Under the pieces are notes generated by a model that was given only the letters and a program-made list of their open reading frames with translations, did not search any database and had not been told where the DNA came from. Made by a program: the position numbers and the translations under genes. Below are positions 1-64,000 of a DNA stretch of 64,000 nucleotides, piece by piece; within the stretch, counting starts at the first letter, position 1, and each line of letters opens with the position of its first letter. The stretch comes from an uncultured Poribacteria bacterium (GTDB lineage: Bacteria > Poribacteria > WGA-4E > WGA-3G), in the NCBI GenBank assembly GCA_958296135.2, contig CATQHZ020000001.1, positions 1,984,001-2,048,000 on the forward strand, given 5' to 3'.

Positions 1-1
1 G

Positions 2-694
2 TGGCATCTCGGACCGGAGAACGGCAATTCACACGCGCGTCCATCCGCCTCTCTCTCAACGTTGATTGCAGCGTTGGACGGCGATGCTGAATCGACAGGG
101 TTGCAAGCCGCCTACGCGCTCGGCAATTTTGGCGAGGAGGCACTGCCTGCGTTGATGGGCTGCCTGCACAACGGCTCCGAATTGATGCGCCGAAATGCCT
201 GTTACGCGCTCAATGCAGTCGGAACACCGGCAGTTGATGTGCTGCGGGATGCACTCACAGATTCCCGCGAGCACGTCCGGGACAACGCCGCCGAAGCACT
301 CGGCGATTTGGGAACGAAGGCGGAATCTGCTGTGCCAGCGTTGGTTGATATCCTCGCAGACGACTCCGCTTCCGTGCGTGCACACGCGATAGAGGCATTG
401 GGCACGACAAGCCAAGGGCACTCGGACGCAGTACCGGGGTTAACCAAGGCATTGTCAGATGACAACGATGGCGTGCGGCGCAACGCGGTCTTCGCTATCG
501 CCCGCATTGGGGAGCATGCCGCTGATGCCGTTGAAGGTTTGCAGAACGTGCTTTTCGACGCGAACCGTTATGTCCGTGGTGATGCTGTCCACGCGCTCTA
601 TCGCATCGGCACCCCGGCGGCGAAATCGGTGCTTCTCCGTTACCTTGAAACGACGCGTTGGTGCCCATTAACGACGCGCAACAGTTCGTTCTAA
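2..694 (+). CDS. HEAT/PBS-lyase repeat protein, 5' truncated by the window edge
   Basis: Frame is open from position 2. Repeated VRxxAAxALG units (VRDNAAEALG, VRAHAIEALG, VRRNAVFAIA, VRGDAVHALY). Confidence 0.8.
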   Translation, partial: WHLGPENGNSHARPSASLSTLIAALDGDAESTGLQAAYALGNFGEEALPALMGCLHNGSELMRRNACYALNAVGTPAVDVLRDALTDSREHVRDNAAEALGDLGTKAESAVPALVDILADDSASVRAHAIEALGTTSQGHSDAVPGLTKALSDDNDGVRRNAVFAIARIGEHAADAVEGLQNVLFDANRYVRGDAVHALYRIGTPAAKSVLLRYLETTRWCPLTTRNSSF

Positions 695-814
695 TGCAGG
701 CGTAAGGGTGGATGTTTCTATCCACCCGACACCCAAAGCACACGGGCAGCTATAGAAATCTGTCCTGACAAGGGACTCAAGCACTTAATCGTTCTGATAG
801 TGCCACTTTTTTGT

Positions 815-843
815 TTGAAATTTGTCACGTTTTATGCTATAAT
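815..843 (+). promoter_or_regulatory. sigma70-type promoter
   Basis: TTGAAA-17 nt-TATAAT with extended TG, upstream of the 883 ORF. Confidence 0.65.
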
Positions 844-882
844 TCTCTCAAACTTGAATTGGACTAACAGGAGGCTAATTCG

Positions 883-1638
883 TTGAAATTAAAAGTTATC
901 ATCATGGCACTCGGCTTACTGCTCATAGCGGCTTTTAGCATGCCCAGCTTCGCCGAGATTACCGAAGATATGGTTGCCGCCGCGTGGCTGTTTGACAGCA
1001 ACGCCGACGATATTTCCGGCAACGGGTTCGATGGTGAACTGGAAGGTGGAAAATTTGTCGATGGCAAAATCGGCAAAGCAGTCGAACTCAACGGCAAAGA
1101 CGAGTGGGTTACCATTCCCAAGGCACTTGGCGAATTTGAGGAAATCACCTTCGCACACTGGGTGAAATCCACCGGCAGAGAGAACGACTGGCGCGTTTTC
1201 TTCAACAATACAGGCTGGAAGGCAGGTGACATCCACTACCAACTCCATCCCAACAATAAAGTGGAGTTCTCCATTCACGGGAACCCCGGCGGGAACGATA
1301 CGTTCGCGAACTTTATGATGGCCGGCGGTGAGATAGATACGTGGGTGCACATCGCTACCGTTTACAGCGCGAAGGAACAGAAAATCCGATTCTTCATTAA
1401 CGGCGAACTTGACATAGAAAACGACTGGGGCGGAAATCCCGGCATCCTCGATTCGGCTTTTATTGGTGCATGGGATAACCAGCGGCAATGGGAAGGCCTC
1501 ATCGACGAGTTCATTATCTTCAACACCGTATTGGACGCTGATGACATCCAGACTGTCATGAACGACGGCTTTGAGACAACGCTCGCCGTTGACGCGAAGC
1601 AGAAACTCGCTGTCACGTGGGGCAGTCTCAAAAAATAA
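883..1638 (+). CDS. Secreted LamG-like jellyroll protein with C-terminal TWGxLK motif
   Basis: Signal peptide; GKIGKAVELNG, WVHIATVY, FFINGEL, GLIDEFIIFN; ends KLAVTWGSLKK; GGAGG RBS. Confidence 0.85.
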   Translation: MKLKVIIMALGLLLIAAFSMPSFAEITEDMVAAAWLFDSNADDISGNGFDGELEGGKFVDGKIGKAVELNGKDEWVTIPKALGEFEEITFAHWVKSTGRENDWRVFFNNTGWKAGDIHYQLHPNNKVEFSIHGNPGGNDTFANFMMAGGEIDTWVHIATVYSAKEQKIRFFINGELDIENDWGGNPGILDSAFIGAWDNQRQWEGLIDEFIIFNTVLDADDIQTVMNDGFETTLAVDAKQKLAVTWGSLKK

Positions 1639-1662
1639 CGAGACTTACGCAGACTGAACCCG

Positions 1663-1690
1663 GTAGGCGCGCTTTCCAACCGCGCGCTTA
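1663..1690. repeat. GTAG-type REP-like palindrome (family A)
   Basis: GTAGGCGCGCTTTCCAACCGCGCGCTTA, an imperfect hairpin. Related copies near 2585, 3434, 4542, 5157, 11084, 14302, 28991, 47165 and 49056. Confidence 0.7.
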
Positions 1691-1730
1691 TCCGCGGAAC
1701 GTGCGAAAGACCAAAAGATAAGGAGGAAAC

Positions 1731-2570
1731 ATGTTCCTGAAATACGACATGAATCGCACACTTGCCGCAATTGCTGTCATCATCCTTTGTCTGGGAATGG
1801 CAACGGTGAGCGGTGCCAACCTAGACGAAAAAACAATCGCCGGGATGTGGACGTTTGAGGAAGGAAAGGGCAAAGTCGTCACGGACCTCTCCGGGAACGA
1901 AACCGACGGTGAATTTGTCGGCGACCTTAAATGGGCGAAAGGCAAATTCGGCGGCGGCTTAGAGTTTAACGGCGAAGACACGTGGGTTAAACTCGGCACC
2001 AAAGGCGAAGATAAGACGCTCGCCGCCCTGGACTTCAAGGACTCAAAAGGGTTCTCCATCCACGCCTGGGTCTACGCTGCAGAAGACCCGACTGGCAAGT
2101 GCGTCATTTGGAAGGGGCTCGGATGTTCAACCTGGTCGCAGTTTTTGCTCGGCACAGGTGCGCATGAAAACAGCGAAAACAACACGAAAGCCGCCTTTCA
2201 TATCCGCGCAGCAAATGGTGCTGGAAAGTTGGAAGTCCTCGGCGATGAAGTCTCCGCGAAGGAGTGGGTGCATCTCGTCGGAGTTTGGGACGGCGCGCAA
2301 CTTCACGTCTATGTGAACGGCAAACTCCAGAATAGTGAAGATGCCAAGGGACCGCCGTGGCCATCCACGGAAGAGGCCTACATCGGTGCAGACCCGGGCT
2401 GCGGCAAGCGGTGCCAGTGGGAAGGGATCATTGATGAAGTCGTCGTCTTCAACGTCGCACTCTCTGAAGATGAAGTCCAAAAACTCGGCGATGGCATTGA
2501 AGGCGCGTTAGACGTGGATGCCGCCGGAAAAATGGCGACGACCTGGGGCAAACTCAAAAGCGCGCAATAA
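1731..2570 (+). CDS. Secreted LamG-like jellyroll protein with C-terminal TWGxLK motif
   Basis: Signal peptide; GKFGGGLEFNG, WVHLVGVWDG, YVNGKL, GIIDEVVVFN; ends GKMATTWGKLKSAQ. Confidence 0.85.
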   Translation: MFLKYDMNRTLAAIAVIILCLGMATVSGANLDEKTIAGMWTFEEGKGKVVTDLSGNETDGEFVGDLKWAKGKFGGGLEFNGEDTWVKLGTKGEDKTLAALDFKDSKGFSIHAWVYAAEDPTGKCVIWKGLGCSTWSQFLLGTGAHENSENNTKAAFHIRAANGAGKLEVLGDEVSAKEWVHLVGVWDGAQLHVYVNGKLQNSEDAKGPPWPSTEEAYIGADPGCGKRCQWEGIIDEVVVFNVALSEDEVQKLGDGIEGALDVDAAGKMATTWGKLKSAQ

Positions 2571-2584
2571 TGCTAACAAACCCC

Positions 2585-2611
2585 GTAGGCGCGCTTGCAA
2601 CGCGCGCCTAC
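2585..2611. repeat. GTAG-type REP-like palindrome (family A)
   Basis: GTAGGCGCGCTTGCAACGCGCGCCTAC, nearly identical to 11084-11110. Confidence 0.75.
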
Positions 2612-2667
2612 CAGCGTGTGTTATGGACAGCTCCTGCATCCATCCACGCCAAAGGAGATTACTGCCA

Positions 2668-3423
2668 ATGATTACCGTGAAAATTCGTAACCTTATGCTG
2701 GCATGTCTCATCCTTTTCGTCTGGACTGCCGGCACACACGCCGAGGTCTTATACCTTGACGATTTTGAGGATGGGAAAATTGACGCGAAGTATGAATTCA
2801 AAAACCACGAAGGCGACTGGGTAGAAAAGGGCGGTGTCATCACCCAAACCCAAGAATCCCCCGGGGATCATACCTACCTCGTGCTTGATGGTGGTTTTGA
2901 AGAACCGCACACCGGCATCGTCATGATCCGTGTCGATGACTGGGGCGACGGAGACCTGGCGCGCTGCGGGCTCGGATTTCGGCTAGACCCGGGCGATGCT
3001 TCCGGCTACGCATTCCTCATTCACCATTTTCTCAACAACATGGAATTCCTGAATGACCATCTCGCGTGGAAGCAGAACGATACCGAACCGCCTTTCGGTA
3101 CCATAGAAATCGGCGAGTGGTATTGGATGAAAGCGGAGATATCGGACAAGGGATTCGCCGGCAAAATCTGGGAAGAGGGAAAACAGGAACCCAAAGCGTG
3201 GCTGCTAGAAAGCAAGCTTGACTTCGGGAACGTCAGACCGGAAAGTGGGCAAGTTGGATTGAACGGCGGTTCAAGCAGGGGCGCGCCCGCGCTCACCGTC
3301 GTCTCTTTTGACAATTGGGCGATTTGTGATACGCCTGACGATTGCGCCCCAGAGGTGATTCTCCCGGTCCAACCGGCGGGCAAGTTACCGGCGGTTTGGG
3401 GCGAACTCAAGACGCGCTATTAA
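2668..3423 (+). CDS. Secreted beta-sandwich (concanavalin-like) protein with C-terminal WGxLK motif
   Basis: ATG at 2668 after AAGGAG; signal peptide; YLDDFEDG start and GQVGLNGG; ends GKLPAVWGELKTRY. Confidence 0.75.
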   Translation: MITVKIRNLMLACLILFVWTAGTHAEVLYLDDFEDGKIDAKYEFKNHEGDWVEKGGVITQTQESPGDHTYLVLDGGFEEPHTGIVMIRVDDWGDGDLARCGLGFRLDPGDASGYAFLIHHFLNNMEFLNDHLAWKQNDTEPPFGTIEIGEWYWMKAEISDKGFAGKIWEEGKQEPKAWLLESKLDFGNVRPESGQVGLNGGSSRGAPALTVVSFDNWAICDTPDDCAPEVILPVQPAGKLPAVWGELKTRY

Positions 3424-3475
3424 ACAACACCGATGGGCGCGCTTTCAACGCGCCCACAGACAGGAACTATCGAAA

Positions 3476-3643
3476 ATGGGAACAATTTTACTCGCCATTC
3501 TCGGAATTATCATACTTTTTGCGGTTTTCCTGATCATCTTTGAAGTTGTGAAGCTGCTTCTCGCGCTCGTCATCGGCGCAGCGTTTTTTGTCATTATCGT
3601 TGGCGGCGCGTTTCTGATTCTCAGGAAAATCGTGAAAGGTTAG
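3476..3643 (+). CDS. Small (55 aa) two-helix membrane protein, absent from the ORF track
   Basis: MGTILLAILGIIILFAVFLIIFEVVKLLLALVIGAAFFVIIVGGAFLILRKIVKG*; AGGA upstream; two hydrophobic segments and a basic tail. Confidence 0.65.
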   Translation: MGTILLAILGIIILFAVFLIIFEVVKLLLALVIGAAFFVIIVGGAFLILRKIVKG

Positions 3644-3726
3644 GCAATATTGCCTATTTAACCCTGGATGGACACGTGCCTACCGAGAACGGTTCGTGTC
3701 AATCCTATCATCAAAGGAGATTCGCA

Positions 3727-4521
3727 ATGCTTAAAAGTGCGCTATTGGTAACGGTGTTTGTTACCATCAGTTTAACGCTCGCAGCAAACCTCCCCGCGGA
3801 AATCGTTGAGGACGGACTCATCGGCTATTGGAGCTTTGATGCGAACAACATTCAGGACAAAACCGTGAAAGATGGGACAGGCAATCGCGATGGCACCATC
3901 AAAGGGACTTTGAAAAAGGTCGCGGGGAAAATCGGGGACGCTCTGGAATTTGATGCAAACGAAGCCAATTTCATTGAAATCGAAGAGCCGGAAAGTTTCG
4001 ATTTCAACGCCGATTTTACGTGGGCGGCCTGGATAAAAACAGGCAGCTCCGGTCCCTGCGTAATTTTCGCCAAAACCGGCGGTCCCGGCACCGATGATAA
4101 GGGCCCGAAAACCTTGTGGGTGCGCAACGGTGTCCTCAACATTGACACCGGCTGGGTAGGTAATGTTGAAGACCTCGGGAACACCATTGACGACAATAAG
4201 TGGCACTATATCGCTATTGCAGGAATGCCGGGGGACAGCAAAGTCCAATTCTTCGTTGATGGCGAAGCCACCACGGAGGCGGTGATGAACCTCGCGCAAT
4301 TCCCGGAGGAAGACTTTGAAAATCACGTCTTCATCGGGATAGACGGCAGAGCCGATGGCGAATTCGGCGTGTTTGAGGGAATCATTGACGAATTCAGCAT
4401 CTACGACAGGGTGCTTGACGAAGCGGAAGTCAATCAGAACTTCAAGTCCGACAAGGGACTCGCCGTTGAACCGAATGGAAAACTCGCCGTGACCTGGGGT
4501 GCTCTTAAAAATTCGCGGTAG
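3727..4521 (+). CDS. Secreted LamG-like jellyroll protein with C-terminal TWGxLK motif
   Basis: ATG at 3727 after AAGGAG; signal peptide; GLIGYWSFD, GKIGDALEFD, WHYIAI, GIIDEFSIYDRVL; ends GKLAVTWGALKNSR. Confidence 0.85.
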   Translation: MLKSALLVTVFVTISLTLAANLPAEIVEDGLIGYWSFDANNIQDKTVKDGTGNRDGTIKGTLKKVAGKIGDALEFDANEANFIEIEEPESFDFNADFTWAAWIKTGSSGPCVIFAKTGGPGTDDKGPKTLWVRNGVLNIDTGWVGNVEDLGNTIDDNKWHYIAIAGMPGDSKVQFFVDGEATTEAVMNLAQFPEEDFENHVFIGIDGRADGEFGVFEGIIDEFSIYDRVLDEAEVNQNFKSDKGLAVEPNGKLAVTWGALKNSR

Positions 4522-4596
4522 TTCTGCTGCCGTAATTCTCGGTAGGCGCAATCTGAAAGCGCGCTTATCACATGCGTCCCACAGAGGAACAAGCAG

Positions 4597-5160
4597 ATGA
4601 ATCCACAAGCAAGTTCCGCGCAAGGAATGCCACCTCCCGAAACCGGGAGAATGATGGCGGAGGAATTCCTTAAGAACGACGTTGAGGGATACGAGTACGT
4701 AAAAGGAGAACTCGTGCCGATGCCACCCGCAGCCATCCTCCACGGGAAGATTAGTGTCAGTGTTATCCGCCACTTGGATCTGCACGTTTATCAGAACCAG
4801 TTGGGGTATGTGTATACAGCGGAAACATCGTTTCGGGTGGGTGAACGTCTTTTGAAACCGGACGTTGCGTTCGTTGCAACAGCGCGCGTGCCCGAAGACG
4901 AGACGAAAGGCTCGCCTGTCCCGCCAGACCTCGCAATTGAGGTAGTTTCTCCTACAGATTCACAGTGGGACGTTTCGGATAAGGTTCAGGCTTATCTGGA
5001 CGCTGGAACGCGGATGGTTTGGGTGCTCGATCCGGTGCTACAAACTGTGGCAGTGTATCGCCCGGATGAAGCCTTCCAACTCCTTCAGCGCGGCGACACA
5101 CTCACCGGCGAAGATGTCGTTGAGGGGTTTTCTTGTGAAGTGGCGCGATTTTTTGAATAG
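4597..5160 (+). CDS. Uma2 family (PD-(D/E)XK) endonuclease
   Basis: YEYVKGELVPMPP, KPDVAFV, PDLAIEVVSP, YLDAGTRMVWVLDP. Confidence 0.9.
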   Translation: MNPQASSAQGMPPPETGRMMAEEFLKNDVEGYEYVKGELVPMPPAAILHGKISVSVIRHLDLHVYQNQLGYVYTAETSFRVGERLLKPDVAFVATARVPEDETKGSPVPPDLAIEVVSPTDSQWDVSDKVQAYLDAGTRMVWVLDPVLQTVAVYRPDEAFQLLQRGDTLTGEDVVEGFSCEVARFFE

Positions 5161-5201
5161 GCGCGGTTTGAAACCGCGCCTATTCAGACATAAGGCAAAA
5201 T

Positions 5202-5310
5202 ATGAACGTCAAAATCGAACCCTCTTTGAAAACGATAATCTGATTATCCTCCGCGGAATTGATACGGAATCTATCGACACGATTTATCAAGCTCCGCCCT
5301 TCAATTGTTG
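5202..5310 (+). pseudogene. Frameshifted 5' remnant of a DNA methyltransferase
   Basis: ATG at 5202, then in another frame NRTLFENDNLIILRGIDTESIDTIYQAPPFN. This resembles the DNL..L..IDLIYLDPPFN start of beta-class N6-MTases; it ends right after motif IV. Confidence 0.6.
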
Positions 5311-5390
5311 TGCGGTGCTTGCAATTCGATGAAGGGCAGCAGCACGCAGGAACAATTGATTAAACGGCTGAAAAGCGAAGGAATTCTACG

Positions 5391-6152
5391 ATGAAAAAAT
5401 TTATCACAATTGCAACAGCATTCGCGCTGATATTTTGCATCGGCAACCTATCCGATGCCGCCAAGCGCGATAAACAGTATGTCGCCAAGCAGATTACCAA
5501 TCTGAAGGTAGATGGCAACCTTAACGAGTGGAAGCGCGCCGAGGTCGTCGCTTTTGACGAACTGAAAGATGTCGGTGCTGGCATCCCGAAGGCGAGTGAC
5601 TTCACTGGGCAGGGGCGCGTTGCATGGAGCGCGCAGGACGCAACCCGCATCTACTTCGCCGTTGAAATCACCGACGATAAACTCCAAGATATCTTCCCGC
5701 CTGATAACAAGTGGTGGGAGGACGATAGCGTGGAGTTTATGTTCGATTTTGACAACGGCATGGTGAGGGAAAGCCTCGTTCAGTGGACGCTCGGTGCGAA
5801 CGGCAAGGATTTATCCGCCGCCGCATCGGAGGAAAACACGGAGTGGGTGCTCATCAAAAACGGCAACGATTACATCTACGAAGTCGCCATCGATCCGACG
5901 AAGCCGCGCGGCAACCCACAGTTTGCGAACCCAGCGAAGGGAAAGGATTTTAAGGCGAAAAATGGGTTGACGATTGGGCTCAGTTTCCACATGAACGATT
6001 GTGAGAACGGGAAGCGCGAACATCAGATTGGATGGATGCCCGGCGGTGCGTGGGACGGGCTCTTTTACGGAGACCTTATCTTTGACGATGAAATCCTCGC
6101 TGTCGAGGCATCCGGCAAACTGGCTTTGACATGGAGTGCGCTCAAGCAATAA
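5391..6152 (+). CDS. Secreted CBM9-like sugar-binding protein with C-terminal TWxxLK motif
   Basis: Signal peptide; KVDGNLNEW, IYFAVEITDD, WEDDSVEFMFD, YEVAI; ends GKLALTWSALKQ. Confidence 0.75.
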   Translation: MKKFITIATAFALIFCIGNLSDAAKRDKQYVAKQITNLKVDGNLNEWKRAEVVAFDELKDVGAGIPKASDFTGQGRVAWSAQDATRIYFAVEITDDKLQDIFPPDNKWWEDDSVEFMFDFDNGMVRESLVQWTLGANGKDLSAAASEENTEWVLIKNGNDYIYEVAIDPTKPRGNPQFANPAKGKDFKAKNGLTIGLSFHMNDCENGKREHQIGWMPGGAWDGLFYGDLIFDDEILAVEASGKLALTWSALKQ

Positions 6153-8080
6153 TGCGAAACCGCCACGCTTCCCTCACTTCTGGCATTACCCTCCGCGCGC
6201 TGCTTATCGGGACGCTGCTTGTCATCGGGAACGCCTACTGGCTCGCCTACGCTGCGGAGATGATTCAGCCGCAGTTCCTACTCAACTTTGTCTCGCTCTT
6301 CTTCAATGCAATTTTTACGCTGTTTGCTGTCATTGCTTTCAACACGCTGTGGAAGCGGCTTGCGCCGCGCAACGCCTTGACACCGCAGGAACTGCTCGTC
6401 ATCTACATCATGGTTGTGATGGTATCCACCATCGGCGGCCATGCCATGATGACGTTCCTCATCGGCACGCTGGCGCACCCCTTCCGATTTGCCACACCCG
6501 AGAACGAATGGACAGAGCTCTTCTGGCGTTACATTCCGACGTGGTTCGTGCCGGATAACAGTGCCTTGGATGCCTATTTTGAGGGCGATTCCACGTTTCA
6601 CCTCGCCAAGCATTTGCGCGGGTGGGCTATCCCCGTATTCGTCTGGACAGGCTTCGTGGCTGTGCTATGGTTCACGCTCATCTGTCTCAATACGATTATC
6701 CGCGTGCAGTGGACAGAACGCGAAAAACTCGCGTATCCCATCATCCAATTGCCGCTCCAGATGGCAGAGGGACGCAAAAGTTTTTACAAAAACGGCACGA
6801 TGTGGATAGGTTTCTCAGTCGCGGGGTTTATTGAACTGCTCTCCGGGCTGAGTTACCTCTTCCCACAAGTGCCATCCATCCAACTCAACTACTACTCCAT
6901 CTCGCACCTTTTCACCGACAAACCGTGGAACGCTATTGGATGGATATCGCTGTCTGCCTATCCGTTTATTATTGGACTGACGTTCTTCGTGCCCTTGGAT
7001 ATCTCGCTGTCGGCGTGGTTTTTCTACCTATTTGGGAAGGCGGAACGAATTATTCGCGTCGGGATGCTCGGTGAGGGTGAGCTCTATTTCGCGGAGCGCG
7101 CCGGCGGCGCATGGCTCGCTGTCGGCATTCTCGCATTGTGGGGAACCCGCCGTCACCTATGGGATGTCGTCCGGAACTGTTTCACCCCCAAGCAACCTTT
7201 TGACGATTCAAACGAACCGATGCCGTATCGCGCCGCTGTCTGCGGGTTAGCACTAGGATGCATCGGACTGACGCTGTTTTCCATGCAGGCCGGGATGTCG
7301 TTAGGCGGCATTCTCGGCTTTATCATTATCTTCACGCTGATGGCACTCGGCGTGACGCGCGTGCGCGCCGAGTTCGGCCCGCCTTCACACGAGATTCTCG
7401 CGCTCGACCCGGGCAGATTAATGGCTGTCACGCTTGGCCCGCGCCTCGTCGGCACCAGCAACCTGACGATAATCTCTTTCTATTATTGGCTGAATCGGCT
7501 CAACGTCTCGCATCCGATGCCCAACCAATTGGAGGGTTTTAAACTCGCCGAACGCGCAGGGATAAACAGCCGAAAACTGGTGTGGGTGATGATGTTCGCC
7601 ATCGTCATCGGCACGCTCGCCTCGTTTTGGGCGTTCCTTTACCTGCTGTATGAGACTGGCGCGCTGGCAGTGCATGGCTATATCGTCGGCATCGGCAACG
7701 AGGTATTTGGCAGACGCTTGCAACGGTGGATTAACAATCCAACCGGCCCTAACTGGGGCGGCACGCAATCCATGGGTATCGGTGCAATGATGACGTGGAT
7801 TCTCTATTTCCTACGGCACAAATTTATGTGGTGGCCCTTCCACCCAATCGGGTATGTGATGACAGCAGCCACGTGGGGTGGACTTGCGGATTTCTGGTTC
7901 TCTGTCTTCCTCGGCTGGCTAGTGAAGTTCGTCATTATCACAATTTTCGGTTTGCGGGCACACCGACGCGCGATTCCGTTCTTTTTAGGATTAGTGATGG
8001 GCGATTATGTGTTCGTTGGGCTGTGGGCGTTGCTTGGCACATTATTCGGTATTCCGACGTATGTCCTCTGGTCCCCGTAG
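6152..8080 (+). CDS. Polytopic membrane protein, DUF6785/DUF6784-like putative transporter
   Basis: Many TM helices; EKLAYPIIQLP, WWPFHPIGY, PFFLGLVMGD; TAATG overlap with the upstream stop. Confidence 0.65.
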   Translation: MRNRHASLTSGITLRALLIGTLLVIGNAYWLAYAAEMIQPQFLLNFVSLFFNAIFTLFAVIAFNTLWKRLAPRNALTPQELLVIYIMVVMVSTIGGHAMMTFLIGTLAHPFRFATPENEWTELFWRYIPTWFVPDNSALDAYFEGDSTFHLAKHLRGWAIPVFVWTGFVAVLWFTLICLNTIIRVQWTEREKLAYPIIQLPLQMAEGRKSFYKNGTMWIGFSVAGFIELLSGLSYLFPQVPSIQLNYYSISHLFTDKPWNAIGWISLSAYPFIIGLTFFVPLDISLSAWFFYLFGKAERIIRVGMLGEGELYFAERAGGAWLAVGILALWGTRRHLWDVVRNCFTPKQPFDDSNEPMPYRAAVCGLALGCIGLTLFSMQAGMSLGGILGFIIIFTLMALGVTRVRAEFGPPSHEILALDPGRLMAVTLGPRLVGTSNLTIISFYYWLNRLNVSHPMPNQLEGFKLAERAGINSRKLVWVMMFAIVIGTLASFWAFLYLLYETGALAVHGYIVGIGNEVFGRRLQRWINNPTGPNWGGTQSMGIGAMMTWILYFLRHKFMWWPFHPIGYVMTAATWGGLADFWFSVFLGWLVKFVIITIFGLRAHRRAIPFFLGLVMGDYVFVGLWALLGTLFGIPTYVLWSP

Positions 8081-8088
8081 CGTCCAAT

Positions 8089-8117
8089 TTGACATTTCCT
8101 TGAGAATTTGCTAAACT
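8089..8117 (+). promoter_or_regulatory. sigma70-type promoter
   Basis: TTGACA-17 nt-TAAACT with extended TG. Confidence 0.65.
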
Positions 8118-8175
8118 CTGCACAATTCATCACAACACAATCCAGACCGGCACCGGGAGGGCCTTCCCTCGTACC

Positions 8176-8222
8176 GTAGCGCGAGGGCCCGGCGATCACT
8201 AATCGCCGAGGGTTCCCCCCGC
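8176..8222. repeat. GTAG-type REP-like element with internal GGCGATCACTAATCGCC hairpin
   Basis: An inverted copy lies at about 54172-54224 (GGGGAACCCTCGGCGATTAGTGATCGCCGGG...GCGCTAC). Confidence 0.7.
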
Positions 8223-8248
8223 AATCTGCCGAATGAAGAGGGAGCCGA

Positions 8249-9085
8249 ATGTATAACCTAAACGGAAAAGTGGCTTTGGTGACAGGCGCGGGCGGAAAGA
8301 ACGGTATCGGGCGCGCCATCGCAACCCGCCTAGCGAAAGAAGGCGCAGACGTAGCGGTTAACGACATCACCGCGCATCCTTACGCCGAAAATGAAACAGA
8401 ATGGCAAGGCTTACCGGATGTCGTCCGGGAAATTGAAGCGATGGGGCAATGCGCCCTCAGCGTCATCGCGGACGTTTCGGATGCAGCGCAGGTAGCCGAG
8501 ATGGTAGACAACACCGTGGCGCACTTCGGGAAAATTGACATCCTTGTCAATAATGCGGGGACAATCGCCGGGAAAGACCGGGTGCCTATCGTCGAACTCG
8601 CCGAAGAAGAGTGGGATAGGGTGCAGCGCGTGAACGTGAAAGGCGTGTTCCTCTGCTGCCAAGCGGTGGCACGCCATCTCATCTCGCAGGGGACAGGCGG
8701 CAAAATCATCAGCATCTCGTCCGTATCGGGAAAACACGGCGTGGCGCGCTATGCAGCCTACTGTGCCTCAAAATTCGCTATTATCGGATTGACACAGTCA
8801 CTCGCCTACGAACTCGCACCGCACCGCGTCAATGTCAACGCCATCTGCCCAGGCCTTGTGGATACAGAGCGTATAGGACATATGGCTTCCGTCTTAATGC
8901 CAGCAGACCTCCCCGCTGATGAACAGCGGACGGAGTTTGCCCGGCGCGCGGAAGCATCAGTCCCATTAGGGCGGTTTGCCGAAGGTGCGGACGTGGCAAA
9001 CATGGCCGCGTTCCTCGCCTCCAAAGAAGCCGCGTATCTGACAGGGTTGGCTGTTACCGTCGCAGGTGGTTCAGTGATGGATTGA
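8249..9085 (+). CDS. SDR family NAD(P)-dependent oxidoreductase
   Basis: TGAGGKNGIG, NNAG, YCASK, VNAICPG. Confidence 0.92.
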   Translation: MYNLNGKVALVTGAGGKNGIGRAIATRLAKEGADVAVNDITAHPYAENETEWQGLPDVVREIEAMGQCALSVIADVSDAAQVAEMVDNTVAHFGKIDILVNNAGTIAGKDRVPIVELAEEEWDRVQRVNVKGVFLCCQAVARHLISQGTGGKIISISSVSGKHGVARYAAYCASKFAIIGLTQSLAYELAPHRVNVNAICPGLVDTERIGHMASVLMPADLPADEQRTEFARRAEASVPLGRFAEGADVANMAAFLASKEAAYLTGLAVTVAGGSVMD

Positions 9086-9163
9086 AGGATGCACGCCGCA
9101 TCCGGGCTCGCAATTGTAAGGGCGGATGTCCATATCCGCCCGATACACCTTATTCAAGACGCG

Positions 9164-10012
9164 CTACCTCAGAATCCGCTGATCGCTCAGATCCTTGCCG
9201 CCCACCGTTTTCACAATAGACGCACCACGCCACTCTAAGACTTCAAGCGCGTGGAACGCGTTGACAATGTTATACTGCGTCGGCAAGTCCTCCCAGCGCG
9301 CTTTATGGAATTGCACCGTCCCTTCGCCGCGCCAATGCGCTTTAACGACGCGATTCGGCGTGCGCGCCGGCGTTAGCACCGCATACGCAACATCCGCAGT
9401 GCCCCATTCCCCGGTCCGCGGCATGTATTTATAGTGCAAGGTCCCGGTGAGCGGCTGTTCACCACCCTCCTGCTTCGGCGGGGGCTGCGAATTCTCCACC
9501 GGCACCTGTTCCGTCGCGCGCACGTGCATGTCCATAAACTTAAAACCGAGCCAACTGGCGGTGCAGTGCGTCTCGCCGTTGAACGTCAGAGGTTCCGGGA
9601 GCTCACAGTAAATTTTCGAGAAGCCTAACTCCTCGCGGCCTGTCAAAATCGGATCGGTGAGGTTCTCCCAGAGCACCGTGAGAAATGAACCGGTAGCGCG
9701 GTCTGCCTTGCCGGTGAAAACGACAGGGAAACTGACCCCGAGCGTGTTATAGCCGCGCCCCGCCAGCCACTCAATCTCCTTCATATAACCGCCTGACACC
9801 GACACAACAGGTTCGCCGTTGAGCGCGAAGCCTTCGGGCAAGAATGCTTCTAATTGTTCGCGGTTCGTCAGGAAACTCACCGAAATCGATGTGGACTTCG
9901 GGTTGTCCTTACACTCAAATTTTCTGCCCTCGGGCCCGAATCTGGGGCCAGTCCTCGGTCCAAAATGCGTGGGCATCCGGTACATTGCGTTCGCATCGAA
10001 TGTGTATCCCAT
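9164..10012 (-). CDS. Acetoacetate decarboxylase family protein
   Basis: LWENLTDPILTGREELGFSKIY motif; YRMPTHFGP start. Confidence 0.8.
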   Translation of the reverse strand: MGYTFDANAMYRMPTHFGPRTGPRFGPEGRKFECKDNPKSTSISVSFLTNREQLEAFLPEGFALNGEPVVSVSGGYMKEIEWLAGRGYNTLGVSFPVVFTGKADRATGSFLTVLWENLTDPILTGREELGFSKIYCELPEPLTFNGETHCTASWLGFKFMDMHVRATEQVPVENSQPPPKQEGGEQPLTGTLHYKYMPRTGEWGTADVAYAVLTPARTPNRVVKAHWRGEGTVQFHKARWEDLPTQYNIVNAFHALEVLEWRGASIVKTVGGKDLSDQRILR

Positions 10013-10194
10013 TTCGTTCCTCCATTTTACGTGGGTGATATGTCTCTATTATATGGATATGCGGTGTAATGTCAAGGAATTCTTGTCTGAATCTTGTCAT
10101 CGCGGGCTTTTTCTTCCGGTAGGTGCACGCCCCTGCGCGGCAAACAAACCTCTTAATCATCTTATAAACCCGCGATTCAGCAAGAATAAGCCCC

Positions 10195-10223
10195 TTGACA
10201 AAAAAGCGAAAACGGATTAAAAT
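10195..10223 (+). promoter_or_regulatory. sigma70-type promoter
   Basis: TTGACA-17 nt-TAAAAT. A divergent TTGACA-16-TATAAT lies on the minus strand at 10048-10075. Confidence 0.6.
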
Positions 10224-10250
10224 TGAAGAAAAATAAGGATAGGAGAGAAA

Positions 10251-11060
10251 ATGAAACTCGCGATATGCAACGAGATGTTTGAAAATTGGAAGATTGAGGA
10301 CGTTTTTGCCTACACCGCTGAGCTCGGCTACGAGGCGGTAGAAATCGCGCCGTTTACGCTGGCAGACTCAGTGCTAGACATCAGCCAAACTGAACGCGCG
10401 CGCATCCGAAAAGCCGCCGACGCAGCGAAAATAGAAATCGCCGGTCTCCACTGGCTGCTCGTCTCGCCGCCGGGACTCTATATCAACCACCCGGATGCAG
10501 AAATTCGGAGCGACACGCGGGACTATTTCCTCGCACTCATCGAATTATGCGCGGACTTAGGCGGGCGCGTCATGGTAATCGGTTCACCGCAGCAACGGAA
10601 CGTCATGGAGCCGCTCACCTTTGAAGAGGCGTGGGGCTACGCGCGCGAAACGTTCGCAGAAGGCGCAGAACTCGCAGGCAACAGAAATGTGATGCTGTGC
10701 ATGGAACCGCTGTCCAGCGATCAGACGAACTTCATTACAAACCCCGACAAAGCGGTGGAGATGGTGGACGCTGTCAATCACCCGAATTTTCAGATGATTC
10801 TGGATGTCTGCAGCACTGCAAAGGAAGACTTGGACATGCCGACGCAGATTCATAACTGCGCGCCGCATGTCGCGCACTTCCACTCCAACGACGACAACGG
10901 CTACCTCCCCGGCTCCGGTAACGTGGACTATCCCCCCATCATTGAGGCGTTGAAGGCGATTGATTATCGCGGCTATGTCTCAACGGAAGTTTTCGATTTC
11001 ACACCAGATCCGAAGACAATTGCGAAGCGGAGCATTGATTTTCTGAAGACGCTCATTTGA
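10251..11060 (+). CDS. Sugar phosphate isomerase/epimerase (xylose isomerase-like TIM barrel)
   Basis: CMEPL, ILDVC, HFHSND, PGSGNVDY, VSTEVF metal ligands. Confidence 0.88.
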   Translation: MKLAICNEMFENWKIEDVFAYTAELGYEAVEIAPFTLADSVLDISQTERARIRKAADAAKIEIAGLHWLLVSPPGLYINHPDAEIRSDTRDYFLALIELCADLGGRVMVIGSPQQRNVMEPLTFEEAWGYARETFAEGAELAGNRNVMLCMEPLSSDQTNFITNPDKAVEMVDAVNHPNFQMILDVCSTAKEDLDMPTQIHNCAPHVAHFHSNDDNGYLPGSGNVDYPPIIEALKAIDYRGYVSTEVFDFTPDPKTIAKRSIDFLKTLI

Positions 11061-11083
11061 TAGGATTTACGCGGCAGGACTCG

Positions 11084-11110
11084 GTAGGCGCGCTTACAAC
11101 GCGCGCCTAC
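11084..11110. repeat. GTAG-type REP-like palindrome (family A) between convergent genes
   Basis: GTAGGCGCGCTTACAACGCGCGCCTAC. Confidence 0.75.
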
Positions 11111-12345
11111 GGGGATTTATGAAGCACATTTTTCAACAACTCCGTATAGATTGCCTCTGTCAATACCGTATTCTTTTCGCTGCTAAACAACTGTTCTGCC
11201 CGCAAGCGCGCCGCCTTGCCCATGGCCGTTAACCTACCCCGGTCGGCTGCCAACGTGGCAATTGCAGAAGCAATCGCCGATGCATCTTCGGGCGGCACCA
11301 ACATCCCCGTTTCTGGTGTAATCAACTCCTTGCTCCCGCCGAGCGGCGTAGCGATGACAGGTTTGCCGACGGCCATCGCCTCAATAATCGTGCGCGGGCA
11401 TGCTTCAGGAATAATAGACGGCACCAGCACGATGTCAAGCAGGGATGTTACGACGCGCGTATCGGCTAGAAATCCGGTGAAGATGACGCTGTCTGCAACG
11501 CCTAAATCCGCAACCTCTTGCTGGAGTGCAGCCATATACTCCATGTCTTTTTGGAAATAGGGACCGCCGACGATGAGGAGTTTCATGTCGGATGGGCAGG
11601 GTTGGCAGGCCGCTCTCTCCCTCAATTCTGCCATTGCCCTTACCAAAAAGTGGATACCCTTTTCTGGCGTAATTCGGGTGACAACCCCTATGCTTATAGG
11701 GTTGGCGTGCGGACAAAGCGCGGCTACAGTCGCCGCCAACAGTTCCGCGCGAAGCGTTTCCACTTCTGCCTCCGTTGCCTGAAAAGCCTCCAAATCGACA
11801 CCGTTGTAGATTAAGGTTTGCTTCTCTGATGGTGCGAAGTCCCACCGTGTTGCTTCCGAAACCAAAATCACGCGATGCAGAAGCCTTTCACAGAGCCTGT
11901 CCAAAACGCCGTAGGAGGTGGCATACCGCTTATGCATCACAATCGGGATGCGGTGCCATCTCGCCACGATGCCGCCGAGCAAGGCTACCGACAGAGAATT
12001 GGCATGGATGAGCTTGATTGCGTGCCGCTTTACAACCCGATGAAGTTGATAAATCGCCTGGAGATGCCCGAAATCGTCAAGAATATCGCCGAAAGTAAAC
12101 CGCCGCGTCCTATCGGCTCTATCCAATTTGTTATGCGCCGCGGGCAGAGACAAAGGGACGACGTGCGCGTCCGTATTCGCCACTTCTGCAGCGAGAGGAC
12201 TGTCACTCATGCACCCGACAAAAGGACGAAAACGACTTTTATCTAACCGGTTGATTAGCAGTAGCAGACTCCGTTGTCCACCACCGATGCCGGAACCGCT
12301 ATCCAGATACAGGATGTTGCACTGTGAAGTGTCGGACGTTTTCAT
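11107..12345 (-). CDS. Glycosyltransferase family 4
   Basis: GGGQRS, IYNGVD, RITPEKG, EACPRTIIEAMAVGKPVIA. Confidence 0.9.
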   Translation of the reverse strand: MKTSDTSQCNILYLDSGSGIGGGQRSLLLLINRLDKSRFRPFVGCMSDSPLAAEVANTDAHVVPLSLPAAHNKLDRADRTRRFTFGDILDDFGHLQAIYQLHRVVKRHAIKLIHANSLSVALLGGIVARWHRIPIVMHKRYATSYGVLDRLCERLLHRVILVSEATRWDFAPSEKQTLIYNGVDLEAFQATEAEVETLRAELLAATVAALCPHANPISIGVVTRITPEKGIHFLVRAMAELRERAACQPCPSDMKLLIVGGPYFQKDMEYMAALQQEVADLGVADSVIFTGFLADTRVVTSLLDIVLVPSIIPEACPRTIIEAMAVGKPVIATPLGGSKELITPETGMLVPPEDASAIASAIATLAADRGRLTAMGKAARLRAEQLFSSEKNTVLTEAIYTELLKNVLHKSP

Positions 12346-12733
12346 CTTCCCACCTGATGTCAATTCTTACACACCGCATCGGCAACGCAGCCGCCATCCG
12401 CTCGGCCCATTCAACGATGCAAATGCCGTCTGCCTCTATATATTCCGTTAACCCGAGGTCTGCAATTTCCGCGGCGTTTTCCAGTCGATACAGATCGATG
12501 TGATAGATAGGGATTGTTCCCTTGTATTCATTGATGAGAATATAGGAGGGGCTGCTGACGACTTCGCCCGGGGCGATGCCAACGCCGCGCGCGATGCCTT
12601 GTGTCAAGCAGGTTTTGCCTGTCCCGAGGTCGCCGATAAGCGCGATAACATCGCCCGGTTTCAACGTTTTACCGAGCTGCTCGCCGAGTGCCCGCGTCTC
12701 CTCCGGGCTGTGCGTCTTAAATGTCTGTTTCAT
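12299..12733 (-). CDS. tsaE: tRNA threonylcarbamoyladenosine biosynthesis ATPase TsaE
   Basis: GDLGTGKT, SSPSYILINEY, YHIDLYRL, IVEWAE. Confidence 0.93.
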   Translation of the reverse strand: MKQTFKTHSPEETRALGEQLGKTLKPGDVIALIGDLGTGKTCLTQGIARGVGIAPGEVVSSPSYILINEYKGTIPIYHIDLYRLENAAEIADLGLTEYIEADGICIVEWAERMAAALPMRCVRIDIRWEDENVRHFTVQHPVSG

Positions 12734-14246
12734 ACGTTCCTGCCGCGCAGCGCAAGATGTCCTCTTCCGTCACGTTGTCATTGATAAATTCGCCGGTGAG
12801 TTTGCCTTCGTGTAGCACCAAAATCCGGTCGCTTATCCCCAAGATTTCAGGGAGTTCCGATGAGACAAACACAATCGCAAGTCCTTCTGCTGCGAGTTGC
12901 GCTATCAGCGCGTGAATCTCCGCCTTCGCGCCTACATCAATCCCGCGCGTCGGTTCATCGAGGAATAATATCTCCGGACGCGTCATCAGCCACTTGCCTA
13001 AAACCACTTTTTGTTGATTTCCGCCGCTGAGATGGCTAACTGGCACCGTGAGCGACGCGGTTTTAATGCGGAGGGACTCCACATAGTGGTTGCATTTTTC
13101 AAATTCGGCACTGCGGTTGATGATGCTTTCAGTGTGCCCTAGGTTGGCAAGCGTCATATTGCAGGCGACATCGGCATCCAGAATAAGCCCGTATCGTTTC
13201 CGGTCTTCGCTAACAAGCCCCATCTTGTGCCGAATGGCGTCGCGAGGCGTGCGGTTCCTTACGGCTATATGATTGATAAACACATCGCCGCTCCAGCTGC
13301 CAGAATACGCGCCGAAGAGCACGTTAATGAGTTCAGTTCTACCTGCCCCCATCAGTCCCGCGAGCCCGAGGATTTCGCCGCGCCGCACCTCAAAACTGAT
13401 TGCATCAAGCCGTGGTGGTTCCAAAGAATCAGTGCTGAGATTTGCAACGCGCAATGCTACCTGTTTTTGCACGCGCGCGGCCCCCTCACGTTTTGGAAAG
13501 CGCGCCGCCCGTGAAAATTCCCTACCTACCATCTGCGAGATGAGCATCGGCTCAGTGCATGCCGCAACGGCTTGCGTTGCCACCGTTTTGCCATCGCGGA
13601 GCACCGTCACCCTGTCCGCGCCCTGAAAAATCTCCTTGAGTTTGTGCGTAATATAGATGCATGCCACACCCTTTTCTTGTAATTGCGCGAGGATCTGGCG
13701 GAGTGTCTTCACTTCGTTTTCAGTTAACGCTGCTGTCGGTTCATCAAGCACGAGCAGGCGCGCGTTGCGAGAGAGTGCCTTCGCGATTTCCACCAACTGC
13801 TGCTGTCCAATGCCGAGTTCATGGACAGAGGTCTGTAACGGCAGTGTCAACCCGAATTGCGAGAGCAACTGCGCTGCATCGCGATACAGACGGTGCTTGT
13901 CAATGATACCGAAGCGGCGCGGTTCCTGGCCTAAATAGATGTTCTCCGCTACCGTCATCTCTGAAATGAGTGCCAATTCCTGATGAATGACTGCAATGCC
14001 GGCTCGTTCCGCGTCGCGCACGCTATGGAAACGCTGTTCCTTGCCATCGATGCGCAACTGTCCATCGTAAGTTCCATGCGGATGCACCGCACCGAGGATC
14101 TTGATTAATGTCGATTTACCGGCACCGTTTTCGCCACAGAGCGCGTGAATCTCGCCGGCCTGCACCTCAAACGATACGTCGTCTAGGGCGCGCACGCCGG
14201 GAAAATCTTTCGTGATGGACTGCATCTGGAGAAGCGGCGTTGTCAT
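12717..14246 (-). CDS. Sugar ABC transporter ATP-binding protein (XylG/RbsA type)
   Basis: Two ABC domains: GENGAGKST, LDEPT, LSGGNQQK, DEPTRGIDVGAK. Confidence 0.92.
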   Translation of the reverse strand: MTTPLLQMQSITKDFPGVRALDDVSFEVQAGEIHALCGENGAGKSTLIKILGAVHPHGTYDGQLRIDGKEQRFHSVRDAERAGIAVIHQELALISEMTVAENIYLGQEPRRFGIIDKHRLYRDAAQLLSQFGLTLPLQTSVHELGIGQQQLVEIAKALSRNARLLVLDEPTAALTENEVKTLRQILAQLQEKGVACIYITHKLKEIFQGADRVTVLRDGKTVATQAVAACTEPMLISQMVGREFSRAARFPKREGAARVQKQVALRVANLSTDSLEPPRLDAISFEVRRGEILGLAGLMGAGRTELINVLFGAYSGSWSGDVFINHIAVRNRTPRDAIRHKMGLVSEDRKRYGLILDADVACNMTLANLGHTESIINRSAEFEKCNHYVESLRIKTASLTVPVSHLSGGNQQKVVLGKWLMTRPEILFLDEPTRGIDVGAKAEIHALIAQLAAEGLAIVFVSSELPEILGISDRILVLHEGKLTGEFINDNVTEEDILRCAAGTYETDI

Positions 14247-14388
14247 TTTGGTTACACATCCTATACACGGGACTACAGGCGGATCTAATCTGCCCTTACA
14301 AAGGTGCGCGGTTTTAAACCGCGCCTACGGGGTTCGTTGGTTCCCCCAGACCCGAGGGTTCAAGAATCTCAGGACTGCGAGGTCCATC

Positions 14389-17352
14389 CTACTGGGAAGA
14401 ATTCGCGAAGCGCGCTAATTCATGCCGCAGCCGCTGCGGATCGCGGCACACATGGAAACGCCATGTTCCGAGTTCCCGCCAGTTATTAACAGCCGAAACC
14501 CACCGCTTCGCCGCCTCATGTTTGGCAAGTGCCTGATCTGGTTCAAATCCCTTAATCTCCAAAATGAGATGGATACCGTTCGCGAGCCGGACGATGAAAT
14601 CTGGTTCGTAGGCGTGAGAAACGCCGGTGTATTCATACGGAATGCTCAACCCAAGCCGGTCATTCCGGACATAGCCCATTACCTCTTCAGAATGCTCCAG
14701 CCAGAAACAGGCAGAACGTTCCCACGTGTCCGTATCCAGCACGACTTGGTTGACATGGCTCTTTTGCGTTCCATGACAAGGACGCGCCGTGAGAAAATTC
14801 ACGTTTGCCGACGTGCCGATAGGCTCGTAACGGTTCAAAATGGGTAGCAACGGGACTTCGCCGCGCGTCTCATTCGGCTGAATGGCCGCCAAAAGGCGTT
14901 CCTCGACAAGCGTCACATACCGCTCTTGCGCCAGAGCCAACGGATTCTCCCCGCGGAAGTCCACCTTTTTCTCAACGTAGTCATCCACGAACCGAAATAC
15001 CTGCGGAAAGAGCCGGTGCCGAGAGTGCAGGCCGAGTTTTGCCCCGCGCTGTTTCGTGCTATTGTCTATCAATTTTTGGACAATCTGATGCGCTATTGTG
15101 AACTTAACCGCCTGAAGGTGCGTCGTCTTGTAAAAAGCCGCTTTATCATGGACGACGGTCTGCCCAGGGCCCAAGAGGGATGGGGAGCCGGTATCATAAC
15201 CTACAGAGGGTTTGACGAACGTCGCAGTCGGATTCCGGTCCGGTTGCAGGTGGAGCGGCTCCATCGCGTTGATGTCCGCCTTGAGCTCGTTTTTGCGGAG
15301 CGCGAAGACGTAGCCTTCAACGTTCGGGAATCTTATCTCAAAATCTGCCCGCTCTGGCATCGCCCGGACATGATTCTTCGGCCTGTCAATCGGTTCAGGT
15401 TTGCCAGTAGGGCGGCCCTTGAACGGAATCACCGAAAACGGGATGCCGTAGACATCAACATACTCTTCGGTGAGCAGGCCCGTCCCCGGGTCCGGCGTAT
15501 AACTCATGCGGCGCAGCCCACGCCCGACTACCTGTTCACAGAGTAGCTGACTGCTGAAGGCGCGCAATCCCAGAATATGCGTGACATTATTCGCATCCCA
15601 TCCTTCGTTGAGCATCGCCACTGAGACGACACACCGAACCTGCTCTCCCGGTTGCCCCTTCTTTCCGATTGTGGCGACAATCCGCCGCAAATCCTCCGCG
15701 GCTTGCGTCCGGTTCTTGCTCGGGTCGGCATTTTCTGCCTCGGCCAGCATTCTGCTATCAATTCGCAGCGTTCTTAAGACACCTTCACTATTGGATAGAA
15801 AATCAGGAAACAGCGCGCCCTGCCCGTAGTCTGTCTGTTTTCTCGCTTTCCCCTTTTTGCTGTTTTGTTCCACAACCTCCACAACTTTCTCGCCGGAGAT
15901 TTTACGGAAAAAGAACGCCGCGATATCGGTATTGGCACACACGATGATGATGACAGGCGGCGTTTTCTCCTGTGCATCGGACGCTTCTTGGATGTATTCA
16001 AAGCGTTCTTTCCACTGGCTTGCCAGCGTGATGAGCGCGCCTTCCGCTTCCCGATAAACTGCCGCCGGCCCGGGCCTTCCACCCCTCAGCCGTTCTGCCG
16101 GCAAAATCTCGTCGTTAATCGTCTTCCAAAGTCGGAAGAACTTCGGTTCCGGTCGGCCGGTGCTATCGCTGACTGGCAAGCGTGGAATCTTGGTAATGCC
16201 GCTCTCGATCGCATCCACTAATCCAAAATCGCTGACGAGCCACGGGAAAGGCGAACCTTCCGGATGTCCGCTGCCGTGGATGTAAAACGGCGTAGCGGAG
16301 AGATCGACGCAGAACCGCACGCCGCACGCTTGATTCATCCGGTCCAAGCCGCTAATCCACACGGTGGCTTCTTCACGTTCCTTTTTTGCATCGGCGGATA
16401 ACTTCTCATCGGTAGCCGCGGGCCGATAGGCGTGATGTCCCTCATCGTTCAGCACCATGAGCGGGGCGCGTTCGTAGAGCTCGCCCAAGACGCGCCGCGC
16501 AAAAGCGTCCGGGGTTTCCTCTCCCTTATCGACAACATCGTAGGTTTGGCCCCCCTCGTGATGCGGCGACTCCAGCGCGAATTGATGCCAATTGGTAACC
16601 AGCACCTTCCCCTTGTTCAGCAACGGGCGAAGCTTCGTCGGGATGAGCGTGAATTCATCGTAGTAGTTATCCACAGATTCCGGACGCAAGACCTGGAGGC
16701 GTTGCTTAATCGTCAAGTTTGGACAGACGACCAGGGCGGCAGCAGGAAACCGCTCATCGGATGGCACTTTCCCGCGGTTGCAAAACGCCCAGGCGATGAG
16801 CATCGCCATCACTACCGTCTTGCCGCTGCCTGTCGCCATTTTGCATCCATAGCGGATGAGCTCCGTGAGTTCTGCCGTGTTCGGCGCGTCTACCAGTTTG
16901 CTGAGTGCTGCAGCACTGAATTGCGGTTTAAACCGTGGCCCTCTGCCGCCCCGGAGAATCTCAACGAGATAGATAATCGTCTCAACCGCTTCGCGTTGGC
17001 AAAAGAACAGCCGATGCTTTAGATTATCGCTTGCCCAGTGCCGCAGCAGCTCGCGAGTGACAGGCGTGACGTTCGGGTAATTCGTTTCGCGCCACCGTTT
17101 CACATCGGCGCGGAGCGCGTTGACTATCGGCAAATCGTCGCGCTCTTCCTCTTGGATGAACTGCATCTGCTGCTGTTCGCTGCCGGTGCGCTGCGTCTTA
17201 TACCAATAGCCTGCCTCGCGCCGGCCGGGATTTTTGACAGCCTCACCGGTGTCGGTATCGTAAACCCAATGATCGCTGGGCTCCTCGTAAGGACTGCACA
17301 AGATAGGCTGTTCAACCGGTTGAATCGGGATTTCAAGCTGATTTTTGTTCAT
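14389..17352 (-). CDS. res: Type III restriction enzyme Res subunit (helicase plus nuclease)
   Basis: KMATGSGKT, NDEGHH, LSATP, EGWD, QVVGRGLRR, C-terminal YEPDFIV...LEIKG. Confidence 0.88.
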   Translation of the reverse strand: MNKNQLEIPIQPVEQPILCSPYEEPSDHWVYDTDTGEAVKNPGRREAGYWYKTQRTGSEQQQMQFIQEEERDDLPIVNALRADVKRWRETNYPNVTPVTRELLRHWASDNLKHRLFFCQREAVETIIYLVEILRGGRGPRFKPQFSAAALSKLVDAPNTAELTELIRYGCKMATGSGKTVVMAMLIAWAFCNRGKVPSDERFPAAALVVCPNLTIKQRLQVLRPESVDNYYDEFTLIPTKLRPLLNKGKVLVTNWHQFALESPHHEGGQTYDVVDKGEETPDAFARRVLGELYERAPLMVLNDEGHHAYRPAATDEKLSADAKKEREEATVWISGLDRMNQACGVRFCVDLSATPFYIHGSGHPEGSPFPWLVSDFGLVDAIESGITKIPRLPVSDSTGRPEPKFFRLWKTINDEILPAERLRGGRPGPAAVYREAEGALITLASQWKERFEYIQEASDAQEKTPPVIIIVCANTDIAAFFFRKISGEKVVEVVEQNSKKGKARKQTDYGQGALFPDFLSNSEGVLRTLRIDSRMLAEAENADPSKNRTQAAEDLRRIVATIGKKGQPGEQVRCVVSVAMLNEGWDANNVTHILGLRAFSSQLLCEQVVGRGLRRMSYTPDPGTGLLTEEYVDVYGIPFSVIPFKGRPTGKPEPIDRPKNHVRAMPERADFEIRFPNVEGYVFALRKNELKADINAMEPLHLQPDRNPTATFVKPSVGYDTGSPSLLGPGQTVVHDKAAFYKTTHLQAVKFTIAHQIVQKLIDNSTKQRGAKLGLHSRHRLFPQVFRFVDDYVEKKVDFRGENPLALAQERYVTLVEERLLAAIQPNETRGEVPLLPILNRYEPIGTSANVNFLTARPCHGTQKSHVNQVVLDTDTWERSACFWLEHSEEVMGYVRNDRLGLSIPYEYTGVSHAYEPDFIVRLANGIHLILEIKGFEPDQALAKHEAAKRWVSAVNNWRELGTWRFHVCRDPQRLRHELARFANSSQ

Positions 17353-17782
17353 AGTGCGTAGATTCCTCCGTAACCGCGGTTGCATGCGTCAGTTGCGATG
17401 CAGTAGGAGAGACCTCCTGGTCTCGCTCCTCCGCCACCGCGGTTGTTGCATGCATCAGTTTCCTCCTCACGAGTGCGTAGAGGCTCATCTGCGACTTCGC
17501 GGCCTCGTCTGCGAGGGAGCGGTAAAGTTGTTCTTCAACAGGAACACTGACAGGTCCAACATACCCCTCCCGCGACGAGGGTTGCGGCAGAGGTTCACCG
17601 TCGGCTTGATAACAGTCTTTCATTAACTGCCATGCCGTTTTTAACTCGGTTAACGCTTTGGCCGGAGTTGGCCCGAAAGCTGAGACATTGGGCATCTCAA
17701 CAAGGTGCGCGAGATAATCACCATCTTCATCAAAGAAGAGGTTGACTGCGAAGCCATCAAATTCGTCGTGATTTTTTTGCAT
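17333..17782 (-). CDS. HicB-like antitoxin
   Basis: DEDGDYLAHLVEMPNVSAFGPTPAKAL...GEPLPQP plus an RHH-like LYRSLADEAAKSQMSL; no hicA seen. Confidence 0.75.
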   Translation of the reverse strand: MQKNHDEFDGFAVNLFFDEDGDYLAHLVEMPNVSAFGPTPAKALTELKTAWQLMKDCYQADGEPLPQPSSREGYVGPVSVPVEEQLYRSLADEAAKSQMSLYALVRRKLMHATTAVAEERDQEVSPTASQLTHATAVTEESTHYEQKSA

Positions 17783-18797
17783 CTTCTGCCAAAGGGAAAC
17801 CAATGGCCCATTCATTCCAAATCTCGTTAGTTAACGCACCGCCAGCCTCAACGCGATGACGAACTTTTTCGCTGTATATTGAACTTGGCCACTGGCGCGT
17901 CGGTCCACCAGATTCGCGAGCAAAGTTCCTCAGGATTTCATAATAACTCGCTAAATCTCGTAGAGCCAGGTTTTCCCAAGCGAGCATTCGCGACAAAGAA
18001 TAAATAAAGACACCAATCGGAGTGAAAGGCTTAACTGGGTTATCAGGCGAGAAGGTGTATCCAATATAGTTACTAAGTGCCGAGCCATCAGGACCGAATG
18101 CCAAACACATTGGAGTTATAATTGAAGTTATAGTAGCCTCATCCAAACGACCTGCATTCTTAGCAATCAGTTGTCGTGGGCTCATGAACGTTATTTTCTG
18201 CACTGCCCATGTAGCAAGATCTGCAACACAGAGCACATCAAGGCATTCACGAGGATGCGAAATGTGCGACTGGTCGGATTCTAACAATCTCGTCGTAACA
18301 TTTTCCCGGGGTTTGGAGTTCTCCCCCTTCCAAGAGTGGGAATGCGCTAACAACCCATAGATAACGGGGGCATGCAGCTCCTGGTAGGGCGTTCCTACCC
18401 GGGACGGGCACAAATTTTTAATCAGCGCGCAGGTTTTTACTGCTTCTTCAATGTGCGATGCCTTCAAGGTAGTTTTGCATTCAAACGCAGCGGCGACACC
18501 TGCAGCTAAATACAATTTCTTGTTAAGCAACTTCTTGGGATACACATCCTTTAACACGAGCACATCAATCTGTGGACTCGTGCGTCCATCCTGACTGATG
18601 ATTCGCCCTTTTGTAACGACTTTATAGGTAGAAGGTATCCATCCCTGCAATAGTTCAGCCCAATTCTCCTCGCCTTGGTCGCCGGCGGTTCCCGGGTCTT
18701 TGGTTGCCCGTTTTTGAATGCGGTTGTATTCCGCGGCCATCTCGTCGCTAGTCTGCTGCAGGAAATCGTGTAGTTCGTGATTCATATTTTCAGACAT
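17757..18797 (-). CDS. DUF6602-like putative PD-(D/E)XK nuclease
   Basis: DPGTAGDQGEENW, SPQIDVLV, AAFECKTTL; visibly more AT-rich than its neighbours. Confidence 0.65.
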   Translation of the reverse strand: MSENMNHELHDFLQQTSDEMAAEYNRIQKRATKDPGTAGDQGEENWAELLQGWIPSTYKVVTKGRIISQDGRTSPQIDVLVLKDVYPKKLLNKKLYLAAGVAAAFECKTTLKASHIEEAVKTCALIKNLCPSRVGTPYQELHAPVIYGLLAHSHSWKGENSKPRENVTTRLLESDQSHISHPRECLDVLCVADLATWAVQKITFMSPRQLIAKNAGRLDEATITSIITPMCLAFGPDGSALSNYIGYTFSPDNPVKPFTPIGVFIYSLSRMLAWENLALRDLASYYEILRNFARESGGPTRQWPSSIYSEKVRHRVEAGGALTNEIWNEWAIGFPLAEDAKKSRRI

Positions 18798-18909
18798 ATC
18801 TCACTCCGGCGCGTTCAATTTGAGGCCGAGACAGAAAATTGAATAGACAACGTGTTTTTTTCGTCACCCACTTCGTCTCACGATGCTAAAGTCACGCGAC
18901 AATTGCCAA

Positions 18910-18988
18910 CTATAAACATGTCGCACCTTACGGTGCTCAAGAAGGAAACGCGCTGCATACTATAAACATGTCACTCCTAACGGAGTTA
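18910..18988. repeat. Tandem pair of CTATAAACATGTC-hairpin elements
   Basis: CTATAAACATGTCGCACCTTACGGTGC and CTATAAACATGTCACTCCTAACGGAGT, each ending in a small hairpin. Confidence 0.65.
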
Positions 18989-19006
18989 GGTTGCCAATGT
19001 TTTAAA

Positions 19007-19036
19007 ATGATAACACATGCAAACGCGTTTGTCAAG
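19007..19036 (-). promoter_or_regulatory. sigma70 promoter, copy 1 of an exact 30-bp direct repeat
   Basis: Minus strand CTTGACAAACGCGTTTGCATGTGTTATCAT = TTGACA-17-TATCAT; identical to 19824-19853. Confidence 0.8.
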
Positions 19037-19165
19037 TCAATTAGATATGCAACCGGAACCATTTCGTTTTTTTGATAACACTGTCGTTTGCGCACGGAGA
19101 ACTAAAACAGGTCGCGTGTTATCAAGCCCCACCTATTTGGAGAGGGGACAGACGCTGCCGCGCTT

Positions 19166-19756
19166 TCACACAAACAGCACTTCAACTTCACACCGGAACC
19201 CCACAACAACATCGCCTCCCACTAAGATGTCAGCCCCACTTAAAACGGTGAACTCTTCAGCCGAGCGGTGGACTTCCACCGTTTCACGGCGCGGATTAAT
19301 CACCCACACCATCGCACACCCGGCGTTCAACCAGTCTTCAACTTTTTCAGCGACCTCGGTGTAGGTATCGCCAGGCGAGATGACTTCCACGGCGAGGTCT
19401 GGCGCGCCTTCCCAATAGCCTTTTACGATACCTTGCTGCTCAATGGACTCCCGACGCACGAAGGCGGCATCCGGCGCGCGCACCGTATCAGGGTTTCGGG
19501 AAATCGTGAAACCTGTTTCGGCACCACAGACATAACCGAGCCCATGCTTTTCAACGTGCACGTGAAGTAGGCTCCCAATTTTAACCGAACGGATGCCGTG
19601 TTCAAATCCTGCAGGTGGCATTTTCCGGAGGACTCCCTTCACCAATTCATACCGATAACCGTCATCCGGCATTTTCCACAACTCTGCTGCCGTTAACAAT
19701 ATCGGCGGCACGGATGGCAGTGTGGGTGCCAGCGGATTCAGTTGCGTTTCTGCCAT
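19166..19756 (-). CDS. Uma2 family endonuclease
   Basis: YELVKGVLRKMPP, VRAPDAAFV, PDLAVEVISP, WLNAGCAMVWVINP. Confidence 0.9.
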   Translation of the reverse strand: MAETQLNPLAPTLPSVPPILLTAAELWKMPDDGYRYELVKGVLRKMPPAGFEHGIRSVKIGSLLHVHVEKHGLGYVCGAETGFTISRNPDTVRAPDAAFVRRESIEQQGIVKGYWEGAPDLAVEVISPGDTYTEVAEKVEDWLNAGCAMVWVINPRRETVEVHRSAEEFTVLSGADILVGGDVVVGFRCEVEVLFV

Positions 19757-19823
19757 TTTGTTCTCCTCGGTTGTTGGCTATTGTGTTAACAGAACTTACG
19801 CAAAGAAAGTTTCTGCTCTTAAG

Positions 19824-19853
19824 ATGATAACACATGCAAACGCGTTTGTCAAG
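19824..19853 (-). promoter_or_regulatory. sigma70 promoter, copy 2 of the exact 30-bp direct repeat
   Basis: Identical to 19007-19036; lies 14 bp beyond the mod stop codon. Confidence 0.8.
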
Positions 19854-19867
19854 CCGATTTGGGAAAA

Positions 19868-22800
19868 TTACGTAGATCCCTCTTCGCCCAAATCATGCAC
19901 GCGCATCACCTCATTCCCACGCGCATCGATGACTTTCACAGCAACCCGCTGATGCTGACCTGCAGCGAAAGGCAGCGATACCGTCCCGCTGAACAGCTCA
20001 AAACGTTCCGCGTCAACGACACCTTTCAGCGCACGCGCAATCCGTTCCCACGCCTTCTTATCAGGAAAGAATGCCTGCGAGATGCAGAAGGTGCTTTCGT
20101 CATAATCGGTATCCACAAACCACGCCGCCACTTTGTCGGCATTTGCGGAAAAAACCTCGTTCTTGACTGGTTCGTAGATATCCACTCCCTCCATCGTGAC
20201 AGTATATTTGCCATCGGTTGGCCCGTCAAGTGTGGTGCGCGGCAAACCGAACACAGTGAACAATTGCGCGGAAGGCGTGTCCTTGAGCAGGTTCCCCATC
20301 ATCACATCGGGATTGATGTGCGCGAGATGGCTGCGAACGATCGGATCTGGATCTGCCTGAATAGCCGCCTGTGCCGCACCATCAAAACTGAAACCGGCGA
20401 AAACCAACTCATCATAACCGCGTTGCGCTGCAATTCGTAAGCAGCGGCTAACTTGCAGTGCTGTCACCGGTCCGTGCTGCGGCCCAAAAGTCACCGCAAC
20501 CCTTCGCTCCGTTCCTTCCCACCAGCCTTCGGCGTGGAGGATACCTCCCTCCAGCGCGTCCAACGCAGCAAATTGCATCGTCTGATTATTCGGAAACCGC
20601 ACGCCATCTTGGCGCAGCAACCGAATCATCTCAGTTAGATGTGCCTCGGCGTTGGAGGAGGGATGCTTTTGAGACCGGGAGGGCTCGCCTAGTGATTTTC
20701 GAGACCGGGAGGTCTCTCCTACAGGAGGAGTGTCGAGACCAGAGGGCTCGCCTACCGAGTGTCGAGACCGGGAGGTCTCTCCTACAGGAGGAGTGTCGAG
20801 ACCAGAGGGCTCGCCTACCGAGTGTCGAGACCGGGAGGTCTCTCCTACAGGAGGAGTGTCGAGACCAGAGGGCTCGCCTACCGAGTCAAACGTATCCAAT
20901 GCCTCGGCTGGTTCGCCGCCGATAGGCGATTCGGTATCTAACGATGCTTCGGCGGGTTGCACCGCTTCTACCGTGAAGGGACCGCTGACGCGCAACTTCC
21001 CGCGCTCAACTTGCGGCTGATCGACCAGCTCCTCGCCTTCAGAGGCAGCCTCGATGCAGGCGTTCACTGCCTTCATCTTCGCCTGAAATGCTTCTCGGTA
21101 ATCTGTCAGTGCGGTTCGCAATGCGTCAGGCCAGGCCGGATCTGTGTCAAACGGCACCTCCCACTCTTGCCATGCAGTTTCGGGAAGCATCCATCGCCGC
21201 CGGTCTGCTTCGGTGATGGCTCTTTTGCCCTCGCGCTTCTGCTTCGCCGCTAATTTGGCAAGCAGCTCAGCGCGGGTTGATTTGCCGACTGCTGCGAGGT
21301 GACGATTGAGTGCCGCCAATTTCGCCGCCAGAATCGGCTCATGCTTGGCGAAAATCGGATCGAGTGCATCATTTTGCGCAATGCTTCTGAGTGTAATGTG
21401 CGGCACAACTTTGTTGACGAATCCGCCGGCGATACCCGCTGACGGTTCTTGGAGTTGATAATAGTCAAAACTGCTCGTCAAGAGGCGTTGGCGCGCGAGG
21501 GCAATGGCAACGCGGCTGGTATCGATGGTTATCCAACGTCTGCCCCACTGCTCGGCGACATAGGCGGTGGTGCCGCTGCCGCACGTCGGATCGAGGACGA
21601 GATCTCCCGGGTCACTTGTCATCAACATACAACGTTGAATGACCCTTGTGCTAGTTTCTACGACATACCGACGATTTTGTGCCCCGCCAACGTCATTCCA
21701 TAAATGGTCGAGACGCTTAACAGGAAAATCGGAATGTTTTTGGACATAGCCAGGTCTTGCTCCTGAACCCCAAACTCGGTTGGCGGCTAACAACGTCTTC
21801 ATTCCGGACTCAGTAGTCTTCCAACTGTAACGTCCCTGCCTCACAAGGCGACCTTCAAAATTGAAATCGTAGTAACAAGATTTGGTGTAGCCTGTAGACA
21901 ACAGATTACCGAGTGTAAATGGCGTGGATCCATCCGGCAATAGAGTGGGTCTTCGCATTTCTTGTTGAGTCATTGGCCGCTTAGTTCCATCACTTAATTC
22001 AACATATTTGTATGACGACCCTTCCCCCACACCTTTTGGTAAAAACAATGGGCGATATTTGCACTCGCTTTTGTTTTTCGCAAACCAAATGATGTAGTCG
22101 CAACGGCTGACGAGCAATTTACTCCCTAAAGGCGAAGTCTTGGTAAACGTGATCTGGCTTACAAAATTCTCACTGCCAAACACCTCATCCATGAGGCATC
22201 GCACCCGATGCACGTTTTCATCGCTGATCTGGACAAAGATGCTGCCGCTATCGGTGAGCAGTTCTCTCGCGACGACTAGCCTATCACGCAGATAGGCGAG
22301 ATAGGAATGCACGCCGAGGTGCCATGTATCGCGGTATGCCTGAATCTGTTCCGGTTCGCGCGTCAGGTCTGTCTGCCTGTCCGTGACGTTCCGCTGAAAA
22401 ACGTTGGGTTGGAAGTTGGAGGCGAACTTTATGCCGTAGGGCGGATCGAAGTAAATCGTCTGCACCTTTCCCCCGAGGTCTTCGCGGTGTGCGAGGGAGC
22501 TCATGACGGTGAGACTATCGCCGAGGATGAGACGGTTTGCCCACTCTACGTCGTGCTGATAAAACTCTACCGTTTCGTTGTATTCCAGCTGCGGGTCAGC
22601 GAAGAGATTGCGTTGGACATTTTCGCGTGCGGCGATTTTCATAATGGCTTTCGCGCTGACGCGTTCGTGGATATGCAACGCAACCGGGTCTACGGCGAAC
22701 GATTGCGCCTCCTGTTTACCGCTCCATTCCAGCCAAGGTTCGTGTTGCTGGAGTGCCTCCGCGAGGAGAGCAACTTCCTCTTCGGAAAGCGGTCCGCGCG

Positions 22801-23026
22801 CTGCCTTTTGGAGCAGCTCGGGAATCCGGTCTGCGTCGCCGTTTCCGTCAAAGCGGAGCGTTGGCGGCCGGTGTGGGTTATAGGCGTATTCCACCTTCGG
22901 CGGTTCGTTAATTCTCCCACGCGCGGCGATGCCGGCTGCTGGGTTGTTCTTCCGTTTAGCGTTATCGTGTCGGTAGTCTTGGATTTCGGTATCTTGTTTT
23001 TTGGCGGTTCGTTTCTTCCTTGCCAT
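19868..23026 (-). CDS. mod: Type III R-M Mod subunit (N6-adenine DNA methyltransferase) with in-frame repeat insertion
   Basis: LILGDSL, DPPYG (motif IV), DPTCGSGTT (motif I), C-terminal AVKVIDARGNE. Confidence 0.88.
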   Translation of the reverse strand: MARKKRTAKKQDTEIQDYRHDNAKRKNNPAAGIAARGRINEPPKVEYAYNPHRPPTLRFDGNGDADRIPELLQKAARGPLSEEEVALLAEALQQHEPWLEWSGKQEAQSFAVDPVALHIHERVSAKAIMKIAARENVQRNLFADPQLEYNETVEFYQHDVEWANRLILGDSLTVMSSLAHREDLGGKVQTIYFDPPYGIKFASNFQPNVFQRNVTDRQTDLTREPEQIQAYRDTWHLGVHSYLAYLRDRLVVARELLTDSGSIFVQISDENVHRVRCLMDEVFGSENFVSQITFTKTSPLGSKLLVSRCDYIIWFAKNKSECKYRPLFLPKGVGEGSSYKYVELSDGTKRPMTQQEMRRPTLLPDGSTPFTLGNLLSTGYTKSCYYDFNFEGRLVRQGRYSWKTTESGMKTLLAANRVWGSGARPGYVQKHSDFPVKRLDHLWNDVGGAQNRRYVVETSTRVIQRCMLMTSDPGDLVLDPTCGSGTTAYVAEQWGRRWITIDTSRVAIALARQRLLTSSFDYYQLQEPSAGIAGGFVNKVVPHITLRSIAQNDALDPIFAKHEPILAAKLAALNRHLAAVGKSTRAELLAKLAAKQKREGKRAITEADRRRWMLPETAWQEWEVPFDTDPAWPDALRTALTDYREAFQAKMKAVNACIEAASEGEELVDQPQVERGKLRVSGPFTVEAVQPAEASLDTESPIGGEPAEALDTFDSVGEPSGLDTPPVGETSRSRHSVGEPSGLDTPPVGETSRSRHSVGEPSGLDTPPVGETSRSRKSLGEPSRSQKHPSSNAEAHLTEMIRLLRQDGVRFPNNQTMQFAALDALEGGILHAEGWWEGTERRVAVTFGPQHGPVTALQVSRCLRIAAQRGYDELVFAGFSFDGAAQAAIQADPDPIVRSHLAHINPDVMMGNLLKDTPSAQLFTVFGLPRTTLDGPTDGKYTVTMEGVDIYEPVKNEVFSANADKVAAWFVDTDYDESTFCISQAFFPDKKAWERIARALKGVVDAERFELFSGTVSLPFAAGQHQRVAVKVIDARGNEVMRVHDLGEEGST
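20671..20886. repeat. 3 x 63-bp tandem REP doublets plus one partial unit, inside mod
   Basis: Unit starts at 20700, 20763 and 20826; encodes (VGEPSGLDTPPVGETSRSRHS)x3. Confidence 0.9.
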
Positions 23027-23052
23027 AGATATCCCTCCTTTGTGCTAGGGAA

Positions 23053-23117
23053 ATTATAGCATAAAAATGCAATTGCGGTCAAGTTTTCTTGAAAAACGGT
23101 GTTTTTTGTTGTATAAT
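23053..23117. promoter_or_regulatory. Back-to-back divergent sigma70 promoters (mod and Clp-fold protease)
   Basis: Minus strand TTGACC-18-TATAAT; plus strand TTGAAA-17-TATAAT. Confidence 0.6.
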
Positions 23118-23169
23118 TACGGTGAAATGTAGTATAATAATAGAAGCATTTAAGGTTAAGGAGGGAAAT

Positions 23170-24033
23170 TTGGAGAAACTTCTACCTGTCGATCGTTACA
23201 TGAAAGCCAATCTCAATGTGCATCTAGACAAACTCGAAGATATTCTCAACGCAGATGTGCTGACAATCTTCGGTCCAATAAGAACAGGGCTGGATAAAAC
23301 CGTCAAGGAGGCTGTTGAGCTTTTCCAAAATCGGAGAACCACAATAGCGGTGATTTTAGACACGCTTGGTGGCACCGCCGAAGTTGTTGAGCGTCTAGTG
23401 GATGTTATCCGTCACCACTATGATGAGGTTGATTTTCTGATTCCTGACCGGGCTATGTCTGCTGGAACGATTTTCACGATGGCAGGCGACCGGATTTTCA
23501 TGGGTTACTTTTCGGGTTTGGGTCCGATCGATCCCCAGATTGAAAAGGATGGAAGACTTTTTCCTGCCTTGGGGTATTTAACCCAATATGAGCGGCTGTG
23601 CAAAAAAGCCGCGAATCAAGAGTTGAACACGGCAGAATTGATACTTCTCGAAAAACTTGAACTTGTTGAACTTTACGAGTTTGAGCAGGCGCGCGAACTA
23701 TCACACGAACTGCTGACAAATTGGCTTTCTACCTATAAATTCAAGGATTGGAACACTCACAGTTCAACAAGAAAACCTGTCACTGACAAGGAGAAGGTGC
23801 AAAGAGCAGAAGAGGTTGCCTCCGTATTGAGTAACAATGAACGGTGGCACTCTCACGCGCGCACGATTTCCAGAGACACATTACGCTCGGAATTACGCTT
23901 GAAAATCGAAAATTTCGAGGACATTTGCGAGCTACCCACCGCTATTGATGAATACTTCGGGCTGATCAAAGATTATGTTCAACGCGAGCAACTTCTCTGG
24001 TTTGTCCACACCCGCGACTACTTTGTCGTGTAA
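23170..24033 (+). CDS. SDH-family ClpP-fold serine protease
   Basis: LDTLGG, AMSAGT (catalytic Ser), LGPIDPQ, WHSHAR; TTG start after GAGGG. Confidence 0.8.
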   Translation: MEKLLPVDRYMKANLNVHLDKLEDILNADVLTIFGPIRTGLDKTVKEAVELFQNRRTTIAVILDTLGGTAEVVERLVDVIRHHYDEVDFLIPDRAMSAGTIFTMAGDRIFMGYFSGLGPIDPQIEKDGRLFPALGYLTQYERLCKKAANQELNTAELILLEKLELVELYEFEQARELSHELLTNWLSTYKFKDWNTHSSTRKPVTDKEKVQRAEEVASVLSNNERWHSHARTISRDTLRSELRLKIENFEDICELPTAIDEYFGLIKDYVQREQLLWFVHTRDYFVV

Positions 24034-24049
24034 GGAGAGGAGATGTCCA

Positions 24050-24493
24050 ATGAACAATTTGCGTCATACTGCAAACCCCCTTCCAATTGAGGCGGGAGAA
24101 AAGGCTACCGAGAGCAGCGTGCCGCATGCAGCTAAAAATGGCTTAGAGATGATTGATAACAATCCGAAGGTCGATATTCAACTTCTCACGGCATACTACC
24201 GTACGAAGTTGAAATATGAACGCCTGCGCGCCGCAGGATTTGTCCGCAACACACAAGGCGCGAACTATCGGTTATCGCATCCACTTGCAGATAGGGATAT
24301 GCCCACGGATGCAATGCATCGCAGCGAGCCCCCGAATGAGGAGGAACGTGGCGCGCAAGAATACCCGCGTTATCGGTTATCGCATCCACTTGCAGACAGA
24401 GATATGCCCACGGATGCAATGCATCGTAGCGAGTCCCCCAACGAAGATGCCGAGAAGTCACAAACGCCAGTACGGCGCGGTTATCGCCGCTGA
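24050..24493 (+). CDS. Hypothetical protein with internal duplication
   Basis: YRLSHPLADRDMPTDAMHRSE twice (105-bp period); GGAG RBS; follows the protease gene by 16 bp. Confidence 0.6.
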   Translation: MNNLRHTANPLPIEAGEKATESSVPHAAKNGLEMIDNNPKVDIQLLTAYYRTKLKYERLRAAGFVRNTQGANYRLSHPLADRDMPTDAMHRSEPPNEEERGAQEYPRYRLSHPLADRDMPTDAMHRSESPNEDAEKSQTPVRRGYRR

Positions 24494-24597
24494 ATTCACC
24501 CACACCGTCGGCGCGCGCTCCAGAGCGTGCTACCGCGGCTGAGCGACGTTACGAGAAAACGCTGAGCATCCTCACCGGGCGGTTATTACCGCTAAGT

Positions 24598-24628
24598 AAA
24601 AAGGCGCGCCGCCCGGGCGCGCTTTTTT
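24598..24628. terminator. Bidirectional intrinsic terminator
   Basis: A-tract, GC-rich hairpin GGCGCGCCGCCCGGGCGCGC, T-tract; lies between convergent genes. Confidence 0.7.
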
Positions 24629-25543
24629 CTATGTCAATGCGTAATCATCAGGATTATTCTTCCGCCAATTCGGAAGATAACCCTCCGTATGCCCAAACCC
24701 GTAAGAAGGCCCGATCTGATTCTGGCTGGACCAGGGCCACGCCTGCCCACCGATAAGACGAAATTCATCACCCTTGCCGCAAAGCCAATAGAATATATGC
24801 GCCACATATCTCGCAACACCGTGCCCGCCATACGCCGCCGTCCGGAAGTCAAAATTCGGTTCTTGCACCCAATCCCGCGTCGGCGACACCGTGCGCCAAT
24901 AACTATATTTCAGCATGTGGCGCAACCCTTTTGCCGTTGATTCACCCCGGCGATGGAGAATACTCTGCGAATGGATAACGAATGAACCCGCTGGGCCTTC
25001 GCTCGAAACGCCTCGCTCGGCGATATCTCTGCTCGTTGAGTGGATATGCGAACCGGGCAGAAGTTCTGTCGGCCCGAGTTCCATAGGCGTATCTTGCGGG
25101 AAGTAAAAAACCTCAAGGAAATGGGTCTCGGGGCCAAAAACGTGGTCTGCATCGTGATGCCACCCTTGCGCCGGGGCTGGACACTCCACCCGATGGTTGC
25201 TCACCAGTACCGGTAACCCCACATTCTTCCCGAGCAAGGAACGCAACGCGCCAGAGAGCTGCGGATTGAGGAGGACATGCTCAAGATACCAGTCTTCCAG
25301 CAGGATGGAGCTCGGTTCATGCGTATCCCGAATTCGCTCAAGCACTGCGAGTGTCATGCCATTGGGAAGGTAACTCGGATTTATCGGCAGCTCGCCGTTT
25401 AGGTAATCGCAGGTGCGTTGATTAATCTCGTCAGGGACGACACCTTGGAGTTGCAGGTAGCCGTCTCTGCAAAATTGGAGCACCTGGGAATCGGTAAGCG
25501 TTGGTTCACAATCGTAAGTTCGGTTGATGGAATCGTATCTCAT
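24629..25543 (-). CDS. Phytanoyl-CoA dioxygenase (PhyH) family protein
   Basis: DGYLQL, WHHD (HxD), GPTELLPGSH, ILHR. Confidence 0.85.
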   Translation of the reverse strand: MRYDSINRTYDCEPTLTDSQVLQFCRDGYLQLQGVVPDEINQRTCDYLNGELPINPSYLPNGMTLAVLERIRDTHEPSSILLEDWYLEHVLLNPQLSGALRSLLGKNVGLPVLVSNHRVECPAPAQGWHHDADHVFGPETHFLEVFYFPQDTPMELGPTELLPGSHIHSTSRDIAERGVSSEGPAGSFVIHSQSILHRRGESTAKGLRHMLKYSYWRTVSPTRDWVQEPNFDFRTAAYGGHGVARYVAHIFYWLCGKGDEFRLIGGQAWPWSSQNQIGPSYGFGHTEGYLPNWRKNNPDDYALT

Positions 25544-25562
25544 TTTGGTTTCCTAGTGAAGT

Positions 25563-26705
25563 TTAGAACGTCCAGTTTTCCAGTTCAGGCAAATCTTCTA
25601 CCTTGACATCCAGATGTTCCGCAAGTTGTTCAATCGAACATTGCCCTTGACGATACTTACTGAACGCGAGCTCCAGAAATCTGTAACCCAGATACGCTGC
25701 GCGAGTATTGTAGTAGCTGCCCCCACCAGAAGTTTTGGTACCGGGCTCTTTTTCTTTGCGACGTTCGTATGCCGCAGCCCACTCCTCTGTCCTCTGAACA
25801 TAATCGTCTTGGGCGAGGATGCCGCTGTTAACCAATTTCAGCAAGATGACAGGGCGGCTAACCTTGTATCGATTTGCCAAGGTTTCTATTGCATCGTCAT
25901 TGTAAATAGGAAAAGTGAGGCGGGTATCTAAGTCAAGGGATGGAACGAGAAATTCAGCGGCAAATTGGTTGCAAAAATCCTCAATGTCACCACCGCGGCT
26001 GAAATCTCCGCGTGTGATACCGTTCTCGCCGAGGAGGAGGTGTGCTAATTCATGAAAGAGCGAGAAAATCTGGCGGACAGCAGGTCTACTATTATTGAGG
26101 TAGATGACAGGAAATTCCTCATGGGCAAGGCAAAACCCATCAACGGAGTCGTCTTGGAACGACTCCTTAAACACGAAGGTGCCTTTCTCCTCGATGATGT
26201 CGCGCCAATTTTCGAGTGCCACCTTCGTGTTGCGCCATTCTAACTGCGTCTCAACGCTTACGTCCAGATATGCACGAGTTTTTCGCGCGAGCTCTGATGC
26301 TACGTCATCGGGCTGCGCTTGAAGCGCGCGAAAGATTTTCTTTCGCACCGGATTCACGCCGAGGTTCAATTCCATCAGTGAAATTTGCCGAGCGTAAGCC
26401 TGACGCAACAGAATATGCATCCGCGCGGAAAGCGGCGGAGTATCAGAACTCCGCATCGCAAGATTCCCCGCAATATCGGGTTCTTCGGGAGGTTCCGGAA
26501 AGAAAAAAATCGCGACCGGTCGCCGGTATTTATCCGCCAACTTTTCGAGTTGAACGTAAGTCGGCGCGCTGCCCCCGGACTCCCAATCAGAGAGAGTTGC
26601 GACACCTTTCTTGATAACTGCCGCGGCCTCTTCTAGGCTATATCCTGAGCGTTCTCGCGCCCATTTGATGATGGCGGGATTCATCCCCGGAATATATTCA
26701 GCCAT
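25563..26705 (-). CDS. XRE HTH plus ImmA/IrrE metallopeptidase
   Basis: N-terminal HTH (WARERSGYSL..LSDWESG); RQIFSLFHELAH (HExxH); EDFCNQFAAEFLVP. Confidence 0.88.
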   Translation of the reverse strand: MAEYIPGMNPAIIKWARERSGYSLEEAAAVIKKGVATLSDWESGGSAPTYVQLEKLADKYRRPVAIFFFPEPPEEPDIAGNLAMRSSDTPPLSARMHILLRQAYARQISLMELNLGVNPVRKKIFRALQAQPDDVASELARKTRAYLDVSVETQLEWRNTKVALENWRDIIEEKGTFVFKESFQDDSVDGFCLAHEEFPVIYLNNSRPAVRQIFSLFHELAHLLLGENGITRGDFSRGGDIEDFCNQFAAEFLVPSLDLDTRLTFPIYNDDAIETLANRYKVSRPVILLKLVNSGILAQDDYVQRTEEWAAAYERRKEKEPGTKTSGGGSYYNTRAAYLGYRFLELAFSKYRQGQCSIEQLAEHLDVKVEDLPELENWTF

Positions 26706-26748
26706 GATGAACCTTCAGGTTAAACCGGTAAATCCGCTATTCAGAAAC

Positions 26749-27558
26749 TCATCTCAACGTCACAACATCACGTTTGACGAGCTCCTTCTCTTCCCAATAG
26801 GCACCATGCGCAGCCAATGCCTGCGTCTCAGGCGAGAGACGTTCCATAACTTCCGATGGAAACGGTTCGCGGATACCGCGGTCATCCTGAAAATAGTGCG
26901 GCTTATACCGCAAGATAAGGAATCGCCGGTCTCGCTCTGTCGGTTTCCACACCAAAACACCGTGCGTCAACATCTCCGTAATAATCACCGCATCGCCTGC
27001 CTTCGGAGTCACGTTGACAAGCGCGGGATGGAGCTCGGTATCTGTGTCATCCGGGTTTGGGAAAAACAACTTTTCAGGCCGTTCAAACCTGCTTTTGTGC
27101 GAACCCGGCAAGACTACCAACCCACCGTCGCCCGGATAGACATCCGTAAAATAGAAGAAAACGACAATGTCGTTCGTATAGATTTCTCCATTTTTGACAG
27201 CATAACGGCGCGTCCAACGGAAGTCCTCGCGGGCGCAATGAAGCGGTGTTATCTTACGATTCTCATGCGTATTGACGACGAGCGAACCGCGATTGAAACG
27301 CGGTTTGTTCCCTGTCAACTCCTTGATAATCGGCCAAGTTCTCGGATGCAGCGTCAACGCTTCAAGCGATTTATCAGCGGAGAACCCGTTGGAAAAGCCT
27401 TCGCCGCCGCGTTGAATGCCGGGCGGTAACGTATCGGGCGGCGCCTGCACAAGCTGCGCAATCGCCGTTTGCGCGTCGCTCAATTCCTGCGCCGACAAGA
27501 CGTTCTCTAAATGCAGATAGCCGCGCAAGTCAAAAAGATAGCGTTCTCTCGGTGTCAT
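26749..27558 (-). CDS. Phytanoyl-CoA dioxygenase (PhyH) family protein
   Basis: YLFDLRGYL, DGGLVVLPGSHK, AGDAVIITEMLTHG. Confidence 0.82.
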   Translation of the reverse strand: MTPRERYLFDLRGYLHLENVLSAQELSDAQTAIAQLVQAPPDTLPPGIQRGGEGFSNGFSADKSLEALTLHPRTWPIIKELTGNKPRFNRGSLVVNTHENRKITPLHCAREDFRWTRRYAVKNGEIYTNDIVVFFYFTDVYPGDGGLVVLPGSHKSRFERPEKLFFPNPDDTDTELHPALVNVTPKAGDAVIITEMLTHGVLVWKPTERDRRFLILRYKPHYFQDDRGIREPFPSEVMERLSPETQALAAHGAYWEEKELVKRDVVTLR

Positions 27559-28955
27559 TCGTCATCTCCCAGTTCGTCTCGTAGCCGTTGCAGTTCCTGT
27601 TTCAGTTCGGCGACAACGTCAACGTAAGCCGCATCGGCGTAAACGTTGTTCATTTCGTGCGGATCCTTCTCCAGATCGAACAATTCCCATTCTGGCGGCG
27701 TTTCCTTGTTGATTGCGCCTGCCGAGCCGAGTGCCTGCCCGTAGTAATAGATAAGTTTGTAGCGTTCCGTGCGCACGCCGTAATGCGCCGGAATGTTGAA
27801 ATGCGCGAGGTGCATCCAATATCGGTAATACATCGATGTGCGCCACGCTGCCGGCACCTCGCCTCGCAACGAAGCGCGGAGACTTTCTCCCTGCATATCG
27901 GCAGGGATTGACACGCCCGCGTAATCCAGCAGTGTCGGTGCGAAATCGACATTCAGCGTGATTTGCTCGTTCACGCCAGCCGCCGGAATTTCGCGTGGAT
28001 ATCGGACGAGCAACGGAATGCGAATCGATTCTTCATACATGAACCGTTTATCGTACCAACCGTGGTCGCCCAAAAAGAAGCCGTGGTCCGCCGAATAAAT
28101 GACGAGCGTATTTTTCGCGATGTCCTCGTCGTCAAGATAGTCAAGCAGCCGCCCGACGTTCTCGTCGATTGCGTGCGCGCAGCGGAGGTAATTCTGCATG
28201 TAGCACTGATAGTTCCACCGCTTCAACTCATCTCCCGTAAGATGCGCAGACACAGGCTCCGGCAGATGATTTTTTAGGTGCATCGCGTCCACCTTCGCCG
28301 TGCTCATTGCAGCGGCGGCAGCCCGATTTTGATAGGTATCATCAAAAGTGAGCGGCTCCGGGATTGGCTCGGTATAGAGATGCCGGTGCTTCGGACTCGG
28401 AAAAAACGGGTCATGCGTCGCCTTGTAAGTTGCCATAAGGAAAAACGGCGCATCATCCGCTCGGCGTTGCAACCACGCCAGAGAGCAATCAGTTACGATG
28501 TCCGCTGAATATCCCTTGAACGTTTTCCGCTGTCCCATCTCAATCATCTCTGGCTCAATATGTTTGCCTTGGACAGGGAACACGTTCCAATAATCAAACC
28601 CGCCCGGGTCGCTGTTACCACCGTGTCCGAGGTGCCACTTTCCGACAATCGCTGTCTGATATCCACGGTGATTCAGCAGCTGCGCGACCGTCTGTTCTTT
28701 ACCGTGGTCGAGCGTGTCACCGAGGGTTTTGATGCCAGTCTTATGACTGTATTTGCCCGTCATGATGGAGCCTCGCGCCGGCGTGCAGATGGCGTTGGTG
28801 CAAAAGCAGTTGTTGAACCGCATGCCTTCGTTGCCGATTCTGTCGATATTCGGCGTGCTGTTTATCTGGCTGCCGTAGCAACTGATCGCCGGTGCGGCGT
28901 GATCATCGGAGACAATCAGGAGGATGTTCGGGCTGTTTGGACTGCTCATGTGCAT
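27555..28955 (-). CDS. Sulfatase
   Basis: SDDH, CTPARG (CxPxR), GKWHLG, ADHG, YEESIRIP. Confidence 0.92.
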   Translation of the reverse strand: MHMSSPNSPNILLIVSDDHAAPAISCYGSQINSTPNIDRIGNEGMRFNNCFCTNAICTPARGSIMTGKYSHKTGIKTLGDTLDHGKEQTVAQLLNHRGYQTAIVGKWHLGHGGNSDPGGFDYWNVFPVQGKHIEPEMIEMGQRKTFKGYSADIVTDCSLAWLQRRADDAPFFLMATYKATHDPFFPSPKHRHLYTEPIPEPLTFDDTYQNRAAAAAMSTAKVDAMHLKNHLPEPVSAHLTGDELKRWNYQCYMQNYLRCAHAIDENVGRLLDYLDDEDIAKNTLVIYSADHGFFLGDHGWYDKRFMYEESIRIPLLVRYPREIPAAGVNEQITLNVDFAPTLLDYAGVSIPADMQGESLRASLRGEVPAAWRTSMYYRYWMHLAHFNIPAHYGVRTERYKLIYYYGQALGSAGAINKETPPEWELFDLEKDPHEMNNVYADAAYVDVVAELKQELQRLRDELGDDE

Positions 28956-29108
28956 GTGTTACTTAGTTCAGGACAGACGTAGAACGTTCGGTAGGCGCGG
29001 TTTGAAACCACACAATGTGAAACCTGCGCGCTTACAAAGCATGCCTACCGGGAATTCGGGACTGTAGGCGTGCCCGTGACGGCCCTTGCCCTACTAGCCG
29101 CGAACGGT

Positions 29109-30134
29109 TTACTCCCAGGGCTTGAGAATAATCTTGGAGCTCTCGTGAGAAGCCGAAGTCTCGAATGCCTTCTGAATCTCGCTCATCGGGAAAATGTTGC
29201 TGATAAGCAGATTGAGCAGCGGCGAACCTTCGATTACCCGCATCAAACCGGGGAAGTGGTTGAGTTTATAGTGCCACGCTCCGACGAGATGCAACCCCTT
29301 GCCGATGAGATCTGGACTGACGTGGATGACGGTGTCGTTCCTACCGCTCTGCCCGACGAACGCGATTCTGCCCCGGCGGCGTGTTGCGTCAATACAAAGC
29401 CGATGCGCTTTGACGTTCCCTGAACAGTCAATCGCGAAATCGACACCGCGCCCATCCGTTGTGAGTTCGCGAATCTGGGAGACAGCGTCTTCATCGGCCG
29501 GGTTGATGACAGCCTCGACGCCCATCTGTTTTGCGTGTTCAACGCGCCACGGAATCAACTCCGCCGCGATGACTTTCGCGCCCCGAAACCGCGCGTTTGT
29601 AATCGCACCGAAACCGACGGGGCCGATGCCAGTGACGAGGACGGTGTGCGTTGCATTCAGCCCCATCTCATCAAACGCCCGGTAAGAGGGCCCTAGCGCG
29701 CAACACGCGAGAGATGCATGTTCATAAGAGACATGCTCAGGAATCTTCGGGAGCAGCCACGACGGTTTGACGATGTACTGCGCCATTGTTGCGCGGCCGT
29801 GCGGGGAGCCCGTGAATTCCTCGAAATTGTAACTGTTCTCGCAGTGGATGTAATCGCCATCGGTGCAAAGGACGCATTTCCCGCACGGGTACTGCGGCAT
29901 CACCACAACCCGGTCGCCGACTTCCACTTTGCCGGGCTGTGCGATGTCAACGACTTCGCCGGCCGCCTCGTGGCCGAGGGAATTGGTTTTGTGCCCATGT
30001 TCAAAGGCGTGGTATTCGTTGCACATCGGGGCGGCGTGAATTTTCACGACTACCCAATCTTCTTTCGGTGTCGGATCCGGCACTTCAACGAGGCCGGCTT
30101 GGCATTCGCCTAAAATTGCTGCTTGTTTCATCAT
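29109..30134 (-). CDS. Zinc-binding dehydrogenase (MDR family)
   Basis: GHEAAG, CGKCVLC...C zinc site, GIGPVG. Confidence 0.9.
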   Translation of the reverse strand: MMKQAAILGECQAGLVEVPDPTPKEDWVVVKIHAAPMCNEYHAFEHGHKTNSLGHEAAGEVVDIAQPGKVEVGDRVVVMPQYPCGKCVLCTDGDYIHCENSYNFEEFTGSPHGRATMAQYIVKPSWLLPKIPEHVSYEHASLACCALGPSYRAFDEMGLNATHTVLVTGIGPVGFGAITNARFRGAKVIAAELIPWRVEHAKQMGVEAVINPADEDAVSQIRELTTDGRGVDFAIDCSGNVKAHRLCIDATRRRGRIAFVGQSGRNDTVIHVSPDLIGKGLHLVGAWHYKLNHFPGLMRVIEGSPLLNLLISNIFPMSEIQKAFETSASHESSKIILKPWE

Positions 30135-30141
30135 TTCTCCT

Positions 30142-30363
30142 CTATTCTGATCCCCAGCCTATTTCTGGCATTGGAGGAATCGATTTTTCTAGGTGACAGG
30201 TTAACGCGACGAGACAGTCGCTGAGCATGTTCTCAACGTCCTGCCGCGTGTTATCCCGCAACGGGCCCGAAAGAGCTGCGCGGCAAAGGTTTACGGCACG
30301 GCCCAGCTGCCCTGCCTTTTGGTAACACGACGCGGCACTAATACGATGGACAGCACCTTCCAA
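30142..30363 (-). pseudogene. Probable 3' fragment of a helical hypothetical protein
   Basis: AVHRISAASCYQKAGQLGRAVNLCRAAL reads like a TPR-like helix pair but has no convincing start. Confidence 0.35.
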
Positions 30364-30622
30364 GCGGAAAAACTACAGACGACAATATATGCGTCCAGAT
30401 TATATGGGTTTTCTAATGCTTGAGTTACCTTTTCCCGATGTCGCCGGGCGAGCTCCGATGAATGTAAACATAATTAGTACGTAGCAGATTTCCTGCGTGT
30501 GCACCCAAAATTATGCCACAATTCTGTCTATAAATCAAGAAAAATTGTGAATCGCTAAATGTTTAGTTTTTCGCCGTATCGCAGGACCGCGTTTTGTGAT
30601 TGTCAATAGCAAACTACGTGTC

Positions 30623-32077
30623 CTACCGTTCCCGCTCAGACACCAGCAAATCGAACGAATTGCTCTGCCATCCACCTTCCATGACAATATTATCCCGTGT
30701 TTCACGCAGGCGATTCACCATCCGCGCCTTCATGCGGCGGAGGACGTGCTTGTAACCGAGGTGCATCGCGAGGTTGTGTAACTCACCCGGGTCGCTCTGC
30801 ATATCGTAGAGTTCGTCCTCGCTATACGGATTGTAGACGTATTTCCAAGAACGCGTGCGCACCATCCTGACAGAGGCAAGCGTTGGCTCATAGCCGTGGA
30901 ATTCGGCGAATACATCATCAGGCCAGTCTGGCACCGTTTCGCCTTTCAGGAGCGGCACAATCGAGCTGCCGTCCAAATTATTAGGTATCTTCGCGCCGCC
31001 GATATCCAAAAACGTCGGCATCAAATCAACAAGATTCACAAATTCGTCACACGTCGTTCCCGGTGATGTCGCGCCCGGCCATCGAACGACAAGCGGAATG
31101 TGGTGCGTCTCCTCATACATGTGGAACCCTTTGTTGAAAAGGCGATGGCTGCCGAGCATATCACCGTGGTCGGTCGAAAAGATGACGATAGTATTTTCGG
31201 CCAAACCGTTCTCTTCAAGGCAGTTGAGAATGCGCCGGACCTGGGCATCGATGAAAGTGCAGAAGCCCCAATAGCAAGCGATGACTTTCTGCCAATCGGG
31301 CCAGGTGAGGTGGCTGGTGTTCCAGCGGAGCATCTCCTTTTGCTGGATGGACGGCTTGTTGATGAATTGCTCGTCAAAGTTACCCCAGCGTTCAACGTCA
31401 GCCGGATTATACATCGTATCGTACGGCGCAGGCACGGCGTAAGGGAAATGCGGTCCGAAAAAATTCGCGGCGAGCATAAAGGGTTGCGCGGAATTCGTAT
31501 ATCCATCGATTAACTCGATGGTTTTATCGGCTGTCCATGCCTCCATCGTGCGTTCTGCGGGGAGCGTCAGTCTGCCGTAAAACGGTGCCTCACCTCCCCA
31601 TTCAAGCGGCTGGACAGCGTCTCTGTCAATACGGAAGTCAATCCCTGCATCGCGGAGCCACTGGTGCCACTCACGATAGGGGTGCCATTTGTCGTAACCC
31701 CAGAATTCGGTGTCGCCTTCCTTGGCGAGGTGCCATTTACCGACGCAACCCACCTGATAACCGGCTTCCTTCAGCAGTTGCGGGTACGCCGGTTTGTCAA
31801 GGATCTGGTTTGCGAAAACGCCGTTGAAATTGCCCATGTTGGACAACTGCCCGTGGTTATGAGGGTAGAGTCCGGTGAGTAATGAACCGCGCGCCGGCGA
31901 GCAGAGCGCGAGGGGAGTATAGGCATTCGTAAACCGCATCCCCTGCGCGGCGATTTCGTCAACGGCGGGTGTTCTGCAAACTGGCGCGCCGTTGCAACTT
32001 AGCGAGTCGTAACGCTGCTGGTCTGTGAGGAGGAAGAGAATGTTGGGTCTGTTTTTATGAGTCATAGTTGTTCCCAT
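30623..32077 (-). CDS. Sulfatase
   Basis: TDQQR, CSPARG, GKWHL, TDHGD. Confidence 0.92.
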   Translation of the reverse strand: MGTTMTHKNRPNILFLLTDQQRYDSLSCNGAPVCRTPAVDEIAAQGMRFTNAYTPLALCSPARGSLLTGLYPHNHGQLSNMGNFNGVFANQILDKPAYPQLLKEAGYQVGCVGKWHLAKEGDTEFWGYDKWHPYREWHQWLRDAGIDFRIDRDAVQPLEWGGEAPFYGRLTLPAERTMEAWTADKTIELIDGYTNSAQPFMLAANFFGPHFPYAVPAPYDTMYNPADVERWGNFDEQFINKPSIQQKEMLRWNTSHLTWPDWQKVIACYWGFCTFIDAQVRRILNCLEENGLAENTIVIFSTDHGDMLGSHRLFNKGFHMYEETHHIPLVVRWPGATSPGTTCDEFVNLVDLMPTFLDIGGAKIPNNLDGSSIVPLLKGETVPDWPDDVFAEFHGYEPTLASVRMVRTRSWKYVYNPYSEDELYDMQSDPGELHNLAMHLGYKHVLRRMKARMVNRLRETRDNIVMEGGWQSNSFDLLVSERER

Positions 32078-32639
32078 TATCTTGATTCAGTTGTGCCGCG
32101 AGGGAGTGCCACCACCTATTTTTTGCATTAACGCGCAACAGATGCGTGCTGCCCGGGGCATCGTTCGCGCCTAAGCCGCGTTCAATAATTTGCGTGTGTG
32201 AATCTTGTTCTAGCTGCTTAGCAATTCTATTTTCAAGTCGTTCAGGCGAACGCAGGACAATGACGCTTACAATTTCCGCCGATTGGAGTTGCAAAAGAAA
32301 ATCGATGTTCCAGTGCAAAGTTTTGCCGCGCCTTGGGAGCAGATTACCGATGCCCAAGCCGCATTCAGTAAATCGGCGTATCATCTCGCCGCGAATTGCG
32401 TGGGGTGGCAAGTTTGCACTTCGCGCTGCGTGCCGAACGAGCCGCCGTGCTAGGGACATCGCGCCTTTCTCGGCGAGTGCCGAACCGACGTAGACATAGT
32501 CACCGGCGGGTAGGAAAATCGGTTTTCCCTTTTTGAAGCGTCCGAATCGGAGTTCGGTGTCTTCTGCGAGTCGGATGCGCAGGAGGTATGTTCCGGCCTG
32601 CGCATCCTCGCCGCTGACGGTGATGTCAGGAGTTTTCAT
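32055..32639 (-). CDS. GIY-YIG nuclease family protein (DUF123-like)
   Basis: GTYLL...YVYVGSA, RRLVRH, HWNIDFLL. Confidence 0.75.
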   Translation of the reverse strand: MKTPDITVSGEDAQAGTYLLRIRLAEDTELRFGRFKKGKPIFLPAGDYVYVGSALAEKGAMSLARRLVRHAARSANLPPHAIRGEMIRRFTECGLGIGNLLPRRGKTLHWNIDFLLQLQSAEIVSVIVLRSPERLENRIAKQLEQDSHTQIIERGLGANDAPGSTHLLRVNAKNRWWHSLAAQLNQDNGNNYDS

Positions 32640-32651
32640 GGGAGCACCGAT

Positions 32652-33251
32652 TCAACTTTCTGTTTGTTGCCACATCCGAAATCGGTTTCGCAACGCACTT
32701 AAAAGCCTATCCATGGATTTATCAATTTGCGCGATACGCGGGAGATTCATGGCGTTAACAAGGGCTTCCGTGTGCTCAATGCCTCCGGAAATTGGAACTA
32801 GTCCCGCGGCAAGAACCGCTTCTATCAGATGACGCTTGTAACGGTCACGCTCGCATTTCTGGTCGGGAGCCGGGCACCCTTTTCCCAAAACCGTTTTGAA
32901 TGCTTCCGAATCCAGGAGCAGCCACCGCTCAATATGCGGTTCGGGAATCGCGCAAATCACCAAGTCGGCAAAATTCGTAGAGATTGCTTGATCCATCTCC
33001 CTTTTTCGTGCTGAAAACCCAAGACAATTACTATCGGTACCGACGACAATCAGGTCAGGTAAAGGCTCCTTGTAGTGCCGTAAACCTTGTTGGTACAGTC
33101 TCAACTCAGTGATGACTTTTCCATGTCCGCCGCGAACACTATGGGCCCTGAGATTGATTTTAACATGGTATTTATCAGCAAACCGGTGGACCAAGGCCGT
33201 AAGAAAATCTTCATGGGCTTCGTCTTCGGCAAATAGGCTAATATTACGCAT
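32652..33251 (-). CDS. DUF4276-like (TOPRIM-type) protein partnered with an ATPase
   Basis: LFAED, GTDSN (DxD-like), PHIERWLLLD; overlaps the ATPase stop. Confidence 0.6.
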   Translation of the reverse strand: MRNISLFAEDEAHEDFLTALVHRFADKYHVKINLRAHSVRGGHGKVITELRLYQQGLRHYKEPLPDLIVVGTDSNCLGFSARKREMDQAISTNFADLVICAIPEPHIERWLLLDSEAFKTVLGKGCPAPDQKCERDRYKRHLIEAVLAAGLVPISGGIEHTEALVNAMNLPRIAQIDKSMDRLLSALRNRFRMWQQTES

Positions 33252-34533
33252 CAAAATCCCCCCGCACGATACGTCCGGAAATAGCCAAATCATCTTCGGC
33301 ATCCAACGCTGTCTGAATTTCCGATGCCTTCCAAAATTGCCCTACATGTGTCTTCGTGAAAGGTTCAATCTCGGTGGCACCGTTAACCTTGCGACAAAGG
33401 TATACAGAGTCAATAGGAATGAGATCCGGCAAAAGCGGTGAATGCGTTGTGACGATAAATTGGGTATCTTGGAGGATTCTGCGGGTTTCCAAAATCCGAG
33501 CAATCCGTTGAATACGACGCGGATGGATGCCGTTTTCCGGTTCCTCGAACCCGACAAGGACCGGCGGCTTTTTTGCACCGCTGAGTGCTAAAAGCCCTAA
33601 AATGCGGAGCGTGCCTTCCGATACGATTCGGGTGGAAACCAGTTTTTCGCCTTCACGAAGATCCAACTCAACTTGTCCCAACTTATTGACACTGACATCA
33701 ATCCCTGTTATTGATGGGATAATGGCGTGCAGCGATTTTTCAACGGCCTTGAACTGAGGTTCATTGAGGGCCCGTAAGGTATTGAGAAACGCTGCAAGGT
33801 CTTCCCCCATCACCCCCACGTGGTCGACCTCCTTCACAGGATTCGGGAGCCGCATTCGCTCCCGAGGTTCAAAGTAGTAGGTGAACCAGTTCGCCAATTC
33901 TTCCTGCATCGCAACGACATGTGGGTAGTGAGGCGGATAATGCGACATGGAAAGAATACTGTAGTCAAGATGCCGCTCATAATAGAGTGGATGCGCCTGT
34001 CCCTCCATCCGCAAATGCAGCCGGCCTTCAACTTGTTCCAAAAACGGCTTCCGTTTCCGATTCACCTCGCCTTTGGTATTCAGTGCAGTGAGATATTCGT
34101 CTGCCACCTGCAAAATACCCAATTTGGGGAGCATTTCAATCTCAATGCGATACCGCAGATACTGCTCACGCACGAATCGCTTTGAAACCGATTTGCTTCC
34201 CGTCCTTTCTTGAATTCGTTGATTGACAGTCTCAACAACCCGGGGCGATAACTGAACATCAACTTCAAGAGTGAACGCCACTGTCTCGCGTTCCAACAGG
34301 CTCTTGATGCCTTCGTGTCCAAAAGTGAATGACTCTAGGGGGTACCCTCGGTATGGCAAATCAAATGCCTCTTTTAACGTCCGGCAAGTGATTATCCGGG
34401 AGAGAAGTTGTAAGGCATCAAGAAAATTACTCTTACCTGATGCGTTAGGGCCGATGAGCACCGCAAGCGGGTCCAGATTCACCTCCACATCCGCCAGCGA
34501 TTTGAACCCCTGAATTTTGATTCGTTTCAGCAT
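33244..34533 (-). CDS. AAA_21/AAA_15-type ABC ATPase
   Basis: IQGFKSL, GPNASGKSN, SEGTLR, FEEPENGIHP, TTHSP. Confidence 0.88.
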   Translation of the reverse strand: MLKRIKIQGFKSLADVEVNLDPLAVLIGPNASGKSNFLDALQLLSRIITCRTLKEAFDLPYRGYPLESFTFGHEGIKSLLERETVAFTLEVDVQLSPRVVETVNQRIQERTGSKSVSKRFVREQYLRYRIEIEMLPKLGILQVADEYLTALNTKGEVNRKRKPFLEQVEGRLHLRMEGQAHPLYYERHLDYSILSMSHYPPHYPHVVAMQEELANWFTYYFEPRERMRLPNPVKEVDHVGVMGEDLAAFLNTLRALNEPQFKAVEKSLHAIIPSITGIDVSVNKLGQVELDLREGEKLVSTRIVSEGTLRILGLLALSGAKKPPVLVGFEEPENGIHPRRIQRIARILETRRILQDTQFIVTTHSPLLPDLIPIDSVYLCRKVNGATEIEPFTKTHVGQFWKASEIQTALDAEDDLAISGRIVRGDFDA

Positions 34534-34549
34534 CGTTGTGTGCCTCCGC

Positions 34550-35347
34550 TCAATAGCCTAAACTTTGCAGATACTCCCGATTCACCTTCGCCGCTTCCGC
34601 CGGCGGACGCGGGGGATAGGGCCGGTCCAATTCCACAGAAACCCAGCCGCCATACCGTACCGCTTCAAGCCCTTCCAAAACTGCTTTGATATCAAGTCCG
34701 AGGTTTCCTGCACCGAGTTCTGCGAAGCGCGCCTGTTCACCGAACCGTTGCGTTCGGTAATCCCAAGTCTCGGGGTTATCGGCGTGACAGTCTTTGAGAT
34801 GGACATGCCCGATCCGATGCCGCAAACGTTCACTCTCAAAAACCTGCATCGGGTCACTGCCAGCGGCAAGCATGTGTCCTGTATCAAATAGCAGCCACAA
34901 CAGCGGCGCGGCGGCCAAAAGACGTTCAGCATCATCAACCGTCTCAAGTAGCGTGCCGAGGTGCGCGTGATGGAAGCCTTTCATCTGATGCACATCGCAG
35001 AACGCCAACACATCGTCTAGTGTTCGGGCGGCGTTCTCGAAATCTGCATCGCTCGGATTTGCACCGCCCCATTCGGAACGCCTTAATGACGGAACCTCCG
35101 CCGCCTCGTTGCCCAATGCAATGTTAAACCGAACTCTATCCAATCCCGCGCCGCCAGCGTTGACGATATGGAGTCCGAAACTGCGCGCCAGTGTCGCCAT
35201 CTCAACAAGTGCATCAGGACTATCAATGCCTAATCCTTCGACACCGTCCCATCCTGCGTCGGCGACTTCGCGTAGCACCTTCTCCGGGTTCTCGCGCTGT
35301 TCGCCGCCGAATTGGATAAGGTGACATGCGAGTCTGAATTTGCTCAT
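34550..35347 (-). CDS. Sugar phosphate isomerase/epimerase (IolE-like TIM barrel)
   Basis: HHAH, FDTGH, HVHLKD, ELGAG, SVELD. Confidence 0.85.
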   Translation of the reverse strand: MSKFRLACHLIQFGGEQRENPEKVLREVADAGWDGVEGLGIDSPDALVEMATLARSFGLHIVNAGGAGLDRVRFNIALGNEAAEVPSLRRSEWGGANPSDADFENAARTLDDVLAFCDVHQMKGFHHAHLGTLLETVDDAERLLAAAPLLWLLFDTGHMLAAGSDPMQVFESERLRHRIGHVHLKDCHADNPETWDYRTQRFGEQARFAELGAGNLGLDIKAVLEGLEAVRYGGWVSVELDRPYPPRPPAEAAKVNREYLQSLGY

Positions 35348-35750
35348 GAGTATCCTCCTTCTGTATAGGGAAAAAAAGCGTAGATGGCGGCAACGAAATC
35401 GTCTCCTCATTGCGCGGAGATAGCCTCACAATCGGATTTTCTGGGGAGTTCCCAGAACAGGAACACTGAGAACGCATTGTTCGTGCCTCCTTGTCGATTT
35501 TGAACGCTTGGGTTGAGTCTATCCTATTTTTTGGAAAATAGCAAGAGAATTCTGGTGGCACCCACGGACGTTGAGCTCTGGGGAGTTGTTCCATCCCCTG
35601 GGTTTTACCGCCATCTCTCAAACTGGGTTTGCAACGCTTTGATGAGTCGGCTGAGTGAATCATTCCGCCGCGCCAATCGCTGAAAATTCATCTGAACATC
35701 CACCTCCAGGCGAAACGATAATTGTTCAGGAGAATAGCAAGTAAAAGCCT

Positions 35751-36710
35751 CTAATTCTCATGATAACTCTGCCCCCGAAGCGACGCGTGCCGAATCTCGT
35801 CCAATTCCTGCGCGGTGAAGACACCCGCCCGGTAGAGATTCCGATACTCATCGGAGACGCTCTGCCCGAATATCAGCAGATCATCGGTGTTCACACTCAC
35901 TCGCACGCCGCTATCATACAAGACTCGGATAGGATGCGCGGAGAGTTCTGGCACCACATCCAACATCACGTTACTCGTCGGACATACATTCAATTGGATG
36001 TCATTTTTGGCGAGCCACCGCATCACCTCGGTAGATTCAGCGGCACCAATGCCGTGCTGAACTTCGTCCAATTCTAGGGTGTCCACAGCGTGCCTGATTT
36101 CCTCCGCGCCGCCGAACTCGCCTATGTGCGCTTTCAGTTTCATACCCGCATCGCGCGCCTTTGTATACAATGGTTTCACTGCCTCTGGGGAACAGGCGGT
36201 TTCATCGTCATACAGATCGATCGAGTGAAAAATCCCTAATTCTATGGCGTGGTTCGCCAAGTCCATATCTTCTCGGTTGGCAGCACTCGTCCGAGGAAAA
36301 CCCAATTCCGGTCGCAGATTTATCTCCATCTTGTGGCAGTCAACCAAATTCTCAATAAATAGGCGGAGCCCTGTTAAACCGTCAGCATAGAATCCCGCAC
36401 AGCGGATGTCAAAACTCATCTCAAAAACGACAACGCCATCCCGAATTGCATCGCGCACGGCTGACGCTGCGACGAATTCAAGCCCTCGGCGGCACCGGAG
36501 ATGCGGGGCCAAAAACTTGCCCGCATACGCTAACATCCCTTCCAATCCACTCATTTTCGGTGGTGCTTTTTTCAACGGATGTCCCAACCAGCGTTCCACA
36601 TTTTCGAGGCGCGTGCCGAAGAAGGCATGGCAGTGCAAGTCTGCTTTGGGAATCGCCTTTATCGCAGTGAGATTGTCGGTTGAAAGTGCTTCAATAAACT
36701 CAAGTGCCAT
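35751..36710 (-). CDS. Adenosine deaminase family protein
   Basis: PKADLHCH, KAHIGE, QHG, CPTSN, NTDD. Confidence 0.88.
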   Translation of the reverse strand: MALEFIEALSTDNLTAIKAIPKADLHCHAFFGTRLENVERWLGHPLKKAPPKMSGLEGMLAYAGKFLAPHLRCRRGLEFVAASAVRDAIRDGVVVFEMSFDIRCAGFYADGLTGLRLFIENLVDCHKMEINLRPELGFPRTSAANREDMDLANHAIELGIFHSIDLYDDETACSPEAVKPLYTKARDAGMKLKAHIGEFGGAEEIRHAVDTLELDEVQHGIGAAESTEVMRWLAKNDIQLNVCPTSNVMLDVVPELSAHPIRVLYDSGVRVSVNTDDLLIFGQSVSDEYRNLYRAGVFTAQELDEIRHASLRGQSYHEN

Positions 36711-37407
36711 GTAGTATCCCTCCAGACTGATGCTTCAGCCTTAGCATTTCATTCCCCGTTTTCTGGAAATGATAGGGCACGCCTTCTACGGAGCAGATAA
36801 CGTTATCTGCTTCAAGCGCGGCAAGCACAGGCAATAAGAAAGGGGAAGGTTCGCTATTGAAATCAACAAGCGGAAAAATCCTAACTTCCTCCGCTACCCG
36901 CAGGAGTTCTCGGATAGACTGCAGATGAAACTCTAAATCTCTGTTACCCGAATAGAGAAAAAGAAAATGAGACGATAGTGCCAGGTCAAACTGTCTATCA
37001 GGAAAGGGGAGGTTCGGCAGTGCCGCGTCCACATACCTCCCTTGCCGCTTTCCGCATTCAAAATCCTCGCAGAACTGGTTCATCGCCTGCATGCGGCGTT
37101 TCGCCAATTCGTCCACAGAAGCGATGTGAGTCCAGACGAATTTGTCTTGATTCGCGCGCGTCTGCGCGATAACGTCATCGTAGGTAGCCTTGATTCGCGC
37201 GCGTAACTCCTGCACGGAATACCGATAAATCGGATCGATGGAGATTATCGGTGTTCCACGCTGATACATCTGTGAATTGAAGGAAGCCGGTCCGTCGCCG
37301 ACACCCACGATTTTCAACGAGAGTTCCTCCTGAGACAGCCCAAACATGTCTCGGTATTCATCGAATGACCGGCCCCAAGGGACGATTTCTGTGTAATGCA
37401 AGTCCAT
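36700..37407 (-). CDS. Class I SAM-dependent methyltransferase
   Basis: GVGDGPASF, LPFPDRQFDLALSSHFLF, EVRIFPL. Confidence 0.8.
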   Translation of the reverse strand: MDLHYTEIVPWGRSFDEYRDMFGLSQEELSLKIVGVGDGPASFNSQMYQRGTPIISIDPIYRYSVQELRARIKATYDDVIAQTRANQDKFVWTHIASVDELAKRRMQAMNQFCEDFECGKRQGRYVDAALPNLPFPDRQFDLALSSHFLFLYSGNRDLEFHLQSIRELLRVAEEVRIFPLVDFNSEPSPFLLPVLAALEADNVICSVEGVPYHFQKTGNEMLRLKHQSGGILHGT

Positions 37408-37408
37408 G

Positions 37409-38584
37409 TCAGCGCGCCTCCACCGTAGCGTTTTCTATCCACGCCTCATCGATTTCCATGCCGAAACCGGGGGCATCAGATGGCGCAACGTAGCCGTCTT
37501 TGATGACGGAAGTGCCGGGGAGTTTCACCATCTCTTCTAACGGGACACCGGGTGCCGAAACGCCTTCCGACCGTTCGCCCCACGTAATCGCTGGCATGGC
37601 CAAGGCGAGATGCTGTCCGTAGGGATAATTCATACCGCCGTGCGTAATCACAGAGATGCCGTTCGCCTCGGCGATGTGACAAATTTTGACCGCGGCGGTG
37701 ATGCCGCCGCACCATAAAATATCGGGTTGGAAAATGTCAACGAGTCGCCTGCCTGCCGCTGCTGCGAAGACTGTAGGCAGATACCAATGTTCTCCCGTCG
37801 CAAGCGTCTGCCACGGAATGCGCTGTCGGATCGTCTCATAACCGACAAAGTCATCAGCAGGAATGTAGTCCTCAAGCCATTTCAATCCGTAGGGTTTCAT
37901 AGTCTCGGCGACACGCACGGTGTGTTCCACGTCAAAGCCGGTCCAAGCATCCAACATGAGTTCAACATCCGGTCCGATTGTTTCCCGCGTGCTCGAAACC
38001 AGGTCTTCAAGTTTTCTCAGTCCGGTGAGCCCTTGCTCGGGGCCCCAGGGCGTGAAGAGTTTTGTCGCCTTGAATCCGAGCTCCATATACCACTCCTGAT
38101 CGAAGCCGGAGGCGTAGCAGAAAATCTGCTCCTTTTGCGGCCCGCCGAGCAGTTCATAAACCGGCCTGCCGAGCAGTTTGCCCTTGAGATCCCAGAGTGC
38201 GCAATCGACAGCACTGATGGCATAACTGGTGAGTCCGGTAGCACCGAAGGCGGTTGACAAGCGCACCATCATATCCCACAACTTCTCTGTCGCCATGCAA
38301 TTTTGCCCGATGAGATGTGGTGCAAAGTGCTCTGCGATGATGCGGGTTACGGGTGCGCCGTAAAGCGAAATTCCAAATCCCCACGTCCCGTCTTCGGCTG
38401 TCACAATGCAGGCAGGCCGTTTCCATTCAGACGAAGAAACGTGACGCTGCCCGCCATCAAGCGTCTGATAGCGAGAAACAGGACGATTGAGTTGAAACGT
38501 CCCTGCGCGGCTCGGCGTGCGCGGCCGTGTCTTTGGTTGCGGATTTAACGTGATTTCTATGGCGCGAATGTCTCTGATTTTCAT
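37409..38584 (-). CDS. Enolase-superfamily acid-sugar dehydratase (L-rhamnonate dehydratase-like)
   Basis: SAVDCALWDL, LMLDAW, WLED, GEH, QPD, PGFG. Confidence 0.85.
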   Translation of the reverse strand: MKIRDIRAIEITLNPQPKTRPRTPSRAGTFQLNRPVSRYQTLDGGQRHVSSSEWKRPACIVTAEDGTWGFGISLYGAPVTRIIAEHFAPHLIGQNCMATEKLWDMMVRLSTAFGATGLTSYAISAVDCALWDLKGKLLGRPVYELLGGPQKEQIFCYASGFDQEWYMELGFKATKLFTPWGPEQGLTGLRKLEDLVSSTRETIGPDVELMLDAWTGFDVEHTVRVAETMKPYGLKWLEDYIPADDFVGYETIRQRIPWQTLATGEHWYLPTVFAAAAGRRLVDIFQPDILWCGGITAAVKICHIAEANGISVITHGGMNYPYGQHLALAMPAITWGERSEGVSAPGVPLEEMVKLPGTSVIKDGYVAPSDAPGFGMEIDEAWIENATVEAR

Positions 38585-38794
38585 GGAGCCTCCCCGTAGA
38601 TAATCCTGAATTTTCGGATGAAAGCCATTGATATGCCTCTTATCTGGTATTATTATACATTAGTTTCGCAATTGATGTCAAAAAATCCACTTTTCCAGCA
38701 GAACCATCGGAGCTCACCGGGATTGGGCACGCTCATTGAGGTAAAGATCCGGCAATCTTTACCTACGAAGGGGCGAGAGAATTTGAAAACTAAC

Positions 38795-38823
38795 TTGACA
38801 TTTGCGCACGATTTGTGTAAAAT
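38795..38823 (+). promoter_or_regulatory. sigma70-type promoter
   Basis: TTGACA-17-TAAAAT. A divergent TTGACA-18-TATAAT lies on the minus strand at 38652-38681. Confidence 0.6.
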
Positions 38824-38856
38824 GAACCTCAGAACCTCAACATCAGACATCAAACT

Positions 38857-40158
38857 ATGAAATCCACCGAAACCATCTTCTCCGCCGCATGGAAAACGCG
38901 CGCCAAAACCCGACACTCCGTTGCCGGCATCTGCACGTGGCACATTAATCTGAACCCACGCGCCATGCCCGCGATGGGATTTGCCAGTAGGCGCGACCTC
39001 CCGGTCTCGACTCCCACCAGTAGGAGAGACCTCCCGGTCTCGACTCCTTCAAATGCTTCACCCCAGTCGGGCGAGCGTGACGAACAGGCCCCCGCGCTAC
39101 ATGCCGCAAGTTCGTTACGCCATGTCGATTGGCGCGGCCCCTTTGCAACGCAAGCCGGCGCGCTCGTAGTAGAAATTACCACCGACAAAGGTTTGAAAGG
39201 CTACGGACTCGGCGGCGGCGGGCTCGCCGGTGCAATGATTATTGAGAGACATCTCCAACACTTCGTCCACGGCCGCGACCCGCTTGATGTGGAGGCTATC
39301 TGGGAACACCTGTATCATATCAGTTCTATTTATGGGCGGCGCGGCTTGGTTATTTACGCGCTCAGCGGCATAGAATTGGCTCTCGTCGATCTGTGTGGGA
39401 AGATCCTTGACGTGCCAGTCTACAGCCTTTTCACCGATACCCCTTGCCTTGAAACTCCCGCTTATGCCACCGGCCCCGATGTCGGTTACTACGCAGAAAA
39501 CGGCTTCGCCGCGTGCAAGTTGCCGCTCCGAAACGGGCTCGCTGAAGGCGAAGATGGCTTCGCAGAGAACGTAACGCAAATCTTCGCCGCGCGCGATGCC
39601 ATCGGCCCCAATGTGGAATTGATGGCAGACATCTATCTCCGATGGGATGTAGACTACACGCTTCGGTTTGCCGATGCAACTGCCGATGCGCAACTCAAAT
39701 GGATTGAGGAACCGATTCCGCTTGACGACTACGCCGGCATGGCGCAGTTGGTGCGCGAGGTGCAACCGACATGGATTGTCTCCGGTGAGCATGAATTCAC
39801 GCGCTACGGATTTCGCGAATTGCTGCGCTGGAAGGCGGCGGACATGATTCAGCCCGATGTCAGTTGGGCGGGTGGTTTCACCGAGTGCCTTCGTATTGCG
39901 CGTGAGGCGGCGGAACTCGGCATTCCGACGTGGCCCCATCAAGCCGGCACGCCGTGGGGGTTGCACCTGACCGCGTGCCTGCCGATGTCGTGCATGGCGG
40001 AGACATTCGGGCCTTCCCGCGAAGGCGTTGAGAATGAGTTGTATCGTCGATTGCGGCCCGTCCCGCGCGATGGGTTTTTCACGTTGGATGCGAAACCGGG
40101 GTTTGGGGTGGAGATTGATGAGGGGTTGCTGGAGGCGTATACGGTGGATAGGTTGTAA
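38857..40158 (+). CDS. Mandelate racemase/enolase superfamily dehydratase with REP-derived insert
   Basis: VEITTDKGLKGYG, LMAD, WIEEP, GEHE, QPD, PGFGVE. Confidence 0.85.
   Translation: MKSTETIFSAAWKTRAKTRHSVAGICTWHINLNPRAMPAMGFASRRDLPVSTPTSRRDLPVSTPSNASPQSGERDEQAPALHAASSLRHVDWRGPFATQAGALVVEITTDKGLKGYGLGGGGLAGAMIIERHLQHFVHGRDPLDVEAIWEHLYHISSIYGRRGLVIYALSGIELALVDLCGKILDVPVYSLFTDTPCLETPAYATGPDVGYYAENGFAACKLPLRNGLAEGEDGFAENVTQIFAARDAIGPNVELMADIYLRWDVDYTLRFADATADAQLKWIEEPIPLDDYAGMAQLVREVQPTWIVSGEHEFTRYGFRELLRWKAADMIQPDVSWAGGFTECLRIAREAAELGIPTWPHQAGTPWGLHLTACLPMSCMAETFGPSREGVENELYRRLRPVPRDGFFTLDAKPGFGVEIDEGLLEAYTVDRL
38984..39047. repeat. 2 x 33-bp REP units inside the enolase ORF
   Basis: GTAGG(C/A)G(C/A)GACCTCCCGGTCTCGACTCC at 38987 and 39020; encodes SRRDLPVSTP twice. 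Confidence 0.85.
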
Positions 40159-40246
40159 CGGTGCAATCGAAAAACCACACAATACAATTGAGTCACTTTC
40201 AATTTCTCGCGTGCAATATTATCCGCACAAATTTGCAAAGACAGAA

Positions 40247-40279
40247 AAACCCCGCCGTGGGATTTCCGCGGCGGGGTTT
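40247..40279. terminator. Intrinsic terminator between convergent genes
   Basis: AAACCCCGCCG...CGGCGGGGTTT hairpin. Confidence 0.7.
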
Positions 40280-40358
40280 AGGTACTTGTTCTCGCGAGAT
40301 TCCGATTAGTCTCCTCGTTGTTTCCGGAGGAGTTGCTCAACCTCTCTGGCAAACACCT

Positions 40359-41000
40359 TCAGGGTTTCCTACCGGGTGAGGGAATTGTCTTGTATTGCTC
40401 TCTTCTTCTGAGACGTTCCAACGCCCGTTTGTTTCCTTCACTTGGATCCAAGACGATGGCTGCCTTGAGTAACGCCGCCTGTTGGCTCGCGGACATGACG
40501 TATATGGCCCCTACCTCCATCGGTTGTCCCACCAGCACATTCGTGGGGTTCGACAGAATCCGCTGGAGCGTATCTCTTGCTATCTCCTGTTTTTCGTACT
40601 CTTCGCGTGTAATCCCCTGTGATTCTAGGAATTCTTCAAAAGAATTGTTGACATCATCGTGTTGAGGTCCTGTCGTTTCAGCGAGCTCTCCCTCAAACAA
40701 CTCTATCATTTCTTCTACTGTGAATTCCTGAACATTCTCGTCCGGCACCTCGGCCCCTTCCGTTTGTTCGCCCACCGCGGTGGTGTTTTCAACGATGGGG
40801 ACCCATGGGCCAGGCACCGCAGTTGCTGAGTCAGGTTCCTCAGGCACTGCGGATGCACCTACGGCATCAACAGGTTGCGTAACGATGATGGGCGGTTTCG
40901 GGAGGCTATCCACAAAGCGTCTTTTCTCGTGCTCTAGGAACAGCGTCCAAACCGTGCCCAAAACGATTAAAACGACGAAAGTGACAATGACTTTTTTCAT
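40359..41000 (-). CDS. Hypothetical membrane-anchored protein
   Basis: AGGAGG RBS; N-terminal TM segment; Pro/Glu-rich linker. Confidence 0.6.
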   Translation of the reverse strand: MKKVIVTFVVLIVLGTVWTLFLEHEKRRFVDSLPKPPIIVTQPVDAVGASAVPEEPDSATAVPGPWVPIVENTTAVGEQTEGAEVPDENVQEFTVEEMIELFEGELAETTGPQHDDVNNSFEEFLESQGITREEYEKQEIARDTLQRILSNPTNVLVGQPMEVGAIYVMSASQQAALLKAAIVLDPSEGNKRALERLRRREQYKTIPSPGRKP

Positions 41001-41078
41001 CCGAATCCTCCTTATTGTAAAGGCACGAGACAGACAGCGTAAAAATGCTGCCTGTCCCGGCATTATAGGGAAACGTTC

Positions 41079-41393
41079 TCAGGACGAGCTGCTACTACAT
41101 GAACTGCACGTACCTGAGGCTACTACGCTGACTACGACACCGACAACATTACTGGCACTTAGATGGGATTCGCCATCCGCGTGCGTTATCGTTATCGTTT
41201 TTGTACCAACAACTCTGTATGCTGTTGCGGTTCCACACGATGAACACACCCGTAATTCTAACGCGTCAACAGTCAGAGTATACGAATGCGAGTCACCATG
41301 GGCATCAACCGTCTGAACGAATGGTGCTGCCATCATGAAACTGAACAGCATCATGATAGCAATTGCACATAAACCAAGAAGTGAAAACTTCAT
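41079..41393 (-). CDS. Small secreted protein with two CxxC motifs
   Basis: AAGGAG RBS; signal peptide ending VDA; CSSC ... CSSC. Confidence 0.55.
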   Translation of the reverse strand: MKFSLLGLCAIAIMMLFSFMMAAPFVQTVDAHGDSHSYTLTVDALELRVCSSCGTATAYRVVGTKTITITHADGESHLSASNVVGVVVSVVASGTCSSCSSSSS

Positions 41394-41828
41394 CAGTCTT
41401 CTCCTTTTTGACTCCCCATAAAGGGAGCCGGAATTCATTGATGATAGAGAAAAATCAACTTGCGCAATCCAGTCTGAATCTGCATGCCCCTTTCTCGCTG
41501 ATGCAAGACATTTCGGTAGGGATGTTGGTGCTCGCGTTTCCCGGTTCAAGCACCGCCGCCTGCTGCCTTTCAACCCGTTTCACAGAGAAGCGGATTGCCC
41601 TCCATGCGTCGCACCCCTGTCTGAAGCGGTTTGCAATCGGCAGGCGATGAGACAGGCTCTCTCGCGCCGCTGCTGTCGCAACATTGACTCTTCTCCTCTC
41701 AATGTGCAGGAGACGTGTCTAATGATAACACATCCACTGCATGAAATCAACAATTAAACAACAATAAGGGTATCTACCTGTTTTCATGCCAAAAGCGGCA
41801 GATACCTTGTAGCGGACTGAAGTGGAGG

Positions 41829-42410
41829 CTAGGACTGCTTCTCCGGCGGCGATAAGTCACGGAGTGCCTCGGCAAGCCGCTGTCTTATCTTCCTCTTCCG
41901 CGACTTTACCGTGTTCTCGGGAATGCCCAGCATCTCCCCTATCTCCGCCGACGTGTACTCCGCCCACAACTTAGCCACGGCTACATACTTGGGACCCAGC
42001 TCCTTAAGAATCTCTAGCAATGCCGCCGCTCGAGGATCGCTCGGGAGCCCTCGGCGCGCTTCCCAGTCCACCGCTGCCCGACGCAGGTCTGCGGCGACTT
42101 CCAACGTCTGCTGTCGTCTTTGGATGGCGCGCCCGAAATCGGCGCACTTGTTACGCGCCACCTGCTTGAGCCATTTATCCACCTCGCGGATAGCGGTGGG
42201 GGCTTCGCGCGCCTGCTTCACAAAAGCATAGCAGATGTCCCCAAAGACATCGTTGACATCGTCGGGGTTGGTGATGCCTTTGTGGGTGATAATGGCGCGG
42301 AGGAGCCGCTCATATTTTAGCATGAGCGCATCGATAGCATCATCATCGCCGTTCTGGATTTGCGCCAGCAGTTCTGCGTCTGAGAGTTCAATAAGGTTTT
42401 GAGTCGCCAT
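41829..42410 (-). CDS. ECF-type RNA polymerase sigma factor
   Basis: SDAELLAQIQNGD, WLKQVARNKCAD (region 2), EIGEMLGIPENTVKSR (region 4). Confidence 0.85.
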   Translation of the reverse strand: MATQNLIELSDAELLAQIQNGDDDAIDALMLKYERLLRAIITHKGITNPDDVNDVFGDICYAFVKQAREAPTAIREVDKWLKQVARNKCADFGRAIQRRQQTLEVAADLRRAAVDWEARRGLPSDPRAAALLEILKELGPKYVAVAKLWAEYTSAEIGEMLGIPENTVKSRKRKIRQRLAEALRDLSPPEKQS

Positions 42411-42473
42411 TTGATTCACAAGACATAGGGAACACCCGAAAGCACTGGAATTCCCTCTCCTGTGTGAAAACCA

Positions 42474-42971
42474 TTAACGAGCCGGCACAACGCTGCAATC
42501 GTAGAGCCAGACGCTGATAGACCACACCGATTCAATCTTTCCTTCAAGCGTCACTGTGTTACCGAGCATGCGGTTCAGTTGCCCTGCCGTGAATTCGGTG
42601 TTGAGTTCGCACCTCACGGTTTTATCGTCAACGGTTATCTCAACGTTATCAGCGGCAATCAGCTCGTAATTCGTCACATCGGTTACCCGGCCTGTCACTC
42701 GTGCAGTCCGGTTGAGATACTTCTGCCGCGCCTGATTTTTATCACGGCGGGCATCCGAAAAGATGGACAAGGATGACGCGTTGATGAGCAGGACCCTGTC
42801 GGGTGCTGTTCGCGTGATACGGCATGAATCAACGACATATTCATCGCCGAACGTCATCGCGTCAAGTTCAACAGTTTCGCCGGGGTTCATTGTCGTCACG
42901 GTGTCCCAGCAGCCGGTGGTGAATGCGACTGCGAGCAGTAGCATTCCTGTCAACATAAATTTCATAAGCAT
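42474..42971 (-). CDS. OB-fold (tRNA_anti-like) lipoprotein
   Basis: Lipobox-like TTGC; ARQKYLNRTARVTGRV, GNTVTLEGKI. Confidence 0.65.
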   Translation of the reverse strand: MLMKFMLTGMLLLAVAFTTGCWDTVTTMNPGETVELDAMTFGDEYVVDSCRITRTAPDRVLLINASSLSIFSDARRDKNQARQKYLNRTARVTGRVTDVTNYELIAADNVEITVDDKTVRCELNTEFTAGQLNRMLGNTVTLEGKIESVWSISVWLYDCSVVPAR

Positions 42972-43197
42972 TCTCCTTTGTTATGTCGGGATATACCCTA
43001 CACTGGGGGTGAAGCATCCCTGCGCGGCTTCAGTGCAAGAGCCCCTCCTTCGGGGTGCGCTGCCGCAGCCGAGATAGTCCCGATTTCAATTTAACACCTC
43101 TTCAAACGAAACAACCAGACTGCGCAGCGAGCCGAAGTGCGCGCGGCGGCTGCCCTTTCTGTGGAACCAGTTCACAGCGTGCCTCGGCAAGCCGCAG

Positions 43198-43250
43198 CTG
43201 CGCCAGCAATATTTCGTCCGAGAGTTCAATGAGGTTTTGAGTTGCCCTTT
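43198..43250 (-). pseudogene. Decayed copy of the ECF sigma 5' end
   Basis: Reads ATQNLIELSDEILLAQ versus MATQNLIELSDAELLAQ at 42410; the ATG is replaced by AGG. Confidence 0.65.
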
Positions 43251-43258
43251 AATTAACC

Positions 43259-43398
43259 AGACGTAGAAAAAACACAAAACGGTCACGAATTTTGAAAAAA
43301 AAGACTTTTTTTTCGGAAAAATCGACATTTTTGCAAAAATTGCGAAAAATGTCTAAATCTCTATGTTACAAGACGTGGAAAAAGGCAAAAACGGTCAC
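43259..43398 (-). promoter_or_regulatory. Two tandem ECF-type promoter motifs
   Basis: GTGACC-17 nt-CGTCT at 43286-43259 and 43398-43371, both with T-rich spacers. Confidence 0.6.
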
Positions 43399-43751
43399 TC
43401 GGGGTAAAAAAACGCGCTTTTTATGGTTCTCATTAAACCTGCAATTTGCCAAAAACATGTCTTCCAGAGCCCTTAAGGGCCGCTAGTCCTTAATTCAAAC
43501 GGAAGGCACGCGGGGCAGAAACTATAGACATTCAGATCCCAGCGGCCCTAAGGCGGCGTTTTTCGTCTAAATCCTGATTCAGAACAACAATAAGACAAAT
43601 AGCACGGCGAGGGACAGGTTTCCCCATCCTACGGTAGTGAGGCGCGTTCTTCAGTTTTCAAGGAAGGTTTAAACATGCAAAAATTTGCAAAATCTGGTAT
43701 CATATTCCTAATTTCCAAAATACTCACCAAAGGTTACAAGTTTGGCATACC

Positions 43752-45953
43752 ATGGATGACTTTTGTAGATACCTCACGTTTTTAATTCTTCTTTGCATCG
43801 GGAGTGGCACCGTCGGCGCGGCGGCGGAACGCAAAGTGACAGCATACCGAACCTATCAAAGCGTCGAAATCGACGGCGACCTGACGGAAGCAGATTGGCA
43901 GCACGCGATGCCGATTCGGCAATTCACGCAATTTGAACCCGATGAAGGCGCGCCGATGACTGAACCGACAGAGGTGCGAGTGCTTTATGATGCGAAACAC
44001 CTCTATTTTGGGTTCCTCTGCAGCGAATCGGAACCTGCGAAAATTATCGCGAATAAGATGCGCCGCGATACGATGCTGTGGGATAACGACAATGTCTTCG
44101 TCTTGTTGGATACCTACAACGACCGGCGCAGCGGGTTCTTCTTCCGGGTCAACCCGCTCGGTGCGCGCGAAGATGTGGCAATCATGGATAGCGGCGACAG
44201 CCGAAACGAAAACTGGAACGCTATCTGGGATGCCAAGACGAAAATGAACGCCACGAATTGGACAGCAGAAATCGCGATTCCGATCAGCCAGCTTCGGTTT
44301 AAGAGAGGAGAGACGCTGGAATGGGGACTTAATGTCGGCCGCACCATTCAAAAAAATCAGGAGGAGGGAACCTGGGCACCCGTGCCAGCGGCATATAATT
44401 GGCAGGCGCGCTATCGCACAACTAGCCTCGGCACGCTAACGGGACTCTCAGGAATTTCAACCCGGCGAAACATTGAGTTCCTCCCCTATCTGCTGCCTGG
44501 GGTGAGACGCACAGATACCGATGGTACAGACAGCGTGCTAGATCTGGGGGCGGACGCGAAAATTAGCCTCACCTCTAATCTCACGGGAGATCTCACCGTC
44601 AACACCGATTTCGCGCAAGTTGAAGCAGACCAGGAGCAGGCGAACTTAACGCGGTTTAGCCTCTTTTTCCCTGAAAAACGCCAGTTTTTCTTGGAAGGTG
44701 CAGGCATCTTTGATTTCGGGATTCCGCGCACTAGTTTCAACGCGCCGCCCCCGCTGCTGCTCTTCTACAGCCGCCGCATCGGCATCGCGGAAGCGCACGC
44801 TGTTCCTATCCTCGCAGGTGGAAAAGTTACCGGTAAAGTCGGCAACTACGGCGTTGGGTTGCTGAACGTCCTCACGGATAAATATGCCGCGGCGGCGACA
44901 GACGATGTGGATGCAGTGGACGTTCCGCGCACTAACTATTCCGTGCTACGAGTGAAACGCGACCTTTTTACCGGGTCAAACCTCGGCGTGATTGCGATTC
45001 ATAAGGGCGGTGCTGACATCCAGAATAGCGCGACCGGCGTTGATTTCGTCTATCGGCCTACGGATAAGATGAATTTTCGGGGGCTTTGGGCGCGCACGTT
45101 TGAAAGCACAGACCCGGCTGCTGGACACGCGGCTGTCCGGCCGAACGCGTGGTATTTCGGCGGGAATTGGCAAAGCACCGTGGCGCGATTGAACGCCTCC
45201 TATACCGACATCGGCGCGGATTTTAACCCGGAAGTCGGCTATGTGCAACGCGCAGGGGCCCGCTGGCTTCGTGCGGAGGCGCGAGGCACGCCTTACCTCC
45301 ATTGGCATGGGCTTCGTCGGCTGTGGATTGGCCCGGAGATGGATGTTATCCTCAATTCAGATAATCAGTTGGAAACGCGGACGTTCATCTGGAGCACATG
45401 GCTGGAATTGGAACGGGGCGGCTGGGGTGGTGTCCGCATCCGCAGAGAATTTGAATTCCTTGACGAAGATTTTGAGATCCGAGACGGCGTTATCATCCCG
45501 CCGGGCGAATATCACTATACCAACTACAGCGTCACGCTGAATGCGGAAGGAAACCAAAAATTTACCGGACGACTGTCGCTGAACTTCGGCGATTTCTACG
45601 ATGGTACGCGCCGTGGTTTCGATCTTCGAGTTGACTTCCGTCCAACGGGACGTTTCAGTCTTGAGCCACGCTACGAATTTAACCGCATCATGCTGCAGCA
45701 AGGCACGTTTAGTACGAACATCTTCGGCGGACGCATGGTCTACTCGTTTTCTACAGACCTGTTCGCGAAACTCTATCTGCAGTGGAACAGCGACAGAGAA
45801 CTGGTGACAGCGAATTTCTTGATCAACTATATCTATCGGCCCGGCAGCGATTTCTACTTCGTTTTCAACCAGACTTACGGTACGGAGAGTCTGTCAAGCG
45901 GCTTGCGAGATACGACGCTTGTCGCGAAGGTGACGTATTGGTGGAATCCGTAG
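43752..45953 (+). CDS. CBM9-like plus DUF5916 protein (probable outer-membrane beta-barrel)
   Basis: Signal peptide; IDGDLTEADW; NTDFAQVEAD, FFPEKRQFFLEG, FYSRRIG; C-terminal KVTYWW. Confidence 0.82.
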   Translation: MDDFCRYLTFLILLCIGSGTVGAAAERKVTAYRTYQSVEIDGDLTEADWQHAMPIRQFTQFEPDEGAPMTEPTEVRVLYDAKHLYFGFLCSESEPAKIIANKMRRDTMLWDNDNVFVLLDTYNDRRSGFFFRVNPLGAREDVAIMDSGDSRNENWNAIWDAKTKMNATNWTAEIAIPISQLRFKRGETLEWGLNVGRTIQKNQEEGTWAPVPAAYNWQARYRTTSLGTLTGLSGISTRRNIEFLPYLLPGVRRTDTDGTDSVLDLGADAKISLTSNLTGDLTVNTDFAQVEADQEQANLTRFSLFFPEKRQFFLEGAGIFDFGIPRTSFNAPPPLLLFYSRRIGIAEAHAVPILAGGKVTGKVGNYGVGLLNVLTDKYAAAATDDVDAVDVPRTNYSVLRVKRDLFTGSNLGVIAIHKGGADIQNSATGVDFVYRPTDKMNFRGLWARTFESTDPAAGHAAVRPNAWYFGGNWQSTVARLNASYTDIGADFNPEVGYVQRAGARWLRAEARGTPYLHWHGLRRLWIGPEMDVILNSDNQLETRTFIWSTWLELERGGWGGVRIRREFEFLDEDFEIRDGVIIPPGEYHYTNYSVTLNAEGNQKFTGRLSLNFGDFYDGTRRGFDLRVDFRPTGRFSLEPRYEFNRIMLQQGTFSTNIFGGRMVYSFSTDLFAKLYLQWNSDRELVTANFLINYIYRPGSDFYFVFNQTYGTESLSSGLRDTTLVAKVTYWWNP

Positions 45954-46028
45954 AAGCCCGGCGGATAATCGTCTGGCGAGGGAAACCTGTCCCTCGCCAC
46001 GCTTGTGGGAAAGGCAAAGAGAGCACCC

Positions 46029-47147
46029 ATGAAAATTATTGAAGTCCAAACATATCTCGTTGACGTGCCGCCGCCGCATTGGGGTGGCAGACGCTGGATT
46101 TTTGTCAAACTTATCACCGACGAAGGTATTGAAGGCGCAGGCGAATGCACCTACCACACGCAACTCAATCACGTCGTCGTTGAATTAATCAAGGATTGGG
46201 GAGAACGCTTCCTCATCGGCGCGGATCCGTTCCGGATCGAAAAGATCTGGCATACACTCTATGAGGGCCCCGCGGTGCGGCACTCCGGCCCGCTGACTAC
46301 GCCTGCGATGAGCGCGATTGAGATGGCGTGCTGGGACATCGTCGGCAAGGCATTGAATCAGCCGATTTACAATCTGCTCGGCGGCATGTTCCATGAAAAA
46401 CTGCGCGCGTATTCCTACCTTTTGCAATGGCGGCGCGGCGATTCGCCCGAAAAGACTGCCGAACTCGCGCTCTCTTACGTAGAAAAGGGGTTCACCGCCG
46501 TGAAATTCGACCCGGTGGATCCGCGCGCCGTGGATAGACTGGAGACGCTGAACTACGCCGAGAGCGTCATTCGTGCCATCCGCGATGCTGTCGGGGATAG
46601 GTGCGATATCCTCATCGGGACGCACGGGCAGTTCAACACAAACAGTGCCATCCGTTTTGCCAAACGCGTCGAACCCTACGAACCACTCTGGTTTGAGGAA
46701 CCGGTGCCGCCGGAGAATATCAAGGAGATGGCGCGCGTCGCGCAGTCTACCAGCATCCCGATAGCCACCGGCGAACGGTTGCTCACGAAGTATGAATTCG
46801 TCGAGCTGCTGGAGCAACAGGCTGCCTCCATTTTGCAGATGGATCTGACGATAACGGGCGGCATCCTTGAGGCGAAGAAAATCGCGGCGATGGGTGAGGC
46901 ACACTATGCGCAGATCGCACCGCATCTCTACGGCGGCCCCATCGGTGGCGCGGCGAATATCCAATTGGATGTCTGTAGCCCCAATTTCCTGATTCAGGAA
47001 GGCATCCATAAATGGGACGGCTTCCACGCCGACATTCTGAAGGAGCCGCTCCAGTGGGAAGATGGGTATATCATTCCCTCGACGAAGCCGGGCCTCGGCG
47101 TTGAGTTGAACGATGCAGTTTTGCGGAAGCATGCCATCGCCGTGTGA
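46029..47147 (+). CDS. Mandelate racemase/galactonate dehydratase-like enzyme
   Basis: SAIEMACWDIVGK, KFD, GTHGQF, WFEEP, GERL, PGLGVE. Confidence 0.88.
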   Translation: MKIIEVQTYLVDVPPPHWGGRRWIFVKLITDEGIEGAGECTYHTQLNHVVVELIKDWGERFLIGADPFRIEKIWHTLYEGPAVRHSGPLTTPAMSAIEMACWDIVGKALNQPIYNLLGGMFHEKLRAYSYLLQWRRGDSPEKTAELALSYVEKGFTAVKFDPVDPRAVDRLETLNYAESVIRAIRDAVGDRCDILIGTHGQFNTNSAIRFAKRVEPYEPLWFEEPVPPENIKEMARVAQSTSIPIATGERLLTKYEFVELLEQQAASILQMDLTITGGILEAKKIAAMGEAHYAQIAPHLYGGPIGGAANIQLDVCSPNFLIQEGIHKWDGFHADILKEPLQWEDGYIIPSTKPGLGVELNDAVLRKHAIAV

Positions 47148-47241
47148 ACCCAATGCCAACCAAATAGACGCGGTTTGTAACCGCGCAGGTTTCTTAAAAA
47201 ACGCGCCTACCGACAGAAATATGGCATTTGCATCCGTGCTG

Positions 47242-48129
47242 TTATATTAATCCGCACAGGTAGTCCCGGCTCCGCAAGGCATCTGCCAACGAATGCAAAG
47301 TCGGCGTGTTTTCAAGCAGGAGATCGCCGGTATAGTTGCCTTTGCGCAAGCGTTCAGCGATGGCACGGAAATCGACAAACCCGTCGCTGACTTCCGATAG
47401 CACGCCGTCTTTCGTCTTCTGCTTGAAATGCACGGAAGTGAGGTCTGACATCTTTACCTCACGCCAGAACGCCTCAGGCGAATTCAGCGTTGTCCCGTCA
47501 GCACGATAGGTGTTCGTTTCGTCGTAGGTGAGTTTCGCGCCGCCAGCGACGGCTAGCCTCAAGGTTAACAGCGCGGATTGACGCGCGTTCTCCACAGCGA
47601 AAATCATCGGGTAGTCGGGTAAAAGCGCGTTATATCGTTGGAGGTTCGCGACAGCGGCGGCTTCGTCAATTTCACCTTCGGTGTCCAGATCGACGAGGCG
47701 GAACCGGGCGCGCGATGGACATAGTAGATACGCCAACTTCTTCGCCGTGATTATCGGTTGGGTGTCTCCCGGGTCTGAAAGCCAAGGATGGGCCATCGCA
47801 TAACTTAAGGTGAGCCCTTCTGCTTTTCGAGCGAAGGCGGCTACCTCTTCAAAAAGCGCGGGGTGCTTAGTGTGATGCCGTTTCCCATTCCACACCGCCT
47901 CGGAGAGGGTTTTCCACTCGGCATCGGAGTAATCGGGCATTGCCAATTCAAGTTGATTGATGATGGCCCCGAAGGCGGAATCGCGGAGGTAATCACCTTC
48001 GCGCACCTCCATATCGCGGAACCCATTCTGGCCGAATTCAACCACCAGGTCATCGAAGCGTGCACCGCCGTGTGAAACGTGCATCTCTACGCTCCAGATA
48101 TTCGTAACAATTCCAAGTTTTTCAAACAT
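47242..48129 (-). CDS. Xylose isomerase-like TIM barrel protein
   Basis: AVEN, YDETN, VHFKQ, GFVDF, LLEN pattern. Confidence 0.6.
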   Translation of the reverse strand: MFEKLGIVTNIWSVEMHVSHGGARFDDLVVEFGQNGFRDMEVREGDYLRDSAFGAIINQLELAMPDYSDAEWKTLSEAVWNGKRHHTKHPALFEEVAAFARKAEGLTLSYAMAHPWLSDPGDTQPIITAKKLAYLLCPSRARFRLVDLDTEGEIDEAAAVANLQRYNALLPDYPMIFAVENARQSALLTLRLAVAGGAKLTYDETNTYRADGTTLNSPEAFWREVKMSDLTSVHFKQKTKDGVLSEVSDGFVDFRAIAERLRKGNYTGDLLLENTPTLHSLADALRSRDYLCGLI

Positions 48130-48156
48130 GGTGATAACCTCAAAAAATCAGTTTTC

Positions 48157-48355
48157 CCAGTAGGAGAGCCCTCCTGCGTCTCAATACCGATGCCCCGGTC
48201 TCAATACCGATGTCCCGGTAGGAGAGCCCTCCCGCGTCTCGATTTCTTGCGCCCCGGTAGGAGAGACTCCCGCGGCTCGATACCGATGCCCCGGTAGGAG
48301 AGACCTCCCGCGTCTCGATACCGATGCCCCAGTAGGAGAGACCTCCCGGTCTCGA
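48157..48355. repeat. Tandem array of five GTAGGAGAG-type REP units
   Basis: GTAG at 48160, 48218, 48257, 48294 and 48332; the linker ATACCGATGCCCC recurs. Confidence 0.88.
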
Positions 48356-48375
48356 TAGTGAAGGAGACAAAACCG

Positions 48376-49044
48376 TTGACACAATTTACCGATGAACTCA
48401 GACAATTCGCCGCCCCGATTTGGGAGGCAGATCTGCAGCACCCCTTCGTCCGCGGCATTGCCGATGGCAGCCTTCCGACAGAAAAGTTTAAGTTCTACCT
48501 CATTCAGGACTATCTGTTCCTATTGGACTATAGCCGTGTGTTTGCGCACGGCGTTATCAAGGCACCCGATGAGGCGACGATGGCACTCTTTTCACAACTG
48601 CTCAACGAAACCCTCAACACGGAGATGGATTTGCACCGCGGGTATTGCGAAAAATTTGGCATCTCCGCCGCCGAGATGGAGCAGGCACCGGTAGCCCCAA
48701 CGACGCATGCCTATACTCGGCATGTGCTGCATGTCGCACAGAGCGGCACGCTGGCAGCCCTTATCTCAGGTGTTTTGCCGTGCCAGTGGGGTTACGCCGA
48801 GATAGGCACAACGTTGGCACAGCAGGGAGGTTCGCCCGAACCGCTCTATCAAGAGTGGATAGAGATGTATGCCTCCGAGGAATTCCTCGCCTTGGGCAAG
48901 TGGTTGCGCAGCCTCCTGAACAAGTTGACAGCAGAGAGCGGTTCCGCCGAGAAAGCGCGGTTGAAGGAGCATTTCCTGCTCAGCAGCCGTTATGAGTATC
49001 TCTTTTGGGAGCAGGCGTGGACGCAGGAGACATGGCAGATTTAA
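48376..49044 (+). CDS. tenA: Thiaminase II / aminopyrimidine aminohydrolase TenA
   Basis: HPFV, FYLIQDYLFL, LPCQWGY, YQEWIEMY, YEYLFW; TTG start after AAGGAG. Confidence 0.9.
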   Translation: MTQFTDELRQFAAPIWEADLQHPFVRGIADGSLPTEKFKFYLIQDYLFLLDYSRVFAHGVIKAPDEATMALFSQLLNETLNTEMDLHRGYCEKFGISAAEMEQAPVAPTTHAYTRHVLHVAQSGTLAALISGVLPCQWGYAEIGTTLAQQGGSPEPLYQEWIEMYASEEFLALGKWLRSLLNKLTAESGSAEKARLKEHFLLSSRYEYLFWEQAWTQETWQI

Positions 49045-49095
49045 GAGCATTGCCGGGAGGCGCGGTTTTCAACCGCGCTCCTGCAGCATGCGCGC

Positions 49096-50979
49096 TTACA
49101 ACGCGCGTCTACCTGTATTGGGCAGAGCAACATGAAATACGGTGCCTTGTCCTAACGTGCTCTCAAGCCAGATGCGCCCACCGTGGCGCAGCACGATGTG
49201 TTTGGCAATGGCGAGGCCGAGGCCGAGGCCGCCCATTTCTCTGGCGCGTCCTTTGTCCACGCGATAAAACCGTTCAAACACGCGCGATTGCGACTCCAAC
49301 GGGATACCGATGCCGGTGTCTTTCACATGCACGATGAGTTCGTTCCCCGATACATCCGCCGAGACGCGAATCGTGCCACCGTCCGGCGTGTACTTAATTG
49401 CATTGTCAATGAGATTCACAAAAACTTGCATGAAGAGCTGTTTGTCTACCTTAACCCGCGGCACGGTTTCGGGGGTATCCCACTCCAAAACCACGCCTGA
49501 TTCCTCTAACACCGGCTCAAACACGTCCAGAATCGGTTCGTGAAAGGCGTTGAGGTGACAGGGGGCACGTTTCAATTCAACGTCACCCGATTCAAGCCGC
49601 GATAATTCAAGCAGATCGGCGACTAATCGCGAGAGACGCGCAGCGTGACTTAGGATTTTGATCAGGAATTCTTCGCGATTTTTTTTGCCGGCAACAGAAA
49701 AGTCAAACTCGCTGTTGAGTAGGGTTTCTGCGTAGCCTTGAATGGAGGTGAGGGGGGTTCGCAGTTCATGTGAGACATTCGCCACGAAATCTGCACGGAT
49801 GCGTTCTAGTTGCCGCACTTGGCTCACATCATGGATAACGATAAGGTACTCCCGGTCGGCAGCTCGGGTAGGCGGATCGACAGTGCCTTCGTTTTCACGA
49901 AAACCTTCCAGGTCTCGTAGCGCGGGGGCCTGTCCCCCGCGATGCTCCTCTGGCGCGGTGATGGGGACGACGGTAACCTCCGCCTCCGGCTCCATCAGAT
50001 TGCCAAGCCGAATTTCCGCGAAAGCGACAGTGCCAGTCTGTTCCGCCTTTTTGAGCAGTGCCTGCAGCTCCGGCTTTCTATTAATTTCTATCAGAGCCTT
50101 GCCGATGTATTCATCTGGGAGAACCAACATGGCAATAGCGGCGGGGTTCGCATAGGTAACCTCAGACGCGCCGTTGACAAGCAGCACGCCCTCTCCCATA
50201 TTCGTCAAGATGGTTTCAAAGCGATGGTGTGCCTGAGAAATTCTGTGAATTTGCCCCTGCACTCGACTTGCCATCATGTTGAAATTCCGGGAGAGCTGCC
50301 CCAATTCATTGCCGGAATTGACTGGCACCCGCGAGGTAATCTTTCCGGCGGCCAGCGATTGCGTCGTCTGAGTCAATTTCTGAATGGGCTTGACGATGGC
50401 ACCGGTGGTAAAAATGCTGAACAGAATCGCCAAGACGAGCCCCGCCACACTGACGAAGAGGAGCATGCGCCAGAGGTTGAAAACCGCGCTGTTGACAGTT
50501 TGCATCGGGAGTGCAACACGGCAGATGCCGAGCAGCTCCCCATCGCGTTCAATAGGCACGGCGAAATAACGGAATTCTGTTTCTGTCGTGGTGCTATACC
50601 GGTCGCGAAGACCGCGCCCTTTCTCTAATGCCGCCTGCACTTCTGGGCGACTGAGATGGTTGTCCATAGCGAGGAGTTCCGCGCCATTGCGCTCAGTATC
50701 TCCCCAGACGCGCCCATCAACATCGATGAAGGTCAAACGCATCTGTCCCGCCCCTCCGAGTCTATCTACGAGCCTGTCTATCTCGTGCGTGAACTCATCG
50801 GTTTTGGGCAATTTTTCAAGCAGAAATTCGCGGGAGAGTGCCGCCTGAATTTCTAATTCGCCGGTGATGCGGCTGCTGAGGGATGCCCTTAGCGTCGCAC
50901 CGAGGTAGAGATACATGGCGAATAGCACCAAAAGCACGATACCGATGTAACTGAACGTCAATTGTGTGCGGATGCTCAT
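49096..50979 (-). CDS. PhoR-like sensor histidine kinase (HAMP-PAS-HisKA-HATPase)
   Basis: NHLSRPEV, FVANVSHELRTPLTSI, NLIDNAIKY, FERFYRVDK, GLGLAIAKH. Confidence 0.88.
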   Translation of the reverse strand: MSIRTQLTFSYIGIVLLVLFAMYLYLGATLRASLSSRITGELEIQAALSREFLLEKLPKTDEFTHEIDRLVDRLGGAGQMRLTFIDVDGRVWGDTERNGAELLAMDNHLSRPEVQAALEKGRGLRDRYSTTTETEFRYFAVPIERDGELLGICRVALPMQTVNSAVFNLWRMLLFVSVAGLVLAILFSIFTTGAIVKPIQKLTQTTQSLAAGKITSRVPVNSGNELGQLSRNFNMMASRVQGQIHRISQAHHRFETILTNMGEGVLLVNGASEVTYANPAAIAMLVLPDEYIGKALIEINRKPELQALLKKAEQTGTVAFAEIRLGNLMEPEAEVTVVPITAPEEHRGGQAPALRDLEGFRENEGTVDPPTRAADREYLIVIHDVSQVRQLERIRADFVANVSHELRTPLTSIQGYAETLLNSEFDFSVAGKKNREEFLIKILSHAARLSRLVADLLELSRLESGDVELKRAPCHLNAFHEPILDVFEPVLEESGVVLEWDTPETVPRVKVDKQLFMQVFVNLIDNAIKYTPDGGTIRVSADVSGNELIVHVKDTGIGIPLESQSRVFERFYRVDKGRAREMGGLGLGLAIAKHIVLRHGGRIWLESTLGQGTVFHVALPNTGRRAL

Positions 50980-51083
50980 TTTTCGTCTTTTTGTCCATGT
51001 CCAGAGAATGCTCAGCGAAGCCGAAACGCAGAAGCGGATGCCCGCCAAGGCACCCTAACCGAACCCTTCGCGCCAATACAAAA

Positions 51084-51863
51084 TTACCACGTGTCCCGGA
51101 CGCTAACGCCTTCTGTCTCCAAATAGGTTTTGATACTCTCAATCGTGAATTCGCCGTAGTGCGTGATGGAAGCGACGATGGCGGCATCGGCGTGGCTCTC
51201 AACGAAAACATCACGCAGGTGCTGCGGATTCCCCGCGCCGCCAGAAGCAATCACCGGCACCGGCACCTTATCGGCAATCGCACCCGTTAACGCGAGTTCA
51301 TAACCTGCCTTCGTGCCATCGGCATCGATGCTGTTAACGACGATTTCGCCCGCGCCGAGTGCCACGCCGCGCGCCGCCCACGCCAGCGCATCCCAGCCGA
51401 CCGGTTTTCTGCCACCATCGATATAGATTTCATAGCCGCTCGGAATCTGTTCGCTTTTCGGGACGCGTTTCACCTGCATGCTGAGCACGACACATTGGCT
51501 GCCGAACGCGCGCGCGCCTTCCGCGATTAACTGCGGGGTTCGCACCGCACCGGAGTCAATGCTCACCTTTTCCGCACCAGCAAGGAGAACGCGGCGCATA
51601 TCCTCAAGTGTCCGCAACCCACCGCCGACAGAGAAAGGAATAAAGATTTCGGCGGCGACAGCGGAGACAACATCGAGCATGATGTCGCGCCGTTCGTTGC
51701 TCGCCGTGATGTCGTAAAAGACGAGTTCATCCGCGCCGCCTTCGTAGTAAAAGCGCGCCATTTCCACCGGGTCGCCGACATCAACGTTGCCTTTGAAAGC
51801 GATGCCTTTCGTCACCTTCCCCGCGCGCACGTCTAAACATGGAATAATCCGTTTTGTTAGCAT
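51084..51863 (-). CDS. hisF: Imidazole glycerol phosphate synthase cyclase subunit
   Basis: [44 protein letters not shown]. Confidence 0.95.
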
Positions 51864-51977
51864 TTTTCGTCATTTGAGTCTTCGTCCCTATCCACTCTAA
51901 TTCGGGCGAGCCCGAACTGTTTGAGCTCAGGCGAGTCCAAACTATAGAACCGGGGACGAAATAATTCTGATTCTCCA

Positions 51978-53630
51978 TCACGATAATTTCCGCTTAAACA
52001 TTTCCACAATCTCGTCAAACTCTTTCACTCTCAACGCTTTATACATGCCTGCAAGCACGATAACACCGATGCCGATAGGAATAAACACGCCGCTGACTCG
52101 CGTCACGAAACCCTCCGTGCCGAGCCAGTCGCCCTCAATAATCCCGTTCGCCACCCAGCAGCTGAGCCCCATCGCTACCGAGGCGATGACGGTTTTCAAC
52201 GTCAGGGGGATGAGCGAGGAGAGTCCCAATCTGCCGACTTTGCGGTGCAGCAGCACCAATAAAACCGAAAAATTCAGCGTCACCGTCACAACGGTTGAAA
52301 GCACGACTGCACGATGATCTGGAAATATCCCGCGGTAAATAAACAGATAGTTCAGCGCGATGTTGAGCGTAACGGCGCAAACGCTAACAATCACCGGGGC
52401 ACGGATGTCTTTGTAGGCGTAAAATCCATCTGTCACGATTTTGAGTGCCGAAAACCCGCACAACCCGAAGGCATAAACAAACAACGCGCCGCCCGTTGCA
52501 AGCGTGTCTACCCCCGAGGTCTGCCCGCGTTCATAAAGCAGGCGGCAGATAGGCTGAGACAGCACCATCAACCCGACAGAAGCCGGTATCGTCAACGTTA
52601 GCATTAACCGTAACGCGCCAGAGAGCGCGCTGCGGAACTTGTCCGTTTCACCCGCAGTGGCGAACCGTGCGAGTTGCGGCAGTGCCACTGTCGAAATCGC
52701 CACACCGAATATCCCGATAGGCAGATGCATCACGCGGTAGGCTCTGCCGAGCCATGTCAACCACCCCGAACCCGAGGTAATAAATAAGGTATTCGTAAAC
52801 TGATTCACCTGCACCGCCGCCACGCCTAACACCGCCGGTCCGATGAGGCTGACAACTTGCCGCACCCTCGCATCGCGGAGACTGAGGCGCGGCCGATACC
52901 GAAAGCCTACCTGATACATCGAAGGCACCTGAATCAGGAACTGCGCGAGCCCCCCAACGACAACTCCCACCGCCATTCCTGTCACCGGATGCATCCCCAC
53001 CCGTTGGCATACATAATAGCCGCCGACCCCGAGCGCGAGGGAACTGACGTTAAAGAGAGAAGACGCGCACGCCGGAATGCCGAATTTGCCCTTGCTGTTG
53101 AGTAACCCCATCGCAATCGCCGCAAGCGAGACAAAAAGGAGGTAGGGGAACATCAACTGCGTCAGATAGACTGTCAGTTCAATTTTACTGCTGAACCCGA
53201 AGTGCGCGGTGGCATCTAACGCCTCTTCAAACCCATCGCGCGCCAGCACTTTGGTGATGAGTATCGGAGAAAAGGCGATACCTAGCACTGTTATCCCGAT
53301 TAAAACGAGGCCGGTCAGGTTGAAAACGCGGTTTGCCAGATGCCACGCCGCTTCTTCTCCGTCTTCGCCTTCTGTTGCGAGGAAGGTGGTAATAAATGCC
53401 TTGCTCAAGATGCCTTCGCCGAACAGATCTCGCAGGAAATTCGGGATGCGGAACGCCAAGTTAAAGGCATCCGCGCCGGTCCGCGCCGGAAAATAGAACG
53501 CTATCGCAACCTCGCGGGCGAGGCCGAGAATCCGCGAGCCCATCACAGCGAGACTGACAATCCCCGCCGCACGGGTGACATTTTGATTTAGCGTTGATTT
53601 GGATTCGTTTTCCATTCTGTAAGGCGACAA
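51978..53630 (-). CDS. murJ: Lipid II flippase MurJ (MviN)
   Basis: SRILGLARE, AFRIPNFLRDLFGEG, LPIGIFGVAIST. The start may be the ATG at 53615. Confidence 0.92.
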   Translation of the reverse strand: MSPYRMENESKSTLNQNVTRAAGIVSLAVMGSRILGLAREVAIAFYFPARTGADAFNLAFRIPNFLRDLFGEGILSKAFITTFLATEGEDGEEAAWHLANRVFNLTGLVLIGITVLGIAFSPILITKVLARDGFEEALDATAHFGFSSKIELTVYLTQLMFPYLLFVSLAAIAMGLLNSKGKFGIPACASSLFNVSSLALGVGGYYVCQRVGMHPVTGMAVGVVVGGLAQFLIQVPSMYQVGFRYRPRLSLRDARVRQVVSLIGPAVLGVAAVQVNQFTNTLFITSGSGWLTWLGRAYRVMHLPIGIFGVAISTVALPQLARFATAGETDKFRSALSGALRLMLTLTIPASVGLMVLSQPICRLLYERGQTSGVDTLATGGALFVYAFGLCGFSALKIVTDGFYAYKDIRAPVIVSVCAVTLNIALNYLFIYRGIFPDHRAVVLSTVVTVTLNFSVLLVLLHRKVGRLGLSSLIPLTLKTVIASVAMGLSCWVANGIIEGDWLGTEGFVTRVSGVFIPIGIGVIVLAGMYKALRVKEFDEIVEMFKRKLS

Positions 53631-53753
53631 TTCAGACTAAATTACGTTGATGCTACTAGCCGCTGATGAATTTCGTTTATCCTTGACATCTTCCCCAAAT
53701 TCGTGTAAATTACCAATAGACGCAATTCTCACAACATCACAGGAGAACCGAAA

Positions 53754-54134
53754 ATGCAACAAAAACGATACTTCACCCTGGAAGAAGCCAACCAGTGCAT
53801 ACCAGAATTGACCGAGGACATCCTCGCGCTGCAGGCACTGAAAAGCGAACTCGCTGAGCTCCACGCCGAACTCACGCCGATGTTTGAGGTGATCTCCTCG
53901 AACGGTGGAGATAAACGCTCGCCGGCATTCCTCCGCGCAGGCGCGCAATTCCGACAAACCTTTGAACGCATCGCACGCAGCGGCTGCCACCTCAAAGGAC
54001 TTGACCCGGGCCTCGTCGATTTCCCGCACCTACGCGATGGCAAAGAGGTCTACCTCTGCTGGCGGCTCGGTGAACAAGAAATCCGATACTGGCACGAGAC
54101 AGATACCGGTTTTGCGGGCCGAAAGCCTTTGTAG
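53754..54134 (+). CDS. DUF2203 family protein
   Basis: RYFTLEEAN, GLVDFP, YLCWRLGE, WH..GFAGRKPL; TTGACA-17-TAAATT at 53683-53711. Confidence 0.85.
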   Translation: MQQKRYFTLEEANQCIPELTEDILALQALKSELAELHAELTPMFEVISSNGGDKRSPAFLRAGAQFRQTFERIARSGCHLKGLDPGLVDFPHLRDGKEVYLCWRLGEQEIRYWHETDTGFAGRKPL

Positions 54135-54220
54135 GCACGAACGCGAGGGACAGGCTCACGCCATGCCACGAGCGCGAGGGGAACCCTCGGCGATTAGTGA
54201 TCGCCGGGTTTTCCCACGCG

Positions 54221-55048
54221 CTACAAACTTTGGCGCGCGATGCCATAAAAATGATTCGTCGGGCCGTGCCCGTGCCCAATATCCAACGCGTGGCGGATGG
54301 CGTTCGTGATATACGCCTTCGCCGCGCGGACCGCCTCCGTGAGCTCCTTGCCGTGCGCGAGCTGCGTCGCGATGGCGGCGGAATAGGTGCAACCCGTGCC
54401 GTGTGTATTCTGCGTATTGATGCGCTCCGCCTCAAAAAAGTGCCACTCTCCACCGAAATATAGCACATCTGTCGCCTGCGCACCGCCGAGATGGCCGCCT
54501 TTTACCAGCACCGCCTCGCATCCTAACGCCGCAATAATCTGCGCCGCGGCTTTAGCATCCGCCGTAGTCTGGATTTCCTGTTGCGCCAGCAATTCTGCCT
54601 CGTAAATGTTCGGTGTGATGAGCGTGGCAAGCGGAATCAACTCCGTCTTAAGACTCGCAATTGCCTCTTCTTTTAATAAAGGAAACCGACTCTTGGAGAT
54701 CATCACCGGGTCTACGACGATAGGCGCGCGCTTAGAAATCGCGCCCGCGGGAGACTGAGAGATGTGCTGACGCAACTTCCGCGATACCGCCGCCACAATC
54801 CCCGATGAAGAGAGCATCCCGGTCTTGACGCTAGACACGTCAAAGTCGGTGAAGACAGCATCCAGTTGTGCCTCAATGAGGGGAATCGGCAGATCGAACG
54901 CGCTCGTCACCGCTACCGTATTCTGCGCCGTGACAGAGGTGATTGCGGACATCGCGAATCCCCCGTTTGCGGAGATGGCTTTGATGTCCGCCTGTATCCC
55001 GGCACCGCCGCCGGAGTCTGAACCTGCGATGGTTAAGATTTGTTTCAT
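54221..55048 (-). CDS. thiD: Hydroxymethylpyrimidine/phosphomethylpyrimidine kinase
   Basis: TIAGSDSGGGAGIQADIK, TAQNT, KTGML, HGTGCT, GHGP. Confidence 0.95.
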   Translation of the reverse strand: MKQILTIAGSDSGGGAGIQADIKAISANGGFAMSAITSVTAQNTVAVTSAFDLPIPLIEAQLDAVFTDFDVSSVKTGMLSSSGIVAAVSRKLRQHISQSPAGAISKRAPIVVDPVMISKSRFPLLKEEAIASLKTELIPLATLITPNIYEAELLAQQEIQTTADAKAAAQIIAALGCEAVLVKGGHLGGAQATDVLYFGGEWHFFEAERINTQNTHGTGCTYSAAIATQLAHGKELTEAVRAAKAYITNAIRHALDIGHGHGPTNHFYGIARQSL

Positions 55049-55050
55049 CG

Positions 55051-55638
55051 TTATCCTTCAGCGTCCGGCCGCGCGATGTGAAAGTCCACTTCGTGCTCGT
55101 CGTAAGCATCAAAAATTGCTCGGCAGAACGCCATCATCTTGTCATCCTGAATTGAGACCGCGGTTTCATACATTCTGATGAAGAAGCGTTTCCCGGCCTC
55201 AGACTGGGAATAGTTCTTCTTCATCAGGTTGTGTTGAGAACAGAGCGTTTGAGCGTTTTTAAGGGTGTTGGTGCCGCCCTTATCTTTCGGGATGATGTGG
55301 TCTACGGTGAGGGTAATCCCATCTTCGCGTCCGCGTCCACAGACAACACACCGATAACTATCTCGTGCCAAAATCGCTTCTTTATCCCGTGCCGAGAACT
55401 CAAGTAGTTCAACTTCGTGAACGTAGTCCGGATCATATTTGTAGACACCGGTTCTCACCTTAATCAGTTGACCTTTCTGATGGAGTTGTCTGATAACCCG
55501 CCACGGATCGCGCGGTGGGTTGTCATGTTCTTCAAGGTACTGCTCCGTTACCCAATCAACAACTGGACCATGCGACAGCTCTTGATTCGGATGATTCTCA
55601 AAATACTCCATGACAAGTCCCTCAATCGTTTTCGCCAT
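55051..55638 (-). CDS. HNH endonuclease (candidate restriction enzyme)
   Basis: RDSYRCVVCG, VDHIIPKDKGGTN...LCSQHN; overlaps the MTase stop. Confidence 0.85.
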   Translation of the reverse strand: MAKTIEGLVMEYFENHPNQELSHGPVVDWVTEQYLEEHDNPPRDPWRVIRQLHQKGQLIKVRTGVYKYDPDYVHEVELLEFSARDKEAILARDSYRCVVCGRGREDGITLTVDHIIPKDKGGTNTLKNAQTLCSQHNLMKKNYSQSEAGKRFFIRMYETAVSIQDDKMMAFCRAIFDAYDEHEVDFHIARPDAEG

Positions 55639-56422
55639 GTGCATTCTCCTTTTTTTCAAACAGACGCAGCTGCTCAGTTGCCTGACAGACCCGCTCCTTA
55701 GCGAGTTTGCAGTAGCCTTCGTCAACTTCGATCCCGATGCCTTTGCGCTTGTTTAAATGCGCCGCGACTAAGGTGGTGCCGCTGCCCATGAACGGATCGA
55801 GAACCGTATCGTGGACGTAACTGAAAAGTTTGATGCACCGACGCGGCAGTTCAACCGGAAATGGCGCGGGGTGCCCGATCCGCTTCTTGCTCTCACCGGG
55901 AAACGTCCAGAGCCCATTTGTCCACTCCATGAACTCCTTCTTATTCATATCCGATTGCCCGCTCCCGCTCGTTTTCTTCCATTGCTCCTTGTAGAGAATG
56001 ACAATTAGTTCAACCGGTGCAATGACGTAAGGCGCGGATGCCTTCAGCCACGAGCCCCAAGCGGTTCGTCGGGAGATGTTGCCCTCGTTCCAAATAATCG
56101 TGGAGTGGTATTGAAACCCGATATCCGTTGCGAGTTTGGTTAGGTCAGCACCGACGTGCTTCTGTCCCCCTTTATTTTTATCCAGAGGTATGTTGAGACA
56201 GAAGCGGCCATCGGACTTGAGCCACTGGAAGCATCGGGAAAACCACGCCTCGGAAAAGGCGAGGTACTCGGTGTAAGAGAGTGCATCGTCATTTGAGTTG
56301 TATTTGATGTCAACGTTATACGGAGGCGATGTGACAATGAGATCAACGCTGTTTTCCTTGATTGCCCGGGTTGTAAGCACGTTCTCGTTGATTATCGCGG
56401 CGTGTTCGTCGGTAAAAAACAT
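55622..56422 (-). CDS. Beta-class N4-C/N6-A DNA methyltransferase
   Basis: IVTSPPY (motif IV), HPAPFP, VLDPFMGSGTT (motif I). Confidence 0.92.
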   Translation of the reverse strand: MFFTDEHAAIINENVLTTRAIKENSVDLIVTSPPYNVDIKYNSNDDALSYTEYLAFSEAWFSRCFQWLKSDGRFCLNIPLDKNKGGQKHVGADLTKLATDIGFQYHSTIIWNEGNISRRTAWGSWLKASAPYVIAPVELIVILYKEQWKKTSGSGQSDMNKKEFMEWTNGLWTFPGESKKRIGHPAPFPVELPRRCIKLFSYVHDTVLDPFMGSGTTLVAAHLNKRKGIGIEVDEGYCKLAKERVCQATEQLRLFEKKENAHGEND

Positions 56423-56488
56423 AATTGTTTTTCCGCTGTGTAGGTAGTAGCGACTTCAAAGTTGATAAGCACTACTAGTTTCATGGGA

Positions 56489-57346
56489 CTATTCGCCCCT
56501 TTCAATTAGCTGCTTGAAATCCGGGACGAAATGCTCAAACGACTTCACCTTGTCGCTCTCCTCAAGAATCGCCGAGGTGAGGACATAAGTGCCATCAAGC
56601 TCGTTTTCTGCGATAGCCCTTTCCTTCCTAGCAAGAAACGTGCTCGCCAAGAACTCGCCCCTATCAAGCGTGACAAAATAGACCTTGATGTGCGCTGTCA
56701 CTTTACTTGCCAGAAGTTTGGATCTCCAATAGGAGGCTTTGGCAATTCGCCATCCTGACGTGACTTCGGATAAAATGACAGCGATGACCTTGGAATTTTT
56801 CGGGTCGTAAACGACAGTATCAACATCCGGTAGGTAGAAACCGAATTTGCCGAAATCTACCGACAAATTCCGGTTAACAGCCACCAATTCTGGAGACAGG
56901 CTTGCGCCTCGCTCTAATTCTCGGAGGCTGATTACCTTTATGCCGTGTGCCTCTATCGGTTCAGTGAGAAGATGCTGAATGCGTTCTTCAAACCGTTTCC
57001 CTTTCAAAGCACGCCATCTCAGCAAATCGGCCTCTCGCAGTTCCGGTCCGACATCCTCAAGGATAACCGCTTCTTCAAGACCTCCGCACAAAACCACTTC
57101 CCCATAGTGTTCTATGAGGTCGTCCATAACGTGGCTTGTGTATGCGGCTCTCCTGAAATCGACGACATCCCGCGCTATTAGGGTATCCACGAGGACAGGG
57201 TCGGGGGTATATCCTATCTCGTAGAGGGTATCAGACAACAGGTTTCTCATTCCATCAAGAGGCCTGCCCCCATGACGCGGTGTCGGGATAGGACCTCGTG
57301 CTGTCGGGGCGGCTACGAGGGGTTTGAGTCCAGGTGGTTGTTTCAT
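56489..57346 (-). CDS. BsaWI-like type II restriction endonuclease, catalytic motif apparently degenerate
   Basis: RNLSVDFGKFGFYLPDVD..YDP..KVIAVI, YWRSKL, HIKVYFV, LDGTYVL, EESDKVK.FEHF. Confidence 0.65.
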   Translation of the reverse strand: MKQPPGLKPLVAAPTARGPIPTPRHGGRPLDGMRNLLSDTLYEIGYTPDPVLVDTLIARDVVDFRRAAYTSHVMDDLIEHYGEVVLCGGLEEAVILEDVGPELREADLLRWRALKGKRFEERIQHLLTEPIEAHGIKVISLRELERGASLSPELVAVNRNLSVDFGKFGFYLPDVDTVVYDPKNSKVIAVILSEVTSGWRIAKASYWRSKLLASKVTAHIKVYFVTLDRGEFLASTFLARKERAIAENELDGTYVLTSAILEESDKVKSFEHFVPDFKQLIERGE

Positions 57347-57349
57347 AAC

Positions 57350-59206
57350 TTAGGCATCTCCGTTGTTGCGAAGATACTCACGGCCGGCATCGGTGATTTC
57401 CCAGAGGCCTTGTGGAGAATCGCGTTTCATTAAACCCTTACGCACCAATTCCCACCGCATGCTATGGGTTCGGTTTTTCCAATACGGCTGCCCACTCGCC
57501 AAGCACTCTAGGTCTTTTGGCCCGAGCTCATCTACCATTAACAGGCGAATCCTCTTGAGCACTACGTGAGTTGCTGCAAAGCCATTGAGTTGCTCTAAGG
57601 CCTTTAAAATAGGCAACTTATAACGACTTCGCGGAAGAGGGACCTGCCGCGTTAACATCCCGGTGATGTCTGGCGGCACCTGAACGCCGTTTTGCTGCTC
57701 AAAGTCCGCGACGCTTTCATAATCGTTATGAAATGACGCGATGATATCCGCGCCCATGTCTCTAGCAACCGTTAGGTCTGCTTTGGCTTTGTCCCATTCC
57801 CTTAGGCGCAGCCACACTTTGCCGCGATTGCAGTAGGCATGGGCATAATTGGGATTGAGTGCTATCGCCGTGGTATAGTCTGCAATAGCCGTGTCAAAAT
57901 CGCCTTTTATGCCGTAAGCAACGCCGCGGTTGTTATAGGCCTTGGCATGATCGGGATTGAGTGCTATCGCCGTGTTAAAGTCTTGGATAGCCGTGTCAAA
58001 ATCGCCCTTGGTGCTATAAGCGTTACCGCGGTTGTTATAGGCATCGGCAAACTGGGGATTGAGTGCTATCGCCGTGTTAAAGTCTTTGAGGGCATTGTCA
58101 AAATCCCCTTTTTTGTCGTAAGCAATGCCACGGTTGTTATAGGCCTCGGCATAATTGAGATTGAGTGCTATCGCCGTGTCAAAGTCTTTGATAGCATTGT
58201 CAAAATCGCCCTTGGTGCTATAAGCGTTACCGCGGTTGTTATAGGCATCGGCAAGCTGGGAATTGAGTGCTATCGCCGTGTTATAGTCCTGAATGGCGTT
58301 GTCAACATCGCCTCTTTCGCCATAAGCAACGCCGCGGTTGTTATAGGCATCGGCATCATCGGGTTTGAGTTCTATCGCCGTGGTATAGTCTGCAATAGCA
58401 TTGTCAAGTTCGCCTTTTTCGTTGTAAGCAATGCCGCGGTTGTTATAGGCCTCCGACATATCGGGTTTCTGTGCCAAAGCCTCGGTATAATGCCCCACGG
58501 ATTTGTCATACCACTTCCGTTTTTCTGCCCGCGTTTTCGCTGAATCTCCTCGATTTTGACAGGTCATCCCTTTATGAAACTGCGTGTAGGCACTTTCATG
58601 GATGCTCCGGTTCGTGATAAATCCATGGAGGTCATTGTAGATAGTTTCGGTGGAAATGTCGTGGTGCTTCCGCAGGTAGTTTAGCATAGACTGTTTAAGT
58701 TCTTTTGGGACAGTCACTACCGCGTCCGGTTCAACAAAACCTTTGGATGCTTGCACGAATATGCTTTTCTGGGATTCCACGCGATTAATCGTCTTCGGCG
58801 GTTTTTCGACCTCGTAGTCGTCCGATTCCTTTTCTAGCAAGATAACCCGGCCGACTTTGTCACGCTCTCCATCACAAGCAAAGAAAAGAGCAATGAGGTA
58901 GTCAGTCGTAAAGTCAATTAGGTTGGTTTTCCCGCCATAGTGTTGGAGTGCTGTCAGGATCTCCAAATCGTTGGCGGTTTCGCGGGTATACTTTCTCGCC
59001 TCGTCCAGAATTTCTTTTTGGACGATATCTATCTCGAAACTTTTCTCCTCAATATCTTTCACATAGTCGCGATAGAGGGTTGAAGAGACTTTCTCATAGT
59101 ATTCAGGCTCGCCGCGAAAGATGTAGTCACCGCTAGCCGATTTCTCAGCTATCTCGCAGATCTTTTTCAGAACGCAGTTGAGTTCGTTTTGTTGTCGTGT
59201 GTTCAT
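57350..59206 (-). CDS. FRG domain plus TPR repeats plus C-terminal Mrr_N-like winged helix
   Basis: YIFRGE, LQHYGGKTNLIDFT, ALFFAC, NRVESQKSIF; about 7-8 AYNNRG-type TPRs; PILKAL...GLWEITDAGREYL. Confidence 0.85.
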   Translation of the reverse strand: MNTRQQNELNCVLKKICEIAEKSASGDYIFRGEPEYYEKVSSTLYRDYVKDIEEKSFEIDIVQKEILDEARKYTRETANDLEILTALQHYGGKTNLIDFTTDYLIALFFACDGERDKVGRVILLEKESDDYEVEKPPKTINRVESQKSIFVQASKGFVEPDAVVTVPKELKQSMLNYLRKHHDISTETIYNDLHGFITNRSIHESAYTQFHKGMTCQNRGDSAKTRAEKRKWYDKSVGHYTEALAQKPDMSEAYNNRGIAYNEKGELDNAIADYTTAIELKPDDADAYNNRGVAYGERGDVDNAIQDYNTAIALNSQLADAYNNRGNAYSTKGDFDNAIKDFDTAIALNLNYAEAYNNRGIAYDKKGDFDNALKDFNTAIALNPQFADAYNNRGNAYSTKGDFDTAIQDFNTAIALNPDHAKAYNNRGVAYGIKGDFDTAIADYTTAIALNPNYAHAYCNRGKVWLRLREWDKAKADLTVARDMGADIIASFHNDYESVADFEQQNGVQVPPDITGMLTRQVPLPRSRYKLPILKALEQLNGFAATHVVLKRIRLLMVDELGPKDLECLASGQPYWKNRTHSMRWELVRKGLMKRDSPQGLWEITDAGREYLRNNGDA

Positions 59207-59254
59207 CTTCTCTCCTCAGTGATAGTCAAAAATGTGCCCCTAATAGGGACGATA

Positions 59255-59551
59255 CGAATAAACTCTCCGGAGTTGCAGCGTCTTCTTCTGCAAGTTGACT
59301 GCCTCCATCATTGAGTTTCGGGTTTTGACGCGCGGGTAAACAGCGCGGCGTTTCTTGTCGAAGCGGTGCTGCGCTTCGGCGGGTCCGAGTGTCTGGAATC
59401 GTTCACGAACCCTTGCAAAAATAGGATACCACAAAACGCTCAAATTTGCAACGAAAAACGTAATGATAACGTTAGTTTACTACAAAAAAGCGGTGTATGT
59501 CAAGAAAAAAAGATGAGCGAATTCGGATGTGGCGCGTTTCAGGTTCTGGAA
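59255..59551 (-). repeat. Array repeat copy 1: leader A plus tandem promoter block
   Basis: Matches 63708-64000 throughout and 61517-61668 from GTTCACGAAC onward. Minus strand has TTGACA-18-TAAACT, the palindrome AACGT-N7-ACGTT, and TTGCAA-17-TATCCT. Confidence 0.9.
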
Positions 59552-59680
59552 CTATTCCCGCGTCAGCATTTCCGCGAGGTCTGGCGGCACCTGAACATCG
59601 TTTTTCTGCTCAAAGTCCGCGACGCTTTCGTAATAGTTATGAAATGAGGCGGTGATATCCGCGCCTTTGGCTTTGGCTAT
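59552..59680 (-). pseudogene. Isolated 3' end of an FRG-TPR gene
   Basis: IAKAKGADITASFHNYYESVADFEQKNDVQVPPDLAEMLTRE*, homologous to the C-termini of both FRG-TPR genes; out of frame with the upstream ORF. Confidence 0.85.
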
Positions 59681-60108
59681 GTCGCTTGCAATACCGCAAT
59701 CGTTTCTTGTTGCTTTTGGACGCTCTCCTGCAGTTTGCTCAACTTTTTATAAAGAAAACCGCCCACCGCCAAAACCAAGGGGACTAGCGCAATCATGAAG
59801 TTTCGCTGATCTGTGATACGCTGGCTTTGCCCGCGGATTTCGCCCTTCATCTCGCTCACCTCGGCTCTCGTCTCACTCAGTTCAGTCCTTACTGCGCTGA
59901 GTTCAACTTTCGTCTCGCTGAGTTCAGTTTTCATCGCGCTGAGTTCAGCTTTCATCGCGCTGAGTTCGGTTTTTATTTCGCTGAGTTCAGTCTTCACCTG
60001 CGCTGCGGCGGCGTTCCCGATGGCTTTAATCTCCTCTCCGCTGAGCTCGCCGAACGTCGGCGCATTCCAGAGCAGTAGTGCCACGAAAACAATCACATAG
60101 ACTCTCAT
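59677..60108 (-). CDS. Signal peptide plus heptad coiled coil plus TM protein
   Basis: AAGGAG RBS; about 7 KTELSAM-like heptads (21-bp repeats); C-terminal TM segment. Confidence 0.7.
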   Translation of the reverse strand: MRVYVIVFVALLLWNAPTFGELSGEEIKAIGNAAAAQVKTELSEIKTELSAMKAELSAMKTELSETKVELSAVRTELSETRAEVSEMKGEIRGQSQRITDQRNFMIALVPLVLAVGGFLYKKLSKLQESVQKQQETIAVLQAT

Positions 60109-60211
60109 TTCTGTCTCCTTTAGTAGTCGCGTCCAAAGGATCTTTGTATAACGCTGCGTCATTGCTTGCTAAATCGGTTTTGCGCAGCCAATTCACCGAT
60201 TCTGTCACCGG

Positions 60212-61276
60212 TTATTCGGCTAAATGCTGCAAGAATGTCTCCAGGTCTGGAACCTGTCCGGCGACAGGAAGTAGCTGCTTGAGGCGTTCCACCTCTGTGA
60301 CGTTTTCAAAGGTGGGGCGCAAGGCCTGCACGACTGTCGGGTTGAATCGCGATTCAAGGATAACCATAAGGCCGTCAATAGTTGCACTTCGTTTGCCTTG
60401 TTCGCGGGCTTGTGCCGCTTGTTCACGGGCTTGTGCTGCTTGTTCGCGGGCTTGTTCGCGGGCTTGTTCGCGGGCTTGTGCTGCTTGTTCACGGGCTTGT
60501 GCCGCTTGTTCACGGGCTTGTGCCGCTTGTTCCACAACTTGCGATACGCGCTGATTCGCTTCCGCCATGAGGGCGGCTTCCTGCTCCGCGAAGCGGCTCT
60601 GAAAGAGACTTTGAAGATAAGGTGAATGTTCCACGAGATCCCTCCGAATAAAACGATTAAGTTGTTCCTCACTATAGCCAGCACTGCCAAATACACCCAG
60701 CAACGCCATTAAGTCTGCCAGAAGGGCATCCGGCACCGGCGCAGCCGCTGTGGCACGAACACACTCACGCAACCAAGCATCGGCATCCATCCCCGGCGGC
60801 GGCTGCATCAGCGGCGTGAAAGGCAACAACGCCGGTTCCTGCGCCTCCAACACCGAAACACCGTCTATCTCACTCAACCGCAGCACCTTATACCGCAAGG
60901 AAAAGTGATGCGCCTCACCCCACTGGCACGCATACCCACCCAGATCCTGTCGCCCAGCACGCGGATGCAAATAGATGACACTGCAATACACCGGCACCTC
61001 ATGTTCCGAAATGAGATAGCCGCAATACCCCGTCATCCGGAAGTGCATCTCTTTCTCGCGGCTGTCGTGCAATTGCACTTCGGTATGTGCTATCGCCTCT
61101 TCGCCGTTGATAAGCATTCGCACCGTGCTATCGCCACGCCGCACCCACATCCGCTGCTGTTCCGTGTCCAGTCTGCTGAGCACCTTGATGTCGGATGTCT
61201 CCAACAGGTACTTCAGGATGGGTTCACCAAGTTCCAGTAGCAAATGTTTGGCTGCACTATCGTAAGGCGTTCGCAT
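60212..61276 (-). CDS. Rpn/YhgA-like PD-(D/E)XK nuclease with repetitive C-terminus
   Basis: YDSAAK, RRGDS...HTEVQ, RMTGY, VIYL, LLPFTPLM; AQAREQA repeats at about 60398-60532. Confidence 0.72.
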   Translation of the reverse strand: MRTPYDSAAKHLLLELGEPILKYLLETSDIKVLSRLDTEQQRMWVRRGDSTVRMLINGEEAIAHTEVQLHDSREKEMHFRMTGYCGYLISEHEVPVYCSVIYLHPRAGRQDLGGYACQWGEAHHFSLRYKVLRLSEIDGVSVLEAQEPALLPFTPLMQPPPGMDADAWLRECVRATAAAPVPDALLADLMALLGVFGSAGYSEEQLNRFIRRDLVEHSPYLQSLFQSRFAEQEAALMAEANQRVSQVVEQAAQAREQAAQAREQAAQAREQAREQAREQAAQAREQAAQAREQGKRSATIDGLMVILESRFNPTVVQALRPTFENVTEVERLKQLLPVAGQVPDLETFLQHLAE

Positions 61277-61516
61277 TAAATTATACCTCAATTGGTTTCG
61301 TCATGTTAAGCCGTTTTTTACGGCACATTTTTTACACAGCGGCAACCGATAGTGCTTCCTGATGTGGGATGATACCCTCAGTAGGCGAGGCGTAAGTCTT
61401 CCGCACTGCTATGCTAGCCGCCCTAGCGCAGGACGCAAAAATTTCCTGCCTCCATTGTGCCTGCAGTGGTACCCTTCCGTGAGTCTAAGATGTCTCCGCT
61501 CCTTTCGGCAGCAAAC

Positions 61517-61668
61517 GTTCACGAACCTATGTCAAGAATAGGATATCACAAAACGCTCAAATTTGCAACGAAAAACGTAATGATAACGTTAGTTTACTAC
61601 AAAAAAGCGATTGATGTCAAGAAAAAAAGACAAACGAATTCGGAAGTGGCGCGTTTCAGGTTCTGGAG
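61517..61668 (-). repeat. Array repeat copy 2: tandem promoter block
   Basis: GTTCACGAAC...AACGTAATGATAACGTTAGTTTACTACAAAAAAGCG..TGTCAAG...TTCAGGTTCTGG, matching 59401-59551. Confidence 0.9.
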
Positions 61669-63036
61669 CTATTCCCGCGTCAGCATTTCCGCGAGGGCTG
61701 GCGGCACCTGAACGCCGTTTTGCTGCTCAAAGTCCGCGACGCTTTCATAATCGTTATGAAATGACGCGATGATATCCACACCTTTGTCCCTGGCAACCGT
61801 TAGGTCTGCTTTGGCTTTGTCCCATTCGTGGAGGTGCATCCACGCTTCGCCGCGATTGCAATAGGTTTCGGCATCATCGGGATTGAGTTCTATTGCCGTG
61901 TTAAAGTCTTTGATGGCGGTGTCAAAATCGCCTTTTCGGTGGTAAGTAACGCCGCGATTGTTGTAGGCATCGGCATAATTGGGGTTGAGTTCTATCGCCG
62001 TGGTATAGTCTGCAATAGCCGTGTCAAAATCGCCCTTTTTGAGGTAGGCCACCCCACGATTATAAGAGGCCAGAGCAAGATTTGGTTTGAGTTCTACCGC
62101 TCTTGCAAAGTCGCTGACGGCCTGGTCGTATCTGCCTATTCCAACGTAGATGGTGCCTCGGTTATTGTAGACCTCGGCAGCATCAGGTTTCAAGTTTATC
62201 GCTGTGCTAAAATCACTGATGGCCTTGTCCTCCTCACCTATGCTGGCGTAAACGTTGCCGCGATTGTTATAGGCTTCGACATAATCGGGTTTCAACTTCA
62301 GAGCCTCAGTATAATGCGCGATGGATTTTTCATAATTCGCGTTATTTTGACACCGCAAACCGCTACAAAGTTCCTCAAAGGCCGTGTGATAGATTCCTTG
62401 TATCCTAATAAATCCATGAAGATCGTTGTAGATGGTTTTTGCGGAGATATTGTGGAACTTTCGCAGATAATCCAGCATAGGAATTTTGATGGATGCCGGC
62501 ATCGTCACAACATCTTCCGGGTCAAATTCGACAAATCCTTGGCGAGGTTGAACAAATACACTTTTCTGGGCCATCACGCGATTAAGTGGTTTGCTCGGTT
62601 CGCGAGGGATGTCAATTAGTTCTTCTAGATCGTCCCTTCTCCGCAAGATAATCCTGCCATCCTCATCATGGGAGCCGTCGCATGCGAAGAAGAGGGCCAC
62701 ACGAGAGTCGCTCGTAAACTCAATTAGATTGGTTGCTCCCCCATGAAAATGAAGTTCAGTTAGGATTTCAAAATCGCTGTCGGCGGCGATTCCAGGGAGA
62801 TGTTCTCTCACCGTCTCCAGCAATTTATCTTGAATGGCCTCTGCATCAAAGTAAGATCCCACACTCCTCAGGTGTTGGTTGTAGAGGGTCGACGAAACTC
62901 TCGGATAGTATGCAGGTTCACCGCGGAAAATGTAGTCAACGCTGGCGGACTTGTCCTCGATTTTCCGGATGATCTTCCGCACCTTGCCGAGTGCGTTTTG
63001 GTGTGAGGGGTTCATCATTTTCATAAAGGTCACCAT
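61669..63036 (-). CDS. FRG domain plus TPR repeat protein
   Basis: YIFRGE, LHFHGGATNLIEFT, ALFFAC, NRVMAQKSVF; about 5-6 TPRs; ends VPPALAEMLTRE. Confidence 0.85.
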   Translation of the reverse strand: MVTFMKMMNPSHQNALGKVRKIIRKIEDKSASVDYIFRGEPAYYPRVSSTLYNQHLRSVGSYFDAEAIQDKLLETVREHLPGIAADSDFEILTELHFHGGATNLIEFTSDSRVALFFACDGSHDEDGRIILRRRDDLEELIDIPREPSKPLNRVMAQKSVFVQPRQGFVEFDPEDVVTMPASIKIPMLDYLRKFHNISAKTIYNDLHGFIRIQGIYHTAFEELCSGLRCQNNANYEKSIAHYTEALKLKPDYVEAYNNRGNVYASIGEEDKAISDFSTAINLKPDAAEVYNNRGTIYVGIGRYDQAVSDFARAVELKPNLALASYNRGVAYLKKGDFDTAIADYTTAIELNPNYADAYNNRGVTYHRKGDFDTAIKDFNTAIELNPDDAETYCNRGEAWMHLHEWDKAKADLTVARDKGVDIIASFHNDYESVADFEQQNGVQVPPALAEMLTRE

Positions 63037-63092
63037 ATCTAGCGTGCAAAGGCTACTGATGCAGGTTAATTGGAAAGTTGCCTTCGCTCCAC

Positions 63093-63668
63093 TTAAAGTT
63101 GTCTGGATGGGGACAAGTTTATCCTATTTGAATCTGGTATCCCCACAAAGTCTTCTTTGGGCTGAACAATCTTTTCTGCTTCCGCTTTCACGCTTCCGTC
63201 TACAACGTTGGATTTAGACAGATACTTTTGGAAGGCGGATACAGTTTCTTGCTCGTTTCCAAGAGTGATGGAATAGAACTTCCGATTTCTCCATGAAACA
63301 TGCGTTTTGTAAGACAGATAAAAGTCCCACGTTTTGCCATTAGTCAGAACGCCAAGGTCAATTCCCTGCTGGAAAACATAGCGGGCTATCTGCCTTTGAG
63401 ATGCCTCGTCCGATTCAATTTTGACACGCCACCGTTTGCACTCAACGAACACCAGAGGTTTTGCCTCATGTTGTAAGGCATAGTCAACCTTGCCATTTGC
63501 AGCCCTCCGTTCTGGGAGAACCTCTAAAGTCTCCAAATTGCTGTCATTCCAGCCTAGGGCCCTAAGGATAGGTAGAACGACAAACTGTTTCGTCGCGAAT
63601 TCGTCAAAGTCGCGGGCTTCAATGGTTCCCGTAAACTGCACAATGTGAGCGATGGTTTGTTCCAGCAT
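63093..63668 (-). CDS. Stand-alone HsdR_N-like PD-(D/E)XK nuclease domain protein
   Basis: EFATKQFVVLPILRALGW, KVDYAL, FVECKR, LTNGKTW; GAGG RBS. Confidence 0.8.
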   Translation of the reverse strand: MLEQTIAHIVQFTGTIEARDFDEFATKQFVVLPILRALGWNDSNLETLEVLPERRAANGKVDYALQHEAKPLVFVECKRWRVKIESDEASQRQIARYVFQQGIDLGVLTNGKTWDFYLSYKTHVSWRNRKFYSITLGNEQETVSAFQKYLSKSNVVDGSVKAEAEKIVQPKEDFVGIPDSNRINLSPSRQL

Positions 63669-63707
63669 GTTTCCTCTTCGTATCAGCAATTGCCTGCCTG
63701 AACGGGC

Positions 63708-64000
63708 CGAATAAACTCTCCGGAGTTGCAGCGTCTTTTTCTGCAAGTTGACTGCCTCCATCGTTGAGTTTCGGGTTTTGACGAGCGGGCAAACGGCGCG
63801 GCATTTCTTGCCGAAGCGGTGCTGCGCTTCGGAGGGTCCGAGTGCCTGCAACCGTTCACGAACTCTTGCAAGAATAGGATATCACAAAATGCACAATTTT
63901 TCAACGAAAAACGTAATGATAACGTTAGTTTACTATAAAAAAGCGGTGTATGTCAAGAAAAAAAGACCTGCGAATTTAGATGTGGCGCATTTCAGGTTCT
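63708..64000 (-). repeat. Array repeat copy 3: leader A plus tandem promoter block (runs off the window)
   Basis: Near-identical to 59255-59548. Confidence 0.9.

Follow-up and report, generated by a model that had tools for sequence, protein, structure and literature searches.

Integron gene cassettes form one-directional arrays that are punctuated by attC sites, and in plants the NLR clusters of tandem immune-receptor paralogues expand and contract through unequal crossing-over and gene conversion. Defence islands or "core defence hotspots" between conserved core genes are outlined in published accounts of P. aeruginosa (PMC10250203) and E. coli (PMC10121019). At the level of single proteins, the FRG domain, as treated in a separate published analysis (PMC9503650), has been assigned to the ADP-ribosyltransferase superfamily and proposed as an immune effector, possibly an NADase, and Rpn (recombination-promoting nuclease) toxins with intragenic C-terminal antitoxins are outlined in a preprint (bioRxiv 10.1101/2023.05.02.539157). 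We describe here a stretch of ~11 kb which, judging by its gene content, is probably an anti-phage defence island inside the thiE-thiD operon of one Candidatus Poribacteria genus, and whose promoter-leader sequence is shared with many other putative defence genes of the same bacteria.

The island between thiE and thiD

The DNA analysed (the window, 64,000 nt) comes from an uncultivated sponge symbiont and lies on a 5.0-Mb contig of a genome that is 94.7% complete (G000). On its minus strand, thiD (54221..55048; phosphomethylpyrimidine kinase, Pfam Phos_pyr_kin E 6e-93) forms the downstream core flank of an island that spans ~11 kb, from window position 55051 to window-equivalent 66088. An earlier note, made from the window alone, had supposed that the array of genes runs on past position 64000, and had proposed extending the contig and counting the repeats. 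The array does continue, for 2.1 kb, with one more FRG/TPR gene (603 aa; 10005-11816 of the extended locus L015) and junction block D, after which thiE follows (L015 12089-12769). As the array ends at thiE, it forms a bounded island of 11 kb that is flanked by thiE and thiD and contains four junction blocks. All of its genes are co-oriented with the thiE-thiD thiamine operon, and its GC content is 0.46-0.52 (0.56 in the Rpn-like gene) versus 0.53-0.59 in the flanks.

The locus was compared among three genomes of the genus (G000, G001 and G002) and with 38 other relatives. In 23 of these 38, thiE lies next to thiD (from overlapping to 142 bp away); in all three genus genomes a gap of 5.3, 10.5 or 11.0 kb separates them, and an island at this place was found only there. 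The note had read the locus as one of defence type whose content differs among relatives, and the comparison of cargo upstream of thiD that it proposed bears this out. The core order HsdR_N, FRG/TPR, MTase, HNH, thiD is common to the three species, while copy numbers and cargo differ: G001 has one FRG/TPR unit, G002 two and a TPR-only gene, and G000 three and an orphan tail. The Rpn-like and coiled-coil genes occur in G000 only, and the BsaWI-like gene in two of the three genomes.

The defence-type families clustered in the island are HNH, N6_N4 MTase, RE_BsaWI, HsdR_N, Mrr_N and FRG (PDC-S15). Next to thiD is an HNH endonuclease gene (55051..55725, minus strand; Pfam HNH 6e-10 and HNH_5 2.7e-9, PADLOC REase_II 5e-8) with a probable start near 55644 (MHMAKTIEG...) and with orthologues at the same place in G001 (84%) and G002 (64%); only 2 bp separate its stop codon from the start of thiD, just as the note had counted. 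An N4/N6 DNA methyltransferase gene (55622..56422, minus strand; Pfam N6_N4_Mtase 3e-48, PADLOC MTase_II 1e-97) has an orthologue in G001 (95%), and G002 carries a different N6_N4 MTase of 437 aa in its place. We also found a BsaWI-like restriction endonuclease gene (56489..57346, minus strand; Pfam RE_BsaWI 4e-17) with an orthologue in G002 (50%; RE_BsaWI 2e-35); tblastn of the G001 island locus gave no match to it. The methyltransferase gene adjoins both RE_BsaWI and HNH, and the set may constitute a type II R-M system, of which MTase and HNH are retained in G001 and RE and HNH in G002.

The FRG-TPR genes form three units. Unit 1 (57350..59206, minus strand, 618 aa) encodes an FRG-TPR-tail-Mrr_N protein (Pfam FRG 6.5e-16, TPR families, Mrr_N 5e-8), unit 2 (61669..63036, minus strand, 455 aa; tail 61669-61797) an FRG-TPR-tail protein (Pfam FRG 3e-8, TPR families), and unit 3 is the 603-aa gene beyond the window. 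The TPR DNA repeats of unit 1 are six in-register 102-nt copies, and their number varies among the units (6, 4 and 9); this TPR array would be the sensor part of the proteins. The PADLOC candidate system PDC-S15 matches the FRG domains (Pfam PF08867) of all three paralogues (E 3.9e-19, 2.3e-10 and 3.8e-16), but FRG in the island differs in being fused to 4-9 TPRs and a family-specific C-terminal domain, in one unit with Mrr_N, and in being linked to HsdR_N as well. A limited literature search found no experimental work on FRG fused to TPRs and such a C-terminal domain. The HsdR_N-domain protein (63093..63668, minus strand; Pfam HSDR_N 9e-8) probably starts at the ATG at 63668, and its ORF stays open further upstream, into the leader, up to 63851. 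This domain is fused to FRG/TPR in G002 and to Mrr_N in G001, and each species (n=3) has its own arrangement of HsdR_N and Mrr_N, split or fused.

Pfam thus agrees with the labels that the note had given to these genes (HNH, MTase, RE_BsaWI, FRG+TPR+Mrr_N, FRG+TPR and HsdR_N). Its Rpn label, for the gene at 60212..61291 (minus strand), is unproven: the protein matched no Pfam or NCBIfam family, and 18 homologues matched no Rpn or PDDEXK family model either. The N-terminal domain of the candidate, with D54, E71 and Q73 invariant, is followed by a long helix that carries 21-nt repeats and by a helical C-terminal domain; one of its 89 homologues carries DUF4351. Its AF2 model (pLDDT 89) gave as best Foldseek rows Cap4, EcoT38I, EcoO109I and McrC, all weak (E 0.019-0.36), and was weakly similar to NucS 2vld_B (VIA; Z 6.2, rmsd 3.0, 99 aligned). 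There are 26 genomic matches at about a dozen other places, some to the C-terminal part only. The gene has its own upstream region of 142 nt (61292..61433, minus strand), shared with a paralogue, and the two together are 77% identical to C1:3967885-3969005. Compared with the Rpn toxins as the cited preprint outlines them, the gene is similar in its multiple copies, variable C-terminal domain and C-terminal-only matches in the genome, as well as in the invariant D/E/Q and the homologue with DUF4351, and dissimilar in the lack of an Rpn or PDDEXK model match and in the weak nuclease fold matches. The neighbouring gene (59677..60162, minus strand) encodes a small coiled-coil protein of 161 aa with hydrophobic N- and C-terminal stretches and 21-nt tandem repeats; Pfam gave only coiled-coil noise for it, and no nucleotide match was found elsewhere in the genome. 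The Rpn-like and coiled-coil genes form a 1.83-kb segment between 281-nt direct repeats.

The junction repeat and the leader family

Two junctions had been said to share about 280 bp (59401-59680 and 61517-61800), and we found 91% identity over 262 nt between 59416-59677 and 61533-61794. A further pair, 59255-59547 and 63708-64000, is 91% identical over 293 nt. In a whole-genome BLAST with 59207-59680 as the query, copy C matched at 92% over 423 nt, up to window-equivalent 64130, copy B at 90% over 282 nt, and a partial fourth copy, D, which lies 1.8 kb past the window, at 86% over 265 nt. The repeat is a mosaic junction between tandem FRG-TPR genes and very probably no dedicated cassette site. 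Its first part is the last ~130 nt of the FRG-TPR ORF, encoding the C-terminal domain; the second is a promoter region that holds, as consensus matches, tandem sigma-70-like promoters and an operator-like palindrome; the third is a leader of ~230 nt with an almost invariant core.

The tail reads ...ESVADFEQ.N.VQVPP.LAEMLTRE before the stop codon, as claimed in the note, and this domain is present at no fewer than 12 loci of the genome (at least 12), in TPR proteins; it is the conserved C-terminus of a duplicated gene family. Its orphan copy (59552..59680, minus strand), which the note had placed in the middle cassette, comprises 42 codons and a stop codon without a start codon. Its frame is shifted by one base from that of the coiled-coil gene (stop codon 59677-59679), and it lies within no listed minus-strand ORF of at least 40 aa. 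In tblastn it is 79% identical to the tail of FRG2.

Promoter block A (59401..59551, minus strand) is 90-92% identical to blocks B and C. It includes P1 (59474-59503, TTGACA-18-TAAACT), P2 (59423-59451, TTGCAA-17-TATCCT, with TG upstream) and, at 59457-59473, AACGT-TATCATT-ACGTT, which is the palindrome AACGT-N7-ACGTT that the note had pointed out. Block B (61513..61668, minus strand) has P1 at 61591-61620, the palindrome and P2, and its homology to A and C ends just past P2. Block C (63854..64000, minus strand) is cut by the window end and has P1 at 63927-63956 and P2 at 63876-63904, while block D (L015 11817-12088, between unit 3 and thiE) consists of P2 and the leader. Of the two sigma70-like promoters in the note, P1 is present in all three of blocks A, B and C; the promoter scan reported P2 for block C alone (TTGAAA-17-TATCCT, TG before it), and in A and B it was read by eye from the sequence (TTGCAA-17-TATCCT). 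Promoter-like sites across the region number 13, versus 10.5 +/- 3.3 in shuffles, so P1 and P2 are to be read as consensus matches only. Among sequencing runs, no RNA run was found to contain the stretch.

Leader A (59207..59400, minus strand) gave an R1 covariance-model match at 59255-59356 (108.7 bits) and contains, in order, the core GGAGGCAGTCAACTTGCAG, a small hairpin with a T-run (59236-59250) and the RBS. Its identity to leaders C and D is 93-94%; leader C (63669..63853, minus strand; R1 match 63708-63809, 109.3 bits) is 93% identical to it. The window contains two occurrences of the 19-nt core (0.02 expected), and this core is nearly invariant over 32 distinct leader copies.

The leader family is genus-restricted, with 11, 9 and 15 copies in the three genus genomes and none in the 38 others, and it precedes unrelated genes with predicted roles in defence. 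All 35 copies are sense-oriented and upstream of an ORF, which starts within 80 nt downstream in 25 of 30 copies. Pfam matches were obtained for 17 of the 20 scanned downstream proteins, and the families include HerA, AAA_15/21, PLD-SNF2, Sacsin/HATPase, ParB_N, Dcm, PAPS reductase, HsdR_N-MTase, FRG/TPR and ParA-like. In 22/30 copies the core is preceded, at a distance of 79-255 nt, by an extended -10, and the operator-like word is present in 7/30 (shuffle mean 0.2). The suggestion of a portable promoter fits these data, as the promoter-leader precedes unrelated putative defence genes at six other loci of the G000 genome. Shuffling of the repeats with their cassettes does not, since the tree places the leader copies at non-island loci in orthologous sets across species, which indicates that they are stable.

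In a proposed leader pairing of 16 pairs in 3 helices, 94.3% of cells pair, versus 93.9% in shuffles (64 of 500 reached the observed value), with double changes at 4 pairs (18 of 500 shuffles); with partners slid, 26-46% pair. MFE z-scores of 12 leaders ranged from -1.16 to +1.34, two positions carry hairpins whose sequence varies, and Rfam 15 covariance models gave 0 matches at E 1 over L015 1-13000, which includes leaders A, C and D. The evidence for a structured RNA is weak, so the conserved blocks could act instead as DNA sites or as binding sites for protein.

Proposed recombination between junctions and alternative explanations

Nucleotide identity among the junctions is 93-94% in the leaders, 87-92% in the promoters and 87-94% in the tails, whereas the FRG domains have only 49-56% amino-acid identity. 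Between A and D, identity is 85-100% through the leader and 72-92% in roughly the initial 110 nt of the ORF, and then 32-52%; between A and B it falls after P2, and between A and C at the 3' flank of the leader. Because the junctions are far more alike than the FRG domains and the breakpoints are sharp, these data point to duplication and gene conversion. In the leader tree the island copies form one clade (support 100/99), within which the two G002 leaders are sisters (100/94), yet their 3' flanks match different G000 copies, and the three G000 leaders form a grade and do not cluster together.

A duplicated FRG-TPR island with recombining promoter-leader junctions is the best explanation, in which we have reasonable though far from complete confidence. 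Homologous recombination between the junctions, by unequal crossover and gene conversion, would keep them at 87-94% identity while the gene bodies drift, would alter the number of sensor units, and may have left the orphan tail where the Rpn-like and coiled-coil segment now lies. The predicted promoters would drive each unit, with probable read-through to thiD. The leader would most likely provide the putative defence genes of the genus with a common control input, through a protein or RNA that binds it. Purifying selection on promoter, leader and tail could account for part of the junction identity in place of conversion. The accordion-like array proposed in the note is supported in part, by the mosaic junctions, sharp breakpoints and 281-nt direct repeats, but not as a free cassette array, given that the core order is kept.

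Selection takes the larger part in the alternative of an old tandem duplication without continuing recombination, in which the junctions are kept alike by purifying selection and the species differ by ordinary gene gain and loss. The kept core order in three species, the orthologous sets of non-island leaders and the strong constraint implied by the leader core are all in its favour. However, the orphan tail is non-coding and beyond protein-level selection, yet 91.5-92.8% identical in nucleotides to the functional tails; identity between units 1 and 3 drops abruptly ~110 nt inside homologous ORFs; the G002 leaders cluster despite their different flanks; and spacer positions of the promoter block are also 87-92% conserved. 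We regard this alternative as unlikely.

It is also improbable that the promoter-leader is a small element, mobile or prone to copying (MITE-like, or with an outward promoter), whose insertions make up the island repeats. In favour of this, the leader occurs in one genus only (0/38 other relatives) as many similar copies, with double or triple tandem copies at two other loci. Nevertheless, terminal inverted repeats, target duplications and fixed outer ends were not seen among the copies, their orientation upstream of ORFs is uniformly sense, the orthologous sets imply no recent movement, and the island repeat takes in coding sequence on both sides.

An integron-like site-specific cassette system, with the conserved element as the recombination site and the recombinase encoded elsewhere, appears most improbable, although the array is co-oriented and the ~100-nt element, with inverted-repeat arms and a variable centre, lies just upstream of ORFs, including unrelated putative defence genes. 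The note had seen no integrase in the window; we likewise found no integrase or transposase family at E 1e-8 in the 41 largest ORFs of window 1-55000, and the integron-integrase model TIGR02249 had 0 matches at E 0.001 in the G000 genome, which is 94.7% complete. Furthermore, the element stands between promoter and gene at scattered single-gene loci, its copies are orthologous across species, and the homology blocks of the island have three different extents and no single fixed site. By eye, the arms AACTC/GAGTT, GGAG/CTCC and TTGCAG/CTGCAA do not seem to fit the attC core sites, and promoterless cassettes were not seen, each unit having its own promoter-like block (consensus matches only). 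Finally, that the repeats were made or collapsed by mis-assembly is scarcely credible: short-read contigs do break at every repeat and bridge no junction, but the copies, whose flanks are distinct, diverge by 6-13%, four runs of a single sample have all unique segments in their contigs, at about the depth of the flanks and with one- or two-base insertion differences but no base substitutions, related arrays occupy the same locus in two other genomes, and the contig is 5.0 Mb long.

Relation to known systems

Like the defence hotspots outlined in the cited accounts, the island sets several defence-type genes between two housekeeping genes, and its content varies among relatives. It differs from those hotspots, as described there, in lying inside an operon (thiE-thiD) with all genes co-oriented, in having no integrase or mobile-element gene found at the island, in owing most of its variation to the duplication and rearrangement of a single sensor family, and in the repeated promoter-leader junction that separates its units.

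With integron arrays the island has in common a single direction and a partly palindromic element of ~100 nt, with a variable centre, just before each ORF. Unlike in integrons, no IntI was found, and the element follows the promoter, probably as a transcribed leader; its copies are scattered and orthologous, and the repeat blocks vary in extent and include coding sequence.

The plant NLR clusters offer a further parallel, in that tandem genes combine an effector with a repeat sensor, the number of units varies (1, 2+1 and 3+relic), the TPR repeat number varies and the identity tracts are mosaic. However, the island is bacterial, its effector is an FRG (ART-superfamily) domain, and the tract that is conserved in it is not the coding repeats but the intergenic promoter-leader.

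Extent and content of the island

The window corresponds to C1:1984001-2048000 of the source genome. We extended the contig past the window end and found, in order, a third FRG/TPR gene (603 aa), a further copy of the junction block (block D, with the promoter match P2 and the leader and without the tail), thiE and rsmB. The array, which an earlier note on this DNA had expected to continue, thus does so by one unit only and stops at thiE. It is bounded by thiE and thiD, a defence island of about 11 kb with every gene on the operon strand. Its GC content is 0.46-0.52, rising to 0.56 over the Rpn-like gene, and that of the flanks is 0.53-0.59. At the other end, the ORF list agrees that 2 bp separate the HNH stop codon from the thiD start. 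A TenA/THI-4 family gene was also seen at 48358-49044, 5 kb from thiD, so that more thiamine-related genes lie close to the split operon.

The two thiamine genes were searched in 40 relatives, comprising 38 genomes outside the genus and two within it, G001 and G002. Outside the genus, thiE is followed directly by thiD in 23 of 38 genomes (overlapping to 142 bp apart), and in the other 15 the two are on separate contigs or distant, or thiD was not found. The gap between them is 10.5 kb in G002 and about 5.3 kb in G001. According to maps made by tblastn and ORF reading, G001 carries thiE, an HsdR_N-Mrr_N fusion, an unknown ORF, a leader, FRG-TPR-Mrr_N, an MTase, HNH and thiD, with 95% (MTase) and 84% (HNH) identity to the source genome. 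The G002 order is thiE, two unknown ORFs, a leader, an HsdR_N-FRG-TPR fusion (765 aa), a leader, FRG-TPR, a TPR-only gene, a different N6_N4 MTase, a BsaWI-like gene, HNH, a small ORF and thiD. Since the island occupies the thiE-thiD position in all three genomes, it was already there in the ancestor of the genus; the core order is constant across the three species, and the number of units, the domain fusions and some of the cargo differ. The G001 thiE gene (12347-13108 of L027, its island locus) matches in two pieces, and its ORF has an internal repetitive insert of ARLKSAPTEG-like units that is absent from the source genome and G002.

Pfam searches bore out the domain calls of the earlier note, namely HNH, N6_N4 MTase, RE_BsaWI, FRG+TPR+Mrr_N, FRG+TPR and HsdR_N. 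FRG has been placed in the ADP-ribosyltransferase superfamily and proposed, in one account, as an antiviral effector, possibly an NADase (PMC9503650). All three FRG paralogues match the PADLOC model PDC-S15, and the three units hold six, four and nine in-register 102-nt copies of TPR DNA. We read FRG-TPR as a putative effector joined to a repeat sensor. The fusion partners of HsdR_N and Mrr_N differ among the three species, which suggests a functional link to FRG-TPR, and the MTase, BsaWI-like and HNH genes look like a Type II R-M set.

Opposite the TPR arrays lie long antisense ORFs at 57839-58543 (+, 234 aa), at 61828-62619 (+, 263 aa) and, for unit 3, at 10170-11624 (+, 484 aa) of L015, the stretch of the source genome that reaches past the window end. 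They most likely arise simply from the codon pattern that the TPRs repeat. On the antisense strand, terminator-like hairpins recur with a 102-nt period. Elsewhere in the window, a second defence-like cluster (14389-26705) encodes a 998-aa ORF with no Pfam hit, DUF6602, a Uma2 endonuclease-like protein, a 1052-aa N6_N4 methylase, an SDH-type protease and an HTH plus IrrE/M78 regulator. At 32055-34533, an AAA_21/AAA_15 ATPase gene adjoins a DUF123 gene in a typical two-gene defence pair, near which the covariance-model search found no leader copy.

Mosaic junctions and the segment between two of them

The repeats were recovered as 59416-59677 against 61533-61794 (junctions A and B, 91% over 262 nt) and 59255-59547 against 63708-64000 (A and C, 91% over 293 nt). 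The tail peptide, the palindrome AACGT-TATCATT-ACGTT and two promoter-like sites are present as the earlier note described them. When 59207-59680 was compared by BLAST with the whole genome, copy C matched at 92% over 423 nt and extended 130 nt beyond the window; copy B matched at 90% over 282 nt, and copy D, 1.8 kb beyond the window, in part (86% over 265 nt). The promoter sites P1 and P2 are consensus matches only, and such sites are not in excess across the region (13 against 10.5 +/- 3.3 in shuffles).

Sliding identity in 60-nt windows across the four junctions revealed that the junction is a mosaic of three segments, each with a different membership. The first, common to A, B and C (82-98% per window), takes in the final ~130 nt of the FRG/TPR ORF together with P1, the palindrome and P2. 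The second, the leader of ~230 nt between promoter and ORF, is common to A and C (87-97%) and to D from just 3' of P2 (85-100%). The third, shared by A and D (72-92%), runs from the 3' flank of the leader, where a small hairpin and a T-run lie, through the RBS into the FRG ORF for about 110 nt, past which the identity of the homologous ORFs drops sharply to 32-52% per window. By part, identity is 93-94% for leaders, 87-92% for promoters and 87-94% for tails, and the FRG domains of the three paralogues share only 49-56% at the protein level.

The "TPR tail", which had been taken as part of the repeated unit, turned out to be ordinary coding sequence of the duplicated FRG/TPR gene. It is a C-terminal domain with no Pfam family that is conserved at no fewer than 12 loci of the source genome, and DNA matches to it are scattered across other Poribacteria genomes. 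The orphan tail (59552-59680) lacks a start codon and lies one base off the frame of the coiled-coil gene, and it still keeps 91.5-92.8% identity to the live tails. In the G002 island, GC-rich palindromic units (...GGGACAGGCCC...CGCCCTACG...) lie between a tail and the next promoter (about 12500-13050 of that locus, L026) and likewise upstream of another leader copy (G002:C1 near 812000); they may be a REP-like element of the lineage.

A 1.83-kb segment with two genes (61511 down to 59678) is flanked by junctions B and A, which are direct repeats of 281 nt. The Rpn-like ORF, together with its upstream 142 nt, duplicates C1:3967885-3969005 at 77% identity, and the coiled-coil gene had no second nucleotide match in the genome. 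Two histories fit: the segment entered by junction-duplicating recombination, or it took the place of the body of a fourth FRG/TPR gene. In either case the junction serves as a recombination substrate. Tandem repeats of 21 nt (7 codons) occur at 59832-59989 in the coiled-coil gene and at 60376-60563 in the long helix of the Rpn-like gene, and these stretches could be variable in length.

The larger gene is filed as Rpn-like, an unproven assignment, as Pfam and NCBIfam gave no hit and nothing decisive on Rpn membership came from these, a PDB sequence and profile search, Foldseek or VIA. Its 89 homologues include one with DUF4351, and further assemblies carry homologues at 80-83%. D54, E71 and Q73 do not vary in the alignment. 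The structure model is confident (pLDDT 89) and resembles PD-(D/E)XK nucleases weakly, with Foldseek E-values of 0.019 or worse and a weak VIA fold match to NucS (Z 6.2, rmsd 3.0, 99 residues). Searching the source genome with the protein gave 26 matches, spread over about a dozen further places and in some cases confined to the C-terminal part. At three loci (C1:1187474-1189152, 2999239-3000986 and 1040252-1041565), a full-length match stands alongside one to three C-terminal matches of ~70 residues, recalling the separate C-terminal antitoxins that have been reported for Rpn proteins. The idea of an Rpn toxin with an intragenic antitoxin has been published (10.1101/2023.05.02.539157), and for this gene it serves as a lead rather than a test.

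A promoter-leader family of the genus

Parts of the junction reappear at other loci of the source genome, and the genus-wide promoter-leader is the most unusual component of the locus. In an alignment of 11 copies, the leader has a near-invariant core of GGAGGCAGTCAACTTGCAG, a variable insert (9-30 nt in the copies checked) and CTGCAACTCCGGAGAGTT, with three nested arm pairs predicted and a hairpin of variable sequence upstream. A covariance model found 11 copies in the source genome, 9 in G001 and 15 in G002, and none in the 38 other relatives at an E-value of 0.001; a search of five genomes of other genera returned two weak rows only (E 0.21 and 0.36). Rfam, including the TPP riboswitch, gave no match at E 1. 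An exact-pattern scan for the core found no locus among metagenome contigs and 14 among named genome records, of which 13 are in two Candidatus Poribacteria MAG records and the fourteenth, in a Christensenellales MAG, was taken as a chance match. With up to three mismatches, the source genome has 12 core sites, none an antisense or trans copy, and 11 are the known sense copies. The twelfth (C1:288858-288876) is a diverged core with three mismatches that the covariance model did not report.

An ORF of at least 70 aa follows each of the 30 leader copies whose locus was fetched, within 80 nt in 25 of them. Pfam hits were obtained for 17 of 20 scanned downstream proteins, with none for the other three, and comprise HerA/DUF87, AAA_15/AAA_21 (2), PLD plus SNF2 (2), Sacsin-type (3), HATPase_c_3, ParB_N, Dcm (2), PAPS reductase, HsdR_N with or without N6_Mtase (2), FRG/TPR and ParA-like proteins. 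In 22 of 30 copies, the core is preceded by an extended -10 at a distance of 79-255 nt. The palindrome is an instance of the word A[CT]GTT[AG]T[CT]A, which 7 of 30 copies contain (shuffle mean 0.2, maximum 3).

The evidence that the leader is a structured RNA argues weakly for it. Across 32 distinct copies, 94.3% of cells pair against 93.9% when shuffled, a level reached by 64 of 500 shuffles, and the double changes at four leader pairs were matched in 18 of 500; sliding the pair partners lowers pairing to 26-46%. Twelve leaders fold no better than their shuffles (z-scores -1.16 to +1.34). The pattern of invariant blocks, complementary arms and inserts varying in sequence and length suits an RNA hairpin with a free tip and, equally well, a DNA or RNA site recognised by a protein. 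A leader peptide through the core was rejected, as many copies have no start codon there (ACGGAGG, GCGGAGG) and insert lengths that change by non-multiples of three put the 3' block in different frames. By eye, the 5' boxes (GGTTCGTG..., CACTCGGAC) had no consistent long-range partner in the core. Against about 40 expected by our own estimate, the genome has 52 instances of the pattern GGTTCGTG[AG][AC], which is therefore not a genome-wide motif. Between leader and RBS of FRG units 1 and 3 (59236-59250 and L015 11846-11860), a 6-bp hairpin (GTCCCTATTAGGGGC) followed by ACATTTTTGA was seen, which is kept in the orthologous leaders of G001 and G002 and may be a weak attenuator.

Probable recombination at the junctions and its possible meaning

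In a maximum-likelihood tree of 30 leader copies, most fall into orthologous sets by locus across the three species, which indicates that the family is old and stable and argues against free shuffling. The island leaders form a single clade (100/99). Within it, the two G002 leaders are sisters (100/94), yet their 3' flanks match different copies of the source genome, whose own three island leaders are a grade and not a clade. Tandem copies at another locus cluster by genome too. Pure constraint, in which the junctions would be kept alike with no exchange between them, is one rival; over it we favour probable duplication and gene conversion among neighbouring junctions, on account of the tree groupings, the orphan tail and the sharp fall in identity within homologous ORFs. 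A mobile promoter element would carry itself from gene to gene, and the reappearance of junction parts at other loci has to be set beside the locus-by-locus orthology of the leaders. An integron-like site-specific system would exchange whole cassettes; no integron integrase was detectable in the source genome, nor any integrase or transposase family among the 41 largest ORFs of window positions 1-55000. As for an assembly artefact, Logan short-read contigs (four runs, one sample) confirm every unique segment. These contigs break at the repeats, which places rearrangements beyond their reach, and the few listed joints fall within TPR repeats, the shorter side being 21-35 letters long; on deletions, circles or an artefact this evidence is uninformative either way. 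The accordion-like array that had been proposed stands in part: the sensor units do behave accordion-like, with the junction as promoter carrier and recombination tract, and the locus is no free cassette array.

We rate the locus as a defence island, or a cluster of immune genes, whose members share an undescribed cis element. A common promoter-leader seems to have been put before a dozen unrelated defence genes in one lineage, and at the island the conserved tract marks the breakpoints at which effector-TPR sensor genes would have been duplicated, converted or given new cargo. The island has also been fixed in a biosynthetic operon over the lifetime of the genus with no visible mobile-element machinery. 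The locus is a compact, testable case of how bacteria coordinate many defence systems and of where new sensor specificities come from. If the leader turns out to be a regulatory input, it would offer a handle to switch the complete defensome; otherwise the locus remains a clean case of concerted evolution among clustered immune genes of bacteria.

A bolder reading, which we consider rather unlikely, is that the junction is a dual-purpose device, both one switch for many defence systems and a recombination substrate for FRG-TPR sensors. The promoter, the operator-like word and the near-invariant leader would form a genus-specific switch over unrelated systems (FRG-TPR, R-M, HerA, AAA_15/21, PLD-SNF2, Dcm, ParB-like and others), and the conserved tract would let FRG-TPR sensors multiply, exchange 5' ends and take in new cargo. 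As the array sits inside thiE-thiD, its transcription would also feed thiD, so that silencing or sloppy deletion would be costly. If true, such a device would give bacteria an equivalent of the birth-and-death evolution of immune-receptor clusters.
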